Source of the DNA: an uncultured virus (IMG/VR IMGVR_UViG_3300024270_002235)
Lineage: Duplodnaviria; Heunggongvirae; Uroviricota; Caudoviricetes
Length of the DNA: 64,000 bases
Direction: 5' to 3' (one strand)
Virus record (IMG/VR): IMGVR_UViG_3300024270_002235
The translations under genes were made by a program, and so were the position numbers. The notes under the pieces are model-generated. The model searched no databases. It worked only from the letters and a program-made list of their open reading frames with translations, and was not told the origin of the DNA. Positions within the stretch are counted from its first letter, which is position 1, and every line of letters starts with the position of its first letter. Positions 1 to 64,000 of the stretch are shown here, in pieces.

Positions 1-1
1 A

Positions 2-133
2 TATAAAAAAATCCTTGGTCAATATAAAAAAGGAGAAGTTGTTACAGTTAAATATTGTCTTAACAATTGGTTTGGTGTTATATATAAAGGAAAACAAGCA
101 TTTATTTGTGGTGATTATATAAAATTAAAATAA
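2..133 (+). CDS. 3' end of a cell-wall hydrolase/endolysin (C-terminal SH3b-like domain), partial
   Basis: Frame 2 reads YKKILGQYKKGEVVTVKYCLNNWFGVIYKGKQAFICGDYIKLK*, matching the bacterial SH3 pattern (ILG..KG..V.V....NW..I.Y.GK..FI..DY). Confidence 0.7.
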   Translation, partial: YKKILGQYKKGEVVTVKYCLNNWFGVIYKGKQAFICGDYIKLK

Positions 134-136
134 TAT

Positions 137-148
137 AACAATATGGTA
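137..148 (+). promoter_or_regulatory. late-type promoter AACA-N6-TA
   Basis: AACA atatgg TA; not followed by a plus-strand ORF before the next terminator. Confidence 0.55.
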
Positions 149-268
149 AGTTGTTATTGTTGTTTAACATATATATCATCTCTCCTCGAATTGACGAGGA
201 CGGACAATACCATGGTTTGATTGGAGTATACTTCGTTTAAGTACGGGGTATACTCCAATCTTTATATT
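148..268 (+). ncRNA. candidate antisense sRNA (anti-RBS tract + hairpin + terminator)
   Basis: Promoter motif, then ...aacatatatatcatctctcct (reverse complement of SD+ATG), hairpin tcctcg/cgagga (183-200) and terminator stem. Confidence 0.5.
219..268 (+). terminator. intrinsic terminator
   Basis: 18-bp stem gattggagtatacttcgt/acggggtatactccaatc (2 G-U) followed by a T-rich tail. Confidence 0.75.
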
Positions 269-278
269 TATTAGGAGA

Positions 279-290
279 AACAATTTTGTA
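279..290 (+). promoter_or_regulatory. late-type promoter AACA-N6-TA
   Basis: AACA attttg TA upstream of the giant structural gene. Confidence 0.65.
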
Positions 291-333
291 ATGAATAAAT
301 ATAATTTATTTTTAGAAGGAGTTGAAAATAAAA

Positions 334-2940
334 ATGGCTGAAGAAAATAACAGAAAAAATAAACTTATTTCTGATAAACAGAATACATATTTTACAGAAA
401 ATAGAATTATGAAGGGTTCAGCTATTCCAACTGAGGGTACATATTTAACTGGTGATATGATTATTAATACGAATCCAGTTACATCTATAGACGAACCTAT
501 GTGGATTTGTAATCAAGGTGGTACACCTGGTGTATGGGGACCAGTAAGTAATACATCTACAACAATAGTTCCTAATTTTGCTAATATGAAAATAAGCAAA
601 GCTACTGTAGGTGGATTATTCTACGTAATAGCTGACGAATCCGATGCTGACGATGGTGGAGCTAAACCAGGATTTTATATAATAACTTCCGTTAAAGAAA
701 ATGAAAATGGTGTAAAAGTTCCAGCAACTTGGGATAAAATAAATAAAAAAGAAAATACAATACCTAAGTTATCATACGATCCTAGTATGCCTGAAGGTAC
801 TAAGATGTATTTAAATGATGATCAAGAATTGATTATAAAATTTAACTTCACAGCTAATACATTCGGTGATGGTAAATATCGTGTATATATCAATGGGTCA
901 TTAGCTAAATCATGGAGTGGTGCTAAAGGTAACGTTATAGTTAATTTAGGAAAAATAACATCAGATGGTACATATGAGATAACTGTTACTGCAACAGACT
1001 ATTTAACAGTTCCTGCTCCAGAAACATTAAGTTATAAAGTTATAGTTGGGGGATTGAAATTAACAAGTACATTTGAACAAACATTATTAACTGCTATATA
1101 TGAAGAAGGGGATATAATAGAATTCCCTTACATGGCTAGTTTAGCAGATGCTAGTCAAAGTATGAAAATGAGAATTAAATTAGTTAATAATGGAACGGGT
1201 GAAACTGTATATGATGATAGTTTTGCTTTAGAAGGGACATTCTTATCTACTATATGGAAATCACCTGTAATAAATAAAGCAGGTTTATATACTATTACAG
1301 CACAAGCATATACTGGAAGTTCAGTATCCGATACAACTGAAGGTACATTTAAATCTCATGAATTATCATATGACATAAGAGTTCTTAAAGCTGGAGAGAT
1401 AGCTATATTAGATGAGTCTAAAGGTATACAATATGATACTAACATGTATATATCAATACCATTTAAAATAGTCAGTAGAATTGCAGACTATTTTGTAATG
1501 AAAGGTCAAATGTATAAAGACGTTAATGGACACTTAGAGTTAGTTGCAGAAACTAGTAATACTGGTATATCTGCAAAAGTTAATGTTACTAACTATTGGT
1601 CAGTTGGTAAATTAGAAGCTGGTACATATAAATATATTATTAAAGGTTATACTGTCGATGGTGGTGTTGAATCAGATCCTGTTGAAGTTATGATGGAAGT
1701 TGTTGAATCACTTTACCAAAAAGTTCCTTTTATCGATAACGCAAACTTAATAGCTTACTTTGACGCTAATACTAAAGGGAACAATGACGGTAGTCCTAAT
1801 ATTTGGGGTAACTCATCTAGACACACAGGTGATAAATACAGAATATTATTACATGGACTAAATTACAGTTCAAATGGATGGAAACATGTAGATGAATCAA
1901 TACCTGATAGTGAAGATGGGGAAATGATGCTTAAATTCACTGGTGAATCATATGGTGAACTTGTTGAAATGGTTAATGGTGAAGCTAAACCTTATAGCCC
2001 ATTCTCAATATTTAAAATGGGTGGACAAAAAGGTATAACAATAGAAACTGCTATACGTACTAGAAATATAGGGGAATTGAATGCACGTGTAATGACATGT
2101 ACAAAATTCAATAATAATATGGAAAACCCATTAAATGAACCAGGAATTAATATAACATATGGTACTATGGCTATAGCGTCAAATGCTCAAGTAAATAGTC
2201 TTGGATTTATGGAAGATGAATGGGTTCATATAACACTTGTAGTAGATAAAGACATAAGAACATTTGAAAAAGTTGGTCAAAATATGATAGAAGACGTTAA
2301 CCCTACATATACACTACGTGTATATATAAATGGTGTTATGTGTTCATGTACTACTATAAATGAAGATGAAAGTAAAGAAAACTTCTTAGACGGTGCTAAA
2401 GAAGCTTATCCTTTAGTACTTAATGCATGTAGAATGATAGATGCTGCAGGAAATGTTTCATTTACTAATTTCGGTGAATGTGAAATAAAATTCATACGTA
2501 TTTACAATAGTTTCTTAAAATCATCAGAAGTTTTACAAAACTATGTATCACATATATACGATTCAGAAGAACAACAACTTGAAAACGATAAGAATAATAC
2601 AGACTTAGCTACATTACCTACTATAGTATTTAAAAGAAAAATAGGTGATGGATATGAAAACAATGCAACATTTGCAACATTACATTCAATCAAGGATAAA
2701 AAACAATCTAAATCAACATTCGTTGATTGTGTAATGGAGTATAACGATGGTGCTGGTAACATAATAGTTTATGATAACATGGATGTATATTTACAAGGTA
2801 CATCATCACTACAATACCCTGTTAAAAACTATAAGATTAAAGCTTGGGTGGATGAAGGAAAAACATCTAAATTAAAATTCGTTCCTCCAGGTATGGAAGA
2901 CGACTGGGTTAAAGATAGTACATATACATTAAAGTGTGAT
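334..2940 (+). CDS. exon 1 of a spliced ~2554-aa virion-type protein (Ig-like/LamG domains, start of CotH-like kinase domain)
   Basis: SD aaggag 316-321 then ATG 334; LamG-like (LIAYFDA...EWVHITLV...VYING...IKFIRIYN); CotH-like QGTSSLQYPVKNYKI...YTLKCD; ends in U at the 5' splice site. Confidence 0.8.
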
Positions 2941-3900
2941 TAAGTATAGTCTCACTATAAAAACCTTTTCTGATATACGGCGAAACTCCTGAGAAGGACA
3001 ACGCCTTGGAAGTTATTTAAACGTTTTAAAATGAAGGTGATAAATATGGATAATAGATTTTACATTTATGCTTATGTAAGATTAGACAAAAATAATTATT
3101 TTTATATAGGTAAAGGTACTGGTAATAGATGTTATGAACATCATACAGGTAGGAATAAACATTTTAAAAACATAATAAATAGTATAGACTATAAAATTGA
3201 AATATTATATGATAATTTAACTGAAAATGAAGCTCTTGAATTAGAAGTTAAGACTATTCATGATTTAGTGTTTAATGAAGGTTATAGTATTGAAATAAAT
3301 GGTTATAACACTAAAAATGAAAATCATCTTGTAAATCAAACATGGGGTGGTGAAGGTGTGAGTGGTTACACACATACCGAAGAAGAACGTAAAAAATGTT
3401 CGTTATTTGGTGAGAAAAACGGTATGTACGGTAAAAAAGGTGAGTTATCACCACATTATGGAAAAACATATACTGAAGAGCATAAAGAAAAAATACGTCT
3501 AGCTAGCCCTAATAGAAATGAAGTTTATTGTGTAGAGTTGAATAGAACTTTTAATTCATATAGAGAAGCTGAAAAAATATTACTAGAAGAATATAATATA
3601 AATTGTTCACATGCATCAATATCTGCAGTTTGTAGAGGAAAACGAAAACATGCGGGTAGAAATATAATAACAGGTGAACTTTTATATCTACATTTTGAAA
3701 ATAAAAACGTTTAAATTACACCAACAACGACTGAGCGAAAAGGCATTTATGATTAATGATGCAACAGTCTGATCTCTAGATATAATCTAACAATGAAACT
3801 AGAGAGGAATGGGCGGTCTGAAATAACGACCTAAAGAAGATCCATTCCCGCCATATTAATATATGGTCAGTAATTTATGAATAATGAAAGTAACAGAATG
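2941..3900 (+). mobile_element. group I intron 1
   Basis: P1 agtgtgat/gtctcact with U2940.G2949 wobble; P3 ccttttc/gaaaagg; P7 gactg/cagtc; terminal G3900; splicing restores K-C-D|Y-M-E in frame. Confidence 0.9.
3046..3714 (+). CDS. intron-encoded GIY-YIG homing endonuclease with NUMOD3-like DNA-binding tail
   Basis: FYIYAY...YFYIGKG...R, conserved E and N-x-x-x-GG, then HTEEE/NGMYGK/HYGKTYTEEHKEKI motifs; SD aaggtga favours ATG 3046. Confidence 0.85.
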   Translation: MDNRFYIYAYVRLDKNNYFYIGKGTGNRCYEHHTGRNKHFKNIINSIDYKIEILYDNLTENEALELEVKTIHDLVFNEGYSIEINGYNTKNENHLVNQTWGGEGVSGYTHTEEERKKCSLFGEKNGMYGKKGELSPHYGKTYTEEHKEKIRLASPNRNEVYCVELNRTFNSYREAEKILLEEYNINCSHASISAVCRGKRKHAGRNIITGELLYLHFENKNV

Positions 3901-4647
3901 TACATGGAACAATCACACAAAAACAATACGCCTACTGCAAGATTCTATAATCAAGTTATAGATGCTTTAGGAGGAATGTCACCTGCTAAGAGAGATGGTT
4001 ATCATGATGCTATAGACGGTTTCCCTTGTATAGTTTACTATAATGAAGGTGGAGTAGATGCTGATGGTAAACCAGCTGAAAATATATTAGTAGGTTCATT
4101 TATGTTTAATATAGATAAAGAGGGTAAAGAATTAGGATTCGAATGTGATTTATATGATGAAATCGGTGATTTAATCGGTAATGGTAAAAATAGTTGTATT
4201 TCATATGAAGCAACTGCCAATGCAAGTGACACAGCTGGATGTTTCTATAAATTATCTGAATCTATAGTAAACGTTTATAATTATTATTTAGAAGACTCTT
4301 ATAAAGAATATTTAGAAAAATATGGTCTTACTTCTGAAAAATGTACTATGGATCAATTTAAAGCAGGAATAAATGATGGAACTATAGAAGAATATATGAC
4401 ATTCGAAGAATTCTCTGCTGACTATAGTGAAACTGATTATATAATGTCAGACTTTGAAGCTAGATATAGTTATTGTGAAGATGACGAAGAAGCTACTTAT
4501 AAACCAATGATTGAATTAGTTAACTGGGTAAGTAACTCAATAGATAATGGTACATTTAAGGACGACTTAGAAAAACATCTTGATTTAACATACATGATAG
4601 CTTATTATCTACAAATGCACGTATTTACACAAGTAGATAACTGTGGT
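3901..4647 (+). CDS. exon 2 of the spliced CotH-like kinase protein
   Basis: YMEQSHKNN...AIDGFP...G.FMFNIDK...FEARY...QVDNCG; in frame with exons 1 and 3. Confidence 0.85.
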
Positions 4648-4734
4648 AAAGTTTATGCCTCAGTATAAAAACTTACTCTGATATACGGCGAAACTCCTGA
4701 GAAGGACAACGCCTTGGAAGATTATAATTGATAA

Positions 4735-4746
4735 AACAATTCTCTA
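4735..4746 (+). promoter_or_regulatory. late-type promoter inside intron 2 ahead of the endonuclease
   Basis: AACA attctc TA, 25 nt before ATG 4772. Confidence 0.5.
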
Positions 4747-4771
4747 TTATTAAACTAATGGAGTGATGTGA

Positions 4772-5473
4772 ATGGAAAAATGTTATTACGTATATCAATA
4801 CATTCGTTTAGATAACGGAAGTATATTTTATATAGGTAAAGGTAAAAATAATAGATATCTTAGATTGGATAGTAGAAATGATCATTTTATGAATATAATA
4901 AATTCTGTTGATTGTGTAGTTGAGATAATATATAATAATTTAACTGAGCGTGAGGCGTTGGAACTAGAAATGCAAACTATACATGATTTGGTATTTAATG
5001 AAGGTTATAGTATAGATATTCATGGTTTCAATGATAAAAGTAATGATAATTATTTGACTAATTGCACATGGGGTGGTGAAGGAACTAGTGGATTTTCTAT
5101 GAAACAATCACAAGAAACTATTGAGAAGAGAAGACTAAAGAACATTGGAAAGAAAAGAACTCCTGAACAAAAAGCACGAATGAAAGAAGCTTGTAGAAAT
5201 CGTAAGGAACCTAATAGAAGCAAAGAATCTATAGAAATACAATATTCTAAAAGTAGTTATACACAAGGTACACATGTACGTTGTATTGAACTTGATAGGG
5301 TATTTCCAAGTAAACGAAAAGCTTTAGAGTGTATGAAAGAGGAGTTTGGTATAGAATTTAATAAAAAAACCTTTACAAAGCATCTCAATCATGAATTGAT
5401 AAAAGGTCATGATTGGTATGGAGAAATATTGATAAATGGAGAATTGGTACAATTGCATTGGGAAATGATATGA
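4772..5473 (+). CDS. intron-encoded GIY-YIG homing endonuclease
   Basis: YYVYQY...IFYIGKG...R; N-terminal half closely similar to 3046..3714 (TIHDLVFNEGYSI, TWGGEG). Confidence 0.85.
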   Translation: MEKCYYVYQYIRLDNGSIFYIGKGKNNRYLRLDSRNDHFMNIINSVDCVVEIIYNNLTEREALELEMQTIHDLVFNEGYSIDIHGFNDKSNDNYLTNCTWGGEGTSGFSMKQSQETIEKRRLKNIGKKRTPEQKARMKEACRNRKEPNRSKESIEIQYSKSSYTQGTHVRCIELDRVFPSKRKALECMKEEFGIEFNKKTFTKHLNHELIKGHDWYGEILINGELVQLHWEMI

Positions 5474-5664
5474 TTATAATCACCAACAACGACTGAGCGA
5501 GTAAGGCTTGAACTTTCAAGTATGCAACAGTCTGATCTCTAGATATAATCTAACAATGAAACTAGAGAGGAGAGGTCATCAGTAACCAGACTGATTTAAG
5601 AAGAACCTTTCCCGCCATATTAATATATGGTCAGTAATTTATGAATAATGAAAGTAACAGAATG

Positions 5665-8600
5665 AAAAATAGTATGTGGGATACATGGGATGGAGTTAAA
5701 TTCTACCCTAGACCATACGATATGGATACACAAATGGGATTATCAAATACAGGTACTGAGATAATCCGTGTTGACTCAGAAATAATACCTTCATTATCTC
5801 CAACTTTATTGGATGGGGATAAAAACTTTATAGGATATAGTTATACAGATACTACAACAGATTTAAGATATATGAACTATAATACTAGAACTAGTAAATT
5901 ATGGAATGCATTCGGAACTGAATTTAAAGAAGAAATAAAAAAAGCATATACTACATTAAGAAATGCTAAAGTATATGACGTTGATAATATATTCAAAGCT
6001 ATTTCAGCTGACACTGATGACAAGATAGGAAAAATTTATTTCAATAAAGATGCTGCATCTAAATATTTATCTCAAACAACAGCATCCGACTCTACTTACT
6101 TACAAATGCTTCATGGTAATAGAGCACAAAAATATAAAAAATTCTTAAAAGAGAGATTAATATTCTTAGACACAGTATTTGGATACGAAGAATCAGCAGC
6201 ACAACCTGATACTTTAAATAGTTATATAGGATTACGTTCAGATGCTGCTTACGGACAAGGGGAAGGAACAACTTTACGTTGTTATGTTGGTGTAAGTGTT
6301 TATTCTCCACAGTATGTAACAATAACTATCGGTTCTGGAGCTGACGGTAAAGTTACTGGATATGTTGGACCTGAATCTAGATATAAAGACCCTGATACTG
6401 GAATAGAGTATGAAGGTGCATTATTCTCATTCCCTATAAAAGGTATAAATAAAGAGATGGGTATAACTGGAGCAGGCAATATTAAGCAAATTAATAGATT
6501 ACAAACACTTAACTTAACTGAAGCCAGAATAGAAAAAGCACTTAAATTACTTGAACTAGACGTTTCATATTCAAACCGTATGGAAGGTCTAAAAATAGGT
6601 AACAATAAATACTTAAGACATCTTAACTGTACTAACTCATACAGATTAGGTACAGCAACAGAATCACAAACTCTAGATTTATCGAACTGTGTTAACTTAA
6701 AAACAGTTGATTTATCTTACACTAAATTTACAGGGGTAATGTTCCCAACAGATACAGTTCTTAACTCTATAAACTTAACTAGTAGTAGTATTAAAAACGT
6801 ATCTATAGACGGTGCAGAATTCCTAGATGACATAAAAATAACAAACTGTGAAAATATTAATAAATTTGAACTTAATAGATGTAACAGAATAGCAGTTGTT
6901 GACGTTGCTAACTCAACAATACAAAACTTCATAGTAACTAACTGTGAAAATGTTACAGAAGTAAACTTATCTGGTTGTAAATCAATAGCTGGATTCGACG
7001 TTACTAACAGTTATAATATAGTAACATTAAATATGTCAGGAAATACAAGTCCTGTAATGAATGACCTTAAATTATACTCAATGTATAAATTAAATAAACT
7101 TATAATATCACAAACAGATACTGTTCATACATTAAGATTACCTAAATATTTAAATGAAGAAGAAGCATTCAAAGCTGTAAATGGTGATCCTAATGCTAAA
7201 TTATGGGATAATTTAACTTACTTAGATGCATCGACTTCAAGTATACGAAAAATACAATATGGATCAGCTGATGTCGACGATGTTGTATTAGACATGAGTC
7301 AATTGAAAAAACTTACTACACTTAAACTAAGTAACTGTACTTATTTTACAGAAATAAGAAATATCAATTATACTGGTCCTTTAGCATCATTATTCTATAA
7401 CTGTAGAGGTCTTACTAAGATAACAGGTGTATTAACTAACGGAAATACTAGTATAAATTCTATGTTCCAACAATGTTTCGTTTTATCAGACATAGATGGT
7501 TTATCTTTAAACTTTACTGGTGTAACTAGTGCTAATAGTACATGTGATAGATGTTTCCGTATGAAAACACCTATGCTTAAGAAAATACTATATGCATGTG
7601 GTGAATCATTAACTAGTGCGACAGGTATGTGTCATATGGCAGGTCTTGACGGTTATGAAACTATATTAGGTACTGCAGAAGATACTACTAGAACAATACC
7701 ATCGGATTTATTTGCTATGAATACTAAATTACAAAACGTTTCAGGATTCTTCGATATAACTGGATACACAACAGTTCCTGGAGATTTATTTGACCCATGC
7801 GGTGCAACACTAACTAACTGTAATAATACATTCGGTAGAATGAGAAATTTAACAACAGTAGGAGCAAGTTTATTACATAATAAACCTAATTTAACTACTG
7901 TATCTCAAATGTTTGCATCTGACGGAAGTCTTACTGATTATATAAATGAAAGTCCTGATATATTTATTGGAAGTTATAATATTACTTCAACAAAACAAAT
8001 GTTCAACAATTGTACTAACTTAGCAGTTTCTGAAGAACTTGGATTAGGAGAAATGATGAAACCGTTAACTTATTTAACTGATGCTAGTTTTATGTTCTTT
8101 GGTTGTTCTAATAACCTTAACTGTGAAATACCTGATGGATTCTTATCAACAAATACTAAACTTGTTAAGATAAATGGTATGTTCCAAAACTGTAGTAAAT
8201 TACCAAAATTACCAGCAAGTTTATTTAACAAATTAGGAGGTACTGCTAAATTCCCTAATTTAACAAAAGCTGTAGGTGTGTTTGGTAACTGTACATCAAT
8301 GGAAGGTATTGTTGAGTCAACTTTCTTCTTAGGAGCTGAAAACTTACTAAATATAGGTATGGACCATGAGGATAATACTTATATGGGAACTACTAGATAT
8401 ACATCTAGAGGTATATTTGAAGGAACTCAAATAACTGGTTATCATGAAACATTCTTAAACGTTGTTCCTAAAGTGCAAAATGTTTCAGGAATGTTTAGAA
8501 ACTGTACTTCTCTTAAAGATTGTCATTACTATAAAGGTTCACAAGTTGAAACTCGTAATAATGGTATAAGTGAAGACTTATTTATAGAAAATAAACTTTT

Positions 8601-9975
8601 ATCTGATACATATTACATGTTCGCTGGATGTAGTAGTATTGAAGGACATATTCCTAGAAATTTACTTGTAAATTCTAAATCGTTACTAAAGAACGTTTCA
8701 TATATGTTCCTTAACTGTTCATTATTAACAGGTGTAAATTTAGATGCTACTAGCGATAATGATGTGCAAACTGGTATATGTGCAGAATGGTTTAAAAATG
8801 GTATAGCGTTAACTAACGTGGCAGGATTTATGCAAGGTTGTAGTTTATACACAGGACAAATACCTGATGATATGTTAGAAGGCTGTGCTAGTTTACAAAG
8901 AACTGATAATCTATTTAACGGTTGTAAAAATATTGTAGGATCTATTCCTCTAGGATTATTTGATGCGTGTAGAAAAACTATCACTACTACAGCAAGTATG
9001 TTTGCAAGTTGTGAAGGATTAGATCAACCTATACCTGTTGGACAATATAACGAAGTTGAAGGTATAGTAGAATACGAACTTGTAGCTAAAGGAACTGAAG
9101 GAGCTATGCAAGTTGTTGAAGTAATGGAAGACCCATTCACACAAGTTGCTTATTCAGACGTTGTTACATTATCACCAAACTTAGCAACTATAATCAACGC
9201 AAGTGGTAATTATTACGTATTACCTAAGGTAGGACCAAAAACTGAAGTTGTCGTTCCAGGATTACTTGCAAACTGTATCCAATTAACTTCAATAGCAAGT
9301 ATGTTCTATGCATGTAAGAAAATAACTGGTGGTATACCACACGATTTATTATTTACAGAAAATAACAATATTAAATATACTAAATTACAAGATGTTTCAA
9401 GATTATTCTATGACTGTGAAAAAATTTCTGAACTTTATCATGAAACTGAGACTGGTATAGATTATATATGTAGTCCAATGTTATTTGATAAGTGTCCAGA
9501 ACTTGTTAACTGTTCATCAATATTCCGTGCAATGCCTGGTATACCAAGTACTGCGAATATACATCCACAAATGTTTAGTAAACAAAATAAAGTTACAAAT
9601 ATTTCTTGTTTATTCAGATGTACAAATGTTACTGGAGCAGTTTCTCCATTATTATTTGCTAACTCAATAAATACTATAACAAGTGCAGCTCAAATGTTTG
9701 CATTCTCAAAAGTTAGTAGTATAGGACCTAACTTCTTAAATGGTGGAGGTAGAAATACTAAGCTTAAAAATATTTATGGTATGTTCTACGGTTGTTCATC
9801 TCTTGAAGGTACTGCACCTGAATTCTGGAATGGTGCTAAATTCACCGCTATGGGTGGAGCAGACTCTAACGGATTCGCAGGAGCACTTAGAGGTTGTACT
9901 AAATTAACAAACTACGCTACTGCACAGGCAGCAAATACTGCATGGACTGCAGACCAACCAATATATGGAGAATAA
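5665..9975 (+). CDS. exon 3: end of CotH-like kinase domain + LRR + BspA-like repeats
   Basis: KNSMW...FYPRPYDMDT (CotH metal-binding motif), then LxxLDLS-type LRRs and MF..C..L repeats. Confidence 0.85.
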   Translation, partial: KNSMWDTWDGVKFYPRPYDMDTQMGLSNTGTEIIRVDSEIIPSLSPTLLDGDKNFIGYSYTDTTTDLRYMNYNTRTSKLWNAFGTEFKEEIKKAYTTLRNAKVYDVDNIFKAISADTDDKIGKIYFNKDAASKYLSQTTASDSTYLQMLHGNRAQKYKKFLKERLIFLDTVFGYEESAAQPDTLNSYIGLRSDAAYGQGEGTTLRCYVGVSVYSPQYVTITIGSGADGKVTGYVGPESRYKDPDTGIEYEGALFSFPIKGINKEMGITGAGNIKQINRLQTLNLTEARIEKALKLLELDVSYSNRMEGLKIGNNKYLRHLNCTNSYRLGTATESQTLDLSNCVNLKTVDLSYTKFTGVMFPTDTVLNSINLTSSSIKNVSIDGAEFLDDIKITNCENINKFELNRCNRIAVVDVANSTIQNFIVTNCENVTEVNLSGCKSIAGFDVTNSYNIVTLNMSGNTSPVMNDLKLYSMYKLNKLIISQTDTVHTLRLPKYLNEEEAFKAVNGDPNAKLWDNLTYLDASTSSIRKIQYGSADVDDVVLDMSQLKKLTTLKLSNCTYFTEIRNINYTGPLASLFYNCRGLTKITGVLTNGNTSINSMFQQCFVLSDIDGLSLNFTGVTSANSTCDRCFRMKTPMLKKILYACGESLTSATGMCHMAGLDGYETILGTAEDTTRTIPSDLFAMNTKLQNVSGFFDITGYTTVPGDLFDPCGATLTNCNNTFGRMRNLTTVGASLLHNKPNLTTVSQMFASDGSLTDYINESPDIFIGSYNITSTKQMFNNCTNLAVSEELGLGEMMKPLTYLTDASFMFFGCSNNLNCEIPDGFLSTNTKLVKINGMFQNCSKLPKLPASLFNKLGGTAKFPNLTKAVGVFGNCTSMEGIVESTFFLGAENLLNIGMDHEDNTYMGTTRYTSRGIFEGTQITGYHETFLNVVPKVQNVSGMFRNCTSLKDCHYYKGSQVETRNNGISEDLFIENKLLSDTYYMFAGCSSIEGHIPRNLLVNSKSLLKNVSYMFLNCSLLTGVNLDATSDNDVQTGICAEWFKNGIALTNVAGFMQGCSLYTGQIPDDMLEGCASLQRTDNLFNGCKNIVGSIPLGLFDACRKTITTTASMFASCEGLDQPIPVGQYNEVEGIVEYELVAKGTEGAMQVVEVMEDPFTQVAYSDVVTLSPNLATIINASGNYYVLPKVGPKTEVVVPGLLANCIQLTSIASMFYACKKITGGIPHDLLFTENNNIKYTKLQDVSRLFYDCEKISELYHETETGIDYICSPMLFDKCPELVNCSSIFRAMPGIPSTANIHPQMFSKQNKVTNISCLFRCTNVTGAVSPLLFANSINTITSAAQMFAFSKVSSIGPNFLNGGGRNTKLKNIYGMFYGCSSLEGTAPEFWNGAKFTAMGGADSNGFAGALRGCTKLTNYATAQAANTAWTADQPIYGE

Positions 9976-9983
9976 TATTTTTT

Positions 9984-10018
9984 AAAATACATAGAGGACT
10001 TTTTCCTCTATGTATTTT
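9984..10018 (+). terminator. intrinsic terminator
   Basis: aaaatacatagagga/tcctctatgtatttt inverted repeat. Confidence 0.75.
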
Positions 10019-10024
10019 ATCTTT

Positions 10025-10064
10025 GTAAAACATGAGAATTTCAATTATATATTATATCGTCGAA
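10025..10064 (+). promoter_or_regulatory. early-type promoter
   Basis: GTAAAA 10025, TCAATTATATATTAT 10041-10055, CGAA 10061. Confidence 0.75.
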
Positions 10065-10096
10065 TACAAGTAGTTAATTTAGAGGAGGTAATAAAT

Positions 10097-10330
10097 ATGA
10101 AAAAATCAACTTTATATTTAATAGCTGATATAGTGAATTCAGTAGAATCTTCTAATCAAAAATTATATGAATTATTAGATACAATGAATCTTTCACCAGA
10201 TGAAAGAGATAAAGTTTTAGAAAGTATATATGTCATAGTAGAAAAAATAGAACAGATAAAAAGATCTAATGTAAGTCAATTAGATAATCATATAGATGTA
10301 GATCAAATAGAAAAAATAAGTAGATTCTAA
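10097..10330 (+). CDS. hypothetical early protein (77 aa)
   Basis: SD gaggagg before ATG 10097; the track start at 10010 lies upstream of the promoter. Confidence 0.7.
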   Translation: MKKSTLYLIADIVNSVESSNQKLYELLDTMNLSPDERDKVLESIYVIVEKIEQIKRSNVSQLDNHIDVDQIEKISRF

Positions 10331-10343
10331 GGAGGGGTAAAAT

Positions 10344-10856
10344 ATGGAGCAAGAATATTGTATAATATATGGTTATAATGATACAGACCCAGGTCCTTTT
10401 ATAGTAGGGGTTACAAAAGATCAGGATATGATAAATGGATTTAGAGAAGAACATTATCATTTCTGTAAAGGCGGTAATGTTGTTATAGATAGTTTCTATG
10501 ATAACTTATCAGCAGATTACGAGATAAAATATTCTGGAGGACATTATCTAACTCCAAAAATGATTACAGATTTTATGCAATATCTAACAGCAGAATATAA
10601 TCAACTAACAATGCTTATAGATACATTATCAAGAGATGTTGAATATTTTAAATTTAATGAAACTGAACAAGATATAATATCAGAAGGTTTAGGATTCTTA
10701 CATGAAACCTTATATGAAACATCATATGGAATGCATATGGAAAATAAATATGGTAGTGATGATATTTTAGATTCTATATATGCATCAGTTTTAGATGTTC
10801 CTGAGTGTTTAAATAGATTCCTATCAACTTACCAGCCTGAAGCTGGGTTATTTTAA
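10344..10856 (+). CDS. hypothetical early protein
   Basis: SD aaggaggg, 170-aa ORF. Confidence 0.75.
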   Translation: MEQEYCIIYGYNDTDPGPFIVGVTKDQDMINGFREEHYHFCKGGNVVIDSFYDNLSADYEIKYSGGHYLTPKMITDFMQYLTAEYNQLTMLIDTLSRDVEYFKFNETEQDIISEGLGFLHETLYETSYGMHMENKYGSDDILDSIYASVLDVPECLNRFLSTYQPEAGLF

Positions 10857-10887
10857 AGATATAACCTTCGGGTTATATCTTTTTTTC
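10855..10887 (+). terminator. intrinsic terminator (UUCG loop)
   Basis: aaagatataacc-ttcg-ggttatatcttt + T run. Confidence 0.85.
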
Positions 10888-10892
10888 TTACC

Positions 10893-10904
10893 TACAATTT
10901 TATA
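10893..10904 (+). promoter_or_regulatory. late-type promoter (TACA variant)
   Basis: TACA atttta TA. Confidence 0.5.
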
Positions 10905-10920
10905 AAAGGAGAGTGATAAG

Positions 10921-11613
10921 ATGAGATTAGTTCCAAAACAAATAGAAAGTTATAAAAACGATAGACTTATAGAGGAAGTCAATATTAACAACGTTCCAGA
11001 TGTTGAGATGATTTACAATATAGTATCTGAAAAGGATAAAGTAAAAACAGTTAAAACATGTGAGAGAATGATACGTTCTAGCTTAGAATATAAAGAGTAT
11101 ATTAAATATCTAAAAGAATACATAGATATGACTAAATGTAGTTTCTTTGGAAATTCTAAAATGGACCATTATTCTAAATTTAAAGTTGAGATACACCATT
11201 CACCATTTACTTTATATGATATTACAATGACTGTATTACTTAAACATCTTGATTATTATGGAGAAATAAATCTATTTGAAGTATGTGAAGAGGTTATGAA
11301 ACTACATTATCAATGTAGAGTAGGATTAATACCGTTATCTACTACAGTACATAAGTTAGTACATGAAGGTATGCTATTTATACCTGTACAAAATGTACGT
11401 GGAGATTGGTTAACATTCTATAAAGAGTATGAACCTTATATGCCTCAAGATATGAAAGATAAATTAAAATCTATCGTTAAATTCTCTAAAGAATGTCAAG
11501 ACTATTCGTTATTAGAAACTAAGTTTACATATGTAGATGTAGATGGATTTAGACCTTTATCTCTATTAGGTCAAGAAGAATTCATGAAGAGAATCGTTTC
11601 AGATCCAAAATAA
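10921..11613 (+). CDS. HNH-like (beta-beta-alpha-metal) protein
   Basis: C...EIHHSPFTLYDI...VGLIPLSTTVHKLVH; paralog of 22249..22923. Confidence 0.55.
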   Translation: MRLVPKQIESYKNDRLIEEVNINNVPDVEMIYNIVSEKDKVKTVKTCERMIRSSLEYKEYIKYLKEYIDMTKCSFFGNSKMDHYSKFKVEIHHSPFTLYDITMTVLLKHLDYYGEINLFEVCEEVMKLHYQCRVGLIPLSTTVHKLVHEGMLFIPVQNVRGDWLTFYKEYEPYMPQDMKDKLKSIVKFSKECQDYSLLETKFTYVDVDGFRPLSLLGQEEFMKRIVSDPK

Positions 11614-11623
11614 TTCATTATTA

Positions 11624-11635
11624 AACAAATAGTTA
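11624..11635 (+). promoter_or_regulatory. late-type promoter
   Basis: AACA aatagt TA. Confidence 0.6.
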
Positions 11636-11658
11636 AAACACGAAAGGAGCGTAGAAAA

Positions 11659-11991
11659 ATGGAAGAAGAAGTAAGATACTATCCGTATAGTATGATAGGA
11701 GAATTAGTGAATGCTGATAAGGGTCGTATTACTTATATGTTAAAAGCAATGCAGATATTGGCAGTCGAAGAAAATCCTAATACTACTTGTAAAATGGGTA
11801 AATTATGTGTACATATAGATTTCAAACGTGAACACTTTAATGATTTATATCCAAAGTATTTCAGAGAATATTTTGATTACAAGAACGGGAGACAATATTT
11901 CGTATTTGAGATAACTGATGAATTTGTTGAGTTTGTTAAAGATAGAATAGAGAAAGTGGGGTGCTTATATAATGTACAATTCAAACAATAA
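11659..11991 (+). CDS. hypothetical protein
   Basis: SD aaaggag, 110-aa ORF. Confidence 0.7.
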   Translation: MEEEVRYYPYSMIGELVNADKGRITYMLKAMQILAVEENPNTTCKMGKLCVHIDFKREHFNDLYPKYFREYFDYKNGRQYFVFEITDEFVEFVKDRIEKVGCLYNVQFKQ

Positions 11992-12469
11992 ATACTGTAC
12001 ACTAGAGACTCTACTAAATGAATTATATTGTTTATTTGAAGTAAATTCACCTGTATTTACTGATGAGCTAGGTTATAAATGGTATGAATTAAGAAATGTA
12101 CTTGATATATTAAGAATAAATGAAGATGAATATATAAACGGTTATTATTTAATGACTATTGAGGATGAGACGTTCATATCAGAAGAGGGTATAAATATGT
12201 TATTAATAGAATATGAAAATGAATTTCGAGATGAAATTCTAAATTATATAACAGGAGATGTTATGCCAGATATAAAATCAGATTCGATGTATTTGGGGTT
12301 GCAAATATTAAATGACATGAGAACTGCCTCAATAGAACATTCTTGTTATTGTGAAGATAGTGATGTATTAATGACATCTGTTAAAGTACAAAAATATACT
12401 GACAATAAAATGAAAAGAATGAATAAAAAACATAAAATGAAAAATAGTAAAAATAATTTTAGAAAATAA
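11972..12469 (+). CDS. Bro-N-like DNA-binding protein
   Basis: WYELRNVLDIL...FISEEGINMLL...YITGDVMPDI resembles Bro-N (WF..DV...L / ISE.GLY.L / W...VLP.I). Confidence 0.55.
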   Translation: MYNSNNKYCTLETLLNELYCLFEVNSPVFTDELGYKWYELRNVLDILRINEDEYINGYYLMTIEDETFISEEGINMLLIEYENEFRDEILNYITGDVMPDIKSDSMYLGLQILNDMRTASIEHSCYCEDSDVLMTSVKVQKYTDNKMKRMNKKHKMKNSKNNFRK

Positions 12470-12484
12470 AATTTCATATAGTAT

Positions 12485-12496
12485 AACAACTAATTA
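12485..12496 (+). promoter_or_regulatory. late-type promoter of the ncRNA
   Basis: AACA actaat TA immediately before a GC-richer structured tract. Confidence 0.6.
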
Positions 12497-12819
12497 GGGA
12501 GATGGAAGGGACAGAGAAGCGTGCCAGTTCAGTGTCTGCAACACTGTTCGAAAGCCTTAGGTAGCCACAGGTACAGATGATTTCCACCACAAGGGAGCCA
12601 GATAATTCAATCCATCAACTAGTTATGTTATACAGCTGATAACATAATGCATCGTATGCTTTTGCAGAGATTAGCGATGTTGTCGATCGTGTGTAGAGTT
12701 GGTGTAGAAAAAGCCAACGTTTTTATATCAATGTGGATAAGATATATACGCATGTGAGACTAAACAAAAGATAAATAGATGTATATAGTGAAGTCATATC
12801 ACTATATACATCTATTTTT
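12496..12819 (+). ncRNA. structured non-coding RNA of unknown family
   Basis: Own promoter and terminator, no credible ORF, raised GC, multiple nested stems (see findings). Confidence 0.65.
12773..12819 (+). terminator. intrinsic terminator
   Basis: 19-bp perfect stem aaatagatgtatatagtga/tcactatatacatctattt. Confidence 0.8.
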
Positions 12820-12934
12820 CCGTACTTGAAAACTAAATAAAAAATATATTTTATCAAATTTTATTGGAGGTAAAATTCTAATGATCTCAGAGAGATCTTA
12901 GCGTAGTCCTATGACTACTTATAGTAATGTTTGT

Positions 12935-12974
12935 GTAAAAAGGTATCAAATCAATTATATATTATGTAAATGAA
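12935..12974 (+). promoter_or_regulatory. early-type promoter
   Basis: GTAAAA 12935, TCAATTATATATTAT 12951-12965, TGAA 12971. Confidence 0.75.
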
Positions 12975-12998
12975 TAATAAATTTTAGGAGGTATTTAT

Positions 12999-13565
12999 AT
13001 GGGAAAAATTATAATAACTACAGATGGAAGTTCTATAAGTGCTAATAATGAAAAAGGATTTGATGCAGCTTCAGCATTTGCTATTTATTATAATAACAAA
13101 TTAATTCATAAAGAATCTAAACTTTTATTAAACCATACAAATAATTATGCTGAAATGTATGCAATTTACAAAGGTACGAAATATTTAGTAGAAAATTCTA
13201 CAGAAATATTTGATGCTGAATCAGTTATGATAGTAACAGATTCTCAGTTATGTGAGAAAACTTTAAATGAATGGATGAAAGGTTGGTTAAAGAAAACTGA
13301 CAATGAAGTATTAATGAGTACAACAGGTAAAGTAAAAAATCAAGAACTGATCAAATCTGCATATATAAATATCTTATTATTAAGTCTTACAATTCCAGTC
13401 TATGTTTGTCATATAAATTCCCATAATAATGAAAGTAAGATTCCTGAAATGCATAAGAAATTTGTCAATAAATATTTTGACATTGATATAGAAGAATTTA
13501 AATTAATATTCGAAGGAAATCAAATAGTAGATAAACTTGCTTATGATACATTAAATGAAAAATAA
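12999..13565 (+). CDS. rnhA: ribonuclease HI
   Basis: ITTDGS, TNNYAEMYA, IVTDS, HINSH, GNQIVDKLA catalytic motifs. Confidence 0.9.
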   Translation: MGKIIITTDGSSISANNEKGFDAASAFAIYYNNKLIHKESKLLLNHTNNYAEMYAIYKGTKYLVENSTEIFDAESVMIVTDSQLCEKTLNEWMKGWLKKTDNEVLMSTTGKVKNQELIKSAYINILLLSLTIPVYVCHINSHNNESKIPEMHKKFVNKYFDIDIEEFKLIFEGNQIVDKLAYDTLNEK

Positions 13566-13575
13566 TATTTTATGT

Positions 13576-13587
13576 AACAACAAAATA
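13576..13587 (+). promoter_or_regulatory. late-type promoter
   Basis: AACA acaaaa TA. Confidence 0.55.
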
Positions 13588-13624
13588 TGTTGAAATTTAA
13601 ATAAAAAATGGAGGTAATGATTTT

Positions 13625-14833
13625 ATGAATAGATTAGATATACATGAATATTATATGAATATTGCAGTTCAAACTTCTTTAAGAAGTACATGTATCAGAA
13701 GAAAAGTTGGTGCAATTATAGTGAAAGATAATAGAATATTATCTACAGGATATAATGGTGCTCCTAGTGGTCTTCCAAATTGTTGTGATGATTGTAAGAG
13801 ATGTTATAGAAGTGCACATAACATACCTTCAGGACAAATGTTGGATATGTGCTATGCTGTACACGCTGAACAGAATGCAATTTTAAACGCAATGAAAACG
13901 GGAGAAGATTTAAGAGGAGCTAGTTTATATGTTAATACGTATCCTTGTGCAACTTGTATGAAACTTACATTACAAGTAGGTATTAGAAATATATATTTCA
14001 TAGACGAATATGAAAATGAATTTACAAAAAATATGGCAAAAGAAGCAGGATGTCAATTAGTTAAAATGGACGGAAGTATTTATCAAACTCCTGTAGGAAC
14101 AGAAGTTAAAACAACTAATGATTTAGATGCTATAGATCCTTTAGTTGCAGCTATATATAAATATAAACCAGGAACTGCAGAGTTTGTAGAAAACAGACAT
14201 AAGATATTTGAAGAAAAAGGTTTATATGAATATTATGATGAGATAATATATTATACAGATTATAGACCTGAAAATGAAGTAACTAAAATAGATAAAGAAG
14301 TATTGAAAAAGGTAGGGACACAATTTGCTAATAGAAATGAACTTGAATATAATGGAGATTTTGTAAGACAGTTAGTAGTTGGAGCTTTAGTATATGATGT
14401 ATTTACAGATAGTTTCATAGTGTTAAAATGTAAAGGAGAAAGATTAAAAGATAAATTAACATTAGTTCAAGGTCATGTTAGTAAATTAGAAAAAGGAAAT
14501 ACAAAACATAGATTACAAACAATTTTAAATAAAAACATAAAGAAAGAATTAACAGAAGAATTAACAATAGATCTTGAAGATATAATAAGTATAGAACCTT
14601 TATATTTAGTACAATCTAACGATAATAAAATAAGTTCAGAACATTTAGGAGTTATCTATCTAGTTAAAATAGATACAGGAAATATAGAATATGAAATAGA
14701 AAGTGGAGAACCAGAAAAGCATGATGTTGAAATGCTTTCATTATTTAAATTATCTGATTTAAAGGTAATAGATAAAATGGATACATGGCTTAGAAAAGTC
14801 ATAGTACAATTAAAAGACGATAAGAGAATTTAG
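13625..14833 (+). CDS. dCMP deaminase fused to a C-terminal NUDIX-like domain
   Basis: RSTC.RRKVGA, TGYNG, HAEQNA, PCATC; C-terminal GHV...KKELTEEL...HLGVIY. Confidence 0.85.
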   Translation: MNRLDIHEYYMNIAVQTSLRSTCIRRKVGAIIVKDNRILSTGYNGAPSGLPNCCDDCKRCYRSAHNIPSGQMLDMCYAVHAEQNAILNAMKTGEDLRGASLYVNTYPCATCMKLTLQVGIRNIYFIDEYENEFTKNMAKEAGCQLVKMDGSIYQTPVGTEVKTTNDLDAIDPLVAAIYKYKPGTAEFVENRHKIFEEKGLYEYYDEIIYYTDYRPENEVTKIDKEVLKKVGTQFANRNELEYNGDFVRQLVVGALVYDVFTDSFIVLKCKGERLKDKLTLVQGHVSKLEKGNTKHRLQTILNKNIKKELTEELTIDLEDIISIEPLYLVQSNDNKISSEHLGVIYLVKIDTGNIEYEIESGEPEKHDVEMLSLFKLSDLKVIDKMDTWLRKVIVQLKDDKRI

Positions 14834-14840
14834 ACAACTA

Positions 14841-14884
14841 AATAATATGGAGAGGATTGTATGATCCTTTTCATATTATTTTTT
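14841..14884 (+). terminator. intrinsic terminator
   Basis: aataatatggagaggat/atccttttcatattatt + T run. Confidence 0.7.
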
Positions 14885-14891
14885 GCCCACC

Positions 14892-14931
14892 GTAAAAAGG
14901 TACTATTTCAATTATATATTATAGTAATGAA
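14892..14931 (+). promoter_or_regulatory. early-type promoter
   Basis: GTAAAA 14892, TCAATTATATATTAT 14908-14922, TGAA 14928. Confidence 0.75.
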
Positions 14932-14958
14932 GAAAAATAAAATAGGGAGGTATTCAAT

Positions 14959-16893
14959 ATGGCAAATGTTGATAAAAATTCTAATAATTATACAATAGAA
15001 AGAATTAGAAAACCAATGGATAGAAGTAAATTAAATCAATTATATAATGAATTTAAATCTGATGATGATTATCTTAGTTATCATTTAGATGTTATAGAAG
15101 AAATGCATCCAAAATTTAAGATAACATTAGTAAATGATGAAGAAAAGAATCCGATTAAGAATTCTGATCTAAATCAATCATACGGATATATGGAAAAACA
15201 TCATGCAATAGAATTTATAGAAGAATGTATAGATAATAACAGAGTTAGTAGTAAACCAAAAGCAGTTATGCAAACAGGATTTAATAAGAAAGCATTAGAT
15301 AAATATAAAGCATTATTAGAAAGAGAGAAAGAAGAATGTGAATTAGTAAACGAATTTACAAAACCATCTTTTGAAGATATAATGAATAATGTTTATGTTA
15401 ATGCATATAATGGTTCAACATATCATATGAAAGATAATGATATTCCAGATGATTTAAGAGAAGATGTTGGAGTAACAATTCCAGGTTTAATAGAAACTAA
15501 AGAAGATTATTTTGAATTTGTTAAGAGATTAAAAGATAGAGGTAAAAATGGTTTAGGACGTTCTATATATGAACGTTATGAAGATTATGAAGATGCAAAA
15601 GATTTAATTGAAAGATATAAACAAGCATTGTTTGATAAGTATGGTGGTAAAGAAGAATTCTTCCATGCTAAAGATATGGGTGGAATGTTTGGAGCTTATG
15701 AGTATTATCCAACAGTTAAACCTAGATTTAAGAAGACAATGCGTAATATAAAATTAGATAGAGGTATGAACTTAAACGAATTAGCAATGGTAAAAGATAT
15801 GGGTAAACGTATATGGGAAGAATATGAAGAAGAAATAAATGCAATAGAAGTTGATGGATATGATTTCACAATGTATGAAAGCACACCACCTAAATTCAAA
15901 GACCTACCAGAAGACCTACAAATGTTCTATAAAACAGATAAAGATAACATTAATGGTTTCACACATACAGATAGATTCACATCTTATGAGCAATATGCAA
16001 ATTCTCTAATCGCATCTAAAGATCCAGATAAACAACTTGAAGGTTATAGAATATTAGAAGATATTAAGAGTGACATGATGTTAGATCAAGAAGATTATGA
16101 ATCTAGTTTTGTAAATGTTACAGACATAGATGATTTAACAATATCTTCAGTAATAAATCAATTCCAATATGATAAACTTATGGAAGAGTATAAGAATGAT
16201 TCTAGTGTAGTTGATAGTATAATGAAAGACAATAAAGAATCAAGAGAAGCTTATGAGAAATATCTAGAATATCAATTAATAGGTATCAATGGATATGATA
16301 TGGAAAATCCAATAGATAAGACAACAGTTAAAGGTTTAGTTAAATATGCAGCAGATTATGTATTTAATGAAGGATTTAAACGTAGAGAAGATGAAATATT
16401 ATCAATGAACTCAGTAGCTGAAAGTTTATATAAAGATTCTAAACATGTAAGCTTTGGTGAAGCGAGAGATCAAAGAACAGGAATGAGAAAAGGGGATAAT
16501 AAAATATCAGCATATGTAAGAGAAATAGCAGATGCAGCTAAGAAAAGTTTACAAAACATGAACTCAAATGCAGACAATGTTAATAGAGTTGATGGATCTA
16601 CAATAGATATAGGTGATGCAACAGGATATCAATTATTAAATAGAGGTTTAGATGGTTTTGAATTAAATCCAAATGAAGCTAGTCAATTATTAAATTACAT
16701 GAAGAATAATGATAAATTAGCTGAGAAAATTTATGAATTAAGTTCTGATTCTAAAGCAAATGATATGTTCAGTGAAAGAACTAATATAGATGATTTCGTA
16801 AATGAAGCTAAGCAAACAAGTAAACCTATGATCACAAAAGCTATGATAGAGAAAGCTATAGAAAATAATAAAAATGGTAGAAAGGGAGAATGA
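14959..16893 (+). CDS. hypothetical acidic early protein (644 aa)
   Basis: Long ORF, SD gggagg; no recognised motif. Confidence 0.8.
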   Translation: MANVDKNSNNYTIERIRKPMDRSKLNQLYNEFKSDDDYLSYHLDVIEEMHPKFKITLVNDEEKNPIKNSDLNQSYGYMEKHHAIEFIEECIDNNRVSSKPKAVMQTGFNKKALDKYKALLEREKEECELVNEFTKPSFEDIMNNVYVNAYNGSTYHMKDNDIPDDLREDVGVTIPGLIETKEDYFEFVKRLKDRGKNGLGRSIYERYEDYEDAKDLIERYKQALFDKYGGKEEFFHAKDMGGMFGAYEYYPTVKPRFKKTMRNIKLDRGMNLNELAMVKDMGKRIWEEYEEEINAIEVDGYDFTMYESTPPKFKDLPEDLQMFYKTDKDNINGFTHTDRFTSYEQYANSLIASKDPDKQLEGYRILEDIKSDMMLDQEDYESSFVNVTDIDDLTISSVINQFQYDKLMEEYKNDSSVVDSIMKDNKESREAYEKYLEYQLIGINGYDMENPIDKTTVKGLVKYAADYVFNEGFKRREDEILSMNSVAESLYKDSKHVSFGEARDQRTGMRKGDNKISAYVREIADAAKKSLQNMNSNADNVNRVDGSTIDIGDATGYQLLNRGLDGFELNPNEASQLLNYMKNNDKLAEKIYELSSDSKANDMFSERTNIDDFVNEAKQTSKPMITKAMIEKAIENNKNGRKGE

Positions 16894-16898
16894 TATAT

Positions 16899-19790
16899 AT
16901 GAAAACAAAAATAGTTAAAGTTGATGAGGTTAAAATTGAAAGTTTAATCAAAAAGAATTTCTCAGAAGAATTTATGAGAAAAGTTTATGATATATATTCA
17001 AATGATTATATTAGTATAGTTGAAAAGACAATAAGATTTGACAAAATATTTACAGAAGAGTTTGGAGGTAGAAAAGATTACAGAAGAATTGGTGAGGGGA
17101 CAAACAGATTTGTTTGTCTTCTTGATAACCATATAATTAAAGTAGCTTATAACTATTTAGCATTTATAGATAATATGAATGAATTAGCACAAGCTAAATA
17201 TAAAAGTAAATATTTAGCTCAAGCATATGAAACTAATGGAATAATATTAGTTAGTGAATATGTTACAGTTATGGATAAAGAAGAATTCTTAGATAGTCAA
17301 TTTTATATAAAAAGAATATTAAGTACATTAGCAGAAGATCAATCTTTAGTAGATGATGAAAGAAAATTCTATATCTTAGGAGATATGGGGACAAGTGAAA
17401 AGAACTACGGAAACTGGGGTAAAAGAATGAATGGTGATATAGTAGTTCTAGATTATGGGTATTTATATCAATTAGCAAACGATGAATGGAAAGAAGTTGC
17501 AAGATGTCCTATATGTGGAAGTTCATTAGAATATACATCAGATTATTCAGAATTAAAATGTACAAAAACTGAGTGCAATAATAAAGTTAAATATACAACT
17601 TTAAGAAATACATTTGGATATGGTGAGATAATAAAGAACATAAATAAAAATCTTGAGAATGATAGATATATCAAATTTGATGAAAATGGTACAATAAATG
17701 TAGATGTATTAGAGAAAGTTGAGATAGAGGAAGAAAAGAAAGAAGAATTTAAAATGCCAGAAGACATAGATAATAAAATAAATAAAGCAAGAGATATGTT
17801 CTTCAATATAACTGAAATGATTAAAGCTGATAGAATAACTATAGATGATTATTATGAACTTAAAGATGAAATAATAAATGAAAAAGATGAGTATGACGAA
17901 ATGTTATATCCATTCGTATTAGCATCTTTAGAAATGAATATGTACAATGTTGATAGTCATATAAAAGATTTCAATAAGTTTGCTAATGCTAGATATAATA
18001 AAATATATGAAGAACTAAAAGGAGAGTTTGAAGAGAGTCAAGAGAAAGAAGAAGTTGAAGATCTTCCAGATTGTTATGATGAGTTTGGTGAATTCTCTGT
18101 AAGAGGATATGAATCAGAATTAAAGATAATAGATAGACAATCTCAAAATGGTGAAAACGAAGTAATAGAAACATCTTTAGATGATTTCTTCAGTGCTGAT
18201 TTCTCAAATGATTTCACAAACATGTTTAATGCAGAAGATCCTGAATTAGATAACATGAGTAGTGAATTCTCATTAGATCATATAATGAACTTATTAAATA
18301 TAAATGATAAATTAGTAGCTGAAGAAAAAGCTGAAGAACAAAAAGCACAAGAAGAAAAAGAAAAATTAGATGCTGATTATTTAATATATGAAGCAGAAAA
18401 AGAACTTGAAGAAAAATATAATGATTTAGAAGATGCTTTAACAAAATTAATAACTTCAAGATATCCTACAGTATTAGATGAAGAAGAATATACAACAGGT
18501 GATGTATATAGAACATATCTAAATGGTGATTTTATAGATTTAGATTATAGTCCTAGAGTAAATGCTAAGAATATATTAGGTGGTTGGAAAGCAAGTGAAT
18601 TTGCATTCCCATTATACAGACACCTATTAATCAAATTTGATTATGATATGGATCAAGTTGAATCAGAGTTCCAAGCAATTTATAGAATAGATGAAGAAGT
18701 TAGAATTCCAGAAGATTTATATGGAACAGTTGAAAACAGAAATCCAGTAGTTGCTCAAATTATAAACAGATTCGAAGATGATATGAAACCAGCTAGACCT
18801 AACGTTATAATGAACCTAGGTAATGAATTAAACAACTATTACAAAGCTTTAGATAAATATTATGAACTAATGAAACCAGATAATAAAGATGTTGATATAG
18901 ATGATCCAAATTATTATTTAACAGTTGCAGAAGAAAGTGAACATATGACAAAACTATTAAGAGAAGCTAAAGCTGAATTAAAAGACGAATTAATAGATAA
19001 CGGATATAGATTAGAAGATATGTTACAAGACAACAAGATAGTTTATTATTATGATTTAGAAGCTATAATGTCTAATACAGAATTAAATATCTTAAACATA
19101 ATACAAACTTCTGATTTCACAGGAATAACTGACATCAAAGAATATATCTTAAATAAATATTATATGGAATATAATAGTATATTACCAGATAGTGTATTTG
19201 ATATATTCAAATATAACGGTTCAATGGTTAAAGAAGAAGGTTGTATAAGTCATCCAAGATTAATAAAACCTAGAATAAAAGCTAGATTAGTTAATAAGCA
19301 TAGTAATATAGACACATTTGAACCAGAAATATTTAATAGAGTTCAATATAAAGTAATCACAATAGAACAAAGATATGACATGTTAGTTAACATGGATAAT
19401 CCTGAAGAAATAACAAACATGCAAGATGCTATCTTAAGTATGAAATCAAAAGGAATATGTTATTCAGAAAGACGTATAGCTAAATACAATATTAAGAAAA
19501 CAAGAGATAATATGAGATTAGGATTAACAGAAAAAGAAATTAAATTAGTAGAAGAATTTGAAGATAAATTATCTTTAGAAGTTATTAAAGATGTTGACGG
19601 AATAGTTAAGAAAACAATAGTAGAATTAATGGATAAAGAACATAACATGTGTGAAGATACAAAAGAGTTCATGTATGATATGGCTAAACATGGATTAGCA
19701 GAAGCATATGCTAATAGAATGATGAAAATCCATATCTTAACAATGAATGGATGTACAACTAGATTAGATTATCTTACACATGTAGAATAA
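16899..19790 (+). CDS. protein-kinase-like domain + Zn ribbon + long acidic region
   Basis: IGEGTNR (Gly loop), IIKVA, NMNE, VSEYV, GDM..NYGNWG, VVLDYG; CPIC...C....C; SD gggag favours ATG 16899 (track start 16890). Confidence 0.7.
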   Translation: MKTKIVKVDEVKIESLIKKNFSEEFMRKVYDIYSNDYISIVEKTIRFDKIFTEEFGGRKDYRRIGEGTNRFVCLLDNHIIKVAYNYLAFIDNMNELAQAKYKSKYLAQAYETNGIILVSEYVTVMDKEEFLDSQFYIKRILSTLAEDQSLVDDERKFYILGDMGTSEKNYGNWGKRMNGDIVVLDYGYLYQLANDEWKEVARCPICGSSLEYTSDYSELKCTKTECNNKVKYTTLRNTFGYGEIIKNINKNLENDRYIKFDENGTINVDVLEKVEIEEEKKEEFKMPEDIDNKINKARDMFFNITEMIKADRITIDDYYELKDEIINEKDEYDEMLYPFVLASLEMNMYNVDSHIKDFNKFANARYNKIYEELKGEFEESQEKEEVEDLPDCYDEFGEFSVRGYESELKIIDRQSQNGENEVIETSLDDFFSADFSNDFTNMFNAEDPELDNMSSEFSLDHIMNLLNINDKLVAEEKAEEQKAQEEKEKLDADYLIYEAEKELEEKYNDLEDALTKLITSRYPTVLDEEEYTTGDVYRTYLNGDFIDLDYSPRVNAKNILGGWKASEFAFPLYRHLLIKFDYDMDQVESEFQAIYRIDEEVRIPEDLYGTVENRNPVVAQIINRFEDDMKPARPNVIMNLGNELNNYYKALDKYYELMKPDNKDVDIDDPNYYLTVAEESEHMTKLLREAKAELKDELIDNGYRLEDMLQDNKIVYYYDLEAIMSNTELNILNIIQTSDFTGITDIKEYILNKYYMEYNSILPDSVFDIFKYNGSMVKEEGCISHPRLIKPRIKARLVNKHSNIDTFEPEIFNRVQYKVITIEQRYDMLVNMDNPEEITNMQDAILSMKSKGICYSERRIAKYNIKKTRDNMRLGLTEKEIKLVEEFEDKLSLEVIKDVDGIVKKTIVELMDKEHNMCEDTKEFMYDMAKHGLAEAYANRMMKIHILTMNGCTTRLDYLTHVE

Positions 19791-19799
19791 TCTGCATGT

Positions 19800-19839
19800 G
19801 TAATTTAATCATAATTCAATTATATATTATAAATATGAA
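19800..19839 (+). promoter_or_regulatory. early-type promoter
   Basis: GTAA 19800, TCAATTATATATTAT 19816-19830, TGAA 19836. Confidence 0.75.
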
Positions 19840-19861
19840 TAAAATATTAGGAGGTATTTGT

Positions 19862-20695
19862 ATGAGTATATGTATAGCTATAACTTCAAATCAATTAGAA
19901 ATGGTTGCTGAGAAATTAGATAATAGTAAATTTAAATATAAGTTCTTATATGAGTCAGATGATAAATATAAAACAATTCAAAATTATAACTTAGAACTAT
20001 TAAATGATTGCTTATTATTTACAGGATTAGCAAGTCAGATGAGAGCTAATAGGATGAAGATAAAAGGTAGAGAAGCAGATATAGCTTGGGATGATATGAT
20101 AGGAAGTGTATTTAGAGAAGATAGACATGTGGCAGTAGTAAATGATTATTGGGATAATTCTCATATGGTATTAGTAGTTCCAACAACATTCTTTGATTCA
20201 ACTCAAAAAGCTGGTAATAATACAACAACATTAAGTGAAGAACAGTATGAAGTATTTGTGAAATGTTTAATCTCAAGATTCAGAAGTGATGAAGGAATGA
20301 ACGTAGTATCTTGGGATGAATACAACATGGATATGTTTGAAGATTATGATCCTAATGATGAATATTTCAAGATGAGACAAGCATGGATACAAAATGATAA
20401 AAAGAAAGATTATAGATCACAATTATACTCAACATTTGTAGAGGCGTATAAATTTAGAATGATAACTTATTATACAAAACTTAGAGATTTTGGATTAGAT
20501 GATATAATGAGAAAATTAAGAGAGTTAGGATATTTAGATGAAAGATTTAATAATGAATTATATTTATATGAAGAAGAAGCTAGAAGATTATTAGCAAAAA
20601 GATTATGTGCAATTTCATATAGAGATGATATAAAATTATTAATGGAAGAAGGTATAATAAAACCAGAAACATTAACTTATAATTTAAATGTATAG
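19862..20695 (+). CDS. hypothetical early protein
   Basis: SD aggagg before ATG 19862. Confidence 0.75.
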   Translation: MSICIAITSNQLEMVAEKLDNSKFKYKFLYESDDKYKTIQNYNLELLNDCLLFTGLASQMRANRMKIKGREADIAWDDMIGSVFREDRHVAVVNDYWDNSHMVLVVPTTFFDSTQKAGNNTTTLSEEQYEVFVKCLISRFRSDEGMNVVSWDEYNMDMFEDYDPNDEYFKMRQAWIQNDKKKDYRSQLYSTFVEAYKFRMITYYTKLRDFGLDDIMRKLRELGYLDERFNNELYLYEEEARRLLAKRLCAISYRDDIKLLMEEGIIKPETLTYNLNV

Positions 20696-20696
20696 T

Positions 20697-20708
20697 AACA
20701 AAATAATA
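20697..20708 (+). promoter_or_regulatory. late-type promoter
   Basis: AACA aaataa TA. Confidence 0.5.
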
Positions 20709-20731
20709 AAAATAATGAAGGAGTTGATAAT

Positions 20732-20857
20732 ATGAAGAGATTAATGGTAATGATATTAATAACAGGTATATGTGTATCTAATGTATCCGTATCTGGAAAT
20801 AAACCATTTGGAATAAATCTTGGTTCTAAATTACCAGTATGGACACAAAGAAAATAG
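20732..20857 (+). CDS. 41-aa small protein with signal-peptide-like N-terminus (not in ORF track)
   Basis: SD aaggag; MKRLMVMILITGICVSNVSVSGNKPFGINLGSKLPVWTQRK*; own promoter motif and terminator. Confidence 0.65.
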   Translation: MKRLMVMILITGICVSNVSVSGNKPFGINLGSKLPVWTQRK

Positions 20858-20863
20858 AGTTTT

Positions 20864-20890
20864 TAAAGGGTGTTTATCCCTTTATTTTTT
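20864..20890 (+). terminator. intrinsic terminator
   Basis: taaaggg/cccttta + T run. Confidence 0.65.
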
Positions 20891-20938
20891 ATTATTATAT
20901 AAACAATTAATAAAATTTTAGACAGGAGGTGAATATTA

Positions 20939-21706
20939 TTGTCTAAACAAATCTGGGAAAGACATAATTTCACTAATCATGATATCGGACAAATAATAAA
21001 TGGTGAAATAATTGAATATGATATTAGAGCTGCCGGATTAAATCTAGCAAAAGAATTTGGATATATCGATCCAAAGATATTAGAAAAACTAGAGCAGATG
21101 GATAAAAGGGACCGTAATATTCACATGGGTCTACTTAAGAAAAATGATGAACAAATAAGTAAGAAGGAAAATGAAGCCTTTATCAAAGCACGTGAATTGT
21201 TTATTGTTACGAACAAATTGAATGTGGAGGATATTGTGGCTATTAAGAAAGATGCAATTTTTGTTTCAAGAAGATGTAATATCAGAAAATTCGGTAATAT
21301 TGAATTTATACCTAAAAATATTTATACCAGTTATATGGAACTAAACAAATTGGAGTTTTATTATAACTCCAATCAGTTAGATATAAAGGGAATAGGTGAC
21401 TCTGTGTATGATCAGCATAGAGATTATATGATTGAATTCTTTAAAACTTATTTTACATTGATGGAGATTGATAATAAATCCAAATTGATAGATTACGTAA
21501 CTAATTTTGTATACCGTTATAAATCAAAATTACTAGACATGCGATATTATAGAGAAATGAATGTGCAATCTACGTACAGGCTTAACATTATCGTTGAAAA
21601 GAGTATATACGGTCTCGATAACATAGACAGTTCGTGCTTTGATTCGATCGACATTTCTTATAATTATTTTAAATATTTGGTGCCGATATGCACTAGTCTA
21701 ATATAA
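20939..21706 (+). CDS. small family-B DNA polymerase-like palm protein
   Basis: TTG start after aggaggtga; IEYDIRAAG (motif A-like), IKKDAIFV (motif C-like), LDIKGI. Confidence 0.5.
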   Translation: MSKQIWERHNFTNHDIGQIINGEIIEYDIRAAGLNLAKEFGYIDPKILEKLEQMDKRDRNIHMGLLKKNDEQISKKENEAFIKARELFIVTNKLNVEDIVAIKKDAIFVSRRCNIRKFGNIEFIPKNIYTSYMELNKLEFYYNSNQLDIKGIGDSVYDQHRDYMIEFFKTYFTLMEIDNKSKLIDYVTNFVYRYKSKLLDMRYYREMNVQSTYRLNIIVEKSIYGLDNIDSSCFDSIDISYNYFKYLVPICTSLI

Positions 21707-21795
21707 AGTATGGGAGTAAAATCCCCGATATGATAGTACGGGTGTAAAAACCCCAGTTTGAAGATACTATACTAGTCGGTATCAAAAACTGTTAA
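21707..21795 (+). ncRNA. candidate structured RNA/DNA element
   Basis: Twin hairpins GGGA-GTAAAA-TCCC and GGGT-GTAAAA-ACCC, enclosing stem atagta/tactat, pseudoknot-capable cagttt/aaactg. Confidence 0.4.
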
Positions 21796-21808
21796 CATAT
21801 ATCAAAAT

Positions 21809-21840
21809 AAAGATGATAACCTATAAGGTTATCATCTTTT
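21809..21840. terminator. bidirectional terminator between convergent genes
   Basis: aaagatgataacct/aggttatcatcttt. Confidence 0.8.
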
Positions 21841-22239
21841 CATCATTCTACTTTGCATATAATTATATAAATATATTTGTATCATTTCAGATACTGCTTT
21901 TATTGTAGTTTCATCATCTTTGTAATAATATTTTAATTCTTCCAATACGTCCGGTGACAATGCATTTATAGTTTCTTCTAATAAATAGTTCCATTCAAAC
22001 TCAAATTTAGGTACATTTATTTCTTTTATTTTAAAATGGAATTGAACTCTATAAGCCCATTTTCTTTCAAGTACGTTAAATACGATTCCCATTAATTCTT
22101 CTTCTGAGCGTATTTCTTTTTTTCTATTTTCTTCCAAATTAAGTTTTCTATTATTAACATCGTAATAAACATATGAACAGACACCTAATACGATTCCAAT
22201 AATAGATACTCCCAATAAAACTGATAAAAATACAATCAT
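21832..22239 (-). CDS. membrane-anchored hypothetical protein
   Basis: N-terminal hydrophobic helix, SD aggagg. Confidence 0.7.
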   Translation of the reverse strand: MIVFLSVLLGVSIIGIVLGVCSYVYYDVNNRKLNLEENRKKEIRSEEELMGIVFNVLERKWAYRVQFHFKIKEINVPKFEFEWNYLLEETINALSPDVLEELKYYYKDDETTIKAVSEMIQIYLYNYMQSRMMKR

Positions 22240-22248
22240 GGTTACCTC

Positions 22249-22923
22249 CTAAAGTTCATCCTCGAATTCTGGATGTTCTGTTTTCCATCTTGTAACAATT
22301 ACTTTTAGATTATCAAAATCATTACTGTCATATTTTTCGGATTTTTCTATATAGTCTAATATCTTATACACCATTGTCTTATCCATTCCTTCCCAATATA
22401 TTTCTAGGAAGCTATATAAATCACCAAATCCTTGTTTGTAATTTAAGAATATTTTATTATCATGTACAAGCTGATGAACTGTTTCACAAAGCATTACTGT
22501 TTGAACCCTATGTTTAAAGTGTTCCTCGATAACTTTGTTAGCTACACTGAAAGTAGTGATTTTCATTCCTTTAATTAACATATAATTCAATATTATTGAT
22601 GTAACATCGAATAATGTAAATATTGGACCATGGTGCATCTCTATTAAATCTTTTACACCTGTTTCTTCATCTTCAGATATATTTCCTTTTACCTGACAAA
22701 AACACATTCCTAAATCCACTTTTAAATGAGCTATATATCTTGAATAGTATTTAGAAGTTCTAACCATTCTTTCCACTGCATTTATGAAAGCAACTTCGTT
22801 TTCTATACTAAACATATAGTCAGCATCCTTATAGAATGGTAATTCATAAAAACTATCTTCAGAGTCTATAGTTGGATTTAAATTAGGTTTATTAACATCT
22901 ATACCTGGTATTTTACTAGCCAT
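22249..22923 (-). CDS. HNH-like protein, paralog of 10921..11613
   Basis: CQV...IEMHHGPIFTLFDV...VMLCETVHQLVH. Confidence 0.55.
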   Translation of the reverse strand: MASKIPGIDVNKPNLNPTIDSEDSFYELPFYKDADYMFSIENEVAFINAVERMVRTSKYYSRYIAHLKVDLGMCFCQVKGNISEDEETGVKDLIEMHHGPIFTLFDVTSIILNYMLIKGMKITTFSVANKVIEEHFKHRVQTVMLCETVHQLVHDNKIFLNYKQGFGDLYSFLEIYWEGMDKTMVYKILDYIEKSEKYDSNDFDNLKVIVTRWKTEHPEFEDEL

Positions 22924-22954
22924 TGTTTCACTTCCTTTCGAAAACCAGCTTTAA

Positions 22955-22976
22955 TACAATTACTTAATGATTTGTT
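22955..22976. promoter_or_regulatory. overlapping divergent late-type promoters sharing one TA
   Basis: Plus strand TACA attact TA (22955-22966); minus strand AACA aatcat TA (22976-22965). Confidence 0.55.
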
Positions 22977-23008
22977 TTGGAATATGAAAAATGAAGGAGA
23001 TGTGGGAA

Positions 23009-26000
23009 ATGAATGATAAATCTCAGGTTGAGTCTATTCTTAACGATATACGATCTATGGTTAATAACGTTATTATAAAGTTAAGCTATCAAGCAGATAT
23101 GTATGAGACTGCTGATATAAAACGTGAAGCAGACCGTTATATAGCCGCATATTTAGAGAAAGACACATTCGATTCATATAGAGCGTATCCTATGGATGTA
23201 ATAGCTAAAGCAGGTATTAGTAATTTAAACGATCTTGCTGAATATAGTTCTGACAGAACTAAAATACCTCGTGAAAAAAGAAAAGATGTTCTTAAAGCTA
23301 TGAGAGAAACTGTTATTAGAGAATACGTTGAAATGAATGACTATTATAGAGAATTGATAGGTATGCCTTCAATAAATACTCCAGAGGAAGAATGGATATA
23401 CCTAACTGAAGAAGAAATGAAATATTACGAAATAGATGAGGTAAGACCTATACATGATTATCCTAAAGAAATACAGCATAAGTTAGAAAGAGATTTGATA
23501 CCTAATCTTATTAAATTATATCCAGAAAGAACATACTTGCAACACATGGGAAGTAAAGCTGTAAATTTAGTAAGAGCTAGACAGGCTAGAAACTTTGATA
23601 TAATATTTACAGATATTAAACTAGACACTGTATTCATGCGTGCTTTCTTTGAAACTTATGACTTTGCTAGAGAGTATTTCATGGGACTTATATATAATAA
23701 AGCCTTTAAAGAAAGATATGATTTATATGATAACTATATGGGTATGCATATAATGATAATGACTGTTCAGAGGTTAGTAGTTGATACTATTAAGATGGGT
23801 ATTGATAGAGATTTTTATGATTTAATATCAATAAAAAAATTATTTAATGTTTATGGTGTACCTTTCTTTGAAGACTTACCATTAGATTACCAAAGAACTA
23901 TAGTTAAGAATGTTAATATGTTAATACGTTCTAAATCTACAGATAAAGTTTTATATGATATTGCAAATACTCTATTCTATGAAAGAGTTAGAATATATAA
24001 ATACTTTTTAGTAAGAGAAAGAAAATTTGATGAAAATGGTAAGCCTATATTTTTATATAAAGAAGAAATAAGGGATACACCACCTGAAAAATATTATATC
24101 AAAAGTAATAATAAAAAGACTTATGAACTTGCAGTTCAAGGTAATCATTTAGTTACTGTAGAATGTCAAGTTCCATATGCACCCGAAGCTATTTATATGA
24201 AAGATGAAGTAACGGGAGAAATGTTTAAAATATTTATGATAGATGATGTGATAGTTTCAGCACCTGTAGAAGATAAAAACCAAATATGTCAAAGTGTTAT
24301 AATGTATAATGAAAACTTTCAGAAGTTTAAATTAGCAGTAGACAAAGATGTAATTGAAACAGAAGAAATAGAATATAATAGAGTTACAGTTTATGATTAT
24401 GAACATATGTACGATGTATACTTCCAAGCAACTGATATTATGGAAAGAAATGTTATATCTACATTAGAAACTAAATATAATAGATATGCATATGACGAAG
24501 TTGTAAAAGATGATGTTTATTGGTGGGAAACTGAAGAACTTAAAAAAGAATTATTCGGTAGAGACTATACTTATATAGATACTAAATACATAAGTGTTAC
24601 AGTTATGCAAAATTTAACTAAAATGCTTTATGAAACAGTTTATTATTTAAATATGTTAGTTGATCATAAAAACACTACAGTTCCAATGCTTGAAAGGGTG
24701 TTTAATTCAGATGCAATGAAATATGGTACTGATTATTTATATTTAGATTTAGATAGATTTACAACTGTACCTGTTTCAATATTCGACTCTGTAATGATTC
24801 TTTGTGCATTGGTAGCTAAGAAAAATGGTATGAAAGGAAATATAATAGTTGAATCTCCTTCTAAGATATTATCTGTATTAGGATTCAACTTTGAAGCAAA
24901 CTTTGAACTTATAAGAGAAAATATTCGTAAATATAAAAGAGTTTTTAAAAATCAAGAGATATTAAAATACTTAGATTTATTAGATATACGTTCAGTAAAA
25001 GACATAGATACTTTATTCAATAATTTTAAAAACTTCGCAGAATTCTGTGCGGATGTGGTGGCTACCACAACAGATATAAATGAATATAAAGCATATAAAG
25101 AACTTTATAAAGTAATTACTGTACGTAAAGATGCTACTAAATTATTCACAATGTCTGATGGGAATGTTGCTAATACTTACTTAGAGTACTTATATGATAA
25201 ACTTCCTGTTATAGCAGATTTTATAGATAATATGCATAAGGATAAAACTGGAGTATTTATAGAACACGTTTTAGGTAAATTAAATGAATTGATACCGGAA
25301 ATAGAATATTTAAATACTATAAACGGAACAAATAATAATATAGTACAAGCGATATTAGGATTAATAAATTTCTTTAAATCGTATACTGTAGACTTAAGAA
25401 CTTTAAATATATTATACATGTTCGATAATAGAATGCTTAATAAAATTTATATGATAGATGACCCAAGATTATTTGTAAAATTATATCCTACAGAGTCATA
25501 TCCACTCTATGCAGACAGTCTTAGACCAACAGTTATGTTTGATAAGCAAGATAACTTAGTAATTTACGATCCTTCTAGATTGGGAACAAAACTAAGACCT
25601 TCTGATTCTGCAGGTATGTATGATGAAATAGAACAATTGTTGATGCAATTAGGAGTAGAAGATGAGTTAGTATTATCATATAAAGATATGATGGAAATGA
25701 TAAACAATCAATCTATAGATGACATAATAGATCTACGAGAAAATAATGCTTTAAGCACTAGACTGATTGCTGATAAAGATAAATTTGTTAGTAAACATAC
25801 TCTTATATTGAAAAACTTATTAGCTATATTAGATAGTTTAGAATTAGAATATAAAGATTTAATAGGGAATTCGCATGTTATATTTACTAAAATAAGTCAA
25901 CTTAAATTAAAATTACAACATGAGACTTTAATAAACATTGATAATTATGAAAAATGGGAATCTAGAGATGCTTATTCAATAGGAATAGGTAAAGAAGCTA

Positions 26001-26287
26001 TCGATTCACTATTACTAGATTACAAAGATGTAATTAAGGATCTTTCAAATATAATTCGTGAAGAACTAAAGCTAAATTTAATCGAAACAGATTTAACGTT
26101 TATATCACAACAGGGTATAGATAAATTAATAGATAAGGATAAATATAACACGTGTGCTGAATTAGGTAAAGATGATACAATAGAATTATTATATAATGAT
26201 GATATTAATATGTTAAAAGGTAATATGAAGCTGTCTAATGCTGATATTTACATCAATGATTCTGTTAAAGTTACCTATGAAGATTAA
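23009..26287 (+). CDS. large virion structural protein (putative baseplate component)
   Basis: ~1090 aa, late-type promoter, structural neighbourhood; function inferred only. Confidence 0.45.
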   Translation: MNDKSQVESILNDIRSMVNNVIIKLSYQADMYETADIKREADRYIAAYLEKDTFDSYRAYPMDVIAKAGISNLNDLAEYSSDRTKIPREKRKDVLKAMRETVIREYVEMNDYYRELIGMPSINTPEEEWIYLTEEEMKYYEIDEVRPIHDYPKEIQHKLERDLIPNLIKLYPERTYLQHMGSKAVNLVRARQARNFDIIFTDIKLDTVFMRAFFETYDFAREYFMGLIYNKAFKERYDLYDNYMGMHIMIMTVQRLVVDTIKMGIDRDFYDLISIKKLFNVYGVPFFEDLPLDYQRTIVKNVNMLIRSKSTDKVLYDIANTLFYERVRIYKYFLVRERKFDENGKPIFLYKEEIRDTPPEKYYIKSNNKKTYELAVQGNHLVTVECQVPYAPEAIYMKDEVTGEMFKIFMIDDVIVSAPVEDKNQICQSVIMYNENFQKFKLAVDKDVIETEEIEYNRVTVYDYEHMYDVYFQATDIMERNVISTLETKYNRYAYDEVVKDDVYWWETEELKKELFGRDYTYIDTKYISVTVMQNLTKMLYETVYYLNMLVDHKNTTVPMLERVFNSDAMKYGTDYLYLDLDRFTTVPVSIFDSVMILCALVAKKNGMKGNIIVESPSKILSVLGFNFEANFELIRENIRKYKRVFKNQEILKYLDLLDIRSVKDIDTLFNNFKNFAEFCADVVATTTDINEYKAYKELYKVITVRKDATKLFTMSDGNVANTYLEYLYDKLPVIADFIDNMHKDKTGVFIEHVLGKLNELIPEIEYLNTINGTNNNIVQAILGLINFFKSYTVDLRTLNILYMFDNRMLNKIYMIDDPRLFVKLYPTESYPLYADSLRPTVMFDKQDNLVIYDPSRLGTKLRPSDSAGMYDEIEQLLMQLGVEDELVLSYKDMMEMINNQSIDDIIDLRENNALSTRLIADKDKFVSKHTLILKNLLAILDSLELEYKDLIGNSHVIFTKISQLKLKLQHETLINIDNYEKWESRDAYSIGIGKEAIDSLLLDYKDVIKDLSNIIREELKLNLIETDLTFISQQGIDKLIDKDKYNTCAELGKDDTIELLYNDDINMLKGNMKLSNADIYINDSVKVTYED

Positions 26288-26297
26288 TTAAAACGGA

Positions 26298-26309
26298 AAC
26301 ATTAATATA
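26298..26309 (+). promoter_or_regulatory. late-type promoter
   Basis: AACA ttaata TA. Confidence 0.55.
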
Positions 26310-26356
26310 AGAACTGATTTTTATTATTGATGCGAAGGAAAGGAAGGTAAATGTGA

Positions 26357-27226
26357 ATGAGTAAAGATGTTTTAAAATTAAACGATAACTTAAATTCGTC
26401 TGATAAAATGGCAAGTGCTCCAGCTAAAAAAGTTGAACCATTAGTAATGGAAAGTTCACAAGGAAAAGTTTTAAAAACTAAAATAGTTGGATTAGACACA
26501 TTAACTGGAGAAAAATTATTTGAAGAAGAAAACCAAATAGTTTTAGGTGGAGCTTTATTCATATTAGAAAAAGTTTTCAATGTAGAAGCACCTATAAATG
26601 TAGAATATTTAAATGATATAATGGGTATAGCTACTAACAGTCCTATAGAAGAATTATACCCAAAAGAAACTGGAGTTTGTTTATTTGGTGTAGGTGTTGG
26701 TGGATGCGGAGAAGCTTCTAGATCAGTGGTAGATGTTAAATATTATGAAAGAGAAATATTCCAAATGATTCCTTTCAGAATAACTGACGAAGAAATGACA
26801 GGTTCAGAAAAAGAAAAATATTGGTTTAAGAGATATGAAGAAGATGGAAAAATATCTTATTTCTTAAAATCATTTGAACACAAACCTGAAATAAGAGTTC
26901 TTTGGAAAGATGGAGAAGAAGGGGAAGATGGATCAGAAGTAGCAACAGGTGTTCACAATACATCTAGAACTGAACCTATAGAAACATTTGTAGAAATGAT
27001 TTTAAAAGTTAATAAAAAAGATTGTAGAGAATTCTTTGAAATAAACGGAGATATAGAAGCTGCTAGAGTAAACTCTATAGGTTTATTCACAGGAATCCTT
27101 TCAACTAATGAAAAAGGTGAACCTGAATATAAACAAGTAAAATTATTCTCTAAATTAAATATACCAAATGAAATGTTAGTTCTTTCAAAAGACATAACTA
27201 TAGTGTATAGAATTTACACTTCTTAA
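26357..27226 (+). CDS. putative baseplate/tail structural protein
   Basis: N.IV.GG, FGVG.GG, NSIGLF, LFSKLN..., I.YRIY pattern of phage tail-collar/baseplate proteins. Confidence 0.45.
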   Translation: MSKDVLKLNDNLNSSDKMASAPAKKVEPLVMESSQGKVLKTKIVGLDTLTGEKLFEEENQIVLGGALFILEKVFNVEAPINVEYLNDIMGIATNSPIEELYPKETGVCLFGVGVGGCGEASRSVVDVKYYEREIFQMIPFRITDEEMTGSEKEKYWFKRYEEDGKISYFLKSFEHKPEIRVLWKDGEEGEDGSEVATGVHNTSRTEPIETFVEMILKVNKKDCREFFEINGDIEAARVNSIGLFTGILSTNEKGEPEYKQVKLFSKLNIPNEMLVLSKDITIVYRIYTS

Positions 27227-27236
27227 GATATACATT

Positions 27237-27273
27237 TAGAGATTATCGTAATGATAATCTCTATTTATTTTTT
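27237..27273 (+). terminator. terminator-like hairpin
   Basis: tagagattatc/gataatctcta + T run. Confidence 0.65.
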
Positions 27274-27293
27274 ATTGGAAAGGATATGATATA

Positions 27294-28505
27294 ATGCGTA
27301 GAATTACACCTGAAGAGAAAGCTTATTTATTATCACTTAAACCTGAAGATATAACTTATGAACTTGGTATGGATTTATTTGCAGACCATATTAAAAAAGT
27401 TGATGGAAAAGTAGTAGAAGTGAAATCTAAATTTGAACCAGATGATAGATTCTTATTAAAAGCTGGAGAATATATAAATAAAGAAGATGTTATAACTACA
27501 GTTGGTTCTTTTATATTTAATAAGTTTATAATAGAAGCTAGATTTGGCGTTCATTTAGGTTATATAAACGATGTTATAGATGCTGATGGACTAAAAAGTC
27601 TTGAAAGTAAATTATCTAAATTATTATTAGATGATAAAATAACTACAGTGGATTTCGGTGATTATTTTGATAGAATACAATGGTTAGGAATGCAATTCCA
27701 TGAACCATTAGCAGCATCATTTACAATGAGAGGATTAAAACCAGTTCCTGCAGTTATGAAACGTAAAGCTGAGCTTATTAAAGAAAATAAAGAAGCCTTA
27801 GAAAAAGGTGACGTTATGGTAATGTCAGCAATCGAAAAAGAATTAGTTAAACTTGCTGAAAAAGAAATAGGTGACGACCCTGCAATGGATTTATATTATT
27901 CAGGAGCAAGGGGTTCTATATCAAACAACTATAAACAGCTTAGTATAGTAAAAGGACCAGTATTCAATAAAACTATAGGTAAGTATCAATTTATAGAAAA
28001 TAACTTATTTGATGGTATAAGTAAAGAAGAGATAGCTGCATCTGGTACAAATACAGTAAATGCACAATATCCTAAATCTTGTGGTACGGCAGTATCAGGA
28101 TATAAAGCTAAACAAGTTTCAAGTTTAGGTCAAGCGGTTGTATTAAGAAAAGACGTACAAGATTGCGGTTCTAAAGGATATGTTGAAATAGTTATACCAC
28201 CATCAATGAAATCTAAATTTATGTATAGATATATAATGGATAATGGAAAAGCTGTTTTATTAGATGATGATAGTATAGGTAAATATGTTGGGAAGAAAGT
28301 TAAATTAAGATCGATTATGTATTGTGGTTGTGATTCAGGAGTTTGTTTAACATGTGCAGGAAGATTATTTGAAAAATTACAAATAGATTCTATAGGGTTA
28401 ACAACATCAACACTAACAGGTGCGTTATTAAACTTAAAGATGAAAGCAATGCATGATACATCAGTTAAAACTAATGAAATCAATTTAGACGATATGACAT
28501 TCTAG
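27294..28505 (+). CDS. rpoC: multisubunit RNA polymerase beta' C-terminal half (probably virion RNAP)
   Basis: SGARGS, bridge helix GTAVSGY..K, Zn site DCG...RSIMYC...VCLTCAG, trigger loop IGL...LNLKMKAMH. Confidence 0.85.
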   Translation: MRRITPEEKAYLLSLKPEDITYELGMDLFADHIKKVDGKVVEVKSKFEPDDRFLLKAGEYINKEDVITTVGSFIFNKFIIEARFGVHLGYINDVIDADGLKSLESKLSKLLLDDKITTVDFGDYFDRIQWLGMQFHEPLAASFTMRGLKPVPAVMKRKAELIKENKEALEKGDVMVMSAIEKELVKLAEKEIGDDPAMDLYYSGARGSISNNYKQLSIVKGPVFNKTIGKYQFIENNLFDGISKEEIAASGTNTVNAQYPKSCGTAVSGYKAKQVSSLGQAVVLRKDVQDCGSKGYVEIVIPPSMKSKFMYRYIMDNGKAVLLDDDSIGKYVGKKVKLRSIMYCGCDSGVCLTCAGRLFEKLQIDSIGLTTSTLTGALLNLKMKAMHDTSVKTNEINLDDMTF

Positions 28506-28532
28506 GTATTAGGTTTTTTCCTAATACCTTTT
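28504..28532 (+). terminator. intrinsic terminator
   Basis: aggtattagg/cctaatacct + T run. Confidence 0.75.
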
Positions 28533-28537
28533 CTTAT

Positions 28538-28577
28538 GTAAAAAGGTATAATTTCAATTATATATTATAATAGCGAA
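28538..28577 (+). promoter_or_regulatory. early-type promoter
   Basis: GTAAAA 28538, TCAATTATATATTAT 28554-28568, CGAA 28574. Confidence 0.75.
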
Positions 28578-28600
28578 TAAAATAAAAGGAGTTGGTAATT

Positions 28601-28867
28601 ATGTGTAAAAGAGATTTATTAATGTCATTCTATAAAGGAACAGAAACATTAGATAACTTCTTAACAATGGCTTATTCAGAAAATATAGAAGTATTGTGTA
28701 TTGTAAAGACACCAATATATGAATTTATGGTATCAGATAATTTATGTGATAGATTAAATAAGTTATATAAAGATATGACATGTAGAAATCTAAATGCAGG
28801 ATTATTAACTTATGATGAAATAAGAGATAAATTTGATAAAATAAAAACACAAATAAACTTTATATAA
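28601..28867 (+). CDS. hypothetical early protein
   Basis: SD aaggag before ATG 28601. Confidence 0.65.
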   Translation: MCKRDLLMSFYKGTETLDNFLTMAYSENIEVLCIVKTPIYEFMVSDNLCDRLNKLYKDMTCRNLNAGLLTYDEIRDKFDKIKTQINFI

Positions 28868-28871
28868 AAGT

Positions 28872-28918
28872 GTAAAACGTAGGATTTGAGTACTATATTA
28901 TTACTACGTAATAATATA
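28872..28918 (+). promoter_or_regulatory. variant early promoter overlapped by a palindrome
   Basis: GTAAAA 28872, TATATTAT 28894; palindrome tatattattac-tac-gtaataatata. Confidence 0.55.
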
Positions 28919-28995
28919 ATGTGAGAATGAGTGTTGAGATGGATTTTTATATTCATCTCAACAATATTATGAAAAATTTTAAGGAGGAATTAATT

Positions 28996-29310
28996 ATGAA
29001 GAAAAATCAATTATTTGTAGTATTTGGTGGTAAAGTTGAAGAAGATGATGATTATAATGTAACTTATACAGAATATTATAGAGAACCTAGATATTATAAA
29101 AATAAAGAAAAAGCAAATGATTATGTGGAATTATTAATAGACGATTATATGAAGATGAAATCATATAGTTTAAACTATGAGATAATAGAAGCATATAAAG
29201 ATGAGAATACAGCTTTAGAAAAATATATAACTGATATAAGAGATAAGAATGATTATACAGTATTTAGAATAGAAATGACAATAATAGATTTAAATGCAGT
29301 TATAATGTAG
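28996..29310 (+). CDS. hypothetical early protein
   Basis: SD aaggagg before ATG 28996. Confidence 0.7.
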   Translation: MKKNQLFVVFGGKVEEDDDYNVTYTEYYREPRYYKNKEKANDYVELLIDDYMKMKSYSLNYEIIEAYKDENTALEKYITDIRDKNDYTVFRIEMTIIDLNAVIM

Positions 29311-29319
29311 GAGGCTAAT

Positions 29320-29523
29320 ATGAGAAAATTATCAGAATTATTAAACGATTTAATTGAGTTAGAGAATCAATATAATATGATAAATGCAACTATGGAAGAA
29401 TGTGATTATAAAACAGAAGTTCTTATGGATTTAAGTTTAGCAATGGATTATATAGGTTCTTGTTTAATGTATGGTGATTATATAAATGATACAGGAAAAG
29501 AATATAATTATTTTGAAGATTAG
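29320..29523 (+). CDS. hypothetical early protein
   Basis: SD aggagg, 67 aa. Confidence 0.7.
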   Translation: MRKLSELLNDLIELENQYNMINATMEECDYKTEVLMDLSLAMDYIGSCLMYGDYINDTGKEYNYFED

Positions 29524-29537
29524 GGAGGTAATTTAAT

Positions 29538-29897
29538 ATGAAAATGTGGGAAGCTATGATGAAAGTTAATAATGGGTTTAAGGTTAGAAAGAACTGTTGG
29601 GAAGAAGGGAGGTATGTATATTCTAATCGTGGTAAGTTAATGTGGGAAAATGGAAGTCTTGTAGAAGAATTAATAGATGATGGAACTGAATGGGAAGTTT
29701 ATAGTGATAAACCAGAAAGGGTTGATAAATTTTGGAAAGAATTTCATGATAGTATTATGAATTTAGCAGAATCTTATCAAGAAATGCTAAACTCATGTGG
29801 AGGTGAATGTGGTAATTGTCCATTTAGAGAAGCATGTGCTAGATATGATGATTTATATTATGAATTAACTTTTCTAAATGATGAATATCTTAGATAG
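29538..29897 (+). CDS. DUF2829/Tad2-like N-terminus + Cys-cluster C-terminus
   Basis: MKMWEAM..V..G.KVR...W...YVY...EWEVY; CGGECGNCPFREAC. Confidence 0.4.
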   Translation: MKMWEAMMKVNNGFKVRKNCWEEGRYVYSNRGKLMWENGSLVEELIDDGTEWEVYSDKPERVDKFWKEFHDSIMNLAESYQEMLNSCGGECGNCPFREACARYDDLYYELTFLNDEYLR

Positions 29898-29924
29898 TAA
29901 AATTATATAATAATTTAGGAGGTA

Positions 29925-30155
29925 ATGTGTATGGATAAATTTATAATGTTTGAAGCAGACGATGTTGTAGTTAATTTAAGTGAAGTATCACACGCATATG
30001 TTGAAGAATATTATGATTGTGAAACAGGTATGGTTGATGAAGACACGTGGGTTTTAGAAATTACAATGAAAAATGGAAAATCCATTGAATTATTGTATGA
30101 CACAAAAAATGAAGCTAATAAGGATTTAAAAAGATTATTTAATAAATTATCTTAG
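29925..30155 (+). CDS. hypothetical early protein
   Basis: SD aggagg, ~75 aa. Confidence 0.7.
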   Translation: MCMDKFIMFEADDVVVNLSEVSHAYVEEYYDCETGMVDEDTWVLEITMKNGKSIELLYDTKNEANKDLKRLFNKLS

Positions 30156-30167
30156 GAGGGTGATTGT

Positions 30168-31622
30168 ATGATAATAGAAAGAAATAATGGGATTGAAAAG
30201 AATGGATTTATGTTACAAATTTCTAATATAGATAAAGAGGCAGAATTAGATTTAAAAGCAGGAAAAGCATTCGTTGTCTATGAACCGATAAAAGATAAGA
30301 AGACAACAGATGGTAGTTATAATAAAGGAGGAATCCGTTCGGATTTCTTCTATAGTGAAATGTCAAGTGAGAATGCATTTAAAGAAAGATATAGTTGTGA
30401 ATGTGGATATCTAGAAGGTAAATCTCATGAATCATCTATATGTCCATATTGTAGAAGTAATGTTAGATTAGTTGATATAGATTTAGAAAAATTTGCTTAT
30501 ATTAAAATCAAAGATTATTATATAATTCATCCAGCATTATATTTATACCTTAATAATATAATGGGTGAAAAGAATAAGCAATCTATATTAGAGAATATTA
30601 TACAACCACCTAAATTTGTAGATACAGATCAATTTGGTAATCCATTATTAGATGATGAAATTGAATTTGATAAAGATCAACCATTTAAGAATATAGGAAT
30701 GATAGAATTCCAAAGAAGATTTGATGAGATATTAGATTATTATGCTGAAAAGAATAAAAGAAATTCTAATATGGAAGGTAATGTTGCATTTGTAAAAGCT
30801 AATAAAGATAAATTATTCTTCCAATATATTCCAGTATTTAGTTCAGCATTAAGATTTGCAATGGTTCAAAATGAAATCAACTTTGTAAATGGAACTGATA
30901 AGATATACAATATGATATTTAGTTCAGTATCTAGAATGAATAATTCAAATGATGCTTTATCAGTAGATAAGAAATTACCATATATACAAAAGAAAGTAAA
31001 TGAACTATATGAGAAAATGTTCAGTACAATTAATAAGAAAGATGGGTTTATAAAATCAGGTGTGTTAGCAGGAAGAATGAATTACACATCAAGAAACGTT
31101 ATAATATCAAATCCAAACTTAGCAGCAGATGAAATTATATTATCATATATATCATTCTTAGAGATGTATAAATTTGAGATAATACAAAAATTAGCAAGTA
31201 CACAAAACATAACTGAAAGTCAAGCATATAGTGAATGGTATATGGGTTGTATAAATTTCAGTGAAAAGATATATAAGATAATCAAATTAATGATAGCACA
31301 AGATTTAACATATTGCTTAATTAACCGTGCTCCAACTATAGACGTAGGTTCTATATTACAAGTTAAGATTGTAGATGTAACAAAAAGAGTAGATGATTAT
31401 ACAATGGCAATATCTCTTATGATCCTTAGTGGTCTTAACGCAGATTTTGATGGCGACAACTTAACAATAACTAAGCTATCAGCTAAAGATCAAATCAAAG
31501 CAACTAGAAAGTATAATGCAAGATTGTTCTTAATGGTATCTCATAATGATGGTTTATTAAGTGGTAACATGATGCCAATAAAAGACCTAGCAATAGGTTT
31601 AAGTCATTTCTGTAGAGTATAG
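30168..31622 (+). CDS. rpoC: multisubunit RNA polymerase beta' N-terminal half (probably non-virion RNAP)
   Basis: Zn finger CECG...CPYC, GRMNYTSR.VI, INRAPT, catalytic NADFDGD. Confidence 0.92.
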   Translation: MIIERNNGIEKNGFMLQISNIDKEAELDLKAGKAFVVYEPIKDKKTTDGSYNKGGIRSDFFYSEMSSENAFKERYSCECGYLEGKSHESSICPYCRSNVRLVDIDLEKFAYIKIKDYYIIHPALYLYLNNIMGEKNKQSILENIIQPPKFVDTDQFGNPLLDDEIEFDKDQPFKNIGMIEFQRRFDEILDYYAEKNKRNSNMEGNVAFVKANKDKLFFQYIPVFSSALRFAMVQNEINFVNGTDKIYNMIFSSVSRMNNSNDALSVDKKLPYIQKKVNELYEKMFSTINKKDGFIKSGVLAGRMNYTSRNVIISNPNLAADEIILSYISFLEMYKFEIIQKLASTQNITESQAYSEWYMGCINFSEKIYKIIKLMIAQDLTYCLINRAPTIDVGSILQVKIVDVTKRVDDYTMAISLMILSGLNADFDGDNLTITKLSAKDQIKATRKYNARLFLMVSHNDGLLSGNMMPIKDLAIGLSHFCRV

Positions 31623-31632
31623 GAGGTATATT

Positions 31633-31911
31633 ATGTATAAAGAATTAATCAGAACGGATAGGTGTTTAATTAAGTATATGGATATGGTAAAATTATACGA
31701 CAGGGATTTTACAATCCTTGATCGTTATAGAGGTTATTTAGAGATAATAAGAGAATATAAATTAAGAGATAGAGAAGCATTTATATTATTACACCAACTA
31801 TTTAAAGATGAAGAATTAGAATTATTTAAAGATGATGTAAACGATCATATTGTGAATGCATTGAGAAAAAATGTAATGAACAGATATCTTGAGAATGGAT
31901 ATAAAGGATAA
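31633..31911 (+). CDS. hypothetical protein
   Basis: SD aggagg, 92 aa. Confidence 0.7.
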   Translation: MYKELIRTDRCLIKYMDMVKLYDRDFTILDRYRGYLEIIREYKLRDREAFILLHQLFKDEELELFKDDVNDHIVNALRKNVMNRYLENGYKG

Positions 31912-31936
31912 AGAGGTTCAAACCTCTTTATTTTTT
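31908..31936 (+). terminator. intrinsic terminator
   Basis: ataaagaggtt/aacctctttat + T run. Confidence 0.7.
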
Positions 31937-31947
31937 ATATTAATTTA

Positions 31948-31959
31948 TACAATTTATTA
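31948..31959 (+). promoter_or_regulatory. late-type promoter (TACA variant)
   Basis: TACA atttat TA. Confidence 0.5.
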
Positions 31960-31984
31960 AAATTTTGTATTGGAGGTTAGATAT

Positions 31985-32350
31985 ATGATTTCTAGTGTAG
32001 TAGTAACTAAAGACATGAATATGGTACATTTTACGAAAATAGAAATTGATATAGTAACTGGAAAGATGAAAACTCATTTAGCTAATTTTGAAATAACAGA
32101 AGAACTAAGAGAACATGTGCTAAATAAACATAGAGTATATTTGCCATGTAAGATAACAGTAGATCAAGATATAACTCATGTTCCGTATGGTGCTGTATTA
32201 TATGTTCCAGTATTTTGGGAAGATGAGTCTATAGAGAATTATACACAAGCAATATTAGATGAACTTTATTTATATAATAATAATTTACCTGGACATAAAA
32301 CACTTGCACAAATAGAACAAAGTTTTGGATTGGAGATGCTTTTATTATAG
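31985..32350 (+). CDS. hypothetical protein
   Basis: SD ggagg before ATG 31985. Confidence 0.7.
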   Translation: MISSVVVTKDMNMVHFTKIEIDIVTGKMKTHLANFEITEELREHVLNKHRVYLPCKITVDQDITHVPYGAVLYVPVFWEDESIENYTQAILDELYLYNNNLPGHKTLAQIEQSFGLEMLLL

Positions 32351-32361
32351 GGGGTGCGAAC

Positions 32362-32958
32362 ATGATTGAAGAGGTAAGGATTAATAGACAATCAGTTATA
32401 CGTTGGTATAAAGAAGATGATGAATATAGAGTAGTAGTTAAAGTTTATAATAGAGAAATTTATAATAAAAAACTTGATAGAAAACATTATGAAATATATC
32501 ATCATTATATAAACGAAAGAGTTAAATATTTAATAGGAGAAGGGATATTAGATAGAGAATATTCAATGATTCTATTAGATAATACAATGTATAAAGTAAT
32601 CGATAACTTTCATTTTATGGAATTAACTAGATTCCTGGTACCAGTAAGAGGTCTAGAAATGATAAAAGTTCAAGATAATTTGTTTGATATAGTTCTAGAT
32701 GCCACGCTGAGAACGGGAGAAATCTATGATGAAACTGATTTGGTATATCATAATAGTATATTTTATACAAATGGAAAATATATAATGGATATTAATGATT
32801 TTGATAGAGTTGGTATCGAATATGAAGAATATGATTTATTAAACGGTTTAAATATGGAACAAAGTGATTATTTATTTTATAAAATGTATTATGAATTAGA
32901 TGTTATTAGAGTTAAAAATTATATTACAAGTAATGTTAAACTTAAATTAGGTTGGTGA
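32362..32958 (+). CDS. hypothetical protein
   Basis: 198-aa ORF with SD. Confidence 0.7.
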   Translation: MIEEVRINRQSVIRWYKEDDEYRVVVKVYNREIYNKKLDRKHYEIYHHYINERVKYLIGEGILDREYSMILLDNTMYKVIDNFHFMELTRFLVPVRGLEMIKVQDNLFDIVLDATLRTGEIYDETDLVYHNSIFYTNGKYIMDINDFDRVGIEYEEYDLLNGLNMEQSDYLFYKMYYELDVIRVKNYITSNVKLKLGW

Positions 32959-32979
32959 TTATACCAACCTAATTTTTTT
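32944..32979 (+). terminator. intrinsic terminator
   Basis: aaattaggttggt/accaacctaattt + T run. Confidence 0.75.
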
Positions 32980-32987
32980 CTTATCAA

Positions 32988-32999
32988 AACAATGAGATA
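32988..32999 (+). promoter_or_regulatory. late-type promoter
   Basis: AACA atgaga TA. Confidence 0.6.
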
Positions 33000-33028
33000 A
33001 TGAATATACTAAGAAGGAGGTAGATGTA

Positions 33029-34309
33029 ATGAGATATTCTATGGCAGCTGCCAGTCTAGCTCATACTTATGGGAATATAGCAACATTTGCTAATGATTTT
33101 TTAGTAAACTTATTCCCACCTAATTATTTTAAGACAAACTATATAAACTCTACTATTGCTTATAGAGATTTCGCTACTTTCAATAATAATAGAAAAGAGT
33201 TTATAAAAAAACAAAAACCTATGATTATCATGAAGCCGAGAATAGAAATGGATATGAATGACGAGCTTCCTATAAATCAAACATATTTAGCTCAAAGGAT
33301 TTATGATATAAATAATGATGATATTGAATCAGGTAACTTACAAAACTTTTTCTATGATAGAGATAATAAAAGACAAATTCAATTTTTATTAAACTCTTTA
33401 AGAATAGTATTTGACGTTGCGATAATAGTAGAAACGCAAATGGAACAAATAAACTTAGCACATTATTTTAAAAACAGAGTAAGACAAAATTGGGAAATGA
33501 CTAAAGTCGTCGGACTTGAAAGTTACATTTCTAGAGATATAATGTGGTTATTAGCAAAAGATGCTGGATATGAAGATGTATTTACTACAAGTGAAGAAAA
33601 TAGAATAGGTGAGTTCTTATCTTATGTAAATAATAACAGTATGTATCCAGTAACTATAAAATATAAAAATGCGTCGGGTAGACATGAATTCTTCAGATAC
33701 CATCATTCCCATGTTAACATGGCTATTACAGGATTATCTATAGACGATCCTAGTAAAAAGAATATGGTTTCAGATGAATGCTATATAACTTTCTCTTTAA
33801 GATGTGATTTTAATACTGCAGGACTTTATGTTTACTTATCTAATAATGATGTAATTTTCGATCAAGTGAGAAATGAAGGATTGCAAGATAGTAGTATGCT
33901 ATTAGGAAATGATAAGTTAGTTCCTACATTCACACCACAATATTATGCTACTAACAGAACTATGCCTAATGGATGGCAAGTATTTACAATGCCTGCATTT
34001 GAAATAGATACTGATGAAGTACCTTATCCTTTAGATCTGTCAGTATTGTTAAATACAAGTTTAACTGAAGCTTATAATTATCATAAGAAACATGGTATTC
34101 CAATGACAACTTTCTTAGATGCAGTAGTCCTGAAAGGTCCTAGAGAAATGGAAGTTGAACGAAAGGAATATAGAATTGACTGGGATGAACTAAAACTATA
34201 TGTTTATAATTGTAGTATAACTGCAGAATATAGATTTATAATGCTTGTGAATACAGAATATTTGAATAATTTATTAGCAGATATTGTTAAATTTAGAGAA
34301 GAAAAATAG
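33029..34309 (+). CDS. putative virion structural protein
   Basis: 426 aa, late-type promoter; function not recognised. Confidence 0.4.
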   Translation: MRYSMAAASLAHTYGNIATFANDFLVNLFPPNYFKTNYINSTIAYRDFATFNNNRKEFIKKQKPMIIMKPRIEMDMNDELPINQTYLAQRIYDINNDDIESGNLQNFFYDRDNKRQIQFLLNSLRIVFDVAIIVETQMEQINLAHYFKNRVRQNWEMTKVVGLESYISRDIMWLLAKDAGYEDVFTTSEENRIGEFLSYVNNNSMYPVTIKYKNASGRHEFFRYHHSHVNMAITGLSIDDPSKKNMVSDECYITFSLRCDFNTAGLYVYLSNNDVIFDQVRNEGLQDSSMLLGNDKLVPTFTPQYYATNRTMPNGWQVFTMPAFEIDTDEVPYPLDLSVLLNTSLTEAYNYHKKHGIPMTTFLDAVVLKGPREMEVERKEYRIDWDELKLYVYNCSITAEYRFIMLVNTEYLNNLLADIVKFREEK

Positions 34310-34314
34310 ACCGA

Positions 34315-34326
34315 AACAATTTCTTA
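34315..34326 (+). promoter_or_regulatory. late-type promoter
   Basis: AACA atttct TA. Confidence 0.6.
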
Positions 34327-34369
34327 ATGGATAGCAAATAAAACTTTTTAATAAAGGAGGTGTTTTCTT

Positions 34370-35164
34370 TTGAGTATACGCTTTATTCAAACAAACTATG
34401 GAAAAATAGATTGTTACAATGTGTTAAAGTTCCTGTTAGATTTAACTGTAATTGATTTAGAAAATGTTAAACCGTATGAACAAGGAAAAATCTATACAAA
34501 AGGTGATTATGTACATTTAAAAGAAAACAGTATTCACAAAATATATCGTTGTAAAGCAGATCAATCATCAAATACGTTTATACCTGATGAATGGGAACAT
34601 GTATTAGACGTATATGATGAAGAGGTAAAAAAAGCTGGAAGTATTTATATTAGAGAAGAAGTTGTTTATGTTGACAAAGACAATATTGATAATATTGTTA
34701 TTTCAGACTATAAACACGGTACTTCAATTGTAACTATTTATATTGATAAAGATATTTATTTAAATGGTAGAGATTTTGTAATAGATGAGAATGGTAAAAT
34801 TACATTTATACCTTCAAGTATAGTACAAATAGGAGATAAAGTTATCATTGAAATAAAAGAATCTATAGGATTACCTGACAGATTAATCATGTTAAGTAGT
34901 AACGGTAATAACTATGAAGTCGGTGTTATTGGTGAGGATGTATTTATAATATTATCAGAATTCAAATATTCTAAACCTGAAATATTTGTTAAAGATTCAG
35001 CTACAGATGAAGTATATAAAATTTATATGATAGATGAAGATATATTTTTTGAGTTAACAGACATTTATACATCTCAAACAGAAATTAAAATATTAGATGT
35101 CGATAGAAATCCATATATATTAGAAATGGTTAATGGTGAATTTTTCTTTTCACCTAAAGAATAA
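34370..35164 (+). CDS. putative structural protein (CBM5/12-like Y..GD.V...IYRC...EW motif, C-terminal short beta repeats)
   Basis: TTG start after aaggagg; N-terminal region resembles the next gene. Confidence 0.45.
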   Translation: MSIRFIQTNYGKIDCYNVLKFLLDLTVIDLENVKPYEQGKIYTKGDYVHLKENSIHKIYRCKADQSSNTFIPDEWEHVLDVYDEEVKKAGSIYIREEVVYVDKDNIDNIVISDYKHGTSIVTIYIDKDIYLNGRDFVIDENGKITFIPSSIVQIGDKVIIEIKESIGLPDRLIMLSSNGNNYEVGVIGEDVFIILSEFKYSKPEIFVKDSATDEVYKIYMIDEDIFFELTDIYTSQTEIKILDVDRNPYILEMVNGEFFFSPKE

Positions 35165-35175
35165 CTAGAGAAAGG

Positions 35176-35709
35176 GTGATGAATGTGAGCATTGAGTATT
35201 TTAAAAGAAACCTTAAAAAGTTTGATCATGACAATTTAATAGCTTTTTTATTTGATATAATTTTACGTGTTGATATTAATGAAGTTACAGATTTTGATGA
35301 AAATGTTCAATATCATTTAAATGAAAAAGTCTATGTCAATGACGTTAAAGGTAAACATCATATATACAAATGTAAAGTAGAAAACTCTACTATCGGAGAA
35401 TTAAAAGATGATGAATGGGTTGATCTTATACAAAGTTTTAGAAAACCTATAATATCAGATGAAACTATAGTTGCTAGTTTAGATATAAGACAAGAAGTAT
35501 TACAGGCAACTGAAGATGGTCAGGTTGAATTTAAATTAAAAACTGCAGGTGTTGGAGAAGATGAATATAATATAATTATATTCCACTCAAGAATAGGAAG
35601 ATTAGCTAAAGTTGATTTCCAAATATCTGGACAAAATATAGTATTAAATGAAGAATATAAATTAAATAAAGGTGAAAAATTAGTAGTGGATTTATACGGT
35701 AAAATGTAA
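35176..35709 (+). CDS. putative structural protein, paralogous to 34370..35164
   Basis: Y..NEKVY...HIYKC...DEW and DF.I.G..I...GEKLVV motifs shared with the previous gene. Confidence 0.45.
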   Translation: MMNVSIEYFKRNLKKFDHDNLIAFLFDIILRVDINEVTDFDENVQYHLNEKVYVNDVKGKHHIYKCKVENSTIGELKDDEWVDLIQSFRKPIISDETIVASLDIRQEVLQATEDGQVEFKLKTAGVGEDEYNIIIFHSRIGRLAKVDFQISGQNIVLNEEYKLNKGEKLVVDLYGKM

Positions 35710-35711
35710 TT

Positions 35712-35742
35712 AGTTAGTAGGATTTTTTCCTACTAACTTTTT
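35712..35742 (+). terminator. intrinsic terminator
   Basis: agttagtagga/tcctactaact + T run. Confidence 0.75.
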
Positions 35743-35753
35743 ATATGTCATCT

Positions 35754-35765
35754 AACAAATATTTA
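35754..35765 (+). promoter_or_regulatory. late-type promoter
   Basis: AACA aatatt TA. Confidence 0.6.
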
Positions 35766-35791
35766 GATAAAAGATGTAGGGAGGTAAACAT

Positions 35792-36073
35792 ATGAAAATG
35801 ACATTAGAAAGATATGTTGAATTAATGAATACGAAGTTTAGATTGAAAAAAGCAGCAGAAGATTTAGGATTTGAGAATCTCAATAATGTTTTATATTTTA
35901 GAGAAACTGATGAAGTATATTTAAAATTCGACGATTATGAAGTATATGTATGGTTTAATGATAAACCTAGATGTAAAACATCACAATATTATGAAGCTAT
36001 AAGAACAGTGATAGATGATGGACATTATACAGAAGAAAGTTATATAAAATGGGCAATAGAAAATTTAAAATAA
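35792..36073 (+). CDS. hypothetical protein
   Basis: SD gggagg, 93 aa. Confidence 0.7.
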   Translation: MKMTLERYVELMNTKFRLKKAAEDLGFENLNNVLYFRETDEVYLKFDDYEVYVWFNDKPRCKTSQYYEAIRTVIDDGHYTEESYIKWAIENLK

Positions 36074-36098
36074 ATAATATAAAAAGGAGTGTTTAATT

Positions 36099-36347
36099 AT
36101 GAATATATTAAAACCTATGATGGAAGTATTAGCTTTATGTGCAGGTGCTGCTGCAGGAATATTTATATTAAATTTTGTAAGTGAGGCTAAAGCAAAAAAA
36201 GAAAAAGAAGAAGTTCATCATAGTTGTGAAGGTTCATGTGGATGCCATCATGATGCAGACGGAGATTGTTGTGGAGGTGAATGCGGACATTGTGGAGAAG
36301 GACATGAATGTTGCGGACATTGTCATAAAGAAGATGACGCTGAATAA
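36099..36347 (+). CDS. membrane-anchored Cys/His-rich small protein
   Basis: Hydrophobic N-terminus; HHSCEGSCGCHHDADGDCCGGECGHCGEGHECCGHCH. Confidence 0.7.
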   Translation: MNILKPMMEVLALCAGAAAGIFILNFVSEAKAKKEKEEVHHSCEGSCGCHHDADGDCCGGECGHCGEGHECCGHCHKEDDAE

Positions 36348-36360
36348 TTATATTCAGCGT

Positions 36361-36372
36361 AACAAAATTATA
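36361..36372 (+). promoter_or_regulatory. late-type promoter
   Basis: AACA aaatta TA before thyA. Confidence 0.55.
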
Positions 36373-36391
36373 TCAAATTTATAGGAGGATA

Positions 36392-37228
36392 ATGTGTATG
36401 AATAAAGCAGATATAGCTTATAAAAAAATTTTAACTGAAGTAATTGAAAATGGTATCGTAGATAAAGATCCAAGACCTTATTGGTTAGAAGAAGATGGAT
36501 CTCATACACCAGCTCATAGTATATTTACAACTCAGTATGTTGAGACATTTGATATATCTAAAGGAGAATTCCCAATAACGACAATTAAACCAACTGCCTG
36601 GAAAACTGGAATTAGAGAGATGTTGTGGATTTATCAAGAAGCATCTAATGATTTAAAAGTTGCCAGAGAAAAGTTTGGTATAACATGGTGGAATCCGTGG
36701 GATATAGGTGACGGAACAATTGGTTCGACATATGGAGCGATTGTAAAGAAATATGATTTAATGGGAACGTTATTAAAAGGAATTCAAGAGAATCCTTATG
36801 GTAGAAGACATATAATGAGCTTATGGCAAGAAGAAGAACTAAGAGGAGTTATAGGATTACCTCCTTGTGCTTTCCAAACATTATGGACAGTAAGAGGGGA
36901 ATTTTTAGATTGTACGTTAGTTCAAAGAAGCCAAGATATATTAGGTGCAAATAATATTAATAATATACAATATGTTGCATTACAAATGATGGTTGCTAAA
37001 CATTGTGGATTAAAACCAGGTAAGTTTACACATTTCATTCAAAACGTGCACATATATGATAGACATATGCCGATAGCAGCTGAAATATTAAATAGACCTG
37101 TTAGTGAAAAACAACCTAAATTAATATTTGAACCTAAATCAAATAATTTTTATGAGTTTACAATAGATGATTTTAAAGTAGTTGATTATGAACCACAAGC
37201 TAAAATATTTATACCAATAGCTATATAG
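36392..37228 (+). CDS. thyA: thymidylate synthase
   Basis: GRRHIMSLW, LPPC, QRSQD, N, HIYDRH. Confidence 0.95.
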   Translation: MCMNKADIAYKKILTEVIENGIVDKDPRPYWLEEDGSHTPAHSIFTTQYVETFDISKGEFPITTIKPTAWKTGIREMLWIYQEASNDLKVAREKFGITWWNPWDIGDGTIGSTYGAIVKKYDLMGTLLKGIQENPYGRRHIMSLWQEEELRGVIGLPPCAFQTLWTVRGEFLDCTLVQRSQDILGANNINNIQYVALQMMVAKHCGLKPGKFTHFIQNVHIYDRHMPIAAEILNRPVSEKQPKLIFEPKSNNFYEFTIDDFKVVDYEPQAKIFIPIAI

Positions 37229-37240
37229 GAGGACATATAA

Positions 37241-37744
37241 ATGATTAAAATGATTTTTTGTTCCGATATTATGGGTGCTATAGGATTTAATAACGAATTA
37301 TTATATAATATAAAAGAAGATATGAAATTTTTTAAAGGTATGACAATGTATCACAAAGTTGTGATGGGATATAATACATGGGTTTCTTTACCAAAGAAAC
37401 CCCTTCCTAATAGAGTTAATTATATCTTATGTAATGGCGAATGTGATATTGAAGAAACTGAAAATGTCAAAGTTTTAAATAATTTGGAACAAGTAATCGA
37501 ACTTGGAAAGAATGATGATATATTTATAATCGGTGGGGCTCAGTTATATAATTCCATAATCGATAGTGGAATGTTAGATGAAGCTTATGTAACAATGGTT
37601 TTAGATGAACATTATTCTGCGGATAGATATGTTCATATATTTAAATTGGCTGAAGTTTTACCTAAAAGAGAATATATTAGAATGATTAAATTTAAACATT
37701 ATAATAGTATATTAGATGCACATATTTATAAATATTCAAAATAA
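37241..37744 (+). CDS. folA: dihydrofolate reductase
   Basis: AIG..N.L, EDMKFFK, VVMGYNTW.SL..PLPNR.N, IIGGAQLY. Confidence 0.95.
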   Translation: MIKMIFCSDIMGAIGFNNELLYNIKEDMKFFKGMTMYHKVVMGYNTWVSLPKKPLPNRVNYILCNGECDIEETENVKVLNNLEQVIELGKNDDIFIIGGAQLYNSIIDSGMLDEAYVTMVLDEHYSADRYVHIFKLAEVLPKREYIRMIKFKHYNSILDAHIYKYSK

Positions 37745-37783
37745 AATATATACGTATAGGATAATTCCTATACGTATATATTT
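37743..37783. terminator. bidirectional terminator at the strand switch
   Basis: aaatatatacgtatagga/tcctatacgtatatattt. Confidence 0.85.
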
Positions 37784-38114
37784 ATTCTTTTTTCTCAGGT
37801 TCTTTAGGTTGTTCTTCAACCTTTTCATGTTCATCACAATCATCAAATATACATTTTAAACATAATACATGATTACTATCATTTATACCAGGGCTACTAG
37901 TATCAACAACAGTATTAAATAATGATACTGCAACTATGCTTAAGCAATATGGATTGCTAATAGCAGCTATTATAACTTGGAAAAATGTTCCCCATGTAGT
38001 AACATCAGACCAGTTGATTCCTAAATATCCTAATATTGGTACAAATATTGAAAGTAATAATTGAATATAGAACATCGGATTTTGTTTTCTAATAGTCCAG
38101 TTTATTTTTGGCAT
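37782..38114 (-). CDS. holin, phiLC3-like family
   Basis: KINWTIR.QNP.F, two TM helices, VVDTSSPGINDS. Confidence 0.8.
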   Translation of the reverse strand: MPKINWTIRKQNPMFYIQLLLSIFVPILGYLGINWSDVTTWGTFFQVIIAAISNPYCLSIVAVSLFNTVVDTSSPGINDSNHVLCLKCIFDDCDEHEKVEEQPKEPEKKE

Positions 38115-38143
38115 TTCATCTACCACCTTTTATTTATATTTAT

Positions 38144-38155
38144 TATATCATTGTT
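38144..38155 (-). promoter_or_regulatory. late-type promoter
   Basis: AACA atgata TA on the minus strand. Confidence 0.6.
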
Positions 38156-38167
38156 TTGATGACAAAA

Positions 38168-38197
38168 AAGTAGATAGAGAATATTCTCTATCTACTT
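38168..38197 (-). terminator. intrinsic terminator
   Basis: aagtagatagaga/tctctatctactt. Confidence 0.8.
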
Positions 38198-38204
38198 AAT
38201 TTTA

Positions 38205-40907
38205 TTATTCAGCATCTAATCCAGCTATTATTTCATCTATTTCAGCATCAGTAACAAAAGGTATTTCTTGTTCTCTTATTACTAAAACATCGTCTCCTTG
38301 TATTCCACCTAAAGCTATTCTTAACATACCATCTTCAGTTATTTCAGCTACTAATGATTGTATAACAGCAGCCATTTCACCTTTTATAGTAGCATGTAAG
38401 TCAGCATCAGCTTGAGCAAAGTCAGCTCTTATATCAGCTTCTTCAGCTTTAGCTCTATCAGCTTCAACTTTTATAGCAGCATTTCTGTCTTCAACTTCTT
38501 TAGCTATAGCATCAGATAATTCTCCTCTTATAGCAGCTTCTTGACCTTCAGCTCTTTGTTGTTCAGCTAGAACAGCAGCTCCTCTATCTTCTACTTCTTT
38601 GTTTATAGCAGCAAGTAATTCTCCTTCTTTACCTTCTGCTCTTCCTTTTTCAGCTTCTACTAAACCAACTATACGTTTTTCTTCAGCGTCAGCTCTTTGT
38701 GCTTCAGCATCAACTTTACCTTCTATTCTAGCTTCTTCAGCAACTCTTAAAGCAGATTCAGCAGCTATATCATCAGCTATTTTTTTGTTAACTCTAGCAG
38801 CTTCATCTTCCATAGCTTTATTTATAGCTTGATGAGCTTGTTCTGCAGCTTCGTTCATAGCTTGATGTTGTTCTGCCATTTCTCCTCTTATTTCAGCAGC
38901 TTCATCTTCTAAAGCTTTTTCTATTCTAGCTTCTTCAGCAACTCTTAAAGCAGATTCAGCAGCTATATCATCAGCTATTTTTTGGTTAACTCTTTGTGCT
39001 TCAGCAGCCATTTCTTGTCTTATAGCAGCTTCCACACCTTCAGCTCTACCTTTTTCAACTTTTATTTGGTTAGCTAAAGTACCTTCTTGTTCAGCATCTT
39101 TTTGTTTAGCTAATTCATCAGCAACAACTTTAACATCATCATCTATTTCTTTTTGTAAGTCAGCTTTTAAGTTGTTCATTGCTGTATTATGTTCTTCTAC
39201 ATATGCATCGTAAATACCTTTATTATCATTTATAGCTTTTGCTAATTCATTTAAAGTATTCATTGCATCTGGAGCAGAGTCAACTAAATCAGCTATTTTT
39301 TGTTCTGCATGAGCTTTAGCATCTGCTAATACTTGAGCATCTGCAGCTGCAAAGTCTTCTCTTATTTTAGCTTCTTCAGCTTTCATTTCAACTATATCAT
39401 CTTCATTAGCTTTAACTCTAGCTTCTAAAGCTTCAGCATCTGCATTTATAGCATCTACTGCATCTTTTATTTGTTTCTTAACAGAACCTTCAACATCAAC
39501 AGCTCCGTCTAATCTAGCTACATCTTCTTCTAAAGCTTCTGCTCTTCCTTCTAAAGCTAAAGCTCTACCTTCAACTAAGTCAACTTCAGATTGAGCTTGA
39601 TCAGCAGCAGCTTGAGCAGCTTCTATAGCAGCTTGTTTAACTGGAGCATCGTCTTCTAAAGCTTTTATTCTTCTATCTTGTTCTGCATCTACACCTGGTT
39701 GTGCAGCAACGTGAGCTTCAAGAGGTTTAACTCTTTCATCTAATGCTTTGTCTGCATCTTCTCTTAATTTAGCTTCAGCAGCAACGTCAGCATCTATTTC
39801 ACCTTGTAATTCTTGTTTTAAAGCAGCTAAATCTTTTCCAACTTGTTCAGCAGCTGCTTCCATTTCTTGATCATGTTTATCAGATAAATCTTGAACTGCT
39901 TTACCTCTATCTTCAACTTCTTTAGCTAAATCTTGAGTTAATTTTAATTCAGCAGCTCTAGCAGCTTCTGCTTCAGCTTCTACTAAACCAACTATACGTT
40001 TTTCTTCAGCGTCAGCTCTTTGTGCTTCAGCATCAACTTTTCCTTCTATTCTTTGTTCTTCAGCAACTCTTAAAGCAGATTCAGCAGCTATATCGTCAGC
40101 TATTTTTTTATCTACTCTTTGAGCTTCAACACCCATTTCTTGTCTTATAGCAGCTTCTTGTCCTTCAGCTCTTTCTTTTTCTCCAGCTACAGCATTTTGC
40201 ATAGCTTGGTTCATTTCTTGATGAGCTTGAGCCATAGCTTGGTTCATAGCTTTATGAGCATCTTCTATTTCTTTTCTTAATCCAGATGCTTCTTTACCTT
40301 CTACACCTTCACCAGCTTCAACAGTGTAATTACCTAATTCAGCAGCCATTTCTCCTCTTATTTCAGCAGCTTCATCAGCTAATTCTTGTCTTATAGCAGC
40401 TTCTTGTCCTTCAGCTCTACCTTTTTCATCAAGTATATCTTGTTCTAATTCTGCTTTAGCATTGTCTAAAGCTAAATGTAATCCAGTAGCAGGTTCTTCA
40501 CCTTCAACAGGTTTTCCTACTAATCCTTGTAATCCATCTATATCAGATTCATTTTGAGCTATTCTAGCTTCTATTTCTCCACCTTGAGCTAAATCTTCTT
40601 CAACAGCTTTTAATCTGTCATCTACATCTTGGATAGCACCATCGAACGATTCATCGAAATCAGCTTGGTTAAATCCAAATTCTTTCCATACTAATTGCCC
40701 TTCTTCTTCACCTTTTACTAATTGGTAAGTCATGTTAGCTTCTGCAACATAAACTAACATCCCTTCGTATGCTCTGTTATTTGTTACATGAGCATCCCTT
40801 TCTGCTATCGTATTAACAGCAACCCTCGCATCAAGAGGTTTTTGGGCTCCAAGGTCAAAACCAGCGGCAACCCCTATACCTTTACCGAATTGATTATCTA
40901 AAGCCAT
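38205..40907 (-). CDS. long coiled-coil fibre protein
   Basis: N-terminal PLDAR head motif, Ala/Glu heptad repeats with internal duplications, AP..MNTL.ELA.A fibre motif. Confidence 0.65.
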   Translation of the reverse strand: MALDNQFGKGIGVAAGFDLGAQKPLDARVAVNTIAERDAHVTNNRAYEGMLVYVAEANMTYQLVKGEEEGQLVWKEFGFNQADFDESFDGAIQDVDDRLKAVEEDLAQGGEIEARIAQNESDIDGLQGLVGKPVEGEEPATGLHLALDNAKAELEQDILDEKGRAEGQEAAIRQELADEAAEIRGEMAAELGNYTVEAGEGVEGKEASGLRKEIEDAHKAMNQAMAQAHQEMNQAMQNAVAGEKERAEGQEAAIRQEMGVEAQRVDKKIADDIAAESALRVAEEQRIEGKVDAEAQRADAEEKRIVGLVEAEAEAARAAELKLTQDLAKEVEDRGKAVQDLSDKHDQEMEAAAEQVGKDLAALKQELQGEIDADVAAEAKLREDADKALDERVKPLEAHVAAQPGVDAEQDRRIKALEDDAPVKQAAIEAAQAAADQAQSEVDLVEGRALALEGRAEALEEDVARLDGAVDVEGSVKKQIKDAVDAINADAEALEARVKANEDDIVEMKAEEAKIREDFAAADAQVLADAKAHAEQKIADLVDSAPDAMNTLNELAKAINDNKGIYDAYVEEHNTAMNNLKADLQKEIDDDVKVVADELAKQKDAEQEGTLANQIKVEKGRAEGVEAAIRQEMAAEAQRVNQKIADDIAAESALRVAEEARIEKALEDEAAEIRGEMAEQHQAMNEAAEQAHQAINKAMEDEAARVNKKIADDIAAESALRVAEEARIEGKVDAEAQRADAEEKRIVGLVEAEKGRAEGKEGELLAAINKEVEDRGAAVLAEQQRAEGQEAAIRGELSDAIAKEVEDRNAAIKVEADRAKAEEADIRADFAQADADLHATIKGEMAAVIQSLVAEITEDGMLRIALGGIQGDDVLVIREQEIPFVTDAEIDEIIAGLDAE

Positions 40908-40941
40908 CTTTTTTCACTCCTTTACCTATTTATTATTTATA

Positions 40942-41853
40942 TTAATATTTGAATGTATATTTAAATCCAGAACCAGTGAATGCTCCACTTACGTATACGT
41001 AGTAAGCAACATCTTTACCATCTAATCCATTTACAGTTACTTCATGTCTTGTAAATGCAGCTATATTTTCGAACGCATTAGGGTCTAATGCAGATTTTAA
41101 TACACCATGTGCTTTAGGGAAAGCTATTACTGCACATTGGTTATTTGTAGTATATGAATAAGCTTTTTGTCCTTTACCAGAAACATCTTTAGTTAATCCT
41201 TCAACTAAAGCTTCATCTACAGCAGCTCCTGCTTCACATACTCCATAGTAATAAGGATAAACGAAAGAGAATGCTCCAGTTGAACCTTCAACAGATGCAC
41301 CAGTTTCATCGTATGCCTTAACTTTTAATTGAACGTTAACAGAATTAACAGCAACACTTAATCCAGAGAAAGTGAAAGTACCACCATTAGCAACTTCGTC
41401 ACCTTCTTTAACAGCTAATACATTTGTTCCTTGTAATAATTCTACTTTAGTTATTTTTTTAGATTTTTTAGTAACTGTAGCTTGAACTGCAGTTATAGTT
41501 TGGTTATTACCATGTTCGAAAGTACCACCATTAGGTGTTCCTTTAACATTAGATATAGTTTGTTTTACATAAGGGAATAATAACATGTCAAGTATTTCAG
41601 TAACAGATTTTCCATCTAAACTTGTACCTGCAGCTATTCCTCCTAAAGCATTAACAGTAGTTATACCGTTTTCGAATGTTACAGCTTCGTCTATAGCAGC
41701 TTCTCTATCTTCTACTTCTTGTGCTATAGCAGCTTCTCTATCTTCTACTTCTTGTGCGATAGCTTCTGCGTTAGCTGCGTCTCCTGCTTTTGATCTATCA
41801 TCAAGAGCTTTAGCTAATTTCGCAAGTCTATCTTTATCTACTAATTTAGACAT
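40942..41853 (-). CDS. putative fibre-associated structural protein (Ig-like C-terminus)
   Basis: Short coiled coil, EILDMLLFPY, YPYYYG, beta-rich C-terminus. Confidence 0.5.
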   Translation of the reverse strand: MSKLVDKDRLAKLAKALDDRSKAGDAANAEAIAQEVEDREAAIAQEVEDREAAIDEAVTFENGITTVNALGGIAAGTSLDGKSVTEILDMLLFPYVKQTISNVKGTPNGGTFEHGNNQTITAVQATVTKKSKKITKVELLQGTNVLAVKEGDEVANGGTFTFSGLSVAVNSVNVQLKVKAYDETGASVEGSTGAFSFVYPYYYGVCEAGAAVDEALVEGLTKDVSGKGQKAYSYTTNNQCAVIAFPKAHGVLKSALDPNAFENIAAFTRHEVTVNGLDGKDVAYYVYVSGAFTGSGFKYTFKY

Positions 41854-41894
41854 TTATAATACACTCCTTTTTTAATTAGATTTTTATTAATAAG

Positions 41895-41918
41895 TTGGGC
41901 TTATAAAAATAAGCCCAA
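41895..41918 (-). other. hairpin in 5' leader
   Basis: ttgggctt(at)/(at)aagcccaa. Confidence 0.45.
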
Positions 41919-41927
41919 ATTTACCTT

Positions 41928-41939
41928 TACTGTATTGTT
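41928..41939 (-). promoter_or_regulatory. late-type promoter
   Basis: AACA atacag TA. Confidence 0.6.
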
Positions 41940-41950
41940 CTTATAAGACA

Positions 41951-42670
41951 TTAAATATCTAAAGAGTTGATTATATTATCTATATCACTATCATTAGTTA
42001 TAGGTATAACAGATAATTCATCATCCTCTAATGATTTTAATATTAATTCATTTTCTTCTATCACCAATTCATCTGCTATTTTAGGTACATTTACAAGTTG
42101 ATCCCAATCTTTTGGTTGTTTTATATCATCAAGAATATGATCTATTGCTTCACCTATACTGTTTAATTGTTTAAAATCTCTATTAGCGTAAGAAACATCA
42201 TATGCTCCAACTTCCACAGTAAGTGAATCTATAGATACTGGTTTAACTTCAGGAACTCCTTCTGTATTTATTACTACTGAAAGTAATTTATCTTTATCTG
42301 CTGGATCTAATTGTAATAGCTTATCTTGAAGTTTACCTTCCAACATAGCTTTGATACCCTCTATGATAGTTTCTTCACCCATCAATTGTTGAGTTTCTTC
42401 CCACTCTTCTTTATTAGCAGTACCATTAGTATCCATAAGAACACTATTAACTTTTGTTATCATATTTATAACTGCTTCATTTAATACGTCAACTTCAGCA
42501 GCCAATTTATTTATAGCATTGACTATTTTAGTATCATTACCTTTAAAGTATTCAGGATTCAATCCTTTATTTAATGCTGGAATTGATTTAAATATCATTT
42601 CAGCATTTTCTGCTGTTTTAGTAGTCAATACGTTAATTTGTTGAAGTATAGCTTCTTCGGAAAGTGCCAT
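41951..42670 (-). CDS. putative fibre/adaptor protein
   Basis: IVNAIN.L fibre motif; C-terminal ITNDSDIDNII. Confidence 0.5.
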   Translation of the reverse strand: MALSEEAILQQINVLTTKTAENAEMIFKSIPALNKGLNPEYFKGNDTKIVNAINKLAAEVDVLNEAVINMITKVNSVLMDTNGTANKEEWEETQQLMGEETIIEGIKAMLEGKLQDKLLQLDPADKDKLLSVVINTEGVPEVKPVSIDSLTVEVGAYDVSYANRDFKQLNSIGEAIDHILDDIKQPKDWDQLVNVPKIADELVIEENELILKSLEDDELSVIPITNDSDIDNIINSLDI

Positions 42671-42707
42671 TCAATTTCACCTCTTTCTTATGTGATTTTA
42701 ATTTATA

Positions 42708-45700
42708 TTAATGCTTAACTTTTAAAATTACAAATACCATATTAGATGTTGACATTCCATTTAATATTATTTGTTCTCCATCAAAAGTCCAAGTCCAGTT
42801 TGCTTTAGGTACAGCATCCCAGTTTTCTAAACCTTCTCCTTTTACTTGTACTAAACTTCCATCATATGGTATTAATGCATCATATCTGTTTAAAGCCTTG
42901 TGGTCTTCAACTAATCTTAAAGCATAAAGTCTGTAGTTATCTTTTTCTATGAATTGAGTCCACCAAGCCTCATATTCTGCATTAGTAATATTACCGTTGT
43001 TATATTCTTCTTCAACGAAATCCATTTCTTCAAAAAGTTTAGGAGCCGTTTCACGATCGAATACATACATTCCAGGAACAGATTGTTTTATTTCATGTAT
43101 CCATTCATAGTCTATACCATATTTCATATCTCGTAATTCTTGTTTAGCCATTGCTAATTCCTCCTTAAGAGCTTGAATTTGTTTTATAAGGTCACTATCA
43201 TCAATAGTTTCGTCTACTTTTTCAAGCATTTGAATATTTCCGATAACAACGTTAGTTTTAGCTATAATACCATGAACATCAACATCTCCATCAACACCGT
43301 TATTTGTACCTTTATTGAATCTGTTAATAGTACCTCCATTTAATACTACTTCACAATCTTCTATAATACCGTTAACCGATTTATCTTCAGTTTCTCCTCC
43401 ACAGTAGAATCCTTGTACTAAACCGTCATTTAATATAATTTTAGCATTATTTACTATACCTCTGTTTGTAGTTTGAACACAAGTATATTTTCCTCCGTTT
43501 ATTTCTACTACTGCATTTCTAGAACATCCATTAGAACCTCCAGCAGTCAACCAACCTACTTCACAATTAATTAATTTTATATTAATTGTATCAGCAATAC
43601 CGAATCCTTGAGAACCACCGAATAATAATGAACAACCAGTCATATTTTCAGCTTTTATTATAACATCGTGAACTACATTCACTCTAGCTGGTTTTCCATT
43701 TACTGACGCACCACACCAACCAGCACCGATTATTTGTTTCATAACACAATCTTTAATATCTATTTCAGCATTTCCAACTATACCTTCAAAGTAGCTACCA
43801 CCACAAATACCTTTGATATTAACTCCTCTAGCAACCACTTTAGTAGCTGGTAAACTTCTCTTAATATTAACATTATTTGGTCCGTATCCTCCGAATACCA
43901 TTAATTTACCAGCATCTGCTGCAGGTACATTTATATACTCTAATCGTTCATTCCACATATAACTACAGATTATTTCATCTTCAGGTAATTCCGCACTATA
44001 TTTATGGTCTTTATTTACATTAACGTACATAGGTATACCACATGCAAATAAGAATTTACTAGTTGGATATGCATCTATATCCATTAAGTAAGGTTTTTCT
44101 TCATCTATTAAAGCTCTTAATTCCGAATCATCATAGCTTATTTGTTCTATATCTTCTTTAGTGAAATAGTCTACACCTTTAACAGGAGTATATCCAGCTT
44201 CACCTTGAGGTCCAACTTCTCCTTGTATACCCTGTTCACCTTGAGGTCCAACTTCACCTTGTGGTCCTTGTGGTCCAACAGGTCCTTGTTCACCTTGAGG
44301 TCCTTGAAGACCTTGTTCACCTTGATCTCCTTTAGGTCCTTGTGGTCCTACTATTTTACCAAGATCAACAAATGAATCCGTTCCATTAAATACTATTAAA
44401 TGACCATTATCTTCTATAACATAACAATCTCCTGCTTGTTCACCAACTATATCTTTTATATCTGCTTCAGTAGGTATAACACCTATTATATGTATAGAAG
44501 TACCATCAGCACCTCTTTCACCTTGTGGTCCTTGAGGTCCTTGTTCACCTTGTGGTCCAACTTCTCCTTGAGGTCCTTGTGGTCCAGCAGGTCCTTGTTC
44601 TCCTCTTTCACCTTGTGGTCCTTGAGGTCCAACTTCACCTTGTGGTCCTTGTTCTCCTCTTTCACCTTGTGGTCCTTGAGGTCCAACTTCTCCTTGATCT
44701 CCTTTTTCACCTTGAAGTCCTTGTTCTCCTCTTTCACCTTGTGGTCCTTGAGGTCCAACTTCTCCTTGATCTCCTTTTTCACCTTTTAAAGAAGCTACGA
44801 AATCTTCTACAGTTCCAGCTTCATTTCCTTCTAAAGTTTTCCAAGCCATATAAGCAGAGTGTCCTTGTGGTCCTTGTGGTCCTTGAGGTCCAACTTCTCC
44901 TTGTGGTCCTTGTTTTCCTTCTGGTCCTCTTTCACCTTGAGGTCCTTGTATACCTTGTTCACCTTGTGGTCCTATAGGTCCTTGTGGTCCAGTTTCTCCC
45001 ATAGGTCCTTGTTCACCTTGTAAACCTTGAGGTCCTTGTGGTCCTATTTCACCTTGGATACCTTGAGGTCCTTGTGGTCCTTTTTCACCTTGGTCACCTT
45101 TATCTCCTTTTTCACCTTTAGGTCCTTGTTCACCTTGTGGTCCTTGGTCTCCTTTTTCACCTGGTAATCCTTGTGGTCCTTGAACACCTTGTTCACCTTT
45201 TTCTCCAGGTATACCTTGTTCTCCTCTTTCACCTTGAGGTCCTTGTTCTCCTTTTAAAGAAGCTATAAAATCTTCTACAGTTCCAGCTTCATTTCCTTCT
45301 AAAGTTTTCCAAGCCATATAAGCAGAGTGACCTCTTTCACCTTGTGGTCCAACAGGTCCTTGTGGTCCCATAGGTCCTTCTGGTCCAGCAGGTCCTATTT
45401 CACCTTGTGGTCCTTGAACACCTTGTTCACCTTTTTCTCCCATAGGTCCTTGTATACCTTGAGGTCCTCTCATTGATTCTATAAATTCTTCTACAGTACC
45501 TTCTTCATTTCCTTCTATAGTTCTCCAAGCTTGATATGCAGAGAATCCTCTTTCACCTTGTATACCTTGAGGTCCTTGAGGTCCAACTGCTCCTTGAGGT
45601 CCTTGAGGTCCAGCAGGTCCTCTCATTGATTCCATATATTCTTCTACAGTTTTATTAGCATTTCCTTCTAATGTTTTCCATGCTTGATATGCAGAGAATC

Positions 45701-46913
45701 CTTGAGGTCCTTGTGGTCCCTGAGGTCCTTGTTCCCCTTGTGGACCTTGGTCTCCTTTTGGTCCTTTTATTTCACCAGCATCAACAAATTTATTTGGTTC
45801 AACGCAAACGTATAAGTGTCCGTTTGCTTTTATGATGTAACCGTTACCAACTTCTTCATCAGCAAGGTTATCTAAATCACTAACAGCATCTAATACACCA
45901 ACTATTTTAACAGAAGTACCATCAGCACCTCTTTCACCTTTTTCTCCTCTAGGTCCTTGTATACCTTGAGGTCCTTGTGGTCCCACTTCACCTTGTATAC
46001 CTTGTACACCCTGAGGTCCTTGAGGTCCTATTGGTCCAACTTCTCCTTGGTCCCCTTTTTCTCCTCTTACACCTTGTATACCTTGAGGTCCTTGAGGTCC
46101 CATAGGTCCTATTAGACCTTGTTCACCTTGAGGTCCTTGATCTCCTTTAGGTCCTCTTTCACCTTGAGGTCCTTGAAGACCTTGAGGTCCTTGTTCACCT
46201 TTAGGTCCAACTTCCCCTTGAGGTCCTTGTATACCTTGGATACCTTGATCTCCTTTAGGTCCAACTGGTCCTTGAGGTCCTTCTGGTCCTTGTATACCTT
46301 GAGGTCCCATAGGTCCTATTGGTCCTTGAAGACCTTGTTCACCTTCTGGTCCTGCTTTACCTTGAGGTCCTTGTGGTCCCATTTCACCTTGAGGTCCTTG
46401 TATACCTTGTTCACCTTGGTCCCCTTTATCACCTTTTAAACCTTGAGGTCCTTCTGGTCCCATAGGTCCTTGTTCTCCTCTTGGTCCTTGTGGTCCAACA
46501 GGTCCGACTAAACCTTGTTCACCTTTAGGTCCTTGTATACCTTGTTCACCTTGTGGTCCAACTGGTCCCATAGGTCCTTGAGGTCCAACTAAGCCATCTA
46601 ACCAATCTAATTCATTACCTTCATAACCATTTTCAACTGCTATATCAAATGCAGATTTTCCCATGGCTATTTCAGCATATTTATCTATTAACATTCCTTC
46701 TACTTTTATACCATTTATGACTTTTGATTTTAAAGAGTTTACTACATAGAATTTCTGTTCATCTTTAACATAGAACATCATACCGACATATGGTAATTCA
46801 ATCGTTTCAACATCTGCGATTGTATCTATTCTTGATCTTGCGTCTATAGGTGTATCTTTACCAGAAGGCATTAAAGATCCACCGATTACGACGTTATTTC
46901 TTTTATCAGCCAT
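42708..46913 (-). CDS. collagen-like fibre protein
   Basis: Long G-X-Y tracts (GPQ/GEQ) interrupted by G.SAY.AW...EGN...T.E.F..S.G modules; Gly-rich beta-helix-like C-terminal region. Confidence 0.9.
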
Positions 46914-46977
46914 GATTAATTTACACTCTCCTTTATTATTGAATATTTAATTTACAACATCACTTACATAAAAAATC

Positions 46978-47013
46978 AAATACATAAGAGATGTTGTAAT
47001 CTCTTATGTATTT
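46978..47013 (-). terminator. intrinsic terminator
   Basis: aaatacataagagat/atctcttatgtattt. Confidence 0.8.
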
Positions 47014-47016
47014 GTT
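47005..47016 (-). promoter_or_regulatory. late-type promoter overlapping the hairpin arm
   Basis: AACA aataca TA. Confidence 0.45.
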
Positions 47017-47026
47017 TTTGTTAATT

Positions 47027-50000
47027 CTAAAGGAATCTTTCTCCTATATGAACATGTTTAACTCTTATATTATTTCCTAATCCTAAAGATTGGAATAATT
47101 CATCAGGTAAATGAATAGCTTTGATATTACCACCACGAATAACAATTTTTATGTTTCTAGCATCAGCAGTAGTTTTATCTAATGAAGCATGTTCTTTAGT
47201 ATTATGTAATGCATAGAACTTAATACTATCTTTATTTGTTCTATTAGGTACTTTTGATAATAATAAGTTGATAACATCTGCACTACAATTATTAACATTA
47301 ACTAAAGATAATTTATCAGCTCCGCCAAACATATGTTCAATTGTTAAGTTTGGATTTATGTTACAGTTTGAAATATTTAATGTTTCTAATGCTTCACAAT
47401 TCATAAATAAAGCACTTACGTTAGTAGCCTTACTAAAATCCCAATTACTTAAATCCAATTCTTTGAAAGGACTTCCACCAAATAATCCATACATTGCAGT
47501 AACATTACTTGTATTCCAATTAGTAACATCTACTGATTCTAGTACTTTATTATTATAGAATACAAATGTCATGTCAGTAACATTATCAGTTTTAAAATGT
47601 CCAACTTCTAAATGTTTTAATGACTTACAAGAATAGAATGCACAATATAAAGTTATAACATTAGAAGTATCCCAATTTCTAGTATTAATTCTAGTAACAT
47701 TTTCAGCTTTAGCAAATATATTATTCATACTTGATATATTTTCTTTGATATCTACATATAAAACATCTAATAATGATAAAATACCACTTTCTGTAAACGC
47801 ACTACTTGAATCACCAAATACTATTCTCGTAGGTCTCTTATCAGATTTATATTTTAATGTTCTAACTACTCTACCATCAGCTTTCACATCATCAATAACT
47901 TCATAGTTTGATTGTGGATAACTTGGTGTTATAGGTAAGAAGTTTTCATATACATTACTATCAAAGATGTATTTAACCATTATAGGCTCATAGCTTAAAT
48001 TCCAGTTTTTAGCTTGTAATGTTTCTGTATCTAATAATGCTGGGTCTATATCATAGTAAGCAAGAGTACCAGCTTCTTTACCTGTTCTGTTAGGTAAATG
48101 TGGAATTATTGAATTAGTTGTATTTAGGTCATTTGATGTTATTTTAATTAATTCAGGAGTATTTGTTAATATATAACTCATATTAGTTACATTACTAGTA
48201 TCAAAATTACTTATATCTAATGAAGTTAATAATTTACAATTCTCAAACATAGCATGCATAGTATTTACATTACTAGTATCAAAATTACTTACATCTAATG
48301 AAGTTAAATTATTACAACCATGGAACATAGCTTCCATACCAGTTACATTACTAGTGTCGAAATTACTTACATCTAATGAAGTTAATGAATTACAGTTTAT
48401 AAACATACCGTTCATAGCAGTTACTTTACTAGTATCCCATTTACTTACATCTGATGAAGTTAAACTAGTACATTGTTCAAATGTCCAATCCATTTTAGTT
48501 ACATTGCTAGTATCAAAATTACTTACATCTAATGAAGTTAAACTATGGCATTTAAAGAACATTGCTGTCATAGTAGTTACTTTACTAGTATTAAAATTAG
48601 TAGTATTTATATATTTCAAATTAATACAACCAGCAAACATATAATCATTGTTTGTTATATAGTTGGTATCCATATCACATAATTCAATTAAGCAAGTATA
48701 TCTAGGATAAAGTGTATTATCCCATCTACCAAATCTAACTATAGTAGGCATAGTGCCATCAACATCTTCTATATTTCTTGTTATTACACCCTTACTATCA
48801 TTTGTATCCACAACAACATATTTATCCACACCAAAGTCATAATTGAATATAGGTATTAAGTCCTCATAGATATTACTGTCGTATTTATAAGAAGCAATTA
48901 AGTATCCAAGGTGCCAGTTTTTACCAGCCAATAAAGCAACTGTTTCTGCAGACACTTGGTCTTTATTAGGCATTATTATACGTCCAGTAGTAGTCGAACT
49001 TCTATCTGGAAGATATTGAACTAATTTATCTAATGTGTCTATTTCATTCATATAAATTCTTTCTGCTTTTTCTGTTTTTGTAAAGAAATTTTCTATTGCA
49101 CAATCATCATGTATAACAATATTATTTAAGTTTATAGTAGTAGCATTGTCTAAACGAGCTAACATCCATTCAGCTCTAATAACATTACTCATATCAAAAT
49201 TACTGATATCTAATGAAGTTAAAGAATAACAATCTCCAAACATACTAACCATATTATTTACTTTGCTAGTATTCCATTTACTTAAATCCAATGAACTTAA
49301 TTTTCTACAATGTCTAAATACAGATTCCATATGAGTTACATTACTAGTATCCCAATTACTTACATCTAATCCATCTAGTTCATAGCAATAATGGAATAAT
49401 GCAAGCATATTAGTTACATTACTAGTATTCCATTTACTTACATCTAGTGTTTGTAACACATTACAATTTTCAAACATCTTAGTCATATCAGTTACTTTAC
49501 TAGTATCAAAATTACTTACATCTAATGAAGTTAATGATTGACAATCTTTGAACATATATCCCATACTAGTTACGTTTCTAGTATCAAAATTACTTACATC
49601 TAATGAAGTTATTAAATAACAACTAGCAAACATACCTTCCATGTATTGTACGTTAGTAGTAATAAAGTTTTCTATTCCTACTATTTCAGTTAATTTTTGA
49701 CAGTTAGTAAACATATAACCCATATTTTTTACATTACTAGTATTAAAATTACTTACATCTAATGAAGTTAAATTAAAACATCTATCAAACATACTTTTAG
49801 TTGATGATACGTTAGATGTGTTCCATGTTTCTAATCCTGTTATATTTGTTACAGCCATCATATCATAGAATGTCCATTGTAAACTAAATACATTTCTAAT
49901 ATCAAAATTACTAACATCTAGTGAAGTTAATGATTTAGCTGACGCAAATGCTGATTCTATACCAATTCCCACTAGAGGTACTGTAGGATATTTTGTTATA

Positions 50001-53000
50001 TTCATTGATGTTATATTTGTACAGTATCTTATTAAGCCTGTTATTTTTTCATAATAAGATAAATCCAATTCTATAATATTTAATAGTGAAGAACATTGTT
50101 TCTTTTCATATTCTGTTGGGTCACTTCCGTTTGGTCCAAATCTAATTGCATTGGCAGTTCCTGATAAATCCCCTTCTATACAATAAATAGTTCTAGTTAC
50201 TATTTCATTAGCAGGTATAGTTGTTTGCTCTTCAGCAACTCCTATATATTTAACAGTTACACTATCAGTATCTAAATACTCGTCTTCTATAAAATAGTTT
50301 GTAAGTTCTTTATCTGGTCTGTTTATTACTGGAAGCATACTACCCCATATACTCTTAGCAAATTTATATTTAGTTAAAACTTTTAATCCTTCGCTTACAC
50401 TTACAATAGACCAGTTTTTAGCAGCTAATGTACTTATAGCTATTTCAGTAAATTCTGATAAAGCTATTTTAGTATAAATTTTACCTGGGTCATTAGCAGG
50501 TCTTGTTGGAAGATGGTCTATTATCTTAATAATATTATTTTTGTTTTCACATTTAACGAATTTAAGATTTTTTTGATTTACTAAGAAGTCAGTACCTAAA
50601 TTTGTATTCATATCGTAAGATGGTAAGTTTAATCTAACTAATGATGGACTAGTAGTATTAGTAGTTCTAAACATACCGTCGAAGTTAGCAGTTACATTAC
50701 TCCAGTTAAAATTAGCTAAGTTTAGAGTAAGACAATTAAGATTGTTAAACATATAATCCATATTAGTTACTTTGCTTACATCCCATCCACTTACATCTAA
50801 TTTAGTCATTTTATAACAGTTAGAGAACATATTATTCATATCAGTTACATTACGTGTATCCCAACCACTTACGTCTTGTATTTCTAAGTTATTACACATA
50901 TTAAACATCCAAGCCATATTATTTACTTTACTAGTAGTCCATTTTTTTATATTACCTATAGTTGTTAAACTTGTGCAGTTGCTGAACATAGCATGCGTAT
51001 CTTCAACTTTATCAGTATTCCATCCACTTAAATCTAAATTTGTTAGACTCGAACAATCAGAGAATAATAATCTCATATTAGTTACATTTGCAGTGTTCCA
51101 GTTACCTACATTCACTGATTTTAACTTACCGTCTTGATTAAATATTCCATGCATATCTTGTACGTTTGTAGTATTCCAATTTTCAAGTCCTACGATTTCA
51201 GTTAATGCGTAACAATAACAGAATATTCCTCTTAGTGAAGTTACGTTACTAGTATCCCATCCACTTACATCTATTTTTTCTATTGAATTACATTCAGCAA
51301 ATATATCTTTAGCAAATTCTGGAACTATGAAATGATTTATATTTACTTTAGTTAAGTTTTTACATCTTCTAAACATACAAGCCGCAATAGTAAGGTTTCT
51401 AGTACACATGTCAAGAACTGACAATAAGGACATACTTCTTTCAGTTGTATCACCTTCTATACCATCACCTTCTACACCAAATCTTATCATAGTTGGTAAT
51501 TTTCCATTTACAGACTCAATAGTTCTATTTACTATTTTATATCTTACGTCAAATTCTCGGTTATTAGTTAAACTTCTTCCGAAAGTCATATATTTAGCAT
51601 TGCTTGGTGATACTATAGTTTTAGGATAAGTATCGCCTTCACTATTGCATGCATCGCTAATATAGTTTTTATTTTCATCAAAGAACATAACGTTTATAGG
51701 AGATTTTAATATATATAATATGTTAGGTATACAATTTATAAGATTAGTACATTTATAGCCTTCACGATAATAACTATTAGTAGGCTGTGTATATGACCAA
51801 TCAATGTTATCTTTAAATTCAATATCAAGTACATGGTCATGAACTTCATCTATAACAGTATAATCATCTTCAGTGAATTCTATATTGAACTCAGGTAATA
51901 AGTTTTCATATCTGTTAGCGTCAAATGTATAATTAACTATAGTGTCGCATATTATCCAGTTTTTAGCTGTTAATGCATTTACCGTTTCTTCAGGTATTAA
52001 AGCACGTATTGAAGTCATTAATTTACCACTTGTAGTAGCAGATCTATCTGGTAAATTTGGTAATACTAGATCCAATGTTTCTACTTTATTTACATAAAGT
52101 TTATTTAACGTGTTAAGTTTGTTACTAAAGAATTCTGTAATATTTGCATTTGTAAAATCAACATTGTTTAAGTTTAGTGTTTCTATACTTTCAAGTTCAC
52201 AAATAAATTTATCAGCAACTCTTAATTTACTAGTATCAAAATTACTTACATCTAGTGATTTTAATGATCTACAACGTTGGAACATATAATTCATATCTTC
52301 AACGTTTCTAGTATCCCAATTACTTACATTTATAGATTGTAATCCCCAGCAATTATAGAACATATATTTCATATCCCATACCTTACTAGTATCAAAATTA
52401 CTTACATCTAATCCATTATCTACACTTGTATTAGCAAACATACCTTGCATAGAAGTTACATTACTAGTATTCCAATTACTTACATCAGTTATTATATTAT
52501 CACATTGACCGAATACCCAGTTCATATCAACTACATTACTAGTATCCCATTTAGATACATCTATATGATATAACTTTTTACATGTGTTGAATATTCCAGC
52601 TATATATTTAACATTTTTAGTATTCCATTTACTTACATCAATTACAGATAAGTTTTGACAATAAGCAAATGTATAGTGTAATCTATTTACATTACTAACA
52701 TCCCAATTACTTACATTTAATGAAGATAATCTATCACAATGTTGGAACATTGTTTTCATATCCCATACCTTACTAGTATTCCAGTTTCCTAAATCTCCAA
52801 CTGAAGTTAAATTAACACAATTGTCAAATAAAGATTCCATACTAGTTACATTTCTAGTGTCCCAGTTACTTAGATCTAGTGTTGTTAATTGTTGACAGTA
52901 AGCGAACATACGACTCATATCAGTAGCTTTACTAGTATTCCAATTATTTACATTTAACGCATAAACTTTTTGGTTATATAAGAACATGTTTGACATCCTA

Positions 53001-56000
53001 GTTACGTTACTAGTATCCCAATTTTCTAATCCTTTTATTTCTGTTATAGCATGGCATGCATCGAAAAGTTGATGCATATCAGTTACTTTACTAGTATTCC
53101 ATCCACTTACATCTACTGCAGTTAATGCGTGACAACCAGCAAATATCGTAACAAACGATGAGACTTTATCAGTTTTTATTCCAGTTACATCTACAGCTTT
53201 TAATTTAAAGCAACAGTTGAACATACCCATCATATACTGTACTTTTTCAGCTATCATCTTACATTCTATAGTCTCTAAATTAGTACAGAATCTAAATAAT
53301 TGAGTTAAATCTGTTGCATTACTAGTGTCTAATTCATAAACGTTGTATAGTGAATGTGACATTGGTGTACCACCGTTTGCATAATCACCACTATCACCAA
53401 ATTTTATTTTTGTAGGTAACACAAGGTGTTCTATTTTTCTAGTTACTAAATCACCATTTGTAGATATATCTTCAATGAATCCCATATAACCAGTATTGAA
53501 TATAGGAACTAAATCACACATAGTTTTATTAAATCTATATCTAGCAACAGTTTTAAGTTGTGTACTTACATCTACTATATTCCAATATTTAGATGTGAAT
53601 GTAGCTTTATCTAAACTAGAAATATTACTAGCTTTACAGATTATATAACCTGGATCTGCTGCAGTTTTTGTTGGTAAAAAACCTTTGATTTTATTTAATG
53701 TTGTTACATTGTTACATTTTAAATATTTAATCTGTCCACAATTACCTGCAATCATGTTACTAATATTTGTAGCATTACTTAGATCAAAATTACTTATATC
53801 TAATGTTGTAAACGCTGCACTTGTAAACATATTATTTGCATCTGTTACATTAACAGTATTCCATTTACGTAAGTCTAATGTTTGTAATTTATAAGTAAAT
53901 GTAAATGCCGAATTCATTTTTGTAAGACTATCTGTTTGCCAGTTAGCTATGTTTAAGTTAGTTATACTTTCAGCATGTTCAAACATCCAAGCCACAGAAT
54001 TAACTTTTCTAACATCCCAATTAGCTAAGTCACCTACAGTTGTTAATTTATAACATTTGATAAACATACCACTTAAATCGGTTACATTACTAACATTCCA
54101 GTTACTTAAATCAAGTGAAGTTAACGATTCACAATAACCAAACATGTCATGCATACTAGTTGCATTACTAGTATCCCAATTACTTACATTTAATGAAGAT
54201 AATTTATAACATCTAACAAATACATTAGACATATTTTTCACATTTCCAGTATTCCAATTACTTATGTCCCCTACTGTTGTCAATGTTTCACAATGTAAGA
54301 ATAATTGATACATATCAGTCACTTTAACAACATTCCAGTTACTTAGATTTAATGATTGTAATGAATAACAATAACTAAACATATTTGCAATAGTTGTTAC
54401 GTTACCAGTATCCCAATTACTTACATCTCCTATTGTAGTTAGTTTATGACAATTTAGGAACATTTTATTCATAGTTCTCACTTTACTAGTATTCCATCTA
54501 CTTAAATCTAGTGATTGAAGTTTTACACAACCTTGGAACGTTGCAGCCATAGTCCATGCATTACTAGTATCCCACTTACTTATATCCCCTACTGTTGTCA
54601 ATTTTTCACAAACTAAGAACACAAAGTCTAGTCTACCTACATTAGCAGTATTTAAATTGCTTAAGTCTAAGGAAACTAAGTTTCTACATCCCGCAAACAT
54701 ATCGTACATATTATTTATATGATTACCAATCCAGCTACTTCTAATAAATTTAACTCTAGTACAATATGCAAATGTTTTTGTAGCATCATAAAGATTACTA
54801 CAGTTTAAATCAAGAACTTCTAATAATGATTCTTCTCTTGGTGTTTGATCACCACTATCAGCATTTAAACCGAATATAAATCGTGCTGGTAATTTAGTTG
54901 TAGTAGCTTCAAGAATTCTATCAATATATCTAGCAGTTATTGATACATTAGTTGTACTACCAACTCCTCTATAAATTCTTAAATATTTAGCATCAGCTGG
55001 TGCATAACATTTACTTCCATTAGAAACCCCTTGATTTTTTCCATATAAACCAGAAGCAGCAACTAAAGCTTTATTTTCATCATACCAGAATACTTGACAA
55101 TAATCTATATTGAAATCATATGTTAAACTATCACGTACTGGTAAATAAGATGAACGTGCGGCACTAGCGTAACTACTATCAACAGCATCCGCACCTGTTG
55201 AATCTATAATTCCTGGTTCCCAATACATATTATCTAATGTTATAACATGTTCAGTATCAATTATAGTATAATCATTTGCAGTGAATTCTACATTAAATTC
55301 TGGTAATAAGTTTTCGTATCTATCAGGATTAAATCTATAATGTGCAACTATATCAACTATTTGCCAGTTTCTAGCGTTTAATATAGCTATTATATCTGCT
55401 GGTATTATATCACGTATTGAAGTTACTAATTTACCTGGAGTTTTACCAGTTCTATCCAATAAATAACCTATAATAGTAGCTAATGTATATAAATCATTGA
55501 TATATAATTTTTCTAAGTTGTCATGTTCTATTATAAATCTATAATCTGTGTGTATAGAAGTTTTTTGTTGCGTTGCGTTAAGGTTATTGAAGTTAAGCGT
55601 TTTTACAGATTTTAAAAATCCCGCAAAACTACCCATATTAGTTACTTTACTAGTATTAAAATTACTTACATCTAATGAAGTTAATGATTGACAATTAAAG
55701 AACATAGCATACATATTAGTTACATTTCTAGTATCAAAATTACTTACATCTAATGAAGTTAAACTAGCACATTCTCCAAACATGTGAGACATATTAGTTA
55801 CTTTACTAGTATCCCAATTACTTACATCTAATGAAGTTACAAGTGGGCATAAATAGAATAATAATGACATGTCAGTTACATTACTAGTATTCCAATTACT
55901 TACATCTCCTAGTGTAGTTAATTTTAAACATCTATTGAACATTCTGTTCATATCAGTTACATTACTAACATCCCATTTACTTACGTCTAGTGAAGTTAGA

Positions 56001-59000
56001 TTTTCACATTGAGAGAACATATGATGCATTTTTGTTACATTTTTAGTATCCCATAGTTCAATTCCTGGCACTGATTGTAAACTACCACATGCACTAAATA
56101 ATGCATAAAGACTATTAACTTTACTAATATTCCATTTAGCTAAGCTACCTACTGTTGTTAATCTATTAGATCCAGCGAATAAGCAACTCATATAAACTAA
56201 ACTTGACGTATTCCAATTACTTACATCTAATGAAGTTAAGGATTGACAAAATGCAAATGTAGAGCTCAAGTCAATTACTTTACTAGTATTCCATTTACTT
56301 ACATCTAATGAAGATAATTTATAACAATTAGTGAACATCATAGCCATAGTATATACATTAACAGTATTCCAATTACTTACATCTCCTATTGTAGTTAATT
56401 CGTTACAATCATAGAACATCCAAGATAAATCTTGTACAGTATCATTAACAAAATTACTTAAGTTTAATGAAGTTAATTTTTTACATCCTTGGAACATACC
56501 AAGCATACTATTTACATAGCTAGTATTAAAATGACTTACATCCAATGAAGTTAATGATCTACAATTTAAAAACATATGGTCCATATTACGTACTTGAGTA
56601 GTATCCCAACCATTTAGATTTATTGAAGTTATTGATACACAAGTAGCAAAAAGTTCAGCAATATTTCTAAGATTACCAACAGTCCAACTACTTAAATCTA
56701 TACTTGTAAGTTTACGGTCACCAGCAAATCCATTATAAACCGTTACTAATTTTGAGCTAGTCACCCATGTATTCATTCCTTCTATTGTAGTCAGTTTAGT
56801 GTTATGTGCCATTACTCCTGTCATATCTTGTACATTACTAAGGTTATACCCTGCAACATTTACATATTCGATATTTGGACAGTTATAAATAAAGTCCACC
56901 ATTGTTACAACGTTTTCCATATTTAAATTAGGTATATCTAAACGTTTAACATGCATACAACGTTTAAACATATAATTTGCATTAATTAAGTTATCAGTAT
57001 TTAATTGACTAACCGATAATAAAGATGCAGCTTTGGCATTATAAACATTATCCATTTGACCGAATCTCATTGCTGTTGGTAAATTACCAGTAGATATTAT
57101 TTTTCTAGTAACTATATTTGCTGCAGGAACTCTATAAGTATCTCCTGTAGCTATAGTTTCTATTTCATCCTCTTCAAGTGACAATAATTCTGGAGGGATT
57201 TCACCACTTTGTAAATAATCGTTTATAATGTAATCTTCTGTATCTTCATAACTATCTATAACGAAATAGTCTATAAAATCATCATTGAATGTAGGTACTA
57301 AATCATATAAAGCTTTATTGAATTTATATTCAGCCACTACAGTAGCATTTTCTACAGTTATTAAGTTCCAGTTTTTAGCTAATAGTGTTGCAGTGTCTAT
57401 ACCTGATACAGAGTTAACTAATAATACACCAGCATCTTTTGATGTTCTATCTGGTAATAATGGTATTATTACATTTGCTAATTCAACTGTACCACATTTA
57501 ATATATTGAAGTTCAGTACCATGATTATTATCAAAGAATATAGTAGAATCCATGTTATCAGTAGATAACATTGTCCAGTTTGTTATATCAAGCGTTTTTA
57601 ATGCCATAGGATTAGTTTTATCTCTACTTGCAAATAAGTATTCTCTTGAATTAGTTATTTTACTAGTATCCCACTTACTTAAATCTATTCTCTTAATAGC
57701 AACAGCATCGTTGAATAATCCATTTATGTCTTTCACATTACTAGTATTCCAGTTTTCAATACCTTTTACTTCCGTTAATTTTATACAATCATCAAATAAA
57801 TAACCTAAATCAGTTACATTACTAGTATTCCATTTACTTACATCTAATGAAGTTAGTTTATTACATAGTCCGAACATAGAACTCATATCAGTTACTTTAC
57901 TAGTATCCCAATTACTTACATCTAATGAAGTTACGTTTTCACAACGTCTAAACATATAACCCATATTTTTTACATTACTAGTATTAAAATTACTTACATC
58001 TATTGAAGTTAATGATTGACAAGTTTGGAACGCACTATTCATATTAGTTACATTACTAGTATTCCATTTACTTACATCTAATGAAGTTAGTTTATAGCAA
58101 TTAGTAAACATATTATTCATAAGTTGTAAATTTCCAGTATTCCATTTACTTACATCTAATGAAGTTAATGATTGACAATTATAGAACATTTGATGAGTAT
58201 ATATTACATTACTAGTATTCCATTTACTTACATCTAATGAAGTTAATGATAAACAATCAGAGAACATACCATTCATACGATTTACTTTACTAGTATTGAA
58301 ATTACTTACATCTATTGAAGTTAATGATTGACAACTACCGAACATACTTTGCATTTGTATTGTATTAATAGTATTCCATTTACTTACATCTATCGAAGTT
58401 AATGATAAACAGCCGTTGAATAACCAACCCATAAGAGTTACTTTACTAGTATCCCAATTACTTACATCTAAGATAGATAAATTATCACATTTTTCAAATG
58501 TACATCTCATTTCTGTTACTTTACTAGTATTCCATTTATTAGTATTGATTTCAGTAACACGTGTACACTCTCTAAACATATCGTTCATATTTGTTAATTC
58601 ATTAGTAGATAATTCAGATACTTTTAATAATGCATTTGCAGCATCTGGGTTACCATGTGCAGCTTCATAAGTATCATTTGCTGCCGATTCTGCATCTCTA
58701 TGACCAAATCTTATTCTTGTTGGTAGTTCACCAGTAACAGTTTCAATAGTTCTAGTTATAGTTTTACTACTTATATTAGCTTTTTCTAAATCTGTTCCAT
58801 TCCATGACACTCCTGTTTTTATAGCTATAAACTTAGCATTAGGTGGTGTTATAAAGTGGTCTAGAGTAACTATTAGTGATTTTCTTTCAATATATACTTT
58901 ATCTGAAGTATAATAATATATTATAGTACCTGGATCTAGAAATTCAACATTATATCGAGTGTTACCATTTATAGATATATAACCTGTTCTTCTTTCAATG

Positions 59001-62000
59001 TCTGGATTTGAAGATGAACAGAATCCACCATCAGTATCGTCAATACCTTCAACTATCCATTCAAAATTACCAATAGAAGTCTCATTTACTTCATCTCTAA
59101 CAACATATTTATCTGATGTAAATTCAGCATTAAACTCAGGTATTACATCTTCATAAGTATTAGCATCGAATGTATATTGAACAACTAAATTTCTAACTTC
59201 CCAGTTTCTATTGATAAGTTCGACCATTGTTGATGTAGGAATATTAACTGTACTAGGAACTACTAATACACCTGTTGACATTTCAGTTCTATTTTTTATA
59301 TCATTAGTATTTAATAAAAATTGTATCGTGTTTACGTCATTTGTATATATTTTTTCTAAGTATACATCATCTGCCAATGTATTAGAAGTTATATTTGCAG
59401 TCGTAATTTTTATATTATTTATATTTAAAGTTTTTAAATTAGTACAATAGTCAATCATATTAGAAATATTTACATTATCAATTAATCTCCAGTTACTTAA
59501 ATCTAACGAAGTTAATGATTGGCAATATTGGAATATACCATCCATTCTAGTTACATTACTAGTATTCCAATTACTTACATCTATTGAAGTTAATGAATGA
59601 CATTTACTAAATAAATTATAAGCTTTTTTAAGATTGCTAGTATTCCAATTACTCACATCTAATTCTTTAACTTTATAACATTCCTCAAACATATGATACA
59701 TATCAGTTACACTACTCGTATCAAAATTACTTATATCAAGTGATTCTATTTTTTTACATCTAATAAACATACAAGACATATCTTTTACTTTACTAGTATT
59801 TAAGTATTGTAAGCCTTCAATTTTTGTTAATTTATCGTTATCACTAAACATACAGTACATGTCAGTAGTGTTATTTTTACTCCAACCAGGTCCTAGTTTT
59901 ATTTCTTGTAGATTCATAAATGTACCATCTGTAGCATTAAATACATAACGCATACTAACTACACTACTAGTATCCCAATTACTCAAGTCTATTGAAGTTA
60001 AACCATAACAGTCATTGATCAAATTGTCTATATTCGTTACTTTACTAACATCCAAATGATTGATAGATAATGAAGTTAATTTTTTACAACCACAGAACAT
60101 ACAATACATAGTAGTTACTTTACTAGTATTCCAATTACTTAAATCTAATGAAGTTAAATTATAACAATTATAGAATACACTACTCATAACAGTTACGTTA
60201 TTAGTATTCCAATTACTTACATCTAATGAAGTTAACGAACGACAATTTCTAAACAGACAGTTCATATTAGTTACTTTACTAGTATTCCAATTACTTACAT
60301 CTAAATTAGTTAAATAATAGCAATCTCCAAACATACAATCCATATCAGTTACATTAGCAACACTCCAGTTTGGACCAAATGTTATAGTTTCTAAATTCAT
60401 ATAAGAATCATCAGAACCGTTGAACATATATTTCATATTAGTTACTTTACTAGTATTAAATGAACTTAAGTTTAATGAAGTTAATGCACGACAATCGCAG
60501 AACATGTTATACATAGTAGTTACATTGCTAGTATTAAATCCACTTATATCAATTGATGTTAATTTCCAACAACTGTCAAACATACCACCCATATCAGTTA
60601 CTTTACTAGTATTAAACTTAGATGGTGTAAGTGATATATTTACTAAAGAACGACAATTTCTAAACATTTTACTCATACTAGTAACATTACTAGTATCCCA
60701 GTTAGATAAATCTAATGATGGTAATTGCTCACAATAACTAAACATTTCATACATATCAGTTACTTTACTAGTGTTTAAATCACCTAAACCAACTATAGTT
60801 TTTAATTTTCTACAGTTATCAAACATAGTACGCATAGTTGTAAGAGCTGCTGTGTTCCATCCGTTCATATTTATAATTTCTGCATTTGTACAATAACTAA
60901 ACATACCAGTCATATCAGTTACTTTACTAGTGTTTAAATTACTTACATCCAATGAAGTCATTTGTAATAATTCACGGAACATATAACTCATATTAGTTAC
61001 ATTACTAGTATCCCAATTGCTTATATCTATTGAAGTTAATTTATTACAACCAGAAAGCATTCCATGCGTATTCGTACATTTATTAGTTATAATAAAAGGT
61101 TCGATATAATTAATATTCTGACACTGATGGAACATAAGATCACATGTTGTAAGATTACTACCGTCTAGATATAATATTTTAATTATAGCAAGTTGTTTTG
61201 CAGATTGATTTTGACCATTACCATTAGGATTACCAAATCTGATCATAGATGGTTTTAAATTCTCGTGTCCTATAGCTCTAGTAACCATATTACCATTTAC
61301 AGCCTCGTCTATTACAACGTATCCAGTGAATCCACTATTGAATTCAGGTATTAAATTAGCATAAATACTTTTGTCAAATACATATCTTAAGAATATTTCA
61401 TAACTTGCTAAATTCCAGTTTTTAGCTGTTAAATTAGTTGTGTTAATTCCACTTATGTCACTATTATTAACTTTTAATTTAGCGTTACTACCAGCTTCTC
61501 TTTCTGGTAAATAATTTATCATCATATTAATATCATCTATATTACAATTATCCATATTAACTACGTTTAATACTAGACAATCTTTAAATATGTCTGTCAT
61601 AGTCATACTATTATTTAAATTTAACCCAGTAAATAAAACACTCATTAAATTAGTACAACCAGCAAACATAAATCCTATATTACTTAATGCAGATATGTTC
61701 ATTCCTGTCATATCTAAACTACTTAAATTTTCACAGTTTTGGAACATACTATTCATACTAGTTACTTTACTAGTATTTAAGCCTTTTATATCTATCGCAA
61801 ATATATTAGAACATCCCATAAACATACCAGACATATCTAGTACATTTCCTGTATTTAATCCTCCTAGGTCTATAGACATTAACCCAGTACAACCAGCAAA
61901 CATATATTTCATATCTGTTGCTTGAGATGAACTTATATTATATAAATCTACCGAAGTTAAGTTTACACAGTTTTGAAATAAATAACTAAAATTACTTATA

Positions 62001-62203
62001 CTTTCTGTATTTATATAGCTTACTGAAACTAATCCTTCTAAATCTTTGAAACTTATACTAGTTGGTATTGTATCAGATGTTATTGTTCTAGTAATAGTTC
62101 CATCACCATTAGATTCGTCTGTATAACTATACGTATAACTTGATTCAAATAAAGGTAAAGTATCTATACCGTCATTAAATTTATATATAGCTATATTAGC
62201 CAT
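47027..62203 (-). CDS. giant BspA/DUF285-type leucine-rich-repeat protein (5058 aa)
   Basis: Over 100 ~26-aa repeats (LTSLDVSNWNTSNVTNM..MF..C) in ~10 capped modules. Confidence 0.9.
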   Translation of the reverse strand: MANIAIYKFNDGIDTLPLFESSYTYSYTDESNGDGTITRTITSDTIPTSISFKDLEGLVSVSYINTESISNFSYLFQNCVNLTSVDLYNISSSQATDMKYMFAGCTGLMSIDLGGLNTGNVLDMSGMFMGCSNIFAIDIKGLNTSKVTSMNSMFQNCENLSSLDMTGMNISALSNIGFMFAGCTNLMSVLFTGLNLNNSMTMTDIFKDCLVLNVVNMDNCNIDDINMMINYLPEREAGSNAKLKVNNSDISGINTTNLTAKNWNLASYEIFLRYVFDKSIYANLIPEFNSGFTGYVVIDEAVNGNMVTRAIGHENLKPSMIRFGNPNGNGQNQSAKQLAIIKILYLDGSNLTTCDLMFHQCQNINYIEPFIITNKCTNTHGMLSGCNKLTSIDISNWDTSNVTNMSYMFRELLQMTSLDVSNLNTSKVTDMTGMFSYCTNAEIINMNGWNTAALTTMRTMFDNCRKLKTIVGLGDLNTSKVTDMYEMFSYCEQLPSLDLSNWDTSNVTSMSKMFRNCRSLVNISLTPSKFNTSKVTDMGGMFDSCWKLTSIDISGFNTSNVTTMYNMFCDCRALTSLNLSSFNTSKVTNMKYMFNGSDDSYMNLETITFGPNWSVANVTDMDCMFGDCYYLTNLDVSNWNTSKVTNMNCLFRNCRSLTSLDVSNWNTNNVTVMSSVFYNCYNLTSLDLSNWNTSKVTTMYCMFCGCKKLTSLSINHLDVSKVTNIDNLINDCYGLTSIDLSNWDTSSVVSMRYVFNATDGTFMNLQEIKLGPGWSKNNTTDMYCMFSDNDKLTKIEGLQYLNTSKVKDMSCMFIRCKKIESLDISNFDTSSVTDMYHMFEECYKVKELDVSNWNTSNLKKAYNLFSKCHSLTSIDVSNWNTSNVTRMDGIFQYCQSLTSLDLSNWRLIDNVNISNMIDYCTNLKTLNINNIKITTANITSNTLADDVYLEKIYTNDVNTIQFLLNTNDIKNRTEMSTGVLVVPSTVNIPTSTMVELINRNWEVRNLVVQYTFDANTYEDVIPEFNAEFTSDKYVVRDEVNETSIGNFEWIVEGIDDTDGGFCSSSNPDIERRTGYISINGNTRYNVEFLDPGTIIYYYTSDKVYIERKSLIVTLDHFITPPNAKFIAIKTGVSWNGTDLEKANISSKTITRTIETVTGELPTRIRFGHRDAESAANDTYEAAHGNPDAANALLKVSELSTNELTNMNDMFRECTRVTEINTNKWNTSKVTEMRCTFEKCDNLSILDVSNWDTSKVTLMGWLFNGCLSLTSIDVSKWNTINTIQMQSMFGSCQSLTSIDVSNFNTSKVNRMNGMFSDCLSLTSLDVSKWNTSNVIYTHQMFYNCQSLTSLDVSKWNTGNLQLMNNMFTNCYKLTSLDVSKWNTSNVTNMNSAFQTCQSLTSIDVSNFNTSNVKNMGYMFRRCENVTSLDVSNWDTSKVTDMSSMFGLCNKLTSLDVSKWNTSNVTDLGYLFDDCIKLTEVKGIENWNTSNVKDINGLFNDAVAIKRIDLSKWDTSKITNSREYLFASRDKTNPMALKTLDITNWTMLSTDNMDSTIFFDNNHGTELQYIKCGTVELANVIIPLLPDRTSKDAGVLLVNSVSGIDTATLLAKNWNLITVENATVVAEYKFNKALYDLVPTFNDDFIDYFVIDSYEDTEDYIINDYLQSGEIPPELLSLEEDEIETIATGDTYRVPAANIVTRKIISTGNLPTAMRFGQMDNVYNAKAASLLSVSQLNTDNLINANYMFKRCMHVKRLDIPNLNMENVVTMVDFIYNCPNIEYVNVAGYNLSNVQDMTGVMAHNTKLTTIEGMNTWVTSSKLVTVYNGFAGDRKLTSIDLSSWTVGNLRNIAELFATCVSITSINLNGWDTTQVRNMDHMFLNCRSLTSLDVSHFNTSYVNSMLGMFQGCKKLTSLNLSNFVNDTVQDLSWMFYDCNELTTIGDVSNWNTVNVYTMAMMFTNCYKLSSLDVSKWNTSKVIDLSSTFAFCQSLTSLDVSNWNTSSLVYMSCLFAGSNRLTTVGSLAKWNISKVNSLYALFSACGSLQSVPGIELWDTKNVTKMHHMFSQCENLTSLDVSKWDVSNVTDMNRMFNRCLKLTTLGDVSNWNTSNVTDMSLLFYLCPLVTSLDVSNWDTSKVTNMSHMFGECASLTSLDVSNFDTRNVTNMYAMFFNCQSLTSLDVSNFNTSKVTNMGSFAGFLKSVKTLNFNNLNATQQKTSIHTDYRFIIEHDNLEKLYINDLYTLATIIGYLLDRTGKTPGKLVTSIRDIIPADIIAILNARNWQIVDIVAHYRFNPDRYENLLPEFNVEFTANDYTIIDTEHVITLDNMYWEPGIIDSTGADAVDSSYASAARSSYLPVRDSLTYDFNIDYCQVFWYDENKALVAASGLYGKNQGVSNGSKCYAPADAKYLRIYRGVGSTTNVSITARYIDRILEATTTKLPARFIFGLNADSGDQTPREESLLEVLDLNCSNLYDATKTFAYCTRVKFIRSSWIGNHINNMYDMFAGCRNLVSLDLSNLNTANVGRLDFVFLVCEKLTTVGDISKWDTSNAWTMAATFQGCVKLQSLDLSRWNTSKVRTMNKMFLNCHKLTTIGDVSNWDTGNVTTIANMFSYCYSLQSLNLSNWNVVKVTDMYQLFLHCETLTTVGDISNWNTGNVKNMSNVFVRCYKLSSLNVSNWDTSNATSMHDMFGYCESLTSLDLSNWNVSNVTDLSGMFIKCYKLTTVGDLANWDVRKVNSVAWMFEHAESITNLNIANWQTDSLTKMNSAFTFTYKLQTLDLRKWNTVNVTDANNMFTSAAFTTLDISNFDLSNATNISNMIAGNCGQIKYLKCNNVTTLNKIKGFLPTKTAADPGYIICKASNISSLDKATFTSKYWNIVDVSTQLKTVARYRFNKTMCDLVPIFNTGYMGFIEDISTNGDLVTRKIEHLVLPTKIKFGDSGDYANGGTPMSHSLYNVYELDTSNATDLTQLFRFCTNLETIECKMIAEKVQYMMGMFNCCFKLKAVDVTGIKTDKVSSFVTIFAGCHALTAVDVSGWNTSKVTDMHQLFDACHAITEIKGLENWDTSNVTRMSNMFLYNQKVYALNVNNWNTSKATDMSRMFAYCQQLTTLDLSNWDTRNVTSMESLFDNCVNLTSVGDLGNWNTSKVWDMKTMFQHCDRLSSLNVSNWDVSNVNRLHYTFAYCQNLSVIDVSKWNTKNVKYIAGIFNTCKKLYHIDVSKWDTSNVVDMNWVFGQCDNIITDVSNWNTSNVTSMQGMFANTSVDNGLDVSNFDTSKVWDMKYMFYNCWGLQSINVSNWDTRNVEDMNYMFQRCRSLKSLDVSNFDTSKLRVADKFICELESIETLNLNNVDFTNANITEFFSNKLNTLNKLYVNKVETLDLVLPNLPDRSATTSGKLMTSIRALIPEETVNALTAKNWIICDTIVNYTFDANRYENLLPEFNIEFTEDDYTVIDEVHDHVLDIEFKDNIDWSYTQPTNSYYREGYKCTNLINCIPNILYILKSPINVMFFDENKNYISDACNSEGDTYPKTIVSPSNAKYMTFGRSLTNNREFDVRYKIVNRTIESVNGKLPTMIRFGVEGDGIEGDTTERSMSLLSVLDMCTRNLTIAACMFRRCKNLTKVNINHFIVPEFAKDIFAECNSIEKIDVSGWDTSNVTSLRGIFCYCYALTEIVGLENWNTTNVQDMHGIFNQDGKLKSVNVGNWNTANVTNMRLLFSDCSSLTNLDLSGWNTDKVEDTHAMFSNCTSLTTIGNIKKWTTSKVNNMAWMFNMCNNLEIQDVSGWDTRNVTDMNNMFSNCYKMTKLDVSGWDVSKVTNMDYMFNNLNCLTLNLANFNWSNVTANFDGMFRTTNTTSPSLVRLNLPSYDMNTNLGTDFLVNQKNLKFVKCENKNNIIKIIDHLPTRPANDPGKIYTKIALSEFTEIAISTLAAKNWSIVSVSEGLKVLTKYKFAKSIWGSMLPVINRPDKELTNYFIEDEYLDTDSVTVKYIGVAEEQTTIPANEIVTRTIYCIEGDLSGTANAIRFGPNGSDPTEYEKKQCSSLLNIIELDLSYYEKITGLIRYCTNITSMNITKYPTVPLVGIGIESAFASAKSLTSLDVSNFDIRNVFSLQWTFYDMMAVTNITGLETWNTSNVSSTKSMFDRCFNLTSLDVSNFNTSNVKNMGYMFTNCQKLTEIVGIENFITTNVQYMEGMFASCYLITSLDVSNFDTRNVTSMGYMFKDCQSLTSLDVSNFDTSKVTDMTKMFENCNVLQTLDVSKWNTSNVTNMLALFHYCYELDGLDVSNWDTSNVTHMESVFRHCRKLSSLDLSKWNTSKVNNMVSMFGDCYSLTSLDISNFDMSNVIRAEWMLARLDNATTINLNNIVIHDDCAIENFFTKTEKAERIYMNEIDTLDKLVQYLPDRSSTTTGRIIMPNKDQVSAETVALLAGKNWHLGYLIASYKYDSNIYEDLIPIFNYDFGVDKYVVVDTNDSKGVITRNIEDVDGTMPTIVRFGRWDNTLYPRYTCLIELCDMDTNYITNNDYMFAGCINLKYINTTNFNTSKVTTMTAMFFKCHSLTSLDVSNFDTSNVTKMDWTFEQCTSLTSSDVSKWDTSKVTAMNGMFINCNSLTSLDVSNFDTSNVTGMEAMFHGCNNLTSLDVSNFDTSNVNTMHAMFENCKLLTSLDISNFDTSNVTNMSYILTNTPELIKITSNDLNTTNSIIPHLPNRTGKEAGTLAYYDIDPALLDTETLQAKNWNLSYEPIMVKYIFDSNVYENFLPITPSYPQSNYEVIDDVKADGRVVRTLKYKSDKRPTRIVFGDSSSAFTESGILSLLDVLYVDIKENISSMNNIFAKAENVTRINTRNWDTSNVITLYCAFYSCKSLKHLEVGHFKTDNVTDMTFVFYNNKVLESVDVTNWNTSNVTAMYGLFGGSPFKELDLSNWDFSKATNVSALFMNCEALETLNISNCNINPNLTIEHMFGGADKLSLVNVNNCSADVINLLLSKVPNRTNKDSIKFYALHNTKEHASLDKTTADARNIKIVIRGGNIKAIHLPDELFQSLGLGNNIRVKHVHIGERFL

Positions 62204-62230
62204 TTAATTCACTCTCCTTTTTCGTATTAA

Positions 62231-62271
62231 AAAGTAAATTGGAGGATTTATTCCTCCCTCCAATTTACTTT
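62231..62271 (-). other. hairpin in 5' leader / terminator of upstream gene
   Basis: aaagtaaattggag/ctccaatttacttt. Confidence 0.6.
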
Positions 62272-62291
62272 CAAAATTATTTCTTTTCTCT

Positions 62292-62303
62292 TATTTCATT
62301 GTT
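62292..62303 (-). promoter_or_regulatory. late-type promoter
   Basis: AACA atgaaa TA. Confidence 0.6.
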
Positions 62304-62312
62304 TTGTAGTTG

Positions 62313-63560
62313 TTATTCTATCACTGCTTCGGTAAATAAATTACCATAATCATCAACTTTTAATCTATATTTAAATCCTGATGGTGATACAAGAATAACA
62401 TCTTGAGGTATTTCTTCCATTTCTCCAGGGTATGCAGGTATAGATTCATCGAATATATCAGTAGTTGCTATTCCTGGCATTACTTCTGGTTCTGGATTTA
62501 TTTCAGTAGCAACAATGTCATTACTTATTTCAAAGTATAAAGTCATAGGATCTCTTTCAACTATGGCTTCTAGTTCTGCAGTAGATCCAACCCATATTTT
62601 ATATCCATTTAATGCGTGTTCAACAACTCCTAAGTCAGCATCTAATTCATTGATAGCATCTATAACTACTTTATTATCAGTAGTTAATGATTCATGCATT
62701 CTAGGTGTTGCACCTATTTCATTTAATGTAAATGATATATCTTCTGTACCGTCAAATACTTTAGTAGAGTTTCCTACTATTATATTTCTAGCATTTGCTA
62801 ATTTATTACATTCTTCTATAACGCCTTCAAATTCTCCAACTATCTTACCTGGTACTAAGTTCATTTCTTTTATATCGTAAATATTTTCATCTACTGATGA
62901 TATAAGTACGGGTTCTTGTAATTTCCATTCTGATTCTCCTAATATTTGTATTTTTACAGGAGATTCCTCATCAGAATAAACATAGAAAAGTTCTAAGTAT
63001 GCTTCTAGTTCATTAGGATTATGAACAACTCTTACTATATTATTTCTACGTGTACCCGCAGAATTCATACCTAATTGCATCATATTAGGTTCATCTTGTA
63101 TACCATTACCAATCATAAGCATATAATCTCCATGATGTTCGCATCGTATACTTATTAGACCTGTACCATTTGCCATAACGGAAGCAACTCTATACCAACC
63201 TTCTTCTCCAGGTATAACTGTTTCCAATAACTGACCTTTACCTAGGTTTTTAACAAATTCTTCATTTAATAGATCAAGAACCTCTTTATTATAATGGTCA
63301 TGACTTCTATCTTCAAGGTCTGTTATATAGTAAATAATATTTGCATTATTTTTTTCTTCCTCTGATAAAATATCATATTCTGCCTGTGTTAAATATTTAA
63401 GCGATTTACCACCAAGCATATTTCTAGTTTCATCACTATGTGCTTGTATACCTGCTTCAGCTTGAGCTGCCCTCTCTGCTTCTTTAGCAACTTTAACATC
63501 AGCTCTATCATCCAACGCTTGTGCTAATCTTGCAAGCTTCTCTTTATCTACCATACTCAT
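62313..63560 (-). CDS. tail-fibre-like protein
   Basis: SD aaaggag before ATG 63560; LTQAEYD.L, KLANARNI...FDGTEDI...EIGA, L.T.NK.V..AINEL, WVGS.AE fibre motifs. Confidence 0.65.
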   Translation of the reverse strand: MSMVDKEKLARLAQALDDRADVKVAKEAERAAQAEAGIQAHSDETRNMLGGKSLKYLTQAEYDILSEEEKNNANIIYYITDLEDRSHDHYNKEVLDLLNEEFVKNLGKGQLLETVIPGEEGWYRVASVMANGTGLISIRCEHHGDYMLMIGNGIQDEPNMMQLGMNSAGTRRNNIVRVVHNPNELEAYLELFYVYSDEESPVKIQILGESEWKLQEPVLISSVDENIYDIKEMNLVPGKIVGEFEGVIEECNKLANARNIIVGNSTKVFDGTEDISFTLNEIGATPRMHESLTTDNKVVIDAINELDADLGVVEHALNGYKIWVGSTAELEAIVERDPMTLYFEISNDIVATEINPEPEVMPGIATTDIFDESIPAYPGEMEEIPQDVILVSPSGFKYRLKVDDYGNLFTEAVIE

Positions 63561-63598
63561 AAACAGTTCAACTCCTTTTAATTTACTTATTTTATCAT

Positions 63599-63610
63599 TA
63601 TAAGATTGTT
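63599..63610 (-). promoter_or_regulatory. late-type promoter
   Basis: AACA atctta TA. Confidence 0.6.
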
Positions 63611-63633
63611 TTATCAAGATGTTCAATAAAAGG

Positions 63634-63655
63634 AAGAGAAGCCTAAGCTTCTCTT
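63634..63655 (-). terminator. intrinsic terminator
   Basis: aagagaagc/gcttctctt. Confidence 0.7.
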
Positions 63656-63662
63656 CAGTGTT

Positions 63663-63998
63663 TTATATTAATTTATTTTTACCAAAACCGAATGGATTTC
63701 CGAATGATTTATATTCAACAAGATATCTAGTATCTGCTGGGTCTACATAAGTTGTAGGGTGACAATCAAGAATATCTCCTTCGAATACCATAAGGTCAGT
63801 TATAATTACTTGGTCGTTAGCTTCACATGAAGAAGCATCTCCAACATTAAATCCTATTCTATTAGCATAATCACGGTCTGCTTTTATTTGTACGGCAAAG
63901 TTACCATTTTCATCAGGATTTATAAATATTGGATTATCGTTTACATAGTTTCTGAATGGTTCAAAACCAGTATCTCCTTTTTCAAATAATATATTTGT
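63663..63998 (-). CDS. 3' end of an upstream gene, partial (probably structural)
   Basis: Open frame TNILFEKGDTGFEPF...LMVFEGD...GKNKLI* running off the window edge. Confidence 0.7.
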   Translation of the reverse strand, partial: TNILFEKGDTGFEPFRNYVNDNPIFINPDENGNFAVQIKADRDYANRIGFNVGDASSCEANDQVIITDLMVFEGDILDCHPTTYVDPADTRYLVEYKSFGNPFGFGKNKLI

Positions 63999-64000
63999 AA

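Follow-up and report, generated by a model that had tools for sequence, protein, structure and literature searches.

Does the late promoter motif that lies directly behind an endolysin gene in an uncultured gut phage drive a small RNA, and is such an RNA directed against an early gene? A sequence-only reading of this locus had proposed that a late promoter, a stretch without an open reading frame and a terminator together produce a trans-acting antisense RNA, whose mirror-image ribosome-binding site shuts off an early kinase gene. The locus was studied in the window, i.e., the whole stretch of 64,000 nucleotides of phage DNA that was analysed, and in relatives of the phage.

Phage and window

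Judged from its genes, the phage is an uncultured, distant AR9/PBS1-like jumbo phage. The window has a G+C content of 29% and contains an RNAP beta-like ORF (27294-28505; split polymerase) with 37% identity to its counterparts in the Bacillus phages AR9, PBS1 and vB_BpuM-BpSp. A dCMP deaminase and a 5058-aa ORF are also encoded. No relative of the window at the DNA level was found in the phage collection searched. The source runs of the phage were animal faeces and bovine-gut metagenomes. A relative, G002 (227.5 kb, rated 97% complete), was available for comparison.

Positions 36364-64000 of the window showed 99.6% identity to G002, and the aligned parts of positions 1-36000 showed 74-92%. This mosaic relation points to a recent exchange of a structural module. 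The 5058-aa ORF (47027-62203, minus strand) contains many internal repeats and cross-matched many sites at 98-130 kb of G002.

Organization of the gap between the endolysin and tail-fibre-like genes

The gap (134-333) follows the 3' end of the upstream gene (2-133, plus strand; stop codon TAA at 131-133), which encodes a glucosaminidase-type endolysin with an SH3-like C-terminus. A full-length endolysin homologue of 274 aa, nearly identical across window positions 2-133, was found in the relative L002, and it matched the Pfam family Glucosaminidase (2e-15) and, below the curated cut-off, SH3_3 (3.5e-5). P1, an AR9-type late promoter motif (AACAATATGGTA, 137-148, plus strand; predicted start site A148), begins 3 nt past the endolysin stop codon. 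It is followed by an AU-rich 5' body (149-182, plus strand), which is predicted to be unpaired in the centroid fold, and by hairpin 1 (179-204, plus strand). The short hairpin that had been noticed at 183-200 was found to be the core of this structure, with TCCTCG/CGAGGA arms and a 6-nt loop, and the fold extends this core. The 5' arm of hairpin 1, CUCCUCG, contains anti-SD-like letters, and the hairpin is unique within the window. Positions 155-186 had been described as the reverse complement of a translation start, and this description held, since the reverse complement of the tract (hereafter, the mirror tract) reads AGGAGAGATGATATATATGTTAAACAACAATA. Its mirror ATGs, i.e., CAT triplets, are supplied by a strain-specific filler of 15 nt, TAACATATATATCAT (166-180).

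The unit is closed by an intrinsic terminator (219-270, plus strand; -27.8 kcal/mol). The 18-bp terminator of the sequence-only reading was recovered as an 18-pair stem at 219-260 followed by TTTATATTTA. Three G-U pairs of the terminator exist on the plus strand only, and the minus strand has no U-tract. Other terminators of the window begin a few nucleotides past a stop codon; here, 85 nt are interposed. Beyond the terminator lie a second predicted late promoter, P2 (AACAATTTTGTA, 279-290, plus strand; predicted start site A290), and the gene that it would serve, a tail-fibre-like late gene of PHROG 9915 (334-2943, plus strand) with the RBS GGAG at 318-321.

No convincing plus-strand ORF was found in the unit, as had been stated earlier: plus-strand ORFs of at least 20 aa either had no SD or started upstream of the predicted start site, and none was conserved. 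The order of the stop codon (133), P1 (137-148) and the terminator (219-260), with no conserved ORF between them, corresponds to the layout of 3'-UTR-type sRNAs. Rfam gave no match at the gathering score across the whole window, and at E up to 1 nothing was matched on the locus of the unit in window positions 1-14000, in L002 or in L004. Two metatranscriptome runs were compared over positions 1-1500 as assembled contigs, which resolve neither strand nor transcript starts. The contigs of RNA run X16 covered positions 1-112, 387-724 and 1051-1370, and none spanned 151-386, a contig gap that is uninformative; RNA run X20 gave one contig piece within 1-1500, at 668-883. Small RNAs are usually lost from metatranscriptome-type libraries. 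Given the sequence features, a late RNA of ~120 nt extending from P1 to the terminator is plausible.

Downstream of the gap, the tail-fibre-like gene is seemingly split into three ORFs (334-2943, 3877-4668 and 5641-9975). The inserts in this region carry ORFs 3031-3714 and 4772-5473, the latter of which matched a homing-endonuclease PHROG, and the gaps within 334-9975 are located at 2944-3030, 3715-3876, 4669-4771 and 5474-5640. The flanks of the inserts repeat each other, and the 45 nt around starts 3877 and 5641 are identical. In the relative L003, one ORF of 2522 aa is located where the window has the split tail-fibre-like ORFs. No Rfam intron was matched in the inserts at E up to 1; it is possible that they are introns or other mobile inserts. 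Another contig, L001 (positions 1-1240), is a 1.2-kb contig of low coverage in which the N-terminal 270 aa of the tail-fibre-like protein (97% identity) are encoded downstream of a gene that is quite different and higher in G+C. L001 represents either a module exchange between phages or a chimeric assembly.

The late promoter motif

In AR9, the late consensus AACA-(6N)-TA/G was found at 94 late start sites, and its last base is the start (PMC5312081, Lavysh et al. 2017). The late motif reported at 137-148 was confirmed as AACAATATGGTA and fits this consensus (PMC5312081). For the counts, a slightly extended form of the late motif, AACAA-N5-TA, was used, and window DNA outside ORFs of at least 60 aa was considered intergenic. 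The window contained 31 copies, 16 of which were located in the 5.7% of the DNA that is intergenic. This corresponds to densities of 2.2e-3 per nt and strand in intergenic DNA and 1.2e-4 in coding DNA, i.e., an ~18-fold enrichment. The next gene was co-oriented with the motif for all 16 intergenic copies, and a start codon followed 18-92 nt after 13 of them, the exceptions being P1 and the motifs at 12485 and 20697. The motif at 20697 is followed by a 41-aa ORF. G002 contained 123 AACAA-N5-TA sites, of which 58 were intergenic, and a co-oriented start was located at most 100 nt downstream of 49 of these 58. The homologue of P1 is missing from the 58 sites because the crude ORF caller placed a plus-strand ORF over it. 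Judging from the intergenic enrichment and the placement in front of genes, both in the window and in G002, the motif probably represents a working promoter type in this phage, as the earlier reading had assumed. A scan of the window for sigma-70-type promoters gave 137 matches vs 147.5 in shuffles, i.e., no excess.

The late motif at 12485 is followed by ~500 nt (to 12998) without an ORF of at least 60 aa and with visibly higher G+C, and a promoter is present at the matching place in G002 (165644). The stretch 12485-12998 was not more strongly folded than expected (z -0.16) and matched nothing in Rfam.

The question arises of whether P1 could be a chance copy of the motif. A chance copy in the 85-nt gap between the stop codon and the terminator was expected at 0.011 (coding rate) or 0.027 (Markov rate). 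AACAA-N5-TA was found 15 times in the coding DNA of the window, whereas the Markov model predicts ~35 copies for the whole window when both strands are counted. Because of these motif statistics, P1 is probably a genuine late promoter. A role as a polymerase decoy mimicking the template-strand promoter element was considered for the UUGUU repeats at 151-164; this candidate was dropped, and the repeats are absent from L004.

Conservation of the unit in relatives

Searches with the downstream protein led to three metagenome contigs, and searches with the L002 endolysin led to two IMG/VR records of 227.5 and 202.6 kb. In IMG/VR, neither a relative of the downstream protein nor a copy of the terminator or the hairpin was found, and the genome contigs searched for relatives yielded none. 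A 16-nt P1 pattern was present at 113 loci; among the loci examined, words from the terminator, the hairpin and the endolysin end occurred together only in L039 and L066, the two records that were already known.

The window and its relatives together show three body types. What is retained is P1, hairpin 1 and the terminator, and the intervening body is rich in indels. L002 (70% protein identity) keeps P1, the GUUGUUGUU stretch, hairpin 1, the terminator and P2, and ~68 nt with their own small hairpin and T-run replace the 15-nt TAACATATATATCAT of the window. In L004 and L005, P1, the terminator and P2 are present, as are a related small hairpin and a degraded version of hairpin 1, and the mirror tract is missing; the small gene after P2 in these contigs differs from the downstream gene of the window. 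A bovine-gut contig from run X12 is window-like over positions 1-578, with one change in P1 (G145A), one in the hairpin 1 loop (A190G), small changes 3' of hairpin 1 and an unchanged mirror tract. In L002, L004/L005 and the X12 contig, P1 is retained as AACAATATAGTA in spite of differing flanks. The mirror tract was carried only by the window and one near-identical contig, and run X7 contained the window type together with the L004 type, the latter as a loose end. The independent relative types number three and are closely related, so the conservation of P1 is weak evidence.

P2 was conserved in L002, L003 and L004. In L003 (59% protein identity), the stop codon is followed by the terminator, P2 and the gene, and neither P1 nor an insert is present; the terminator begins 3 nt past the stop. 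Because the terminator of L003 directly follows the stop codon without P1, and because other terminators of the window are also located near stop codons, the unit looks like an insert between the stop codon and the terminator.

The predicted pairs, 27 in number, were compared across three sequences. Two pairs had changed on both sides and were still paired, two had changed on one side and were still paired, and two were broken in L004. Hairpin 1 contributed one compensatory pair (U-A to C-G), a single change from G-U to A-U and a pair that is broken in L004, and the terminator contributed one compensatory pair (C-G to U-A). Since the G-U pairs can pair only on the plus strand, these changes appear to show that the hairpins were selected on that strand. 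The anti-SD-like arm CUCUCCUCG was kept in L002 and partly in L004.

Recurrence of promoter-hairpin units

Units of a similar kind were found elsewhere in G002. At 7354, 79511 and 184941 (all plus strand), a late promoter is followed by a short ORF-less stretch, a hairpin with a T-run, a second late motif and a gene, where ORF-less means that no ORF of at least 60 aa precedes the hairpin with its T-run. At 184891 (minus strand), a late promoter and a short stretch are followed by an early-type block. The units at 79511 and 184891 have similar 5' ends and a CCUCC/GGAGG-type hairpin, and they look like paralogues. In the window, the late motifs at 41939, 47016 and 62303 (minus strand) are followed by a stable terminator-like hairpin and a gene without a second promoter; the 5058-aa ORF is among the genes behind these hairpins. 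Given this arrangement, transcripts from 41939, 47016 and 62303 must read through the hairpin or carry it as a 5' structure.

The recurrence of such units makes it likelier that the short late RNAs are really made. It also shows that a late promoter in front of a terminator is routine in this lineage rather than a device aimed at one gene.

The proposed target gene

The proposed target encodes a probably early protein of 963 aa whose N-terminal domain looks kinase-like; its start region (16884-16913, plus strand) contains the SD GGGAGA at 16884-16889 and the start codon ATG at 16899. Another ATG, at 16890, lies immediately behind the SD, and the TGA that overlaps it ends the upstream gene 14959-16893. 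The usable start is, by its spacing, the ATG at 16899, 9 nt past the SD.

The early promoter consensus of AR9 is AAATATATATTAT-(6N)-G (PMC5312081). In the window, a block GTAAAAAGGTA-N7-TCAATTATATATTAT, which is near this consensus (PMC5312081), is located upstream of the genes at 12999, 14959 and 28592. Its copies (12935-12965, 14892-14922 and 28538-28568) each lie after a terminator and before a gene, and AATTATATATTAT is also found at 10043 and 19818. The early-like motif at 14910-14922 heads the target operon, and there is no terminator between the genes 14959-16893 and 16899. Thus, the assignment of the target to the early class was supported by an AR9-early-like motif in front of its operon, and the gene is probably early. 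With two mismatches allowed, the AR9 early consensus was found 48 times in the window vs 46.5 expected, i.e., without overall enrichment; the early signal is convincing only in the form of the extended block, which is found in front of three or more genes.

The kinase assignment stood in part: the N-terminal 200 aa look kinase-like in the fold search, but no Pfam match was obtained. The target protein also matched no PDB sequence and no phage protein. Among the PDB matches listed by Foldseek for the kinase-like domain, all were protein kinases (E ~4e-4 to 2e-3, TM ~0.3), and an Atlas lead pointed to the Kinase-PolyVal and Phage_T7_kinase families (0.93). The AF2 model of the domain built from 8 sequences had a pLDDT of 62, with the N-lobe alone confident; the model built from 2 sequences (pLDDT 43) was useless. 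Residues K81, E95, D162, N169 and D185-Y-G were invariant across the 8 sequences and would correspond to kinase motifs. The homologue of the target protein in G002 showed 64% identity overall and 80% over the first 210 aa.

Pairing of the RNA with the start of the kinase-like gene

The 12-nt match between 168-179 and 16890-16901 and the further pairing blocks that had been listed were all reproduced. The plus strand carries ATGATATATATG, the complement of 168-179, at 16890, and a gapped alignment of GGAGA-ATGATATATATG-AAAACAAAAATA with the mirror tract recovered every listed block. For duplex prediction, the 39-nt 5' part of the RNA (148-186), which is unpaired in the centroid fold, was taken as the query, and the 44 start regions within the 64-kb window were taken as targets. 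The duplex with 16884-16913 had an energy of -27.2 kcal/mol and was the best of the 44, the next being -21.2 kcal/mol. Among 300 dinucleotide shuffles, 2.3% paired as well as this. The local alignment score was 38 vs 26.3 +/- 2.3 in dinucleotide shuffles, and none of 200 shuffles was as good.

The SD-spacer-ATG layout that is common to start regions is lost on shuffling. When real start regions were used as queries, 14 of the 44 matched elsewhere in the window with a score of at least 38; these 14 include one exact repeat pair, two regions sharing the early promoter block and also the region at 16890. Used in place of the sRNA, mirror images of real starts paired at -27.2 kcal/mol or better with a non-cognate start in 10 of the 44 cases, two of the ten being the repeat pair. 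The kinase RBS had been expected to rank above the shuffled background, and it did, but it did not stand out from the mirror-of-real-start controls. The pairing looks ordinary for an RBS mirror, though it is unusual in comparison with shuffled sequence.

Compensatory changes in relatives, which the antisense proposal would lead one to look for, were not found in the one genome compared. In G002, the homologous start region reads AAAGGATGTGTAATTTATATG, unlike that of the window, and the RNA body differs as well; the local P1 RNA and the start of the kinase-like gene gave -10.1 kcal/mol (rank 158/170), i.e., no pairing. No better target for the window RNA was found in G002, where the best score was 35. 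Arms of the GGAG/CTCC type are common in the hairpins of this phage, terminators included. The mirror layout itself may be accidental because the anti-SD letters are part of a conserved hairpin arm, that of hairpin 1, and the CATs come from the filler alone.

The sequence-only reading had also named an alternative, namely, that the tract is simply the RBS and start of a minus-strand gene for a 22-aa peptide (MLNNNNNLPYCYIILILYNHHK, 114-179). Such a gene is most improbable. The ORF does have a strong SD, AGGAGAG, 9 nt before the ATG; however, no late or early promoter motif is located nearby on the minus strand, and the ORF runs antisense into the endolysin 3' end. It was found in the window type only. 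In L002, the minus-strand start is displaced and has a poor SD, and the frameshifted ORF of 17 aa has a different C-terminus, and L004 has no equivalent minus-strand start with an SD. The G-U pairs of the hairpins, which point to selection on the plus strand, also argue against this ORF.

Explanations of the locus

The reading preferred here, to which we assign about an even chance, is that the locus is an orphan late promoter-terminator unit from which an RNA of ~120 nt is made, that transcription partly continues past the terminator, that the body of the unit changes fast and that its fit to the kinase start is coincidental. The non-virion RNA polymerase would start at A148, at the late promoter 3 nt past the endolysin stop codon, and would transcribe the ORF-less body of ~70 nt. 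It would mostly halt at the endolysin terminator (219-260 plus the U-tract), leaving a late RNA of ~120 nt, i.e., an orphan unit of the '3'-UTR type'. A fraction of the polymerases would probably pass the terminator and contribute to the tail-fibre message made from P2. Between strains, the body would change fast via insertions and deletions, and the 'mirror RBS' would arise where the conserved hairpin arm CUCUCCUCG meets the 15-nt AT-rich filler of the window type. Chance, rather than a conserved regulatory pairing, most likely accounts for the fit to the start of the early kinase-like gene. The lead of 6 kcal/mol that the kinase pairing has over the next start region counts against pure coincidence, and some room is left for a strain-specific function of this pairing. 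We infer from motifs, structures, conservation and statistics that the RNA is initiated and terminated as described, that some read-through occurs and that a trans target is lacking.

A trans-acting role, in which the ~120-nt late RNA would bind the SD and start codon at 16884-16913 and shut off the early kinase-like gene late in infection, is considered very unlikely. This proposal can draw on the 12 contiguous pairs with the SD block and their energy, which is the best of the 44 start regions, on the rarity of equally good shuffles in both the duplex and local-score comparisons and on the predicted single-strandedness of the pairing stretch. The early-type motif of the target operon, the kinase-like fold of the protein and the late antisense RNAs made by AR9, though cis-encoded (PMC5312081), also agree with it. 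On the other hand, 14/44 real starts match elsewhere in the window and 10/44 of their mirror images pair with a non-cognate start at least as well, L002 and L004/L005 lack the tract with the mirror ATGs, the G002 start AAAGGATGTGTAATTTATATG does not pair with the local P1 RNA, and the targets were ranked within the 64-kb window, which is one part of the strain's genome. An sRNA turning off the early kinase is not supported by the comparative data, and the claim was not upheld. A late regulatory sRNA with some other role, such as general SD masking or a strain-specific target outside the window, and belonging to a late orphan RNA family of AR9-like gut phages, is unlikely, although less so. Orphan late units recur in G002, where those at 79511 and 184891 carry CCUCC stretches, and the anti-SD-like arm CUCUCCUCG is retained in L002 and in part in L004. 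However, in the window these anti-SD letters are buried in the stem of hairpin 1, arms of this type are too common in the hairpins of the phage to be specific, and the exposed stretch is not conserved, has no better target in G002 and matches nothing in Rfam.

It is also conceivable, though doubtful, that P1 is silent or of negligible activity and that 134-268 is a long endolysin 3' UTR with a terminator and an indel-rich filler. The 12-nt motif is low in information and has 15 copies inside the coding DNA of the window, the relatives are so close that P1 may have been inherited rather than selected, and L003 manages without P1. Against this, the chance expectation for the gap is 0.01-0.03, the motif is depleted outside promoter positions, and all 15 other intergenic copies in the window (15/15) face a gene or an ORF-less unit.

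DapZ and MicL are 3'-UTR-derived sRNAs that have their own promoter and share the terminator of the mRNA. The unit resembles them in that the promoter is located at or after the end of the upstream gene, the body is short and ORF-less, and the terminator is that of this gene. In contrast, DapZ and MicL are enterobacterial and Hfq-dependent and have conserved seeds and proven targets, whereas the unit of the window is predicted and has no conserved seed. The sRNAs of the RoxS/RsaE type mask SDs in Bacillota, and P22 sar, P1 c4 and DicF are phage antisense RNAs that cover an RBS. The mechanism proposed for the window RNA was of this kind, i.e., an exposed stretch pairs with the SD and the start and blocks the ribosome. 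However, these RNAs expose conserved C-rich or complementary seeds, whereas the window unit has its anti-SD in a stem and exposes a variable AU-rich stretch.

Among phages, the closest parallel is AR9, although the two phages share only ~37% identity in an RNA-polymerase subunit. The late units of AR9 likewise have AACA-(6N)-TA/G with its last base as the start, and its operons end at hairpin terminators (PMC5312081, Lavysh et al. 2017). Some late promoters of AR9 also drive antisense transcripts that are not mRNAs and appear late (PMC5312081). These antisense RNAs are cis-encoded opposite genes (PMC5312081), whereas the unit of the window is intergenic with nothing on the other strand. In the portions of the literature consulted, no description of a trans-acting sRNA in AR9-like phages was found. 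For the jumbo phage phiKZ, a 75-nt sRNA was predicted from transcript architecture, and a northern blot did not confirm it (PMC8244752, Wicke et al. 2020). The phiKZ case is alike in being a jumbo-phage sRNA predicted from architecture and differs in the polymerase and the promoter type (PMC8244752). Most likely, the unit belongs with the AR9-type late units and the 3'-UTR-type small transcripts.

A broader proposal would be that a class of short late RNAs exists in AR9-like gut jumbo phages, transcribed from promoters located between the stop codon and the terminator of a gene, and that their fast-evolving exposed stretches silence the RBSs of early messages in a strain-specific way, here that of the kinase-like gene. 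We regard this class as quite improbable. If it existed, the early-to-late switch would be RNA-based, and every strain would have its own pair of RNA and target. The transcription of AR9-like jumbo phages has been studied in one cultured phage only. If the RNA of the preferred reading is made, it would add a non-coding late unit of the 3'-UTR type to these phages, and the promoter-before-terminator units in the relative genome are worth transcriptomic attention.

Follow-up and report, generated by a model that had tools for sequence, protein, structure and literature searches.

Two related group I-type introns in the CotH-like domain of a giant virion protein gene from an uncultured gut jumbo phage

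The window considered here is a stretch of 64,000 nucleotides from an uncultured virus of the class Caudoviricetes (IMG/VR IMGVR_UViG_3300024270_002235), a gut jumbo phage, in which the gene of a giant virion protein contains two homologous insertions. Very probably, this is one host gene, about 2,555 codons long, for a virion or tail-fibre-like protein with Ig-like, lectin-like, CotH-kinase-fold and LRR parts, that is interrupted by two members of a single group I intron family. The features of the locus are collected in Table 1. For exon 1, the ATG at 334 is the more likely start compared with the TTG at 322; the exon matches phrog_9915 and, weakly, Ig-like/ConA-like domains, while the C-terminal end of exon 2 gives a weak Pfam CotH match (E 0.054).

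Table 1. Features of the interrupted gene and of its two introns (window coordinates)
Feature	Position	Strand	Description
Exon 1	322..2940	+	Giant virion/tail-fibre-like protein; ends ...YTLKCD; from the ORF list and collinearity with the related record G001
Intron 1	2941..3900	+	960 nt, group I type, phase 0; bounds from absence in G001 and a contig joint
P1 of intron 1	2933..2956	+	Exon 2933-2940 with guide 2949-2956; U2940.G2949 wobble at the splice site
5' core of intron 1	2964..3012	+	P3 5' strand (2964-2970), J3/4, P4, P5, start of P6
HEG1	3046..3714	+	222 aa, ORF for a GIY-YIG-like homing endonuclease, within the P6 loop of intron 1
3' core of intron 1	3719..3900	+	P6', P7, P3', P8, P9, P9.1, P9.2, terminal G3900
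Exon 2	3901..4647	+	249 aa, central part of the CotH-like domain; ends ...QVDNCG
Intron 2	4648..5664	+	1017 nt, group I type, phase 0; bounds from absence in G001 and a contig joint
HEG2	4772..5473	+	233 aa, ORF for a GIY-YIG-like homing endonuclease, within P6 of intron 2
Exon 3	5665..9975	+	1436 aa; starts KNSMWDTWDG...RPYDMD/TQMG; remainder of the CotH-like domain, then LRR/DUF285 repeats

Joining of the exons gives the junction peptides ...YTLKCD/YMEQSH... and ...QVDNCG/KNSMWD..., and in the alignment of homologues both splice sites fall within runs of invariant columns. The initial annotation had placed the insertions inside LKCD/Y and DNCG/KN as conserved motifs of a CotH kinase, and these are indeed invariant motifs of a CotH-fold domain. 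An AF2 model of this domain, built on the homologue from a related phage record (G001), reached a pLDDT of 84.4 and has the CotH kinase 5jd9/5jda as its top fold match (Foldseek E 5e-8, prob 1.0; VIA Z 27.7 over 345 of 358 residues, against a Z of 11.7 for the second-best match). At the sequence level, the Pfam profile PF08757 (gathering threshold 23.8 bits) scores 13.4 bits in exon 2 of the window, which is below gathering, has no match above threshold in the G001 ORF, and reaches gathering in 5 of 18 homologues, at profile positions of about 125-320 only. A PDB sequence search with the G001 domain returned chance matches only, and a profile search of PDB was swamped by LRR matches. The domain contains the invariant residues D336...N341 and D358/D360 (piece numbering), spaced like D228/D251 of Bacillus subtilis CotH as given in PMC7821199. 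Selection for kinase activity, which had been proposed from the outset, would be compatible with these invariant residues, and for LKCD we infer a Lys-motif role. A further position in exon 3, termed site 3 (5730/5731, RPYDMD/TQMG), is uninterrupted in the gene of the window.

The two inserts, both of phase 0 and of the same architecture, have exact blocks of 44 nt (2969-3012 = 4677-4720), 20 nt (3719-3738 = 5481-5500) and 50 nt (3759-3808 = 5522-5571) in common, as identified by script, and their final 56 nt, each ending in G, are identical as well (3845-3900 = 5609-5664). These matches bear out the original view of twin homologous introns. Patterns of 43 nt and 50 nt each match twice in the window, a number reached in 0 of 100 shuffles, and pattern scans of the 64 kb found only two intron copies.

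In intron 1, the exon end AGTGTGAT (2933-2940) pairs with the guide GTCTCACT (2949-2956) to form P1, and in intron 2, the exon end ACTGTGGT (4640-4647) pairs with the guide GCCTCAGT (4657-4664). Both P1 helices have a U.G pair at -1 (U2940.G2949 and U4647.G4657, at the 5' splice sites) and a U-U mismatch at -4, a geometry that can also be read in other family members, and they differ from each other by two compensated changes at -2 and -7. The hairpins are recovered by single-sequence folding with z-scores of -3.5 (intron 1, MFE -7.4 kcal/mol) and -2.6. Likewise, the P3 stems reported as compensatory proved to be 7/7 complementary in either intron, with CCTTTTC (2964-2970) facing GAAAAGG (3737-3743) in intron 1 and CTTACTC (4672-4678) facing GAGTAAG (5499-5505) in intron 2. 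In intron 1, P4 is GGCG/CGCC, the P5 hairpin has a GAGA loop, and P7 (3729-3733 / 3765-3769), P9 (3773-3779 / 3799-3805) and P9.1 (3806-3812 / 3842-3848, with an inner hairpin) follow; the 5-bp P7 helix of intron 2 lies at 5491-5495 / 5528-5532. Both inserts possess P4-P5, P8, P9, P9.1, P9.2 and the P3/P7 pseudoknot topology, with the core in group I order, and excision after the terminal residues G3900 and G5664 restores the reading frame. The intron core is small and AT-rich (about 35% G+C), and neither P2 nor P7.1/7.2 was found in it. Taken together, the comparison supports group I-type introns that are homologous to each other and whose guides have been retargeted.

Each intron contains an intact ORF for a putative homing endonuclease; for HEG1, an additional in-frame ATG is present at 3031, upstream of its start at 3046. 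The two proteins are 41% identical overall, with 60% in the N-terminal and 28% in the C-terminal part. HEG2, but not HEG1, matches phrog_314 "homing endonuclease" (E 2.6e-11), a family listed with GIY-YIG/I-TevI-like domains in Table 2 of PMC11878797. Pfam GIY-YIG (PF01541) matches neither protein, the only Pfam signals being sub-threshold ones to PF22945 (E 0.014 and 0.073) and NUMOD3, the latter being present in many of 161 endonuclease relatives. In 41 aligned endonucleases, there is no variation at Y6, Y8, Y20, G22, E67 and N97 and hardly any at R28, a pattern corresponding to a GIY and a YIG motif spaced by about 10 residues and followed by conserved Arg, Glu and Asn; we take these residues to be equivalent to those of I-TevI. 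NCBIfam returned nothing for the endonuclease queries, and no PDB match, by sequence or by fold, has an E below 0.018 (best PDB profile match, E 0.034). The best fold matches are GIY-YIG nucleases, namely 9u75 (Foldseek, E 0.018) and UvrC GIY-YIG domains (E about 0.4).

The reading as one gene is supported by an intron-less allele. In G001, the same gene is a single open frame without either insert, and its junctions coincide exactly with the splice sites predicted; its DNA is continuous through both of them and matches window positions 2000-2942, 3901-4650 and 5674-6998 contiguously. The spliced protein of the window aligns with the 2525-aa G001 ORF in one HSP of 2551 columns with 69.8% identity, and most of the 120 homologues listed are about 2,500 aa long and uninterrupted. 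In read contigs, position 2940 is joined to 3901 in two RNA runs (intron ends TA..TG), and 4647 to 5665 in one (AA..TG). The joint of 2940 to 3901 is, however, also present in a DNA run (X9), the loose ends of which show an intron-less site 2; given the coexistence of intron-less DNA alleles, the RNA joints could stem from intron-less strains. Among the rows listed, no RNA contig bridges an exon-intron boundary, but absence from contigs proves nothing. A joint of 5553 to 3792 in X18 was read as a repeat-induced assembly join, since it lies inside the shared 50-nt block.

These data bear on the view that the inserts remain unspliced, being free-standing nuclease cassettes in a gene that is a pseudogene or is translated as three separate pieces. 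Its attraction lies in the three ORFs called (873, 263 and 1444 aa) and in the ATGs at 3877 and 5641, which offer in-frame starts for the downstream ORFs with an in-frame leader MNNESNRM at both intron 3' ends. Against this, the bounds of the inserts coincide to the base with the continuous homologue, the ribozyme structure is conserved with covariation, and a kinase fold split within the catalytic loop could not function in the form of separate chains; moreover, no Shine-Dalgarno sequence was seen by eye before 3877 or 5641, and exact, albeit ambiguous, exon-exon joints exist in RNA contigs. We regard such unspliced cassettes as highly improbable, and the refuting scenario of three independent genes, for which a comparison with intron-less homologues had been proposed, is itself refuted by the G001 frame.

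The core pattern of the introns is present in at least 106 IMG/VR stretches. For 22 3' halves, RNAalifold predicted 27 pairs, 16 of them with compensatory changes, and covariation in the family affects P3, P8, P9 and P9.1, with P4 being invariant and P5 variable; the P7 helix is invariant by selection, as it was fixed in the search pattern. The long-range P3/P3' pairing, which bridges 53-990 nt across the family, is formed by 6.8 of 7 positions on average in 20 distinct combinations, compared with 5.2 (maximum 5.9) for shuffled partners. Folding each sequence singly yielded the P5 hairpin, with varied stems, in 23 of 29 family sequences, while RNAalifold on a MAFFT alignment of the 5' halves recovered P4 only, P1 and P5 being misaligned. 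A script searching for splice sites at 17 loci gave no solution at six (named in this respect are L078, L060, L063, L065, L096, L099 and L116), and for L072 and L114 it settled on a pair that is implausible; the sites of L078 and L072/L075 were set by eye, guided by the pairing in P1 and the translated exons.

The suggested cmscan with RF00028 (gathering threshold 50 bits) did not yield an Intron_gpI match: on the plus strand, there was none in the window at gathering or in 2800-5800 at E<=10. The same was true for the intron 3' half alone (E<=10) and for 20 family loci, and in nine loci including ORF-less members (E<=5) there was only a 16-bit match on the minus strand. This lowers the case for membership in the Rfam model, but not for a ribozyme that works like a group I intron. 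GenBank phage DNA had no match to 2500-6200 in a near search or to the 3' core in a distant one, and exact 27-nt and 20-nt intron blocks had no match in IMG/VR.

Another possibility is that the introns are genuine, but not autonomous, either requiring a phage or host protein as cofactor or with one of them decaying. The small AT-rich core without a detected P2 or P7.1/7.2 would agree with this, as would the Bastillevirinae, for which PMC11878797 gives four of eight spliced genes as spliced only in infected cells. In contrast, all helices are preserved in the two cores, with compensatory changes, and both endonuclease ORFs are intact. We consider dependence on a cofactor or decay possible, though less likely than not.

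Among 30 host 3' exons scanned in the family, seven belong to the giant CotH-like family, five to major head protein, two to portal and two to tape measure genes, and none to nucleotide-metabolism genes. The annotated hosts are mostly virion genes; the earlier statement that a virion host gene is unusual was therefore not upheld, and phages with spliced introns in capsid and tail genes have already been described (PMC3706429). Relatives have family introns at no fewer than three additional sites in this CotH-like domain. In a broader scenario, this intron family, invisible to Rfam, would have spread over at least five positions in the catalytic motifs of CotH-like domains in phages and, in addition, the twin introns would be functionally coupled instead of being independent parasites, with the 5' splice site of intron 1 being joined to the 3' splice site of intron 2. 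The identity of the 3' modules, presumably maintained by recombination, and the close similarity of the 5' exon ends might permit such exon skipping (2940 to 5665), which is in frame and would create a second virion protein isoform devoid of the 249-aa core of the kinase-like domain. The joint was not among the contigs, the absence from which proves nothing; as a whole, we consider this combined scenario improbable.

As to the origin of the pair, the initial annotation favoured an intragenic duplication with guide retargeting. In a recent event of this kind, the intron plus its endonuclease would have been copied from one site to the other, e.g., by reverse splicing, with the guide and P3 changing afterwards. 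The completely identical 44-, 20-, 50- and 56-nt blocks, the common phase and architecture, and the 5' exon ends (TGTGAT versus TGTGGT), which share six of eight bases so that the old guide could partly pair with the new site, are in line with it. This idea is weakened by the endonucleases, which diverge most in their C-terminal halves (28% identity) and have closer relatives elsewhere, namely at up to 98% identity for HEG1 and one at 84% for HEG2. The same sites are, furthermore, occupied in other phages: this 3' end at site 2 recurs in four other protein clusters, two clusters begin directly behind site 1, suggesting an intron at site 1 only, and at site 2 of a homologue with only about 30% identity there is an ORF-less family intron. 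A single duplication followed by uniform divergence cannot explain 100% identity beside about 30-60% identity in adjacent segments, and a simple recent duplication is unlikely with endonucleases of only 41% identity. Identical ribozyme blocks beside such endonucleases rather point to recombination between older lineages than to a young whole-intron copy, and in the preferred reading the introns represent two site-specific lineages within one family, with parts of their ribozyme cores probably made identical in recent times by within-genome recombination. The DNA-binding halves of the endonucleases and the guides would have diverged, with recombination homogenising the core segments.

According to the mechanism we propose, each intron RNA would fold into a P1-P9.2 ribozyme, in which P1 pairs the last eight exon bases with the internal guide and presents the U.G pair at the cleavage site. 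Guanosine would attack at this pair, the freed exon would then attack after the terminal G, and the exons would be rejoined in frame, restoring the motifs LKCD-Y and DNCG-KN. The endonucleases, in turn, may cut intron-less alleles of co-infecting relatives (e.g., of the G001 type), upon which repair would copy the intron in (homing); their putative recognition sites would be the invariant catalytic-motif codons. Targeting of invariant, function-critical codons is the usual strategy of homing nucleases.

The introns are genuine, but as selfish elements of a known kind they are fairly ordinary and add conceptually little to the knowledge of group I introns and homing. Their relevance is mainly for annotation: gene callers break the host gene up into three ORFs, and many fragments of this sort, beginning with the leader encoded by the intron, are present in public protein sets. 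Uncultured phages commonly have the family in their virion genes, and, as the standard Rfam model misses it entirely, phage annotation pipelines will under-call it. With invariant motifs of the CotH-like domain as putative homing sites at several positions, intron sites flag functionally constrained residues in uncharacterised giant phage surface proteins.

Among known systems, orf142 of Staphylococcus phage Twort has a similar intron pair, flanking a 23-nt exon and giving rise to exon skipping (Landthaler & Shub 1999, as cited in PMC10136302); in contrast, the middle exon here is 747 nt long, each intron has its own endonuclease ORF, the host gene is a different one, and the skipping joint was not seen among the contigs. 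As in I-TevI-type phage introns (as outlined in PMC3984707 and PMC11878797), the endonuclease ORF is located in a peripheral ribozyme loop, an N-terminal GIY-YIG-like part precedes NUMOD3-type DNA-binding modules, and the targets encode critical residues. Here, however, the nucleases are missed by PF01541 and resemble I-TevI only marginally (E 0.04-1), and the host is a virion protein gene and not td, nrd or a polymerase gene. Capsid and minor-tail introns of Cluster J mycobacteriophages (as described in PMC3706429) likewise reside in virion structural genes and were found via intron-less relatives, yet their splicing was demonstrated by RT-PCR, there is one intron per gene, and the host phyla are unrelated. 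Multiple introns per gene (two or three) are also known from DNA polymerase and terminase genes of Bastillevirinae, where, according to PMC11878797, most ribozymes are split by the nuclease ORF and covariance models often miss one ribozyme side; unlike the introns described here, they are detectable with IA2/IA3 models and reside in replication and packaging genes. Finally, the modelled domain differs from Bacillus cereus CotH in its sequence (13-14% identity) and in its context, lying within an LRR-containing phage protein about 2,550 aa long, but resembles this kinase (5jd9/5jda) over the whole domain fold (rmsd 3.5 A) and, judged from spacing (PMC7821199), has the CotH-like invariant Asp in a D-x-x-x-x-N loop followed by D-x-D about 22-24 residues further on.

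The two inserts that interrupt the giant CotH-like gene are real and homologous. They share four exact blocks; each core block has exactly two copies in the 64-kb window by pattern scans, two matches to the long blocks were reached in none of 100 shuffles, and outside the blocks the aligned introns are divergent. The P1 and P3 pairings proposed earlier also hold, with U.G at -1, a U-U mismatch at -4 and compensatory changes. Both inserts display the same order of helices, in which P1, P3, P8, P9.1 and the P9.1 inner hairpin differ in sequence between the introns while pairing is kept; folded alone, the 3' domains yielded P7, P8, P9, P9.1 and P9.2 in both (z -2.8 and -3.5), and neither P2 nor P7.1/7.2 was found in either intron.

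Features of the window and elements common to its two introns
Feature	Position	Strand	Remarks
Intron 1	2941-3900		960 nt
Intron 2	4648-5664		1017 nt
HEG1	3046-3714	(+)	endonuclease ORF of intron 1
HEG2	4772-5473	(+)	endonuclease ORF of intron 2
Exact block, 44 nt	2969-3012 = 4677-4720		script comparison
Exact block, 20 nt	3719-3738 = 5481-5500		script comparison
Exact block, 50 nt	3759-3808 = 5522-5571		script comparison
Exact block, 56 nt	3845-3900 = 5609-5664		script comparison
P1	both inserts		8 exon bases and internal guide; then A-rich joiner
P3 5' strand, then J3/4	both inserts		3' of A-rich joiner
P4 (GGCG/CGCC)	both inserts		encloses P5 hairpin, GAGA loop
P6	both inserts		ORF in loop
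P7 (GACUG/CAGUC)	both inserts		encloses P3' and P8
P9	both inserts		7 bp
P9.1	both inserts		with inner hairpin
P9.2, then tail with terminal G	both inserts		3' end
RNA polymerase beta-subunit families phrog_2962, phrog_2987	27294-28505, 30168-31622	(+)	two separate ORFs
Collagen-like tail-fibre protein, 1401 aa	42708-46913	(-)	9-nt (G-x-y) periodicity; very strong PHROG tail-fibre matches
Single ORF, 5058 aa	47027-62203	(-)	largely 78-nt (26-aa) repeats

Both introns close with the same in-frame, ATG-led stretch of eight codons, MNNESNRM (3877-3900 and 5641-5664), upstream of which no ribosome-binding site was seen; because of this leader, the ORFs that gene callers assign to exons 2 and 3 start within the intron, and split homologues in public protein sets begin with it too.

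The Rfam model RF00028, suggested earlier as a check, did not match the window, whether at gathering or with E<=10, nor the 3' half alone, nor 20 related loci at gathering; for nine loci including ORF-less relatives it had no correct-strand match. The standard model misses the whole intron family, and the group I assignment is therefore based not on a curated model but on three other lines: anatomy, covariation and an intron-less allele.

That allele is found in G001, a related phage record of 202,636 bases with 34% of the window's sampled words in common, where the gene is a single 2525-aa ORF. Its DNA runs uninterrupted across both intron sites, with three directly adjoining segments that match window 2000-2942, 3901-4650 and 5674-6998, and a HEG1 relative was not found in it. 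Joined by script, the window exons encode a stop-free 2558-aa protein (from TTG 322), which aligns with the G001 ORF in a single HSP (69.8% identity, 2551 columns); a protein search gave 319 homologues, and among the best 120 listed most are uninterrupted, at ~2,400-2,800 aa. At site 1 (2940|3901), the exon ends in C in the intron-less allele and in the U required by P1 in the intron-bearing one. This is one gene, as the continuity of G001 through both sites shows; three independent genes, the alternative named in the initial annotation, are refuted.

Twenty sequencing runs, recorded as faecal, gut and bovine-gut metagenomes, contain the window or part of it. Window 2500-6100 was compared with Logan contigs from the RNA runs X14 and X18 and the DNA runs X1 and X9. 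The joint of 2940 to 3901 is present in one contig each of X14 (186 nt on the shorter side) and X18 (89 nt) and in two contigs of X9 (39 nt), and absent from those of X1; among the four runs, the joint of 4647 to 5665 is present in X18 only (one contig, 36 nt). These joints confirm the intron bounds to the base. Loose ends in X9 at 4650, 5665 and 5674 represent an intron-less site 2 (4647|5665) in DNA, the X18 exon-1 contig has variant letters in common with an X9 contig, and the RNA runs contain intron contigs as well. Since alleles without the introns are in circulation as DNA, the joints are no proof of splicing.

The pattern P7-J7/3-P3'-P8-J8/7-P7', run on IMG/VR, retrieved 106 stretches (L011-L116) from many environments. 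For 22 3' halves (both window copies and 20 loci picked for similar architecture), RNAalifold predicted 27 pairs, 16 with compensatory changes, located in P8, P9 and P9.1; P7 is invariant in this set because the search pattern fixed it. The long-range P3 helix was assessed in 33 loci in which the 5' core was found, together with both window introns. Among the 20 distinct P3/P3' combinations, 17 pair at 7/7 and 19 at 6/7 or better, with a mean of 6.8 versus 5.2 for shuffled partners (maximum 5.9, 1000 trials); window intron 1 is 7/7 by reading, though scored among the imperfect combinations. The two strands lie 53 to 990 nt apart, so some members of the family carry an ORF and others do not. 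P5 hairpins of 3 bp or more, with varied stems, occur in 23/29 sequences, the other six being clipped by the search pattern. The family would merit a covariance model of its own. In X1, the best-matching DNA run, other contigs match only the 2959-3012 core with unrelated sequence on both sides, which indicates more family members in the same metagenome; a 2-nt insertion variant of this segment is present there at higher depth.

HEG1 and HEG2 are 41% identical (E 3e-52), with 60% over the first 112 residues and 28% beyond. Support from curated models is weak: Pfam gave sub-threshold matches to PF22945 and NUMOD3, and NCBIfam none. HEG2 matches phrog_314 'homing endonuclease' (E 2.6e-11), which according to Table 2 of PMC11878797 carries GIY-YIG and I-TevI-like domains, and NUMOD3 is present in many of the 161 relatives found for HEG1 at E<=1e-5. 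Two Tyr, YxG, Glu and Asn are invariant in a 41-sequence alignment, in the order expected for GIY-YIG; a PDB profile search returned a GIY-YIG protein (E 0.034) and the I-TevI DNA-binding domain (E 0.043), and GIY-YIG nucleases were the best fold match of an AF2 model (pLDDT 84.6, pTM 0.46), none at E<=0.001. Both are probably GIY-YIG homing endonucleases.

The initial annotation attributed the pair to intragenic duplication. The exact blocks uphold its homology; a recent whole copy is unlikely, since uniform divergence after one duplication cannot yield adjacent segments of 100% and ~30-60% identity, and since both endonucleases have closer relatives elsewhere than each other (HEG1 up to 98% identity, HEG2 one at 84%), the search for relatives having been seeded with HEG1, which biases its count of 106 versus 14. 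The P9.1 inner hairpin of intron 2 matches those of the IMG/VR loci L033 and L078, not that of intron 1. Mixed identity, outside endonuclease relatives and this hairpin make it somewhat more likely than not that the introns represent two lineages of one family, each specific to its site, with core segments homogenised by recent recombination between the copies; a recent intragenic duplication is considerably less probable. Given the similar 5' exon ends, transposition long ago, with the guide pairing in part, is still plausible.

For the interrupted domain, Pfam CotH stayed below threshold on the window exons and G001 and reached it in 5/18 homologues, four of which were picked for precomputed match. 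An AF2 model from 41 aligned homologues (pLDDT 84.4, pTM 0.86), representing G001 residues 760-1330 and not the window protein, matches the B. cereus CotH kinase (Foldseek E 5e-8; VIA-align Z 27.7, rmsd 3.5 A, 345/358 residues; next fold Z 11.7). Related domains occur in Bacillus phage G gp353, crAss-like 'internalin-like' proteins and a Klebsiella prophage 'CotH kinase family protein' in GenBank. In the 41-sequence alignment, site 1 falls within the invariant columns K94, D96 / M98, E99 and site 2 within D336, N337, G339 / K340, N341, in agreement with the earlier placement of the insertions in conserved CotH-kinase motifs. Site 2 lies inside a D-x-x-x-x-N loop, with an invariant D-x-D 22-24 residues further on. 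We infer that these motifs are equivalent to the catalytic D228 and D251 of B. subtilis CotH (PMC7821199), and that the LKCD motif of site 1 has a Lys role. Some homologues of the giant protein, P0034 among them, have Mtd_N (major tropism determinant) as their N-terminal domain, consistent with a function of the protein family in receptor binding or as a tail fibre.

Among 16 short proteins from the homologue list, four clusters begin, like the window's own protein, with the leader followed by KN, and so share this intron 3' end at site 2; one cluster continues a near-identical leader with TQMG, and five others have their first residue at TQMG or slightly before it, which places a break (site 3, 5730|5731) behind the D-x-D motif. 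Two start just after site 1 and continue through sites 2 and 3. With the G001 protein, tblastn on IMG/VR DNA matched 13/106 family loci. An ORF-less family intron lies exactly at site 2 in L078 (protein 26-32% identical); others lie at site 3 (L054/L085 by script, L072/L075 by eye), four codons beyond it (L033 in phase 1, L038/L106/L080 in phase 2) and after a conserved VG ~60 codons past site 1 (L031, L058), script-derived placements being approximate for some loci. These multiple positions make the CotH-like domain a hot spot for the family, in line with the review PMC3984707, according to which residues critical for function are often encoded at homing sites.

The 3' exons of 55 distinct loci were translated, and the 30 longer, non-redundant ones picked were scanned against PHROGs (E<=1e-10). 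Five encode major head protein, two portal and two tape measure; seven belong to phrog_14959, a family also matched by the CotH-like piece of G001, and 14 are without a PHROG family. Judged by these exons, a virion host gene is typical for this intron family, contrary to its initial description as unusual; spliced introns in phage capsid and tail genes are already on record (PMC3706429).

Among the other products of the window, whose source is a jumbo-type phage, are dCMP deaminase, virion structural proteins and split beta-like subunits of RNA polymerase. The two polymerase ORFs resemble the split multisubunit polymerases of jumbo phages; small ORFs, none of them an obvious nuclease, occupy the 1.6 kb that separates them. 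The repeats of the 5058-aa ORF are apparently BspA/DUF285-type leucine-rich repeats; to our knowledge, this ORF is among the largest seen in phages. Just upstream of the giant gene's start, two inverted repeats read by eye (about 181-205 and 221-262) look like terminator or regulatory hairpins.

Among the papers listed by a literature search, none deals with introns in phage CotH-like genes. Several introns per phage gene, similar pairs, peripheral loops that carry a nuclease ORF and catalytic codons as insertion points are already established, from Twort orf142 (PMC10136302), the Bastillevirinae (PMC11878797) and the review PMC3984707. The present introns are new members of this known kind and add to it modestly: their host gene is of a new class, its domain is a hot spot with several sites, and the standard model misses their family.

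Follow-up and report, generated by a model that had tools for sequence, protein, structure and literature searches.

Bacillus phage AR9 carries two multisubunit RNA polymerases; its late transcription units begin at promoters of the form AACA-(6N)-TA/G, with the last base as the start site, and its early promoters follow the consensus AAATATATATTAT-(6N)-G (PMC5312081). The uncultured phage studied here, of which we analyzed one stretch of 64,000 nucleotides (the window), is of the same two-polymerase type and uses the same late promoter grammar, and the motif in front of its RNase H gene is almost identical to the AR9 early promoter motif. The sections of the AR9 transcription study available to us contain neither ‘noncoding’ nor ‘non-coding’ (PMC5312081). 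Short non-coding transcripts are described in Pseudomonas jumbo phages, where sRNA001-011 of 201phi2-1 and the sRNA upstream of phiKZ gp182 likewise consist of a phage-polymerase promoter, a short non-coding unit and a terminator; they too lie in intergenic regions or 5′ UTRs and are conserved among related giant phages (PMC11512511). These phiKZ-like sRNAs are <250 nt long and mostly derived from 5′ UTRs (PMC11512511). In contrast, the RNA described here, at 273–395 nt, is larger, comprises two domains with six covarying helices, and bears no sequence relation to them. In the literature on AR9-like and other jumbo phages we found no described RNA of this kind, only unrelated phage sRNAs.

Other structured phage RNAs offer more distant comparisons. 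The put RNAs of phage HK022, about 70 nt long, act on the host RNA polymerase and make it resistant to terminators; the window RNA, like them, is structured from +1 and lies upstream of a terminator, but it carries no sign of read-through. GOLLD and ROOL are larger than the ~324-nt window RNA, and pRNA belongs to small podoviruses and binds the portal. GOLLD and ROOL are likewise ornate, often phage-borne and enigmatic RNAs; they form RNA-only homo-oligomers, and ROOL is of rumen origin (PMC12286853). Both have Rfam models, neither of which matches the window RNA. The phi29 pRNA, 174 nt long (PMC2241910), is also a phage-encoded structured RNA in which helices vary while the fold is kept and loops are mutually complementary (PMC4201828). 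In phi29 these loops drive kissing multimers, whereas self-association of the window RNA is suggested only by five complementary nucleotides, and no match to the Rfam pRNA model is found in the window or in the RNA alone. By these comparisons, we place the RNA as a new family among phage non-coding RNAs of enigmatic function, and as a gene it is well supported.

The window is AT-rich, at 29% GC (mean 0.294, sd 0.056), and its genes include those for split subunits of multisubunit RNA polymerases, for tail fibres and for enzymes of nucleotide metabolism. The nearest cultured relatives of one polymerase subunit are those of Bacillus phages BpSp, AR9 and PBS1, at 37% identity, and its AR9 counterpart is annotated as a virion RNA polymerase subunit. 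We assign the source to an uncultured clade of AR9-like jumbo phages from cattle-gut and faecal samples.

Elsewhere in the window, two ~930-nt insertions with near-identical ends (2944-3876 and 4669-5640) split a large gene matching PHROG 9915 (322-2943 and 5641-9975, with 3877-4668 between them). Each carries a homing-endonuclease-like ORF (3031-3714; 4772-5473, the latter PHROG 314), and they resemble two group I introns; Rfam at gathering score reports none. A small Cys/His/Gly-rich ORF with CxxC/HxxC-like runs at 36100-36347 (+), just 5′ of thymidylate synthase, accounts for a local GC peak and is not an RNA. The remaining large gaps of the window hold small ORFs and no RNAs.

The RNA locus itself lies in the gap 12470-12998, between a 165-aa ORF and an RNase H gene, all on the plus strand, and is laid out as follows.

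11972-12469, plus strand: 165-aa ORF of unassigned family, upstream neighbour of the non-coding RNA gene.
12485-12496, plus strand: late (non-virion RNA polymerase type) promoter AACA-N6-TA, matching the AR9 late consensus; predicted start A12496.
12496-12819, plus strand: non-coding RNA gene of about 324 nt, a promoter-to-terminator unit with relatives of 273–395 nt.
12773-12819, plus strand: intrinsic terminator with a 19-bp stem, a 7-nt loop and a U-run, from the terminator scan and covariation; hairpin of −22.9 kcal/mol.
12836-12950, no strand assigned: ultra-conserved AT-rich element with two palindromes, between the terminator and the RNase H early promoter.
12953-12972, plus strand: early-type promoter of the RNase H gene, AATTATATATTAT-N6-G (13-mer at 12953-12965), near the AR9 early consensus.
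12999-13565, plus strand: RNase H gene (PF00075, E = 1.4e-12).

An earlier note on this DNA had described a stand-alone, highly structured RNA here, with its own late promoter and terminator, in a region richer in GC than its flanks. Comparison of homologous loci confirms the central observation: 12496-12819 (+) encodes a structured non-coding RNA as a stand-alone unit, in a single copy. The compositional contrast is real as well: GC is 0.44 at 12500-12699, with a 120-nt peak of 0.50 at 12497 (window mean 0.294, sd 0.056), so that the content of 0.44–0.50 within 12497-12699 stands against 0.22–0.27 beside it. The 165-aa ORF upstream has no match in Pfam, PHROG or a tblastn search of phages; its AlphaFold model is mediocre (pLDDT 67), and Foldseek against the PDB returned nothing at E<=0.001.

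The late promoter, read by the earlier note as ending at 12496, has AACA at 12485-12488, six nucleotides, and TA at 12495-12496. It fits the AR9 consensus, it is kept in all five homologous loci, and the motif class is concentrated before genes: AACAA-N5-TA[AG] occurs 19 times in the window, 13 of them within the 4441 of 64000 nt (7%) that lie outside the list of 41 ORFs. Twelve of these 13 intergenic sites stand shortly 5′ of a co-directional ORF, in some cases a tail-fibre gene, and the thirteenth is the promoter of the non-coding RNA. A stricter form, ATAACAA-N5-TA, is not enriched in the window (2 seen versus 4.2 expected). The late-promoter motif also stands at 62303, before a single ORF of 5058 aa at 47027-62203 (−). 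The 13-mer AATTATATATTAT of the RNase H promoter recurs identically on the plus strand at five places in the window (10043, 12953, 14910, 19818 and 28556) and is one base off the AR9 early-promoter core; it is probably the early (virion RNA polymerase) promoter of the source phage.

At the other end of the unit, the terminator scan found the 19-pair stem at 12773-12817 that the earlier note had named as the RNA’s own terminator. The scan output placed this stem on the minus strand; a plus-strand U-run at 12815-12819 overlaps the stem base. Terminator-like sites number nine in 9000-17000, versus 1.3 in shuffles. The stem is conserved among the homologues and covaries, with 7 of its 21 pairs (helix 6 of the 3′ part) changed on both sides. 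The locus thus has a promoter of the phage’s own class at its 5′ end and a terminator before the next gene, which is separately promoted. We consider the RNA a separate unit because the RNase H gene has its own early-type promoter 3′ of the terminator, and because the lineage represented by L004 has another ORF downstream, lying between the conserved element and RNase H. Inspection of the five loci found no conserved ORF within the RNA: short frames are present in some copies and differ from locus to locus, in agreement with the non-coding assignment.

Homologous loci were found on four IMG/VR contigs (two lineages) and two metagenome contigs by protein and pattern scans. Searches of IMG/VR with the RNase H protein, with an alignment of the upstream ORF and with a 19-mer from the downstream element gave the same four contigs each time. 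The same 19-mer has 20 loci in metagenomes, two of them real, and 11 loci in GTDB genomes, none of them real; a 15-mer from an invariant loop has 95 loci in IMG/VR, among which only the known L004/L005 lineage is found. With the RNA as query, BLAST over 50,697 phage records gave no match; with its 8-kb context, it gave only two weak matches to dCMP deaminase. A model of domain 1 matches once in the window and once in each of four related phage records (4/4; 200–228 kb), and in none of AR9, BpSp and LPJP1 (0/3). The gene is single-copy per genome.

These loci yield five distinct RNAs: that of the window (324 nt), G001 (276), L011 (273), L016 (279) and L004 (395), the last having a P4 that is greatly lengthened by AU-rich sequence. 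Common to all five are the late promoter, an AGGGAG at the 5′ end, the terminator and the upstream neighbours, and each RNA opens with ~25 nt rich in purines and in G. The window RNA has the most diverged body, 54–68% identical to the other copies, next to an upstream ORF that is 83–86% identical to three of them. G001, the nearest record, keeps the flanks, and its BLAST match is limited to the last ~100 nt of the RNA. Assembled contigs from two sequencing runs (X18 and X19) share the 3′ end of the RNA and the downstream element with the window but diverge from it 5′ of 12726 and 12772, where their loose ends run on into other RNA bodies. One of these variants is L011-like, and the other is new and has C for U just before GUGG in an invariant loop; their loose ends indicate that more body variants of the RNA exist in cattle-gut samples.

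The fold that emerges from the five sequences has two domains: a 5′ one, in which P0/P1 close a junction holding P2 and P3, and a 3′ one made of P4, P5 and the long P6. Their elements are listed below with the support for each helix, numbered separately in domain 1 and in the 3′ part.

12497-12506, plus strand: 5′ strands of P0 (G12497, G12498) and P1 (12501-12506), pairing with 12619-12620 and 12611-12616.
12508-12525, plus strand: small hairpin GG.AC/GU.CC with loop AGAGAAGC, common to the window and the L004 lineage only.
12530-12546, plus strand: P2 hairpin CAGUGU/ACACUG (helix 3 of domain 1; 89.7% of cells paired).
12581-12597, plus strand: P3 hairpin UUUCC/GGGAG with loop ACCACAA (helix 4 of domain 1; 96% paired, 2/5 compensatory); the CCAC core is invariant.
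12611-12621, plus strand: 3′ strand of P1, then invariant CAACUA, from comparison of homologues.
12623-12647, plus strand: P4 hairpin UUAUGUUAU/AUAACAUAA (helices 1-2 of the 3′ part; 100% and 80% paired, 5/8 compensatory).
12649-12680, plus strand: P5 GCAUCGU/GCGAUGU, with a UGC/GCA hairpin inside it and, on its 3′ side, a bulge that is conserved and rich in purines (helix 3 of the 3′ part; 100% paired, 5/7 compensatory).
12682-12760, plus strand: P6, a long helix GUC..CGUGUGUA / UACGCAUG..GAC (helices 4-5 of the 3′ part; 80% and 95.6% paired, 9/19 compensatory).
12698-12718, plus strand: hairpin enclosed by P6 and present in the window only, an insertion absent from the other copies.
12724-12729/12741-12746, plus strand: apical stem within P6.
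12730-12740, plus strand: 11-nt apical loop of P6, AAUGUGGAUAA, invariant, with one A inserted in G001.

In the 3′ part, aligned with plain MAFFT and given its structure by RNAalifold, 93.7% of 270 cells are paired, versus 22.9–56.2% in controls with slid partners, and 26 of 55 pairs are compensatory, versus 3–7 in those controls; none of 500 shuffles reaches the observed values. All five sequences pair throughout P4 and P5, in which 3/6 and 5/7 pairs, respectively, are compensatory. In domain 1, whose alignment (A4) is model-guided and fitted to its model, 87.0% of 146 cells are paired, versus 35.5–49.6% when the 3′ partners are slid by 1–3 columns, and 16 of 30 pairs have changed on both sides, versus 2–5; again 0/500 shuffles reach these values. 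Eight of the 12 pairs of its first helix (P0/P1) have changed on both sides, and the P0/P1 closing helices and the central P2 hairpin appear in all five domain-1 sequences when each is folded separately. Both domains together have 42 of 85 pairs with changes on both sides (slid controls 2–7 per set), in a set of five sequences, three of them close to each other, from which the structures were also derived. By this comparison, the RNA has a conserved two-domain fold in which helices drift in sequence yet stay paired.

A check of the kind that the earlier note had proposed, a homologue search followed by covariation analysis, supplied four further versions of the RNA with helices kept by compensatory change (n=5), and it sorts the pairings proposed from the single sequence. 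The P1 helix gatgga/tccatc, P2 (cagtgt/acactg), P4 (ttatgttat/ataacataa), P5 (gcatcgt/gcgatgt) and, in P6, cgtgtgta/tacgcatg and tatatc/gatata are all supported by the comparison. The hairpin gttggt/gccaac is not conserved, being an insertion present in the window copy alone; gtgcc/ggtac gives way in the per-sequence folds to the GG.AC/GU.CC hairpin; and the T-loop-like TTCGAAA is missing in four of the five copies. The description ‘highly structured’ holds by covariation, among five sequences only, and fails by single-sequence folding energy, which is ordinary (z = −0.81 for the plus and +0.19 for the minus strand). As to strand, G-U pairs had been taken to favour a plus-strand structure, and several of them, in both domains, prove invariant among the homologues; since the opposite strand would have A-C mismatches in their place, the RNA is the plus-strand transcript.

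A few single-stranded pieces are invariant as well: CCAC(A) in the P3 loop, AAUGUGGAUAA in the apical loop of P6, an AGAU junction, the purine-rich bulge of P5 and CAACUA. Five nucleotides of the P6 loop, UGUGG, are the complement of CCACA in the P3 loop, from which we infer a pairing between the two. This contact carries no covariation because both loops are invariant; in G001 both differ, without clean compensation. A search of the window for the complement of the invariant loop as a target showed no excess (4 matches at <=3 mismatches versus 5 expected).

Public sequencing runs contain the stretch, at least in part, in 20 cases, with the best among faecal and bovine-gut metagenomes. Two metatranscriptomic libraries from one study (X16 and X17) have contigs on 12344-12618 (0 mismatches) and 12461-12724 (1 mismatch), and their depths, 57 and 30.1, are the highest in 10000-16000, where the others range over 2.3–12.3. 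These contigs begin upstream of the predicted start, and we take them as a weak hint that the RNA is expressed, and only a hint because they lack ends, strand and level and may include DNA. Two other runs (X18, X19) show no depth excess at the RNA; neither this nor the gaps in contigs of X16 and X17 just after 12724 and 12813 is a measure of absence or termination.

How might such an RNA act? Our general reading, which we hold with moderate confidence, is of a late RNA that acts in trans and offers its invariant loops for contact with a protein or with one another. As its motifs suggest, the non-virion RNA polymerase of the phage would start the RNA at the late promoter, late in infection, and the intrinsic terminator would release it. 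The RNA would then form a rigid scaffold offering the invariant loops to a partner, which could be a phage or host protein, making the RNA a ribonucleoprotein scaffold or a decoy, or the RNA itself. Self-partnering, as an intramolecular kiss or as head-to-tail self-association, is allowed because the invariant loops are complementary over 5 nt. A more specific proposal, by analogy with phi29 pRNA or the cages of ROOL and GOLLD, is that intermolecular CCACA/UGUGG pairing builds an RNA-only ring or scaffold for virion assembly or DNA packaging. We regard this as quite improbable; if true, it would be the first self-assembling RNA of its kind from a jumbo myovirus that encodes its own RNA polymerases.

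For a protein partner, we scanned 183 ORFs of G002, a 97%-complete relative of 227 kb, against Pfam (three giant ORFs left out) and found no obvious RNA-partner protein; among these ORFs there is no reverse transcriptase (RVT, E<=1e-6), Ro/TROVE, RtcB, Cas, Hfq or CsrA family. A retron or other reverse transcriptase-associated RNA was rejected on the same lack of an RVT family. G002 does encode an RNase R/II-like exoribonuclease (RNB, E = 1.8e-115; L157:6641-8764), an IF-1 homologue (L150:15334-15552), an FtsH-like AAA protease (L149:16106-17881), and a sortase (L150:17244-17906), some of which may be host DNA because IMG/VR labels the record ‘provirus’; a DEAD-box helicase is also present.

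The RNA could instead be a cis-acting leader, the 5′ part of a late transcript that continues into RNase H, dCMP deaminase and the next genes, and would then control terminator read-through in the manner of a riboswitch or of put. The order of late promoter, RNA, terminator, early promoter and gene agrees with what holds in AR9, where continuously expressed genes have both an early and a late promoter and 5′ UTRs reach 491 nt (PMC5312081); in phage 201phi2-1, transcription that stops early within a 5′ UTR gives rise to 8 of the 11 sRNAs (PMC11512511). One contig (12726-12944), from a run guessed to be RNA, spans the 3′ part of the RNA, the terminator and the downstream element. However, no pairing competes with the terminator: duplexes between the RNA body and the terminator 5′ arm reach −9.5 to −12.9 kcal/mol (shuffled arms −8, sd 2), far weaker than the hairpin at −23 to −25 kcal/mol across the copies, and we find neither an antiterminator nor any mutually exclusive terminator/antiterminator pairing, of the kind expected of a riboswitch or attenuator, beyond the shuffled controls. 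In addition, the downstream gene differs in the L004 lineage, and no Rfam riboswitch or leader matches. We judge a cis-acting leader to be unlikely.

A further possibility lies in the DNA next to the gene. The element at 12836-12950 starts 17 nt past the terminator, occurs once, and contains the palindromes GATCTC..GAGATC and GTAGTC..GACTAC. Its identity is 85–93% in all pairs of the five lineages, above that of the coding flanks, even in the lineage with an upstream ORF only 71–75% identical, and it matches G002 at 96% over 106 nt. None of its 31 predicted pairs is compensatory (0/31), which indicates conservation of the sequence itself and not of an RNA fold, and a mini-ORF behind its GGAGG is not conserved among the lineages; it is possibly a protein-binding, origin or promoter element. 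The RNA might accordingly activate or prime replication at this adjoining AT-rich palindromic element, with RNase H processing the hybrid; analogues would be ColE1 RNA II and the R-loop origins of phage T4. The uniqueness and sequence-level conservation of the element speak for such an origin-associated transcript, as do the RNase H gene downstream of the RNA in four of five lineages and the purine- and G-rich 5′ end (~25 nt) of the RNA in all five. Against it, the strong terminator ends the RNA before the element, the compensatory changes preserve a folded free RNA and not a hybrid, the promoter is of the late class, the site has neither an initiator protein nor a skew change, and L004 has an extra ORF between the element and RNase H. 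We find this role quite unlikely.

That the RNA has diverged from a known family (RNase P RNA, tmRNA, 6S, SRP, Y RNA, GOLLD/ROOL, a group I intron or the like) is very unlikely. The AGAU junction region bears a short-motif resemblance to conserved regions of RNase P RNA, and group-I-intron-like insertions lie elsewhere in the phage. However, Rfam 15, the RNase P models and ARAGORN are all without a relevant match at the locus, in keeping with the earlier note’s failure to assign the RNA to tRNA, tmRNA or another known family. At gathering score, Rfam 15 has no match in the whole window. At E<=10, it gives only microRNA-like matches to the terminator hairpin in the window, nothing for 12490-12775 alone, and only microRNA and CRISPR-repeat noise for the G001 copy, and the RNase P models match none of the window, the isolated RNA and the G001 copy. 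The bacterial model RNaseP_bact_b (RF00011), run on G001-G003, gave ~9.1-bit matches elsewhere and none at the locus, and bacterial RNase P RNA was rejected. ARAGORN detected neither tRNA nor tmRNA genes in the window or in G002, so that an RNase P would have no phage tRNA to process there. The view that there is no RNA gene at all, and that the locus is a DNA-level feature, a chance GC-rich gap or a small-protein gene, could draw on the ordinary folding energy (z = −0.81) and on the short ORFs in some copies, but it is extremely improbable given compensatory changes with G-U pairs on one strand and a promoter and terminator that are conserved where the short ORFs are not.

We return to a late RNA acting in trans as the preferred reading. 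At about 280 nt in its shortest copies, the RNA is compact and as such suited to structure probing and cryo-EM. Giant phages of the AR9 and phiKZ types run their own transcription, and their non-coding RNAs have barely been explored. The RNA described here is an example that rests on comparison and not on a single fold, with a phage-polymerase promoter, six covarying helices, invariant loops, a single copy per genome and no relative in Rfam. Should the invariant loops turn out to bind one another or a protein of host or phage, it may represent a new decoy, scaffold or self-assembling RNA.
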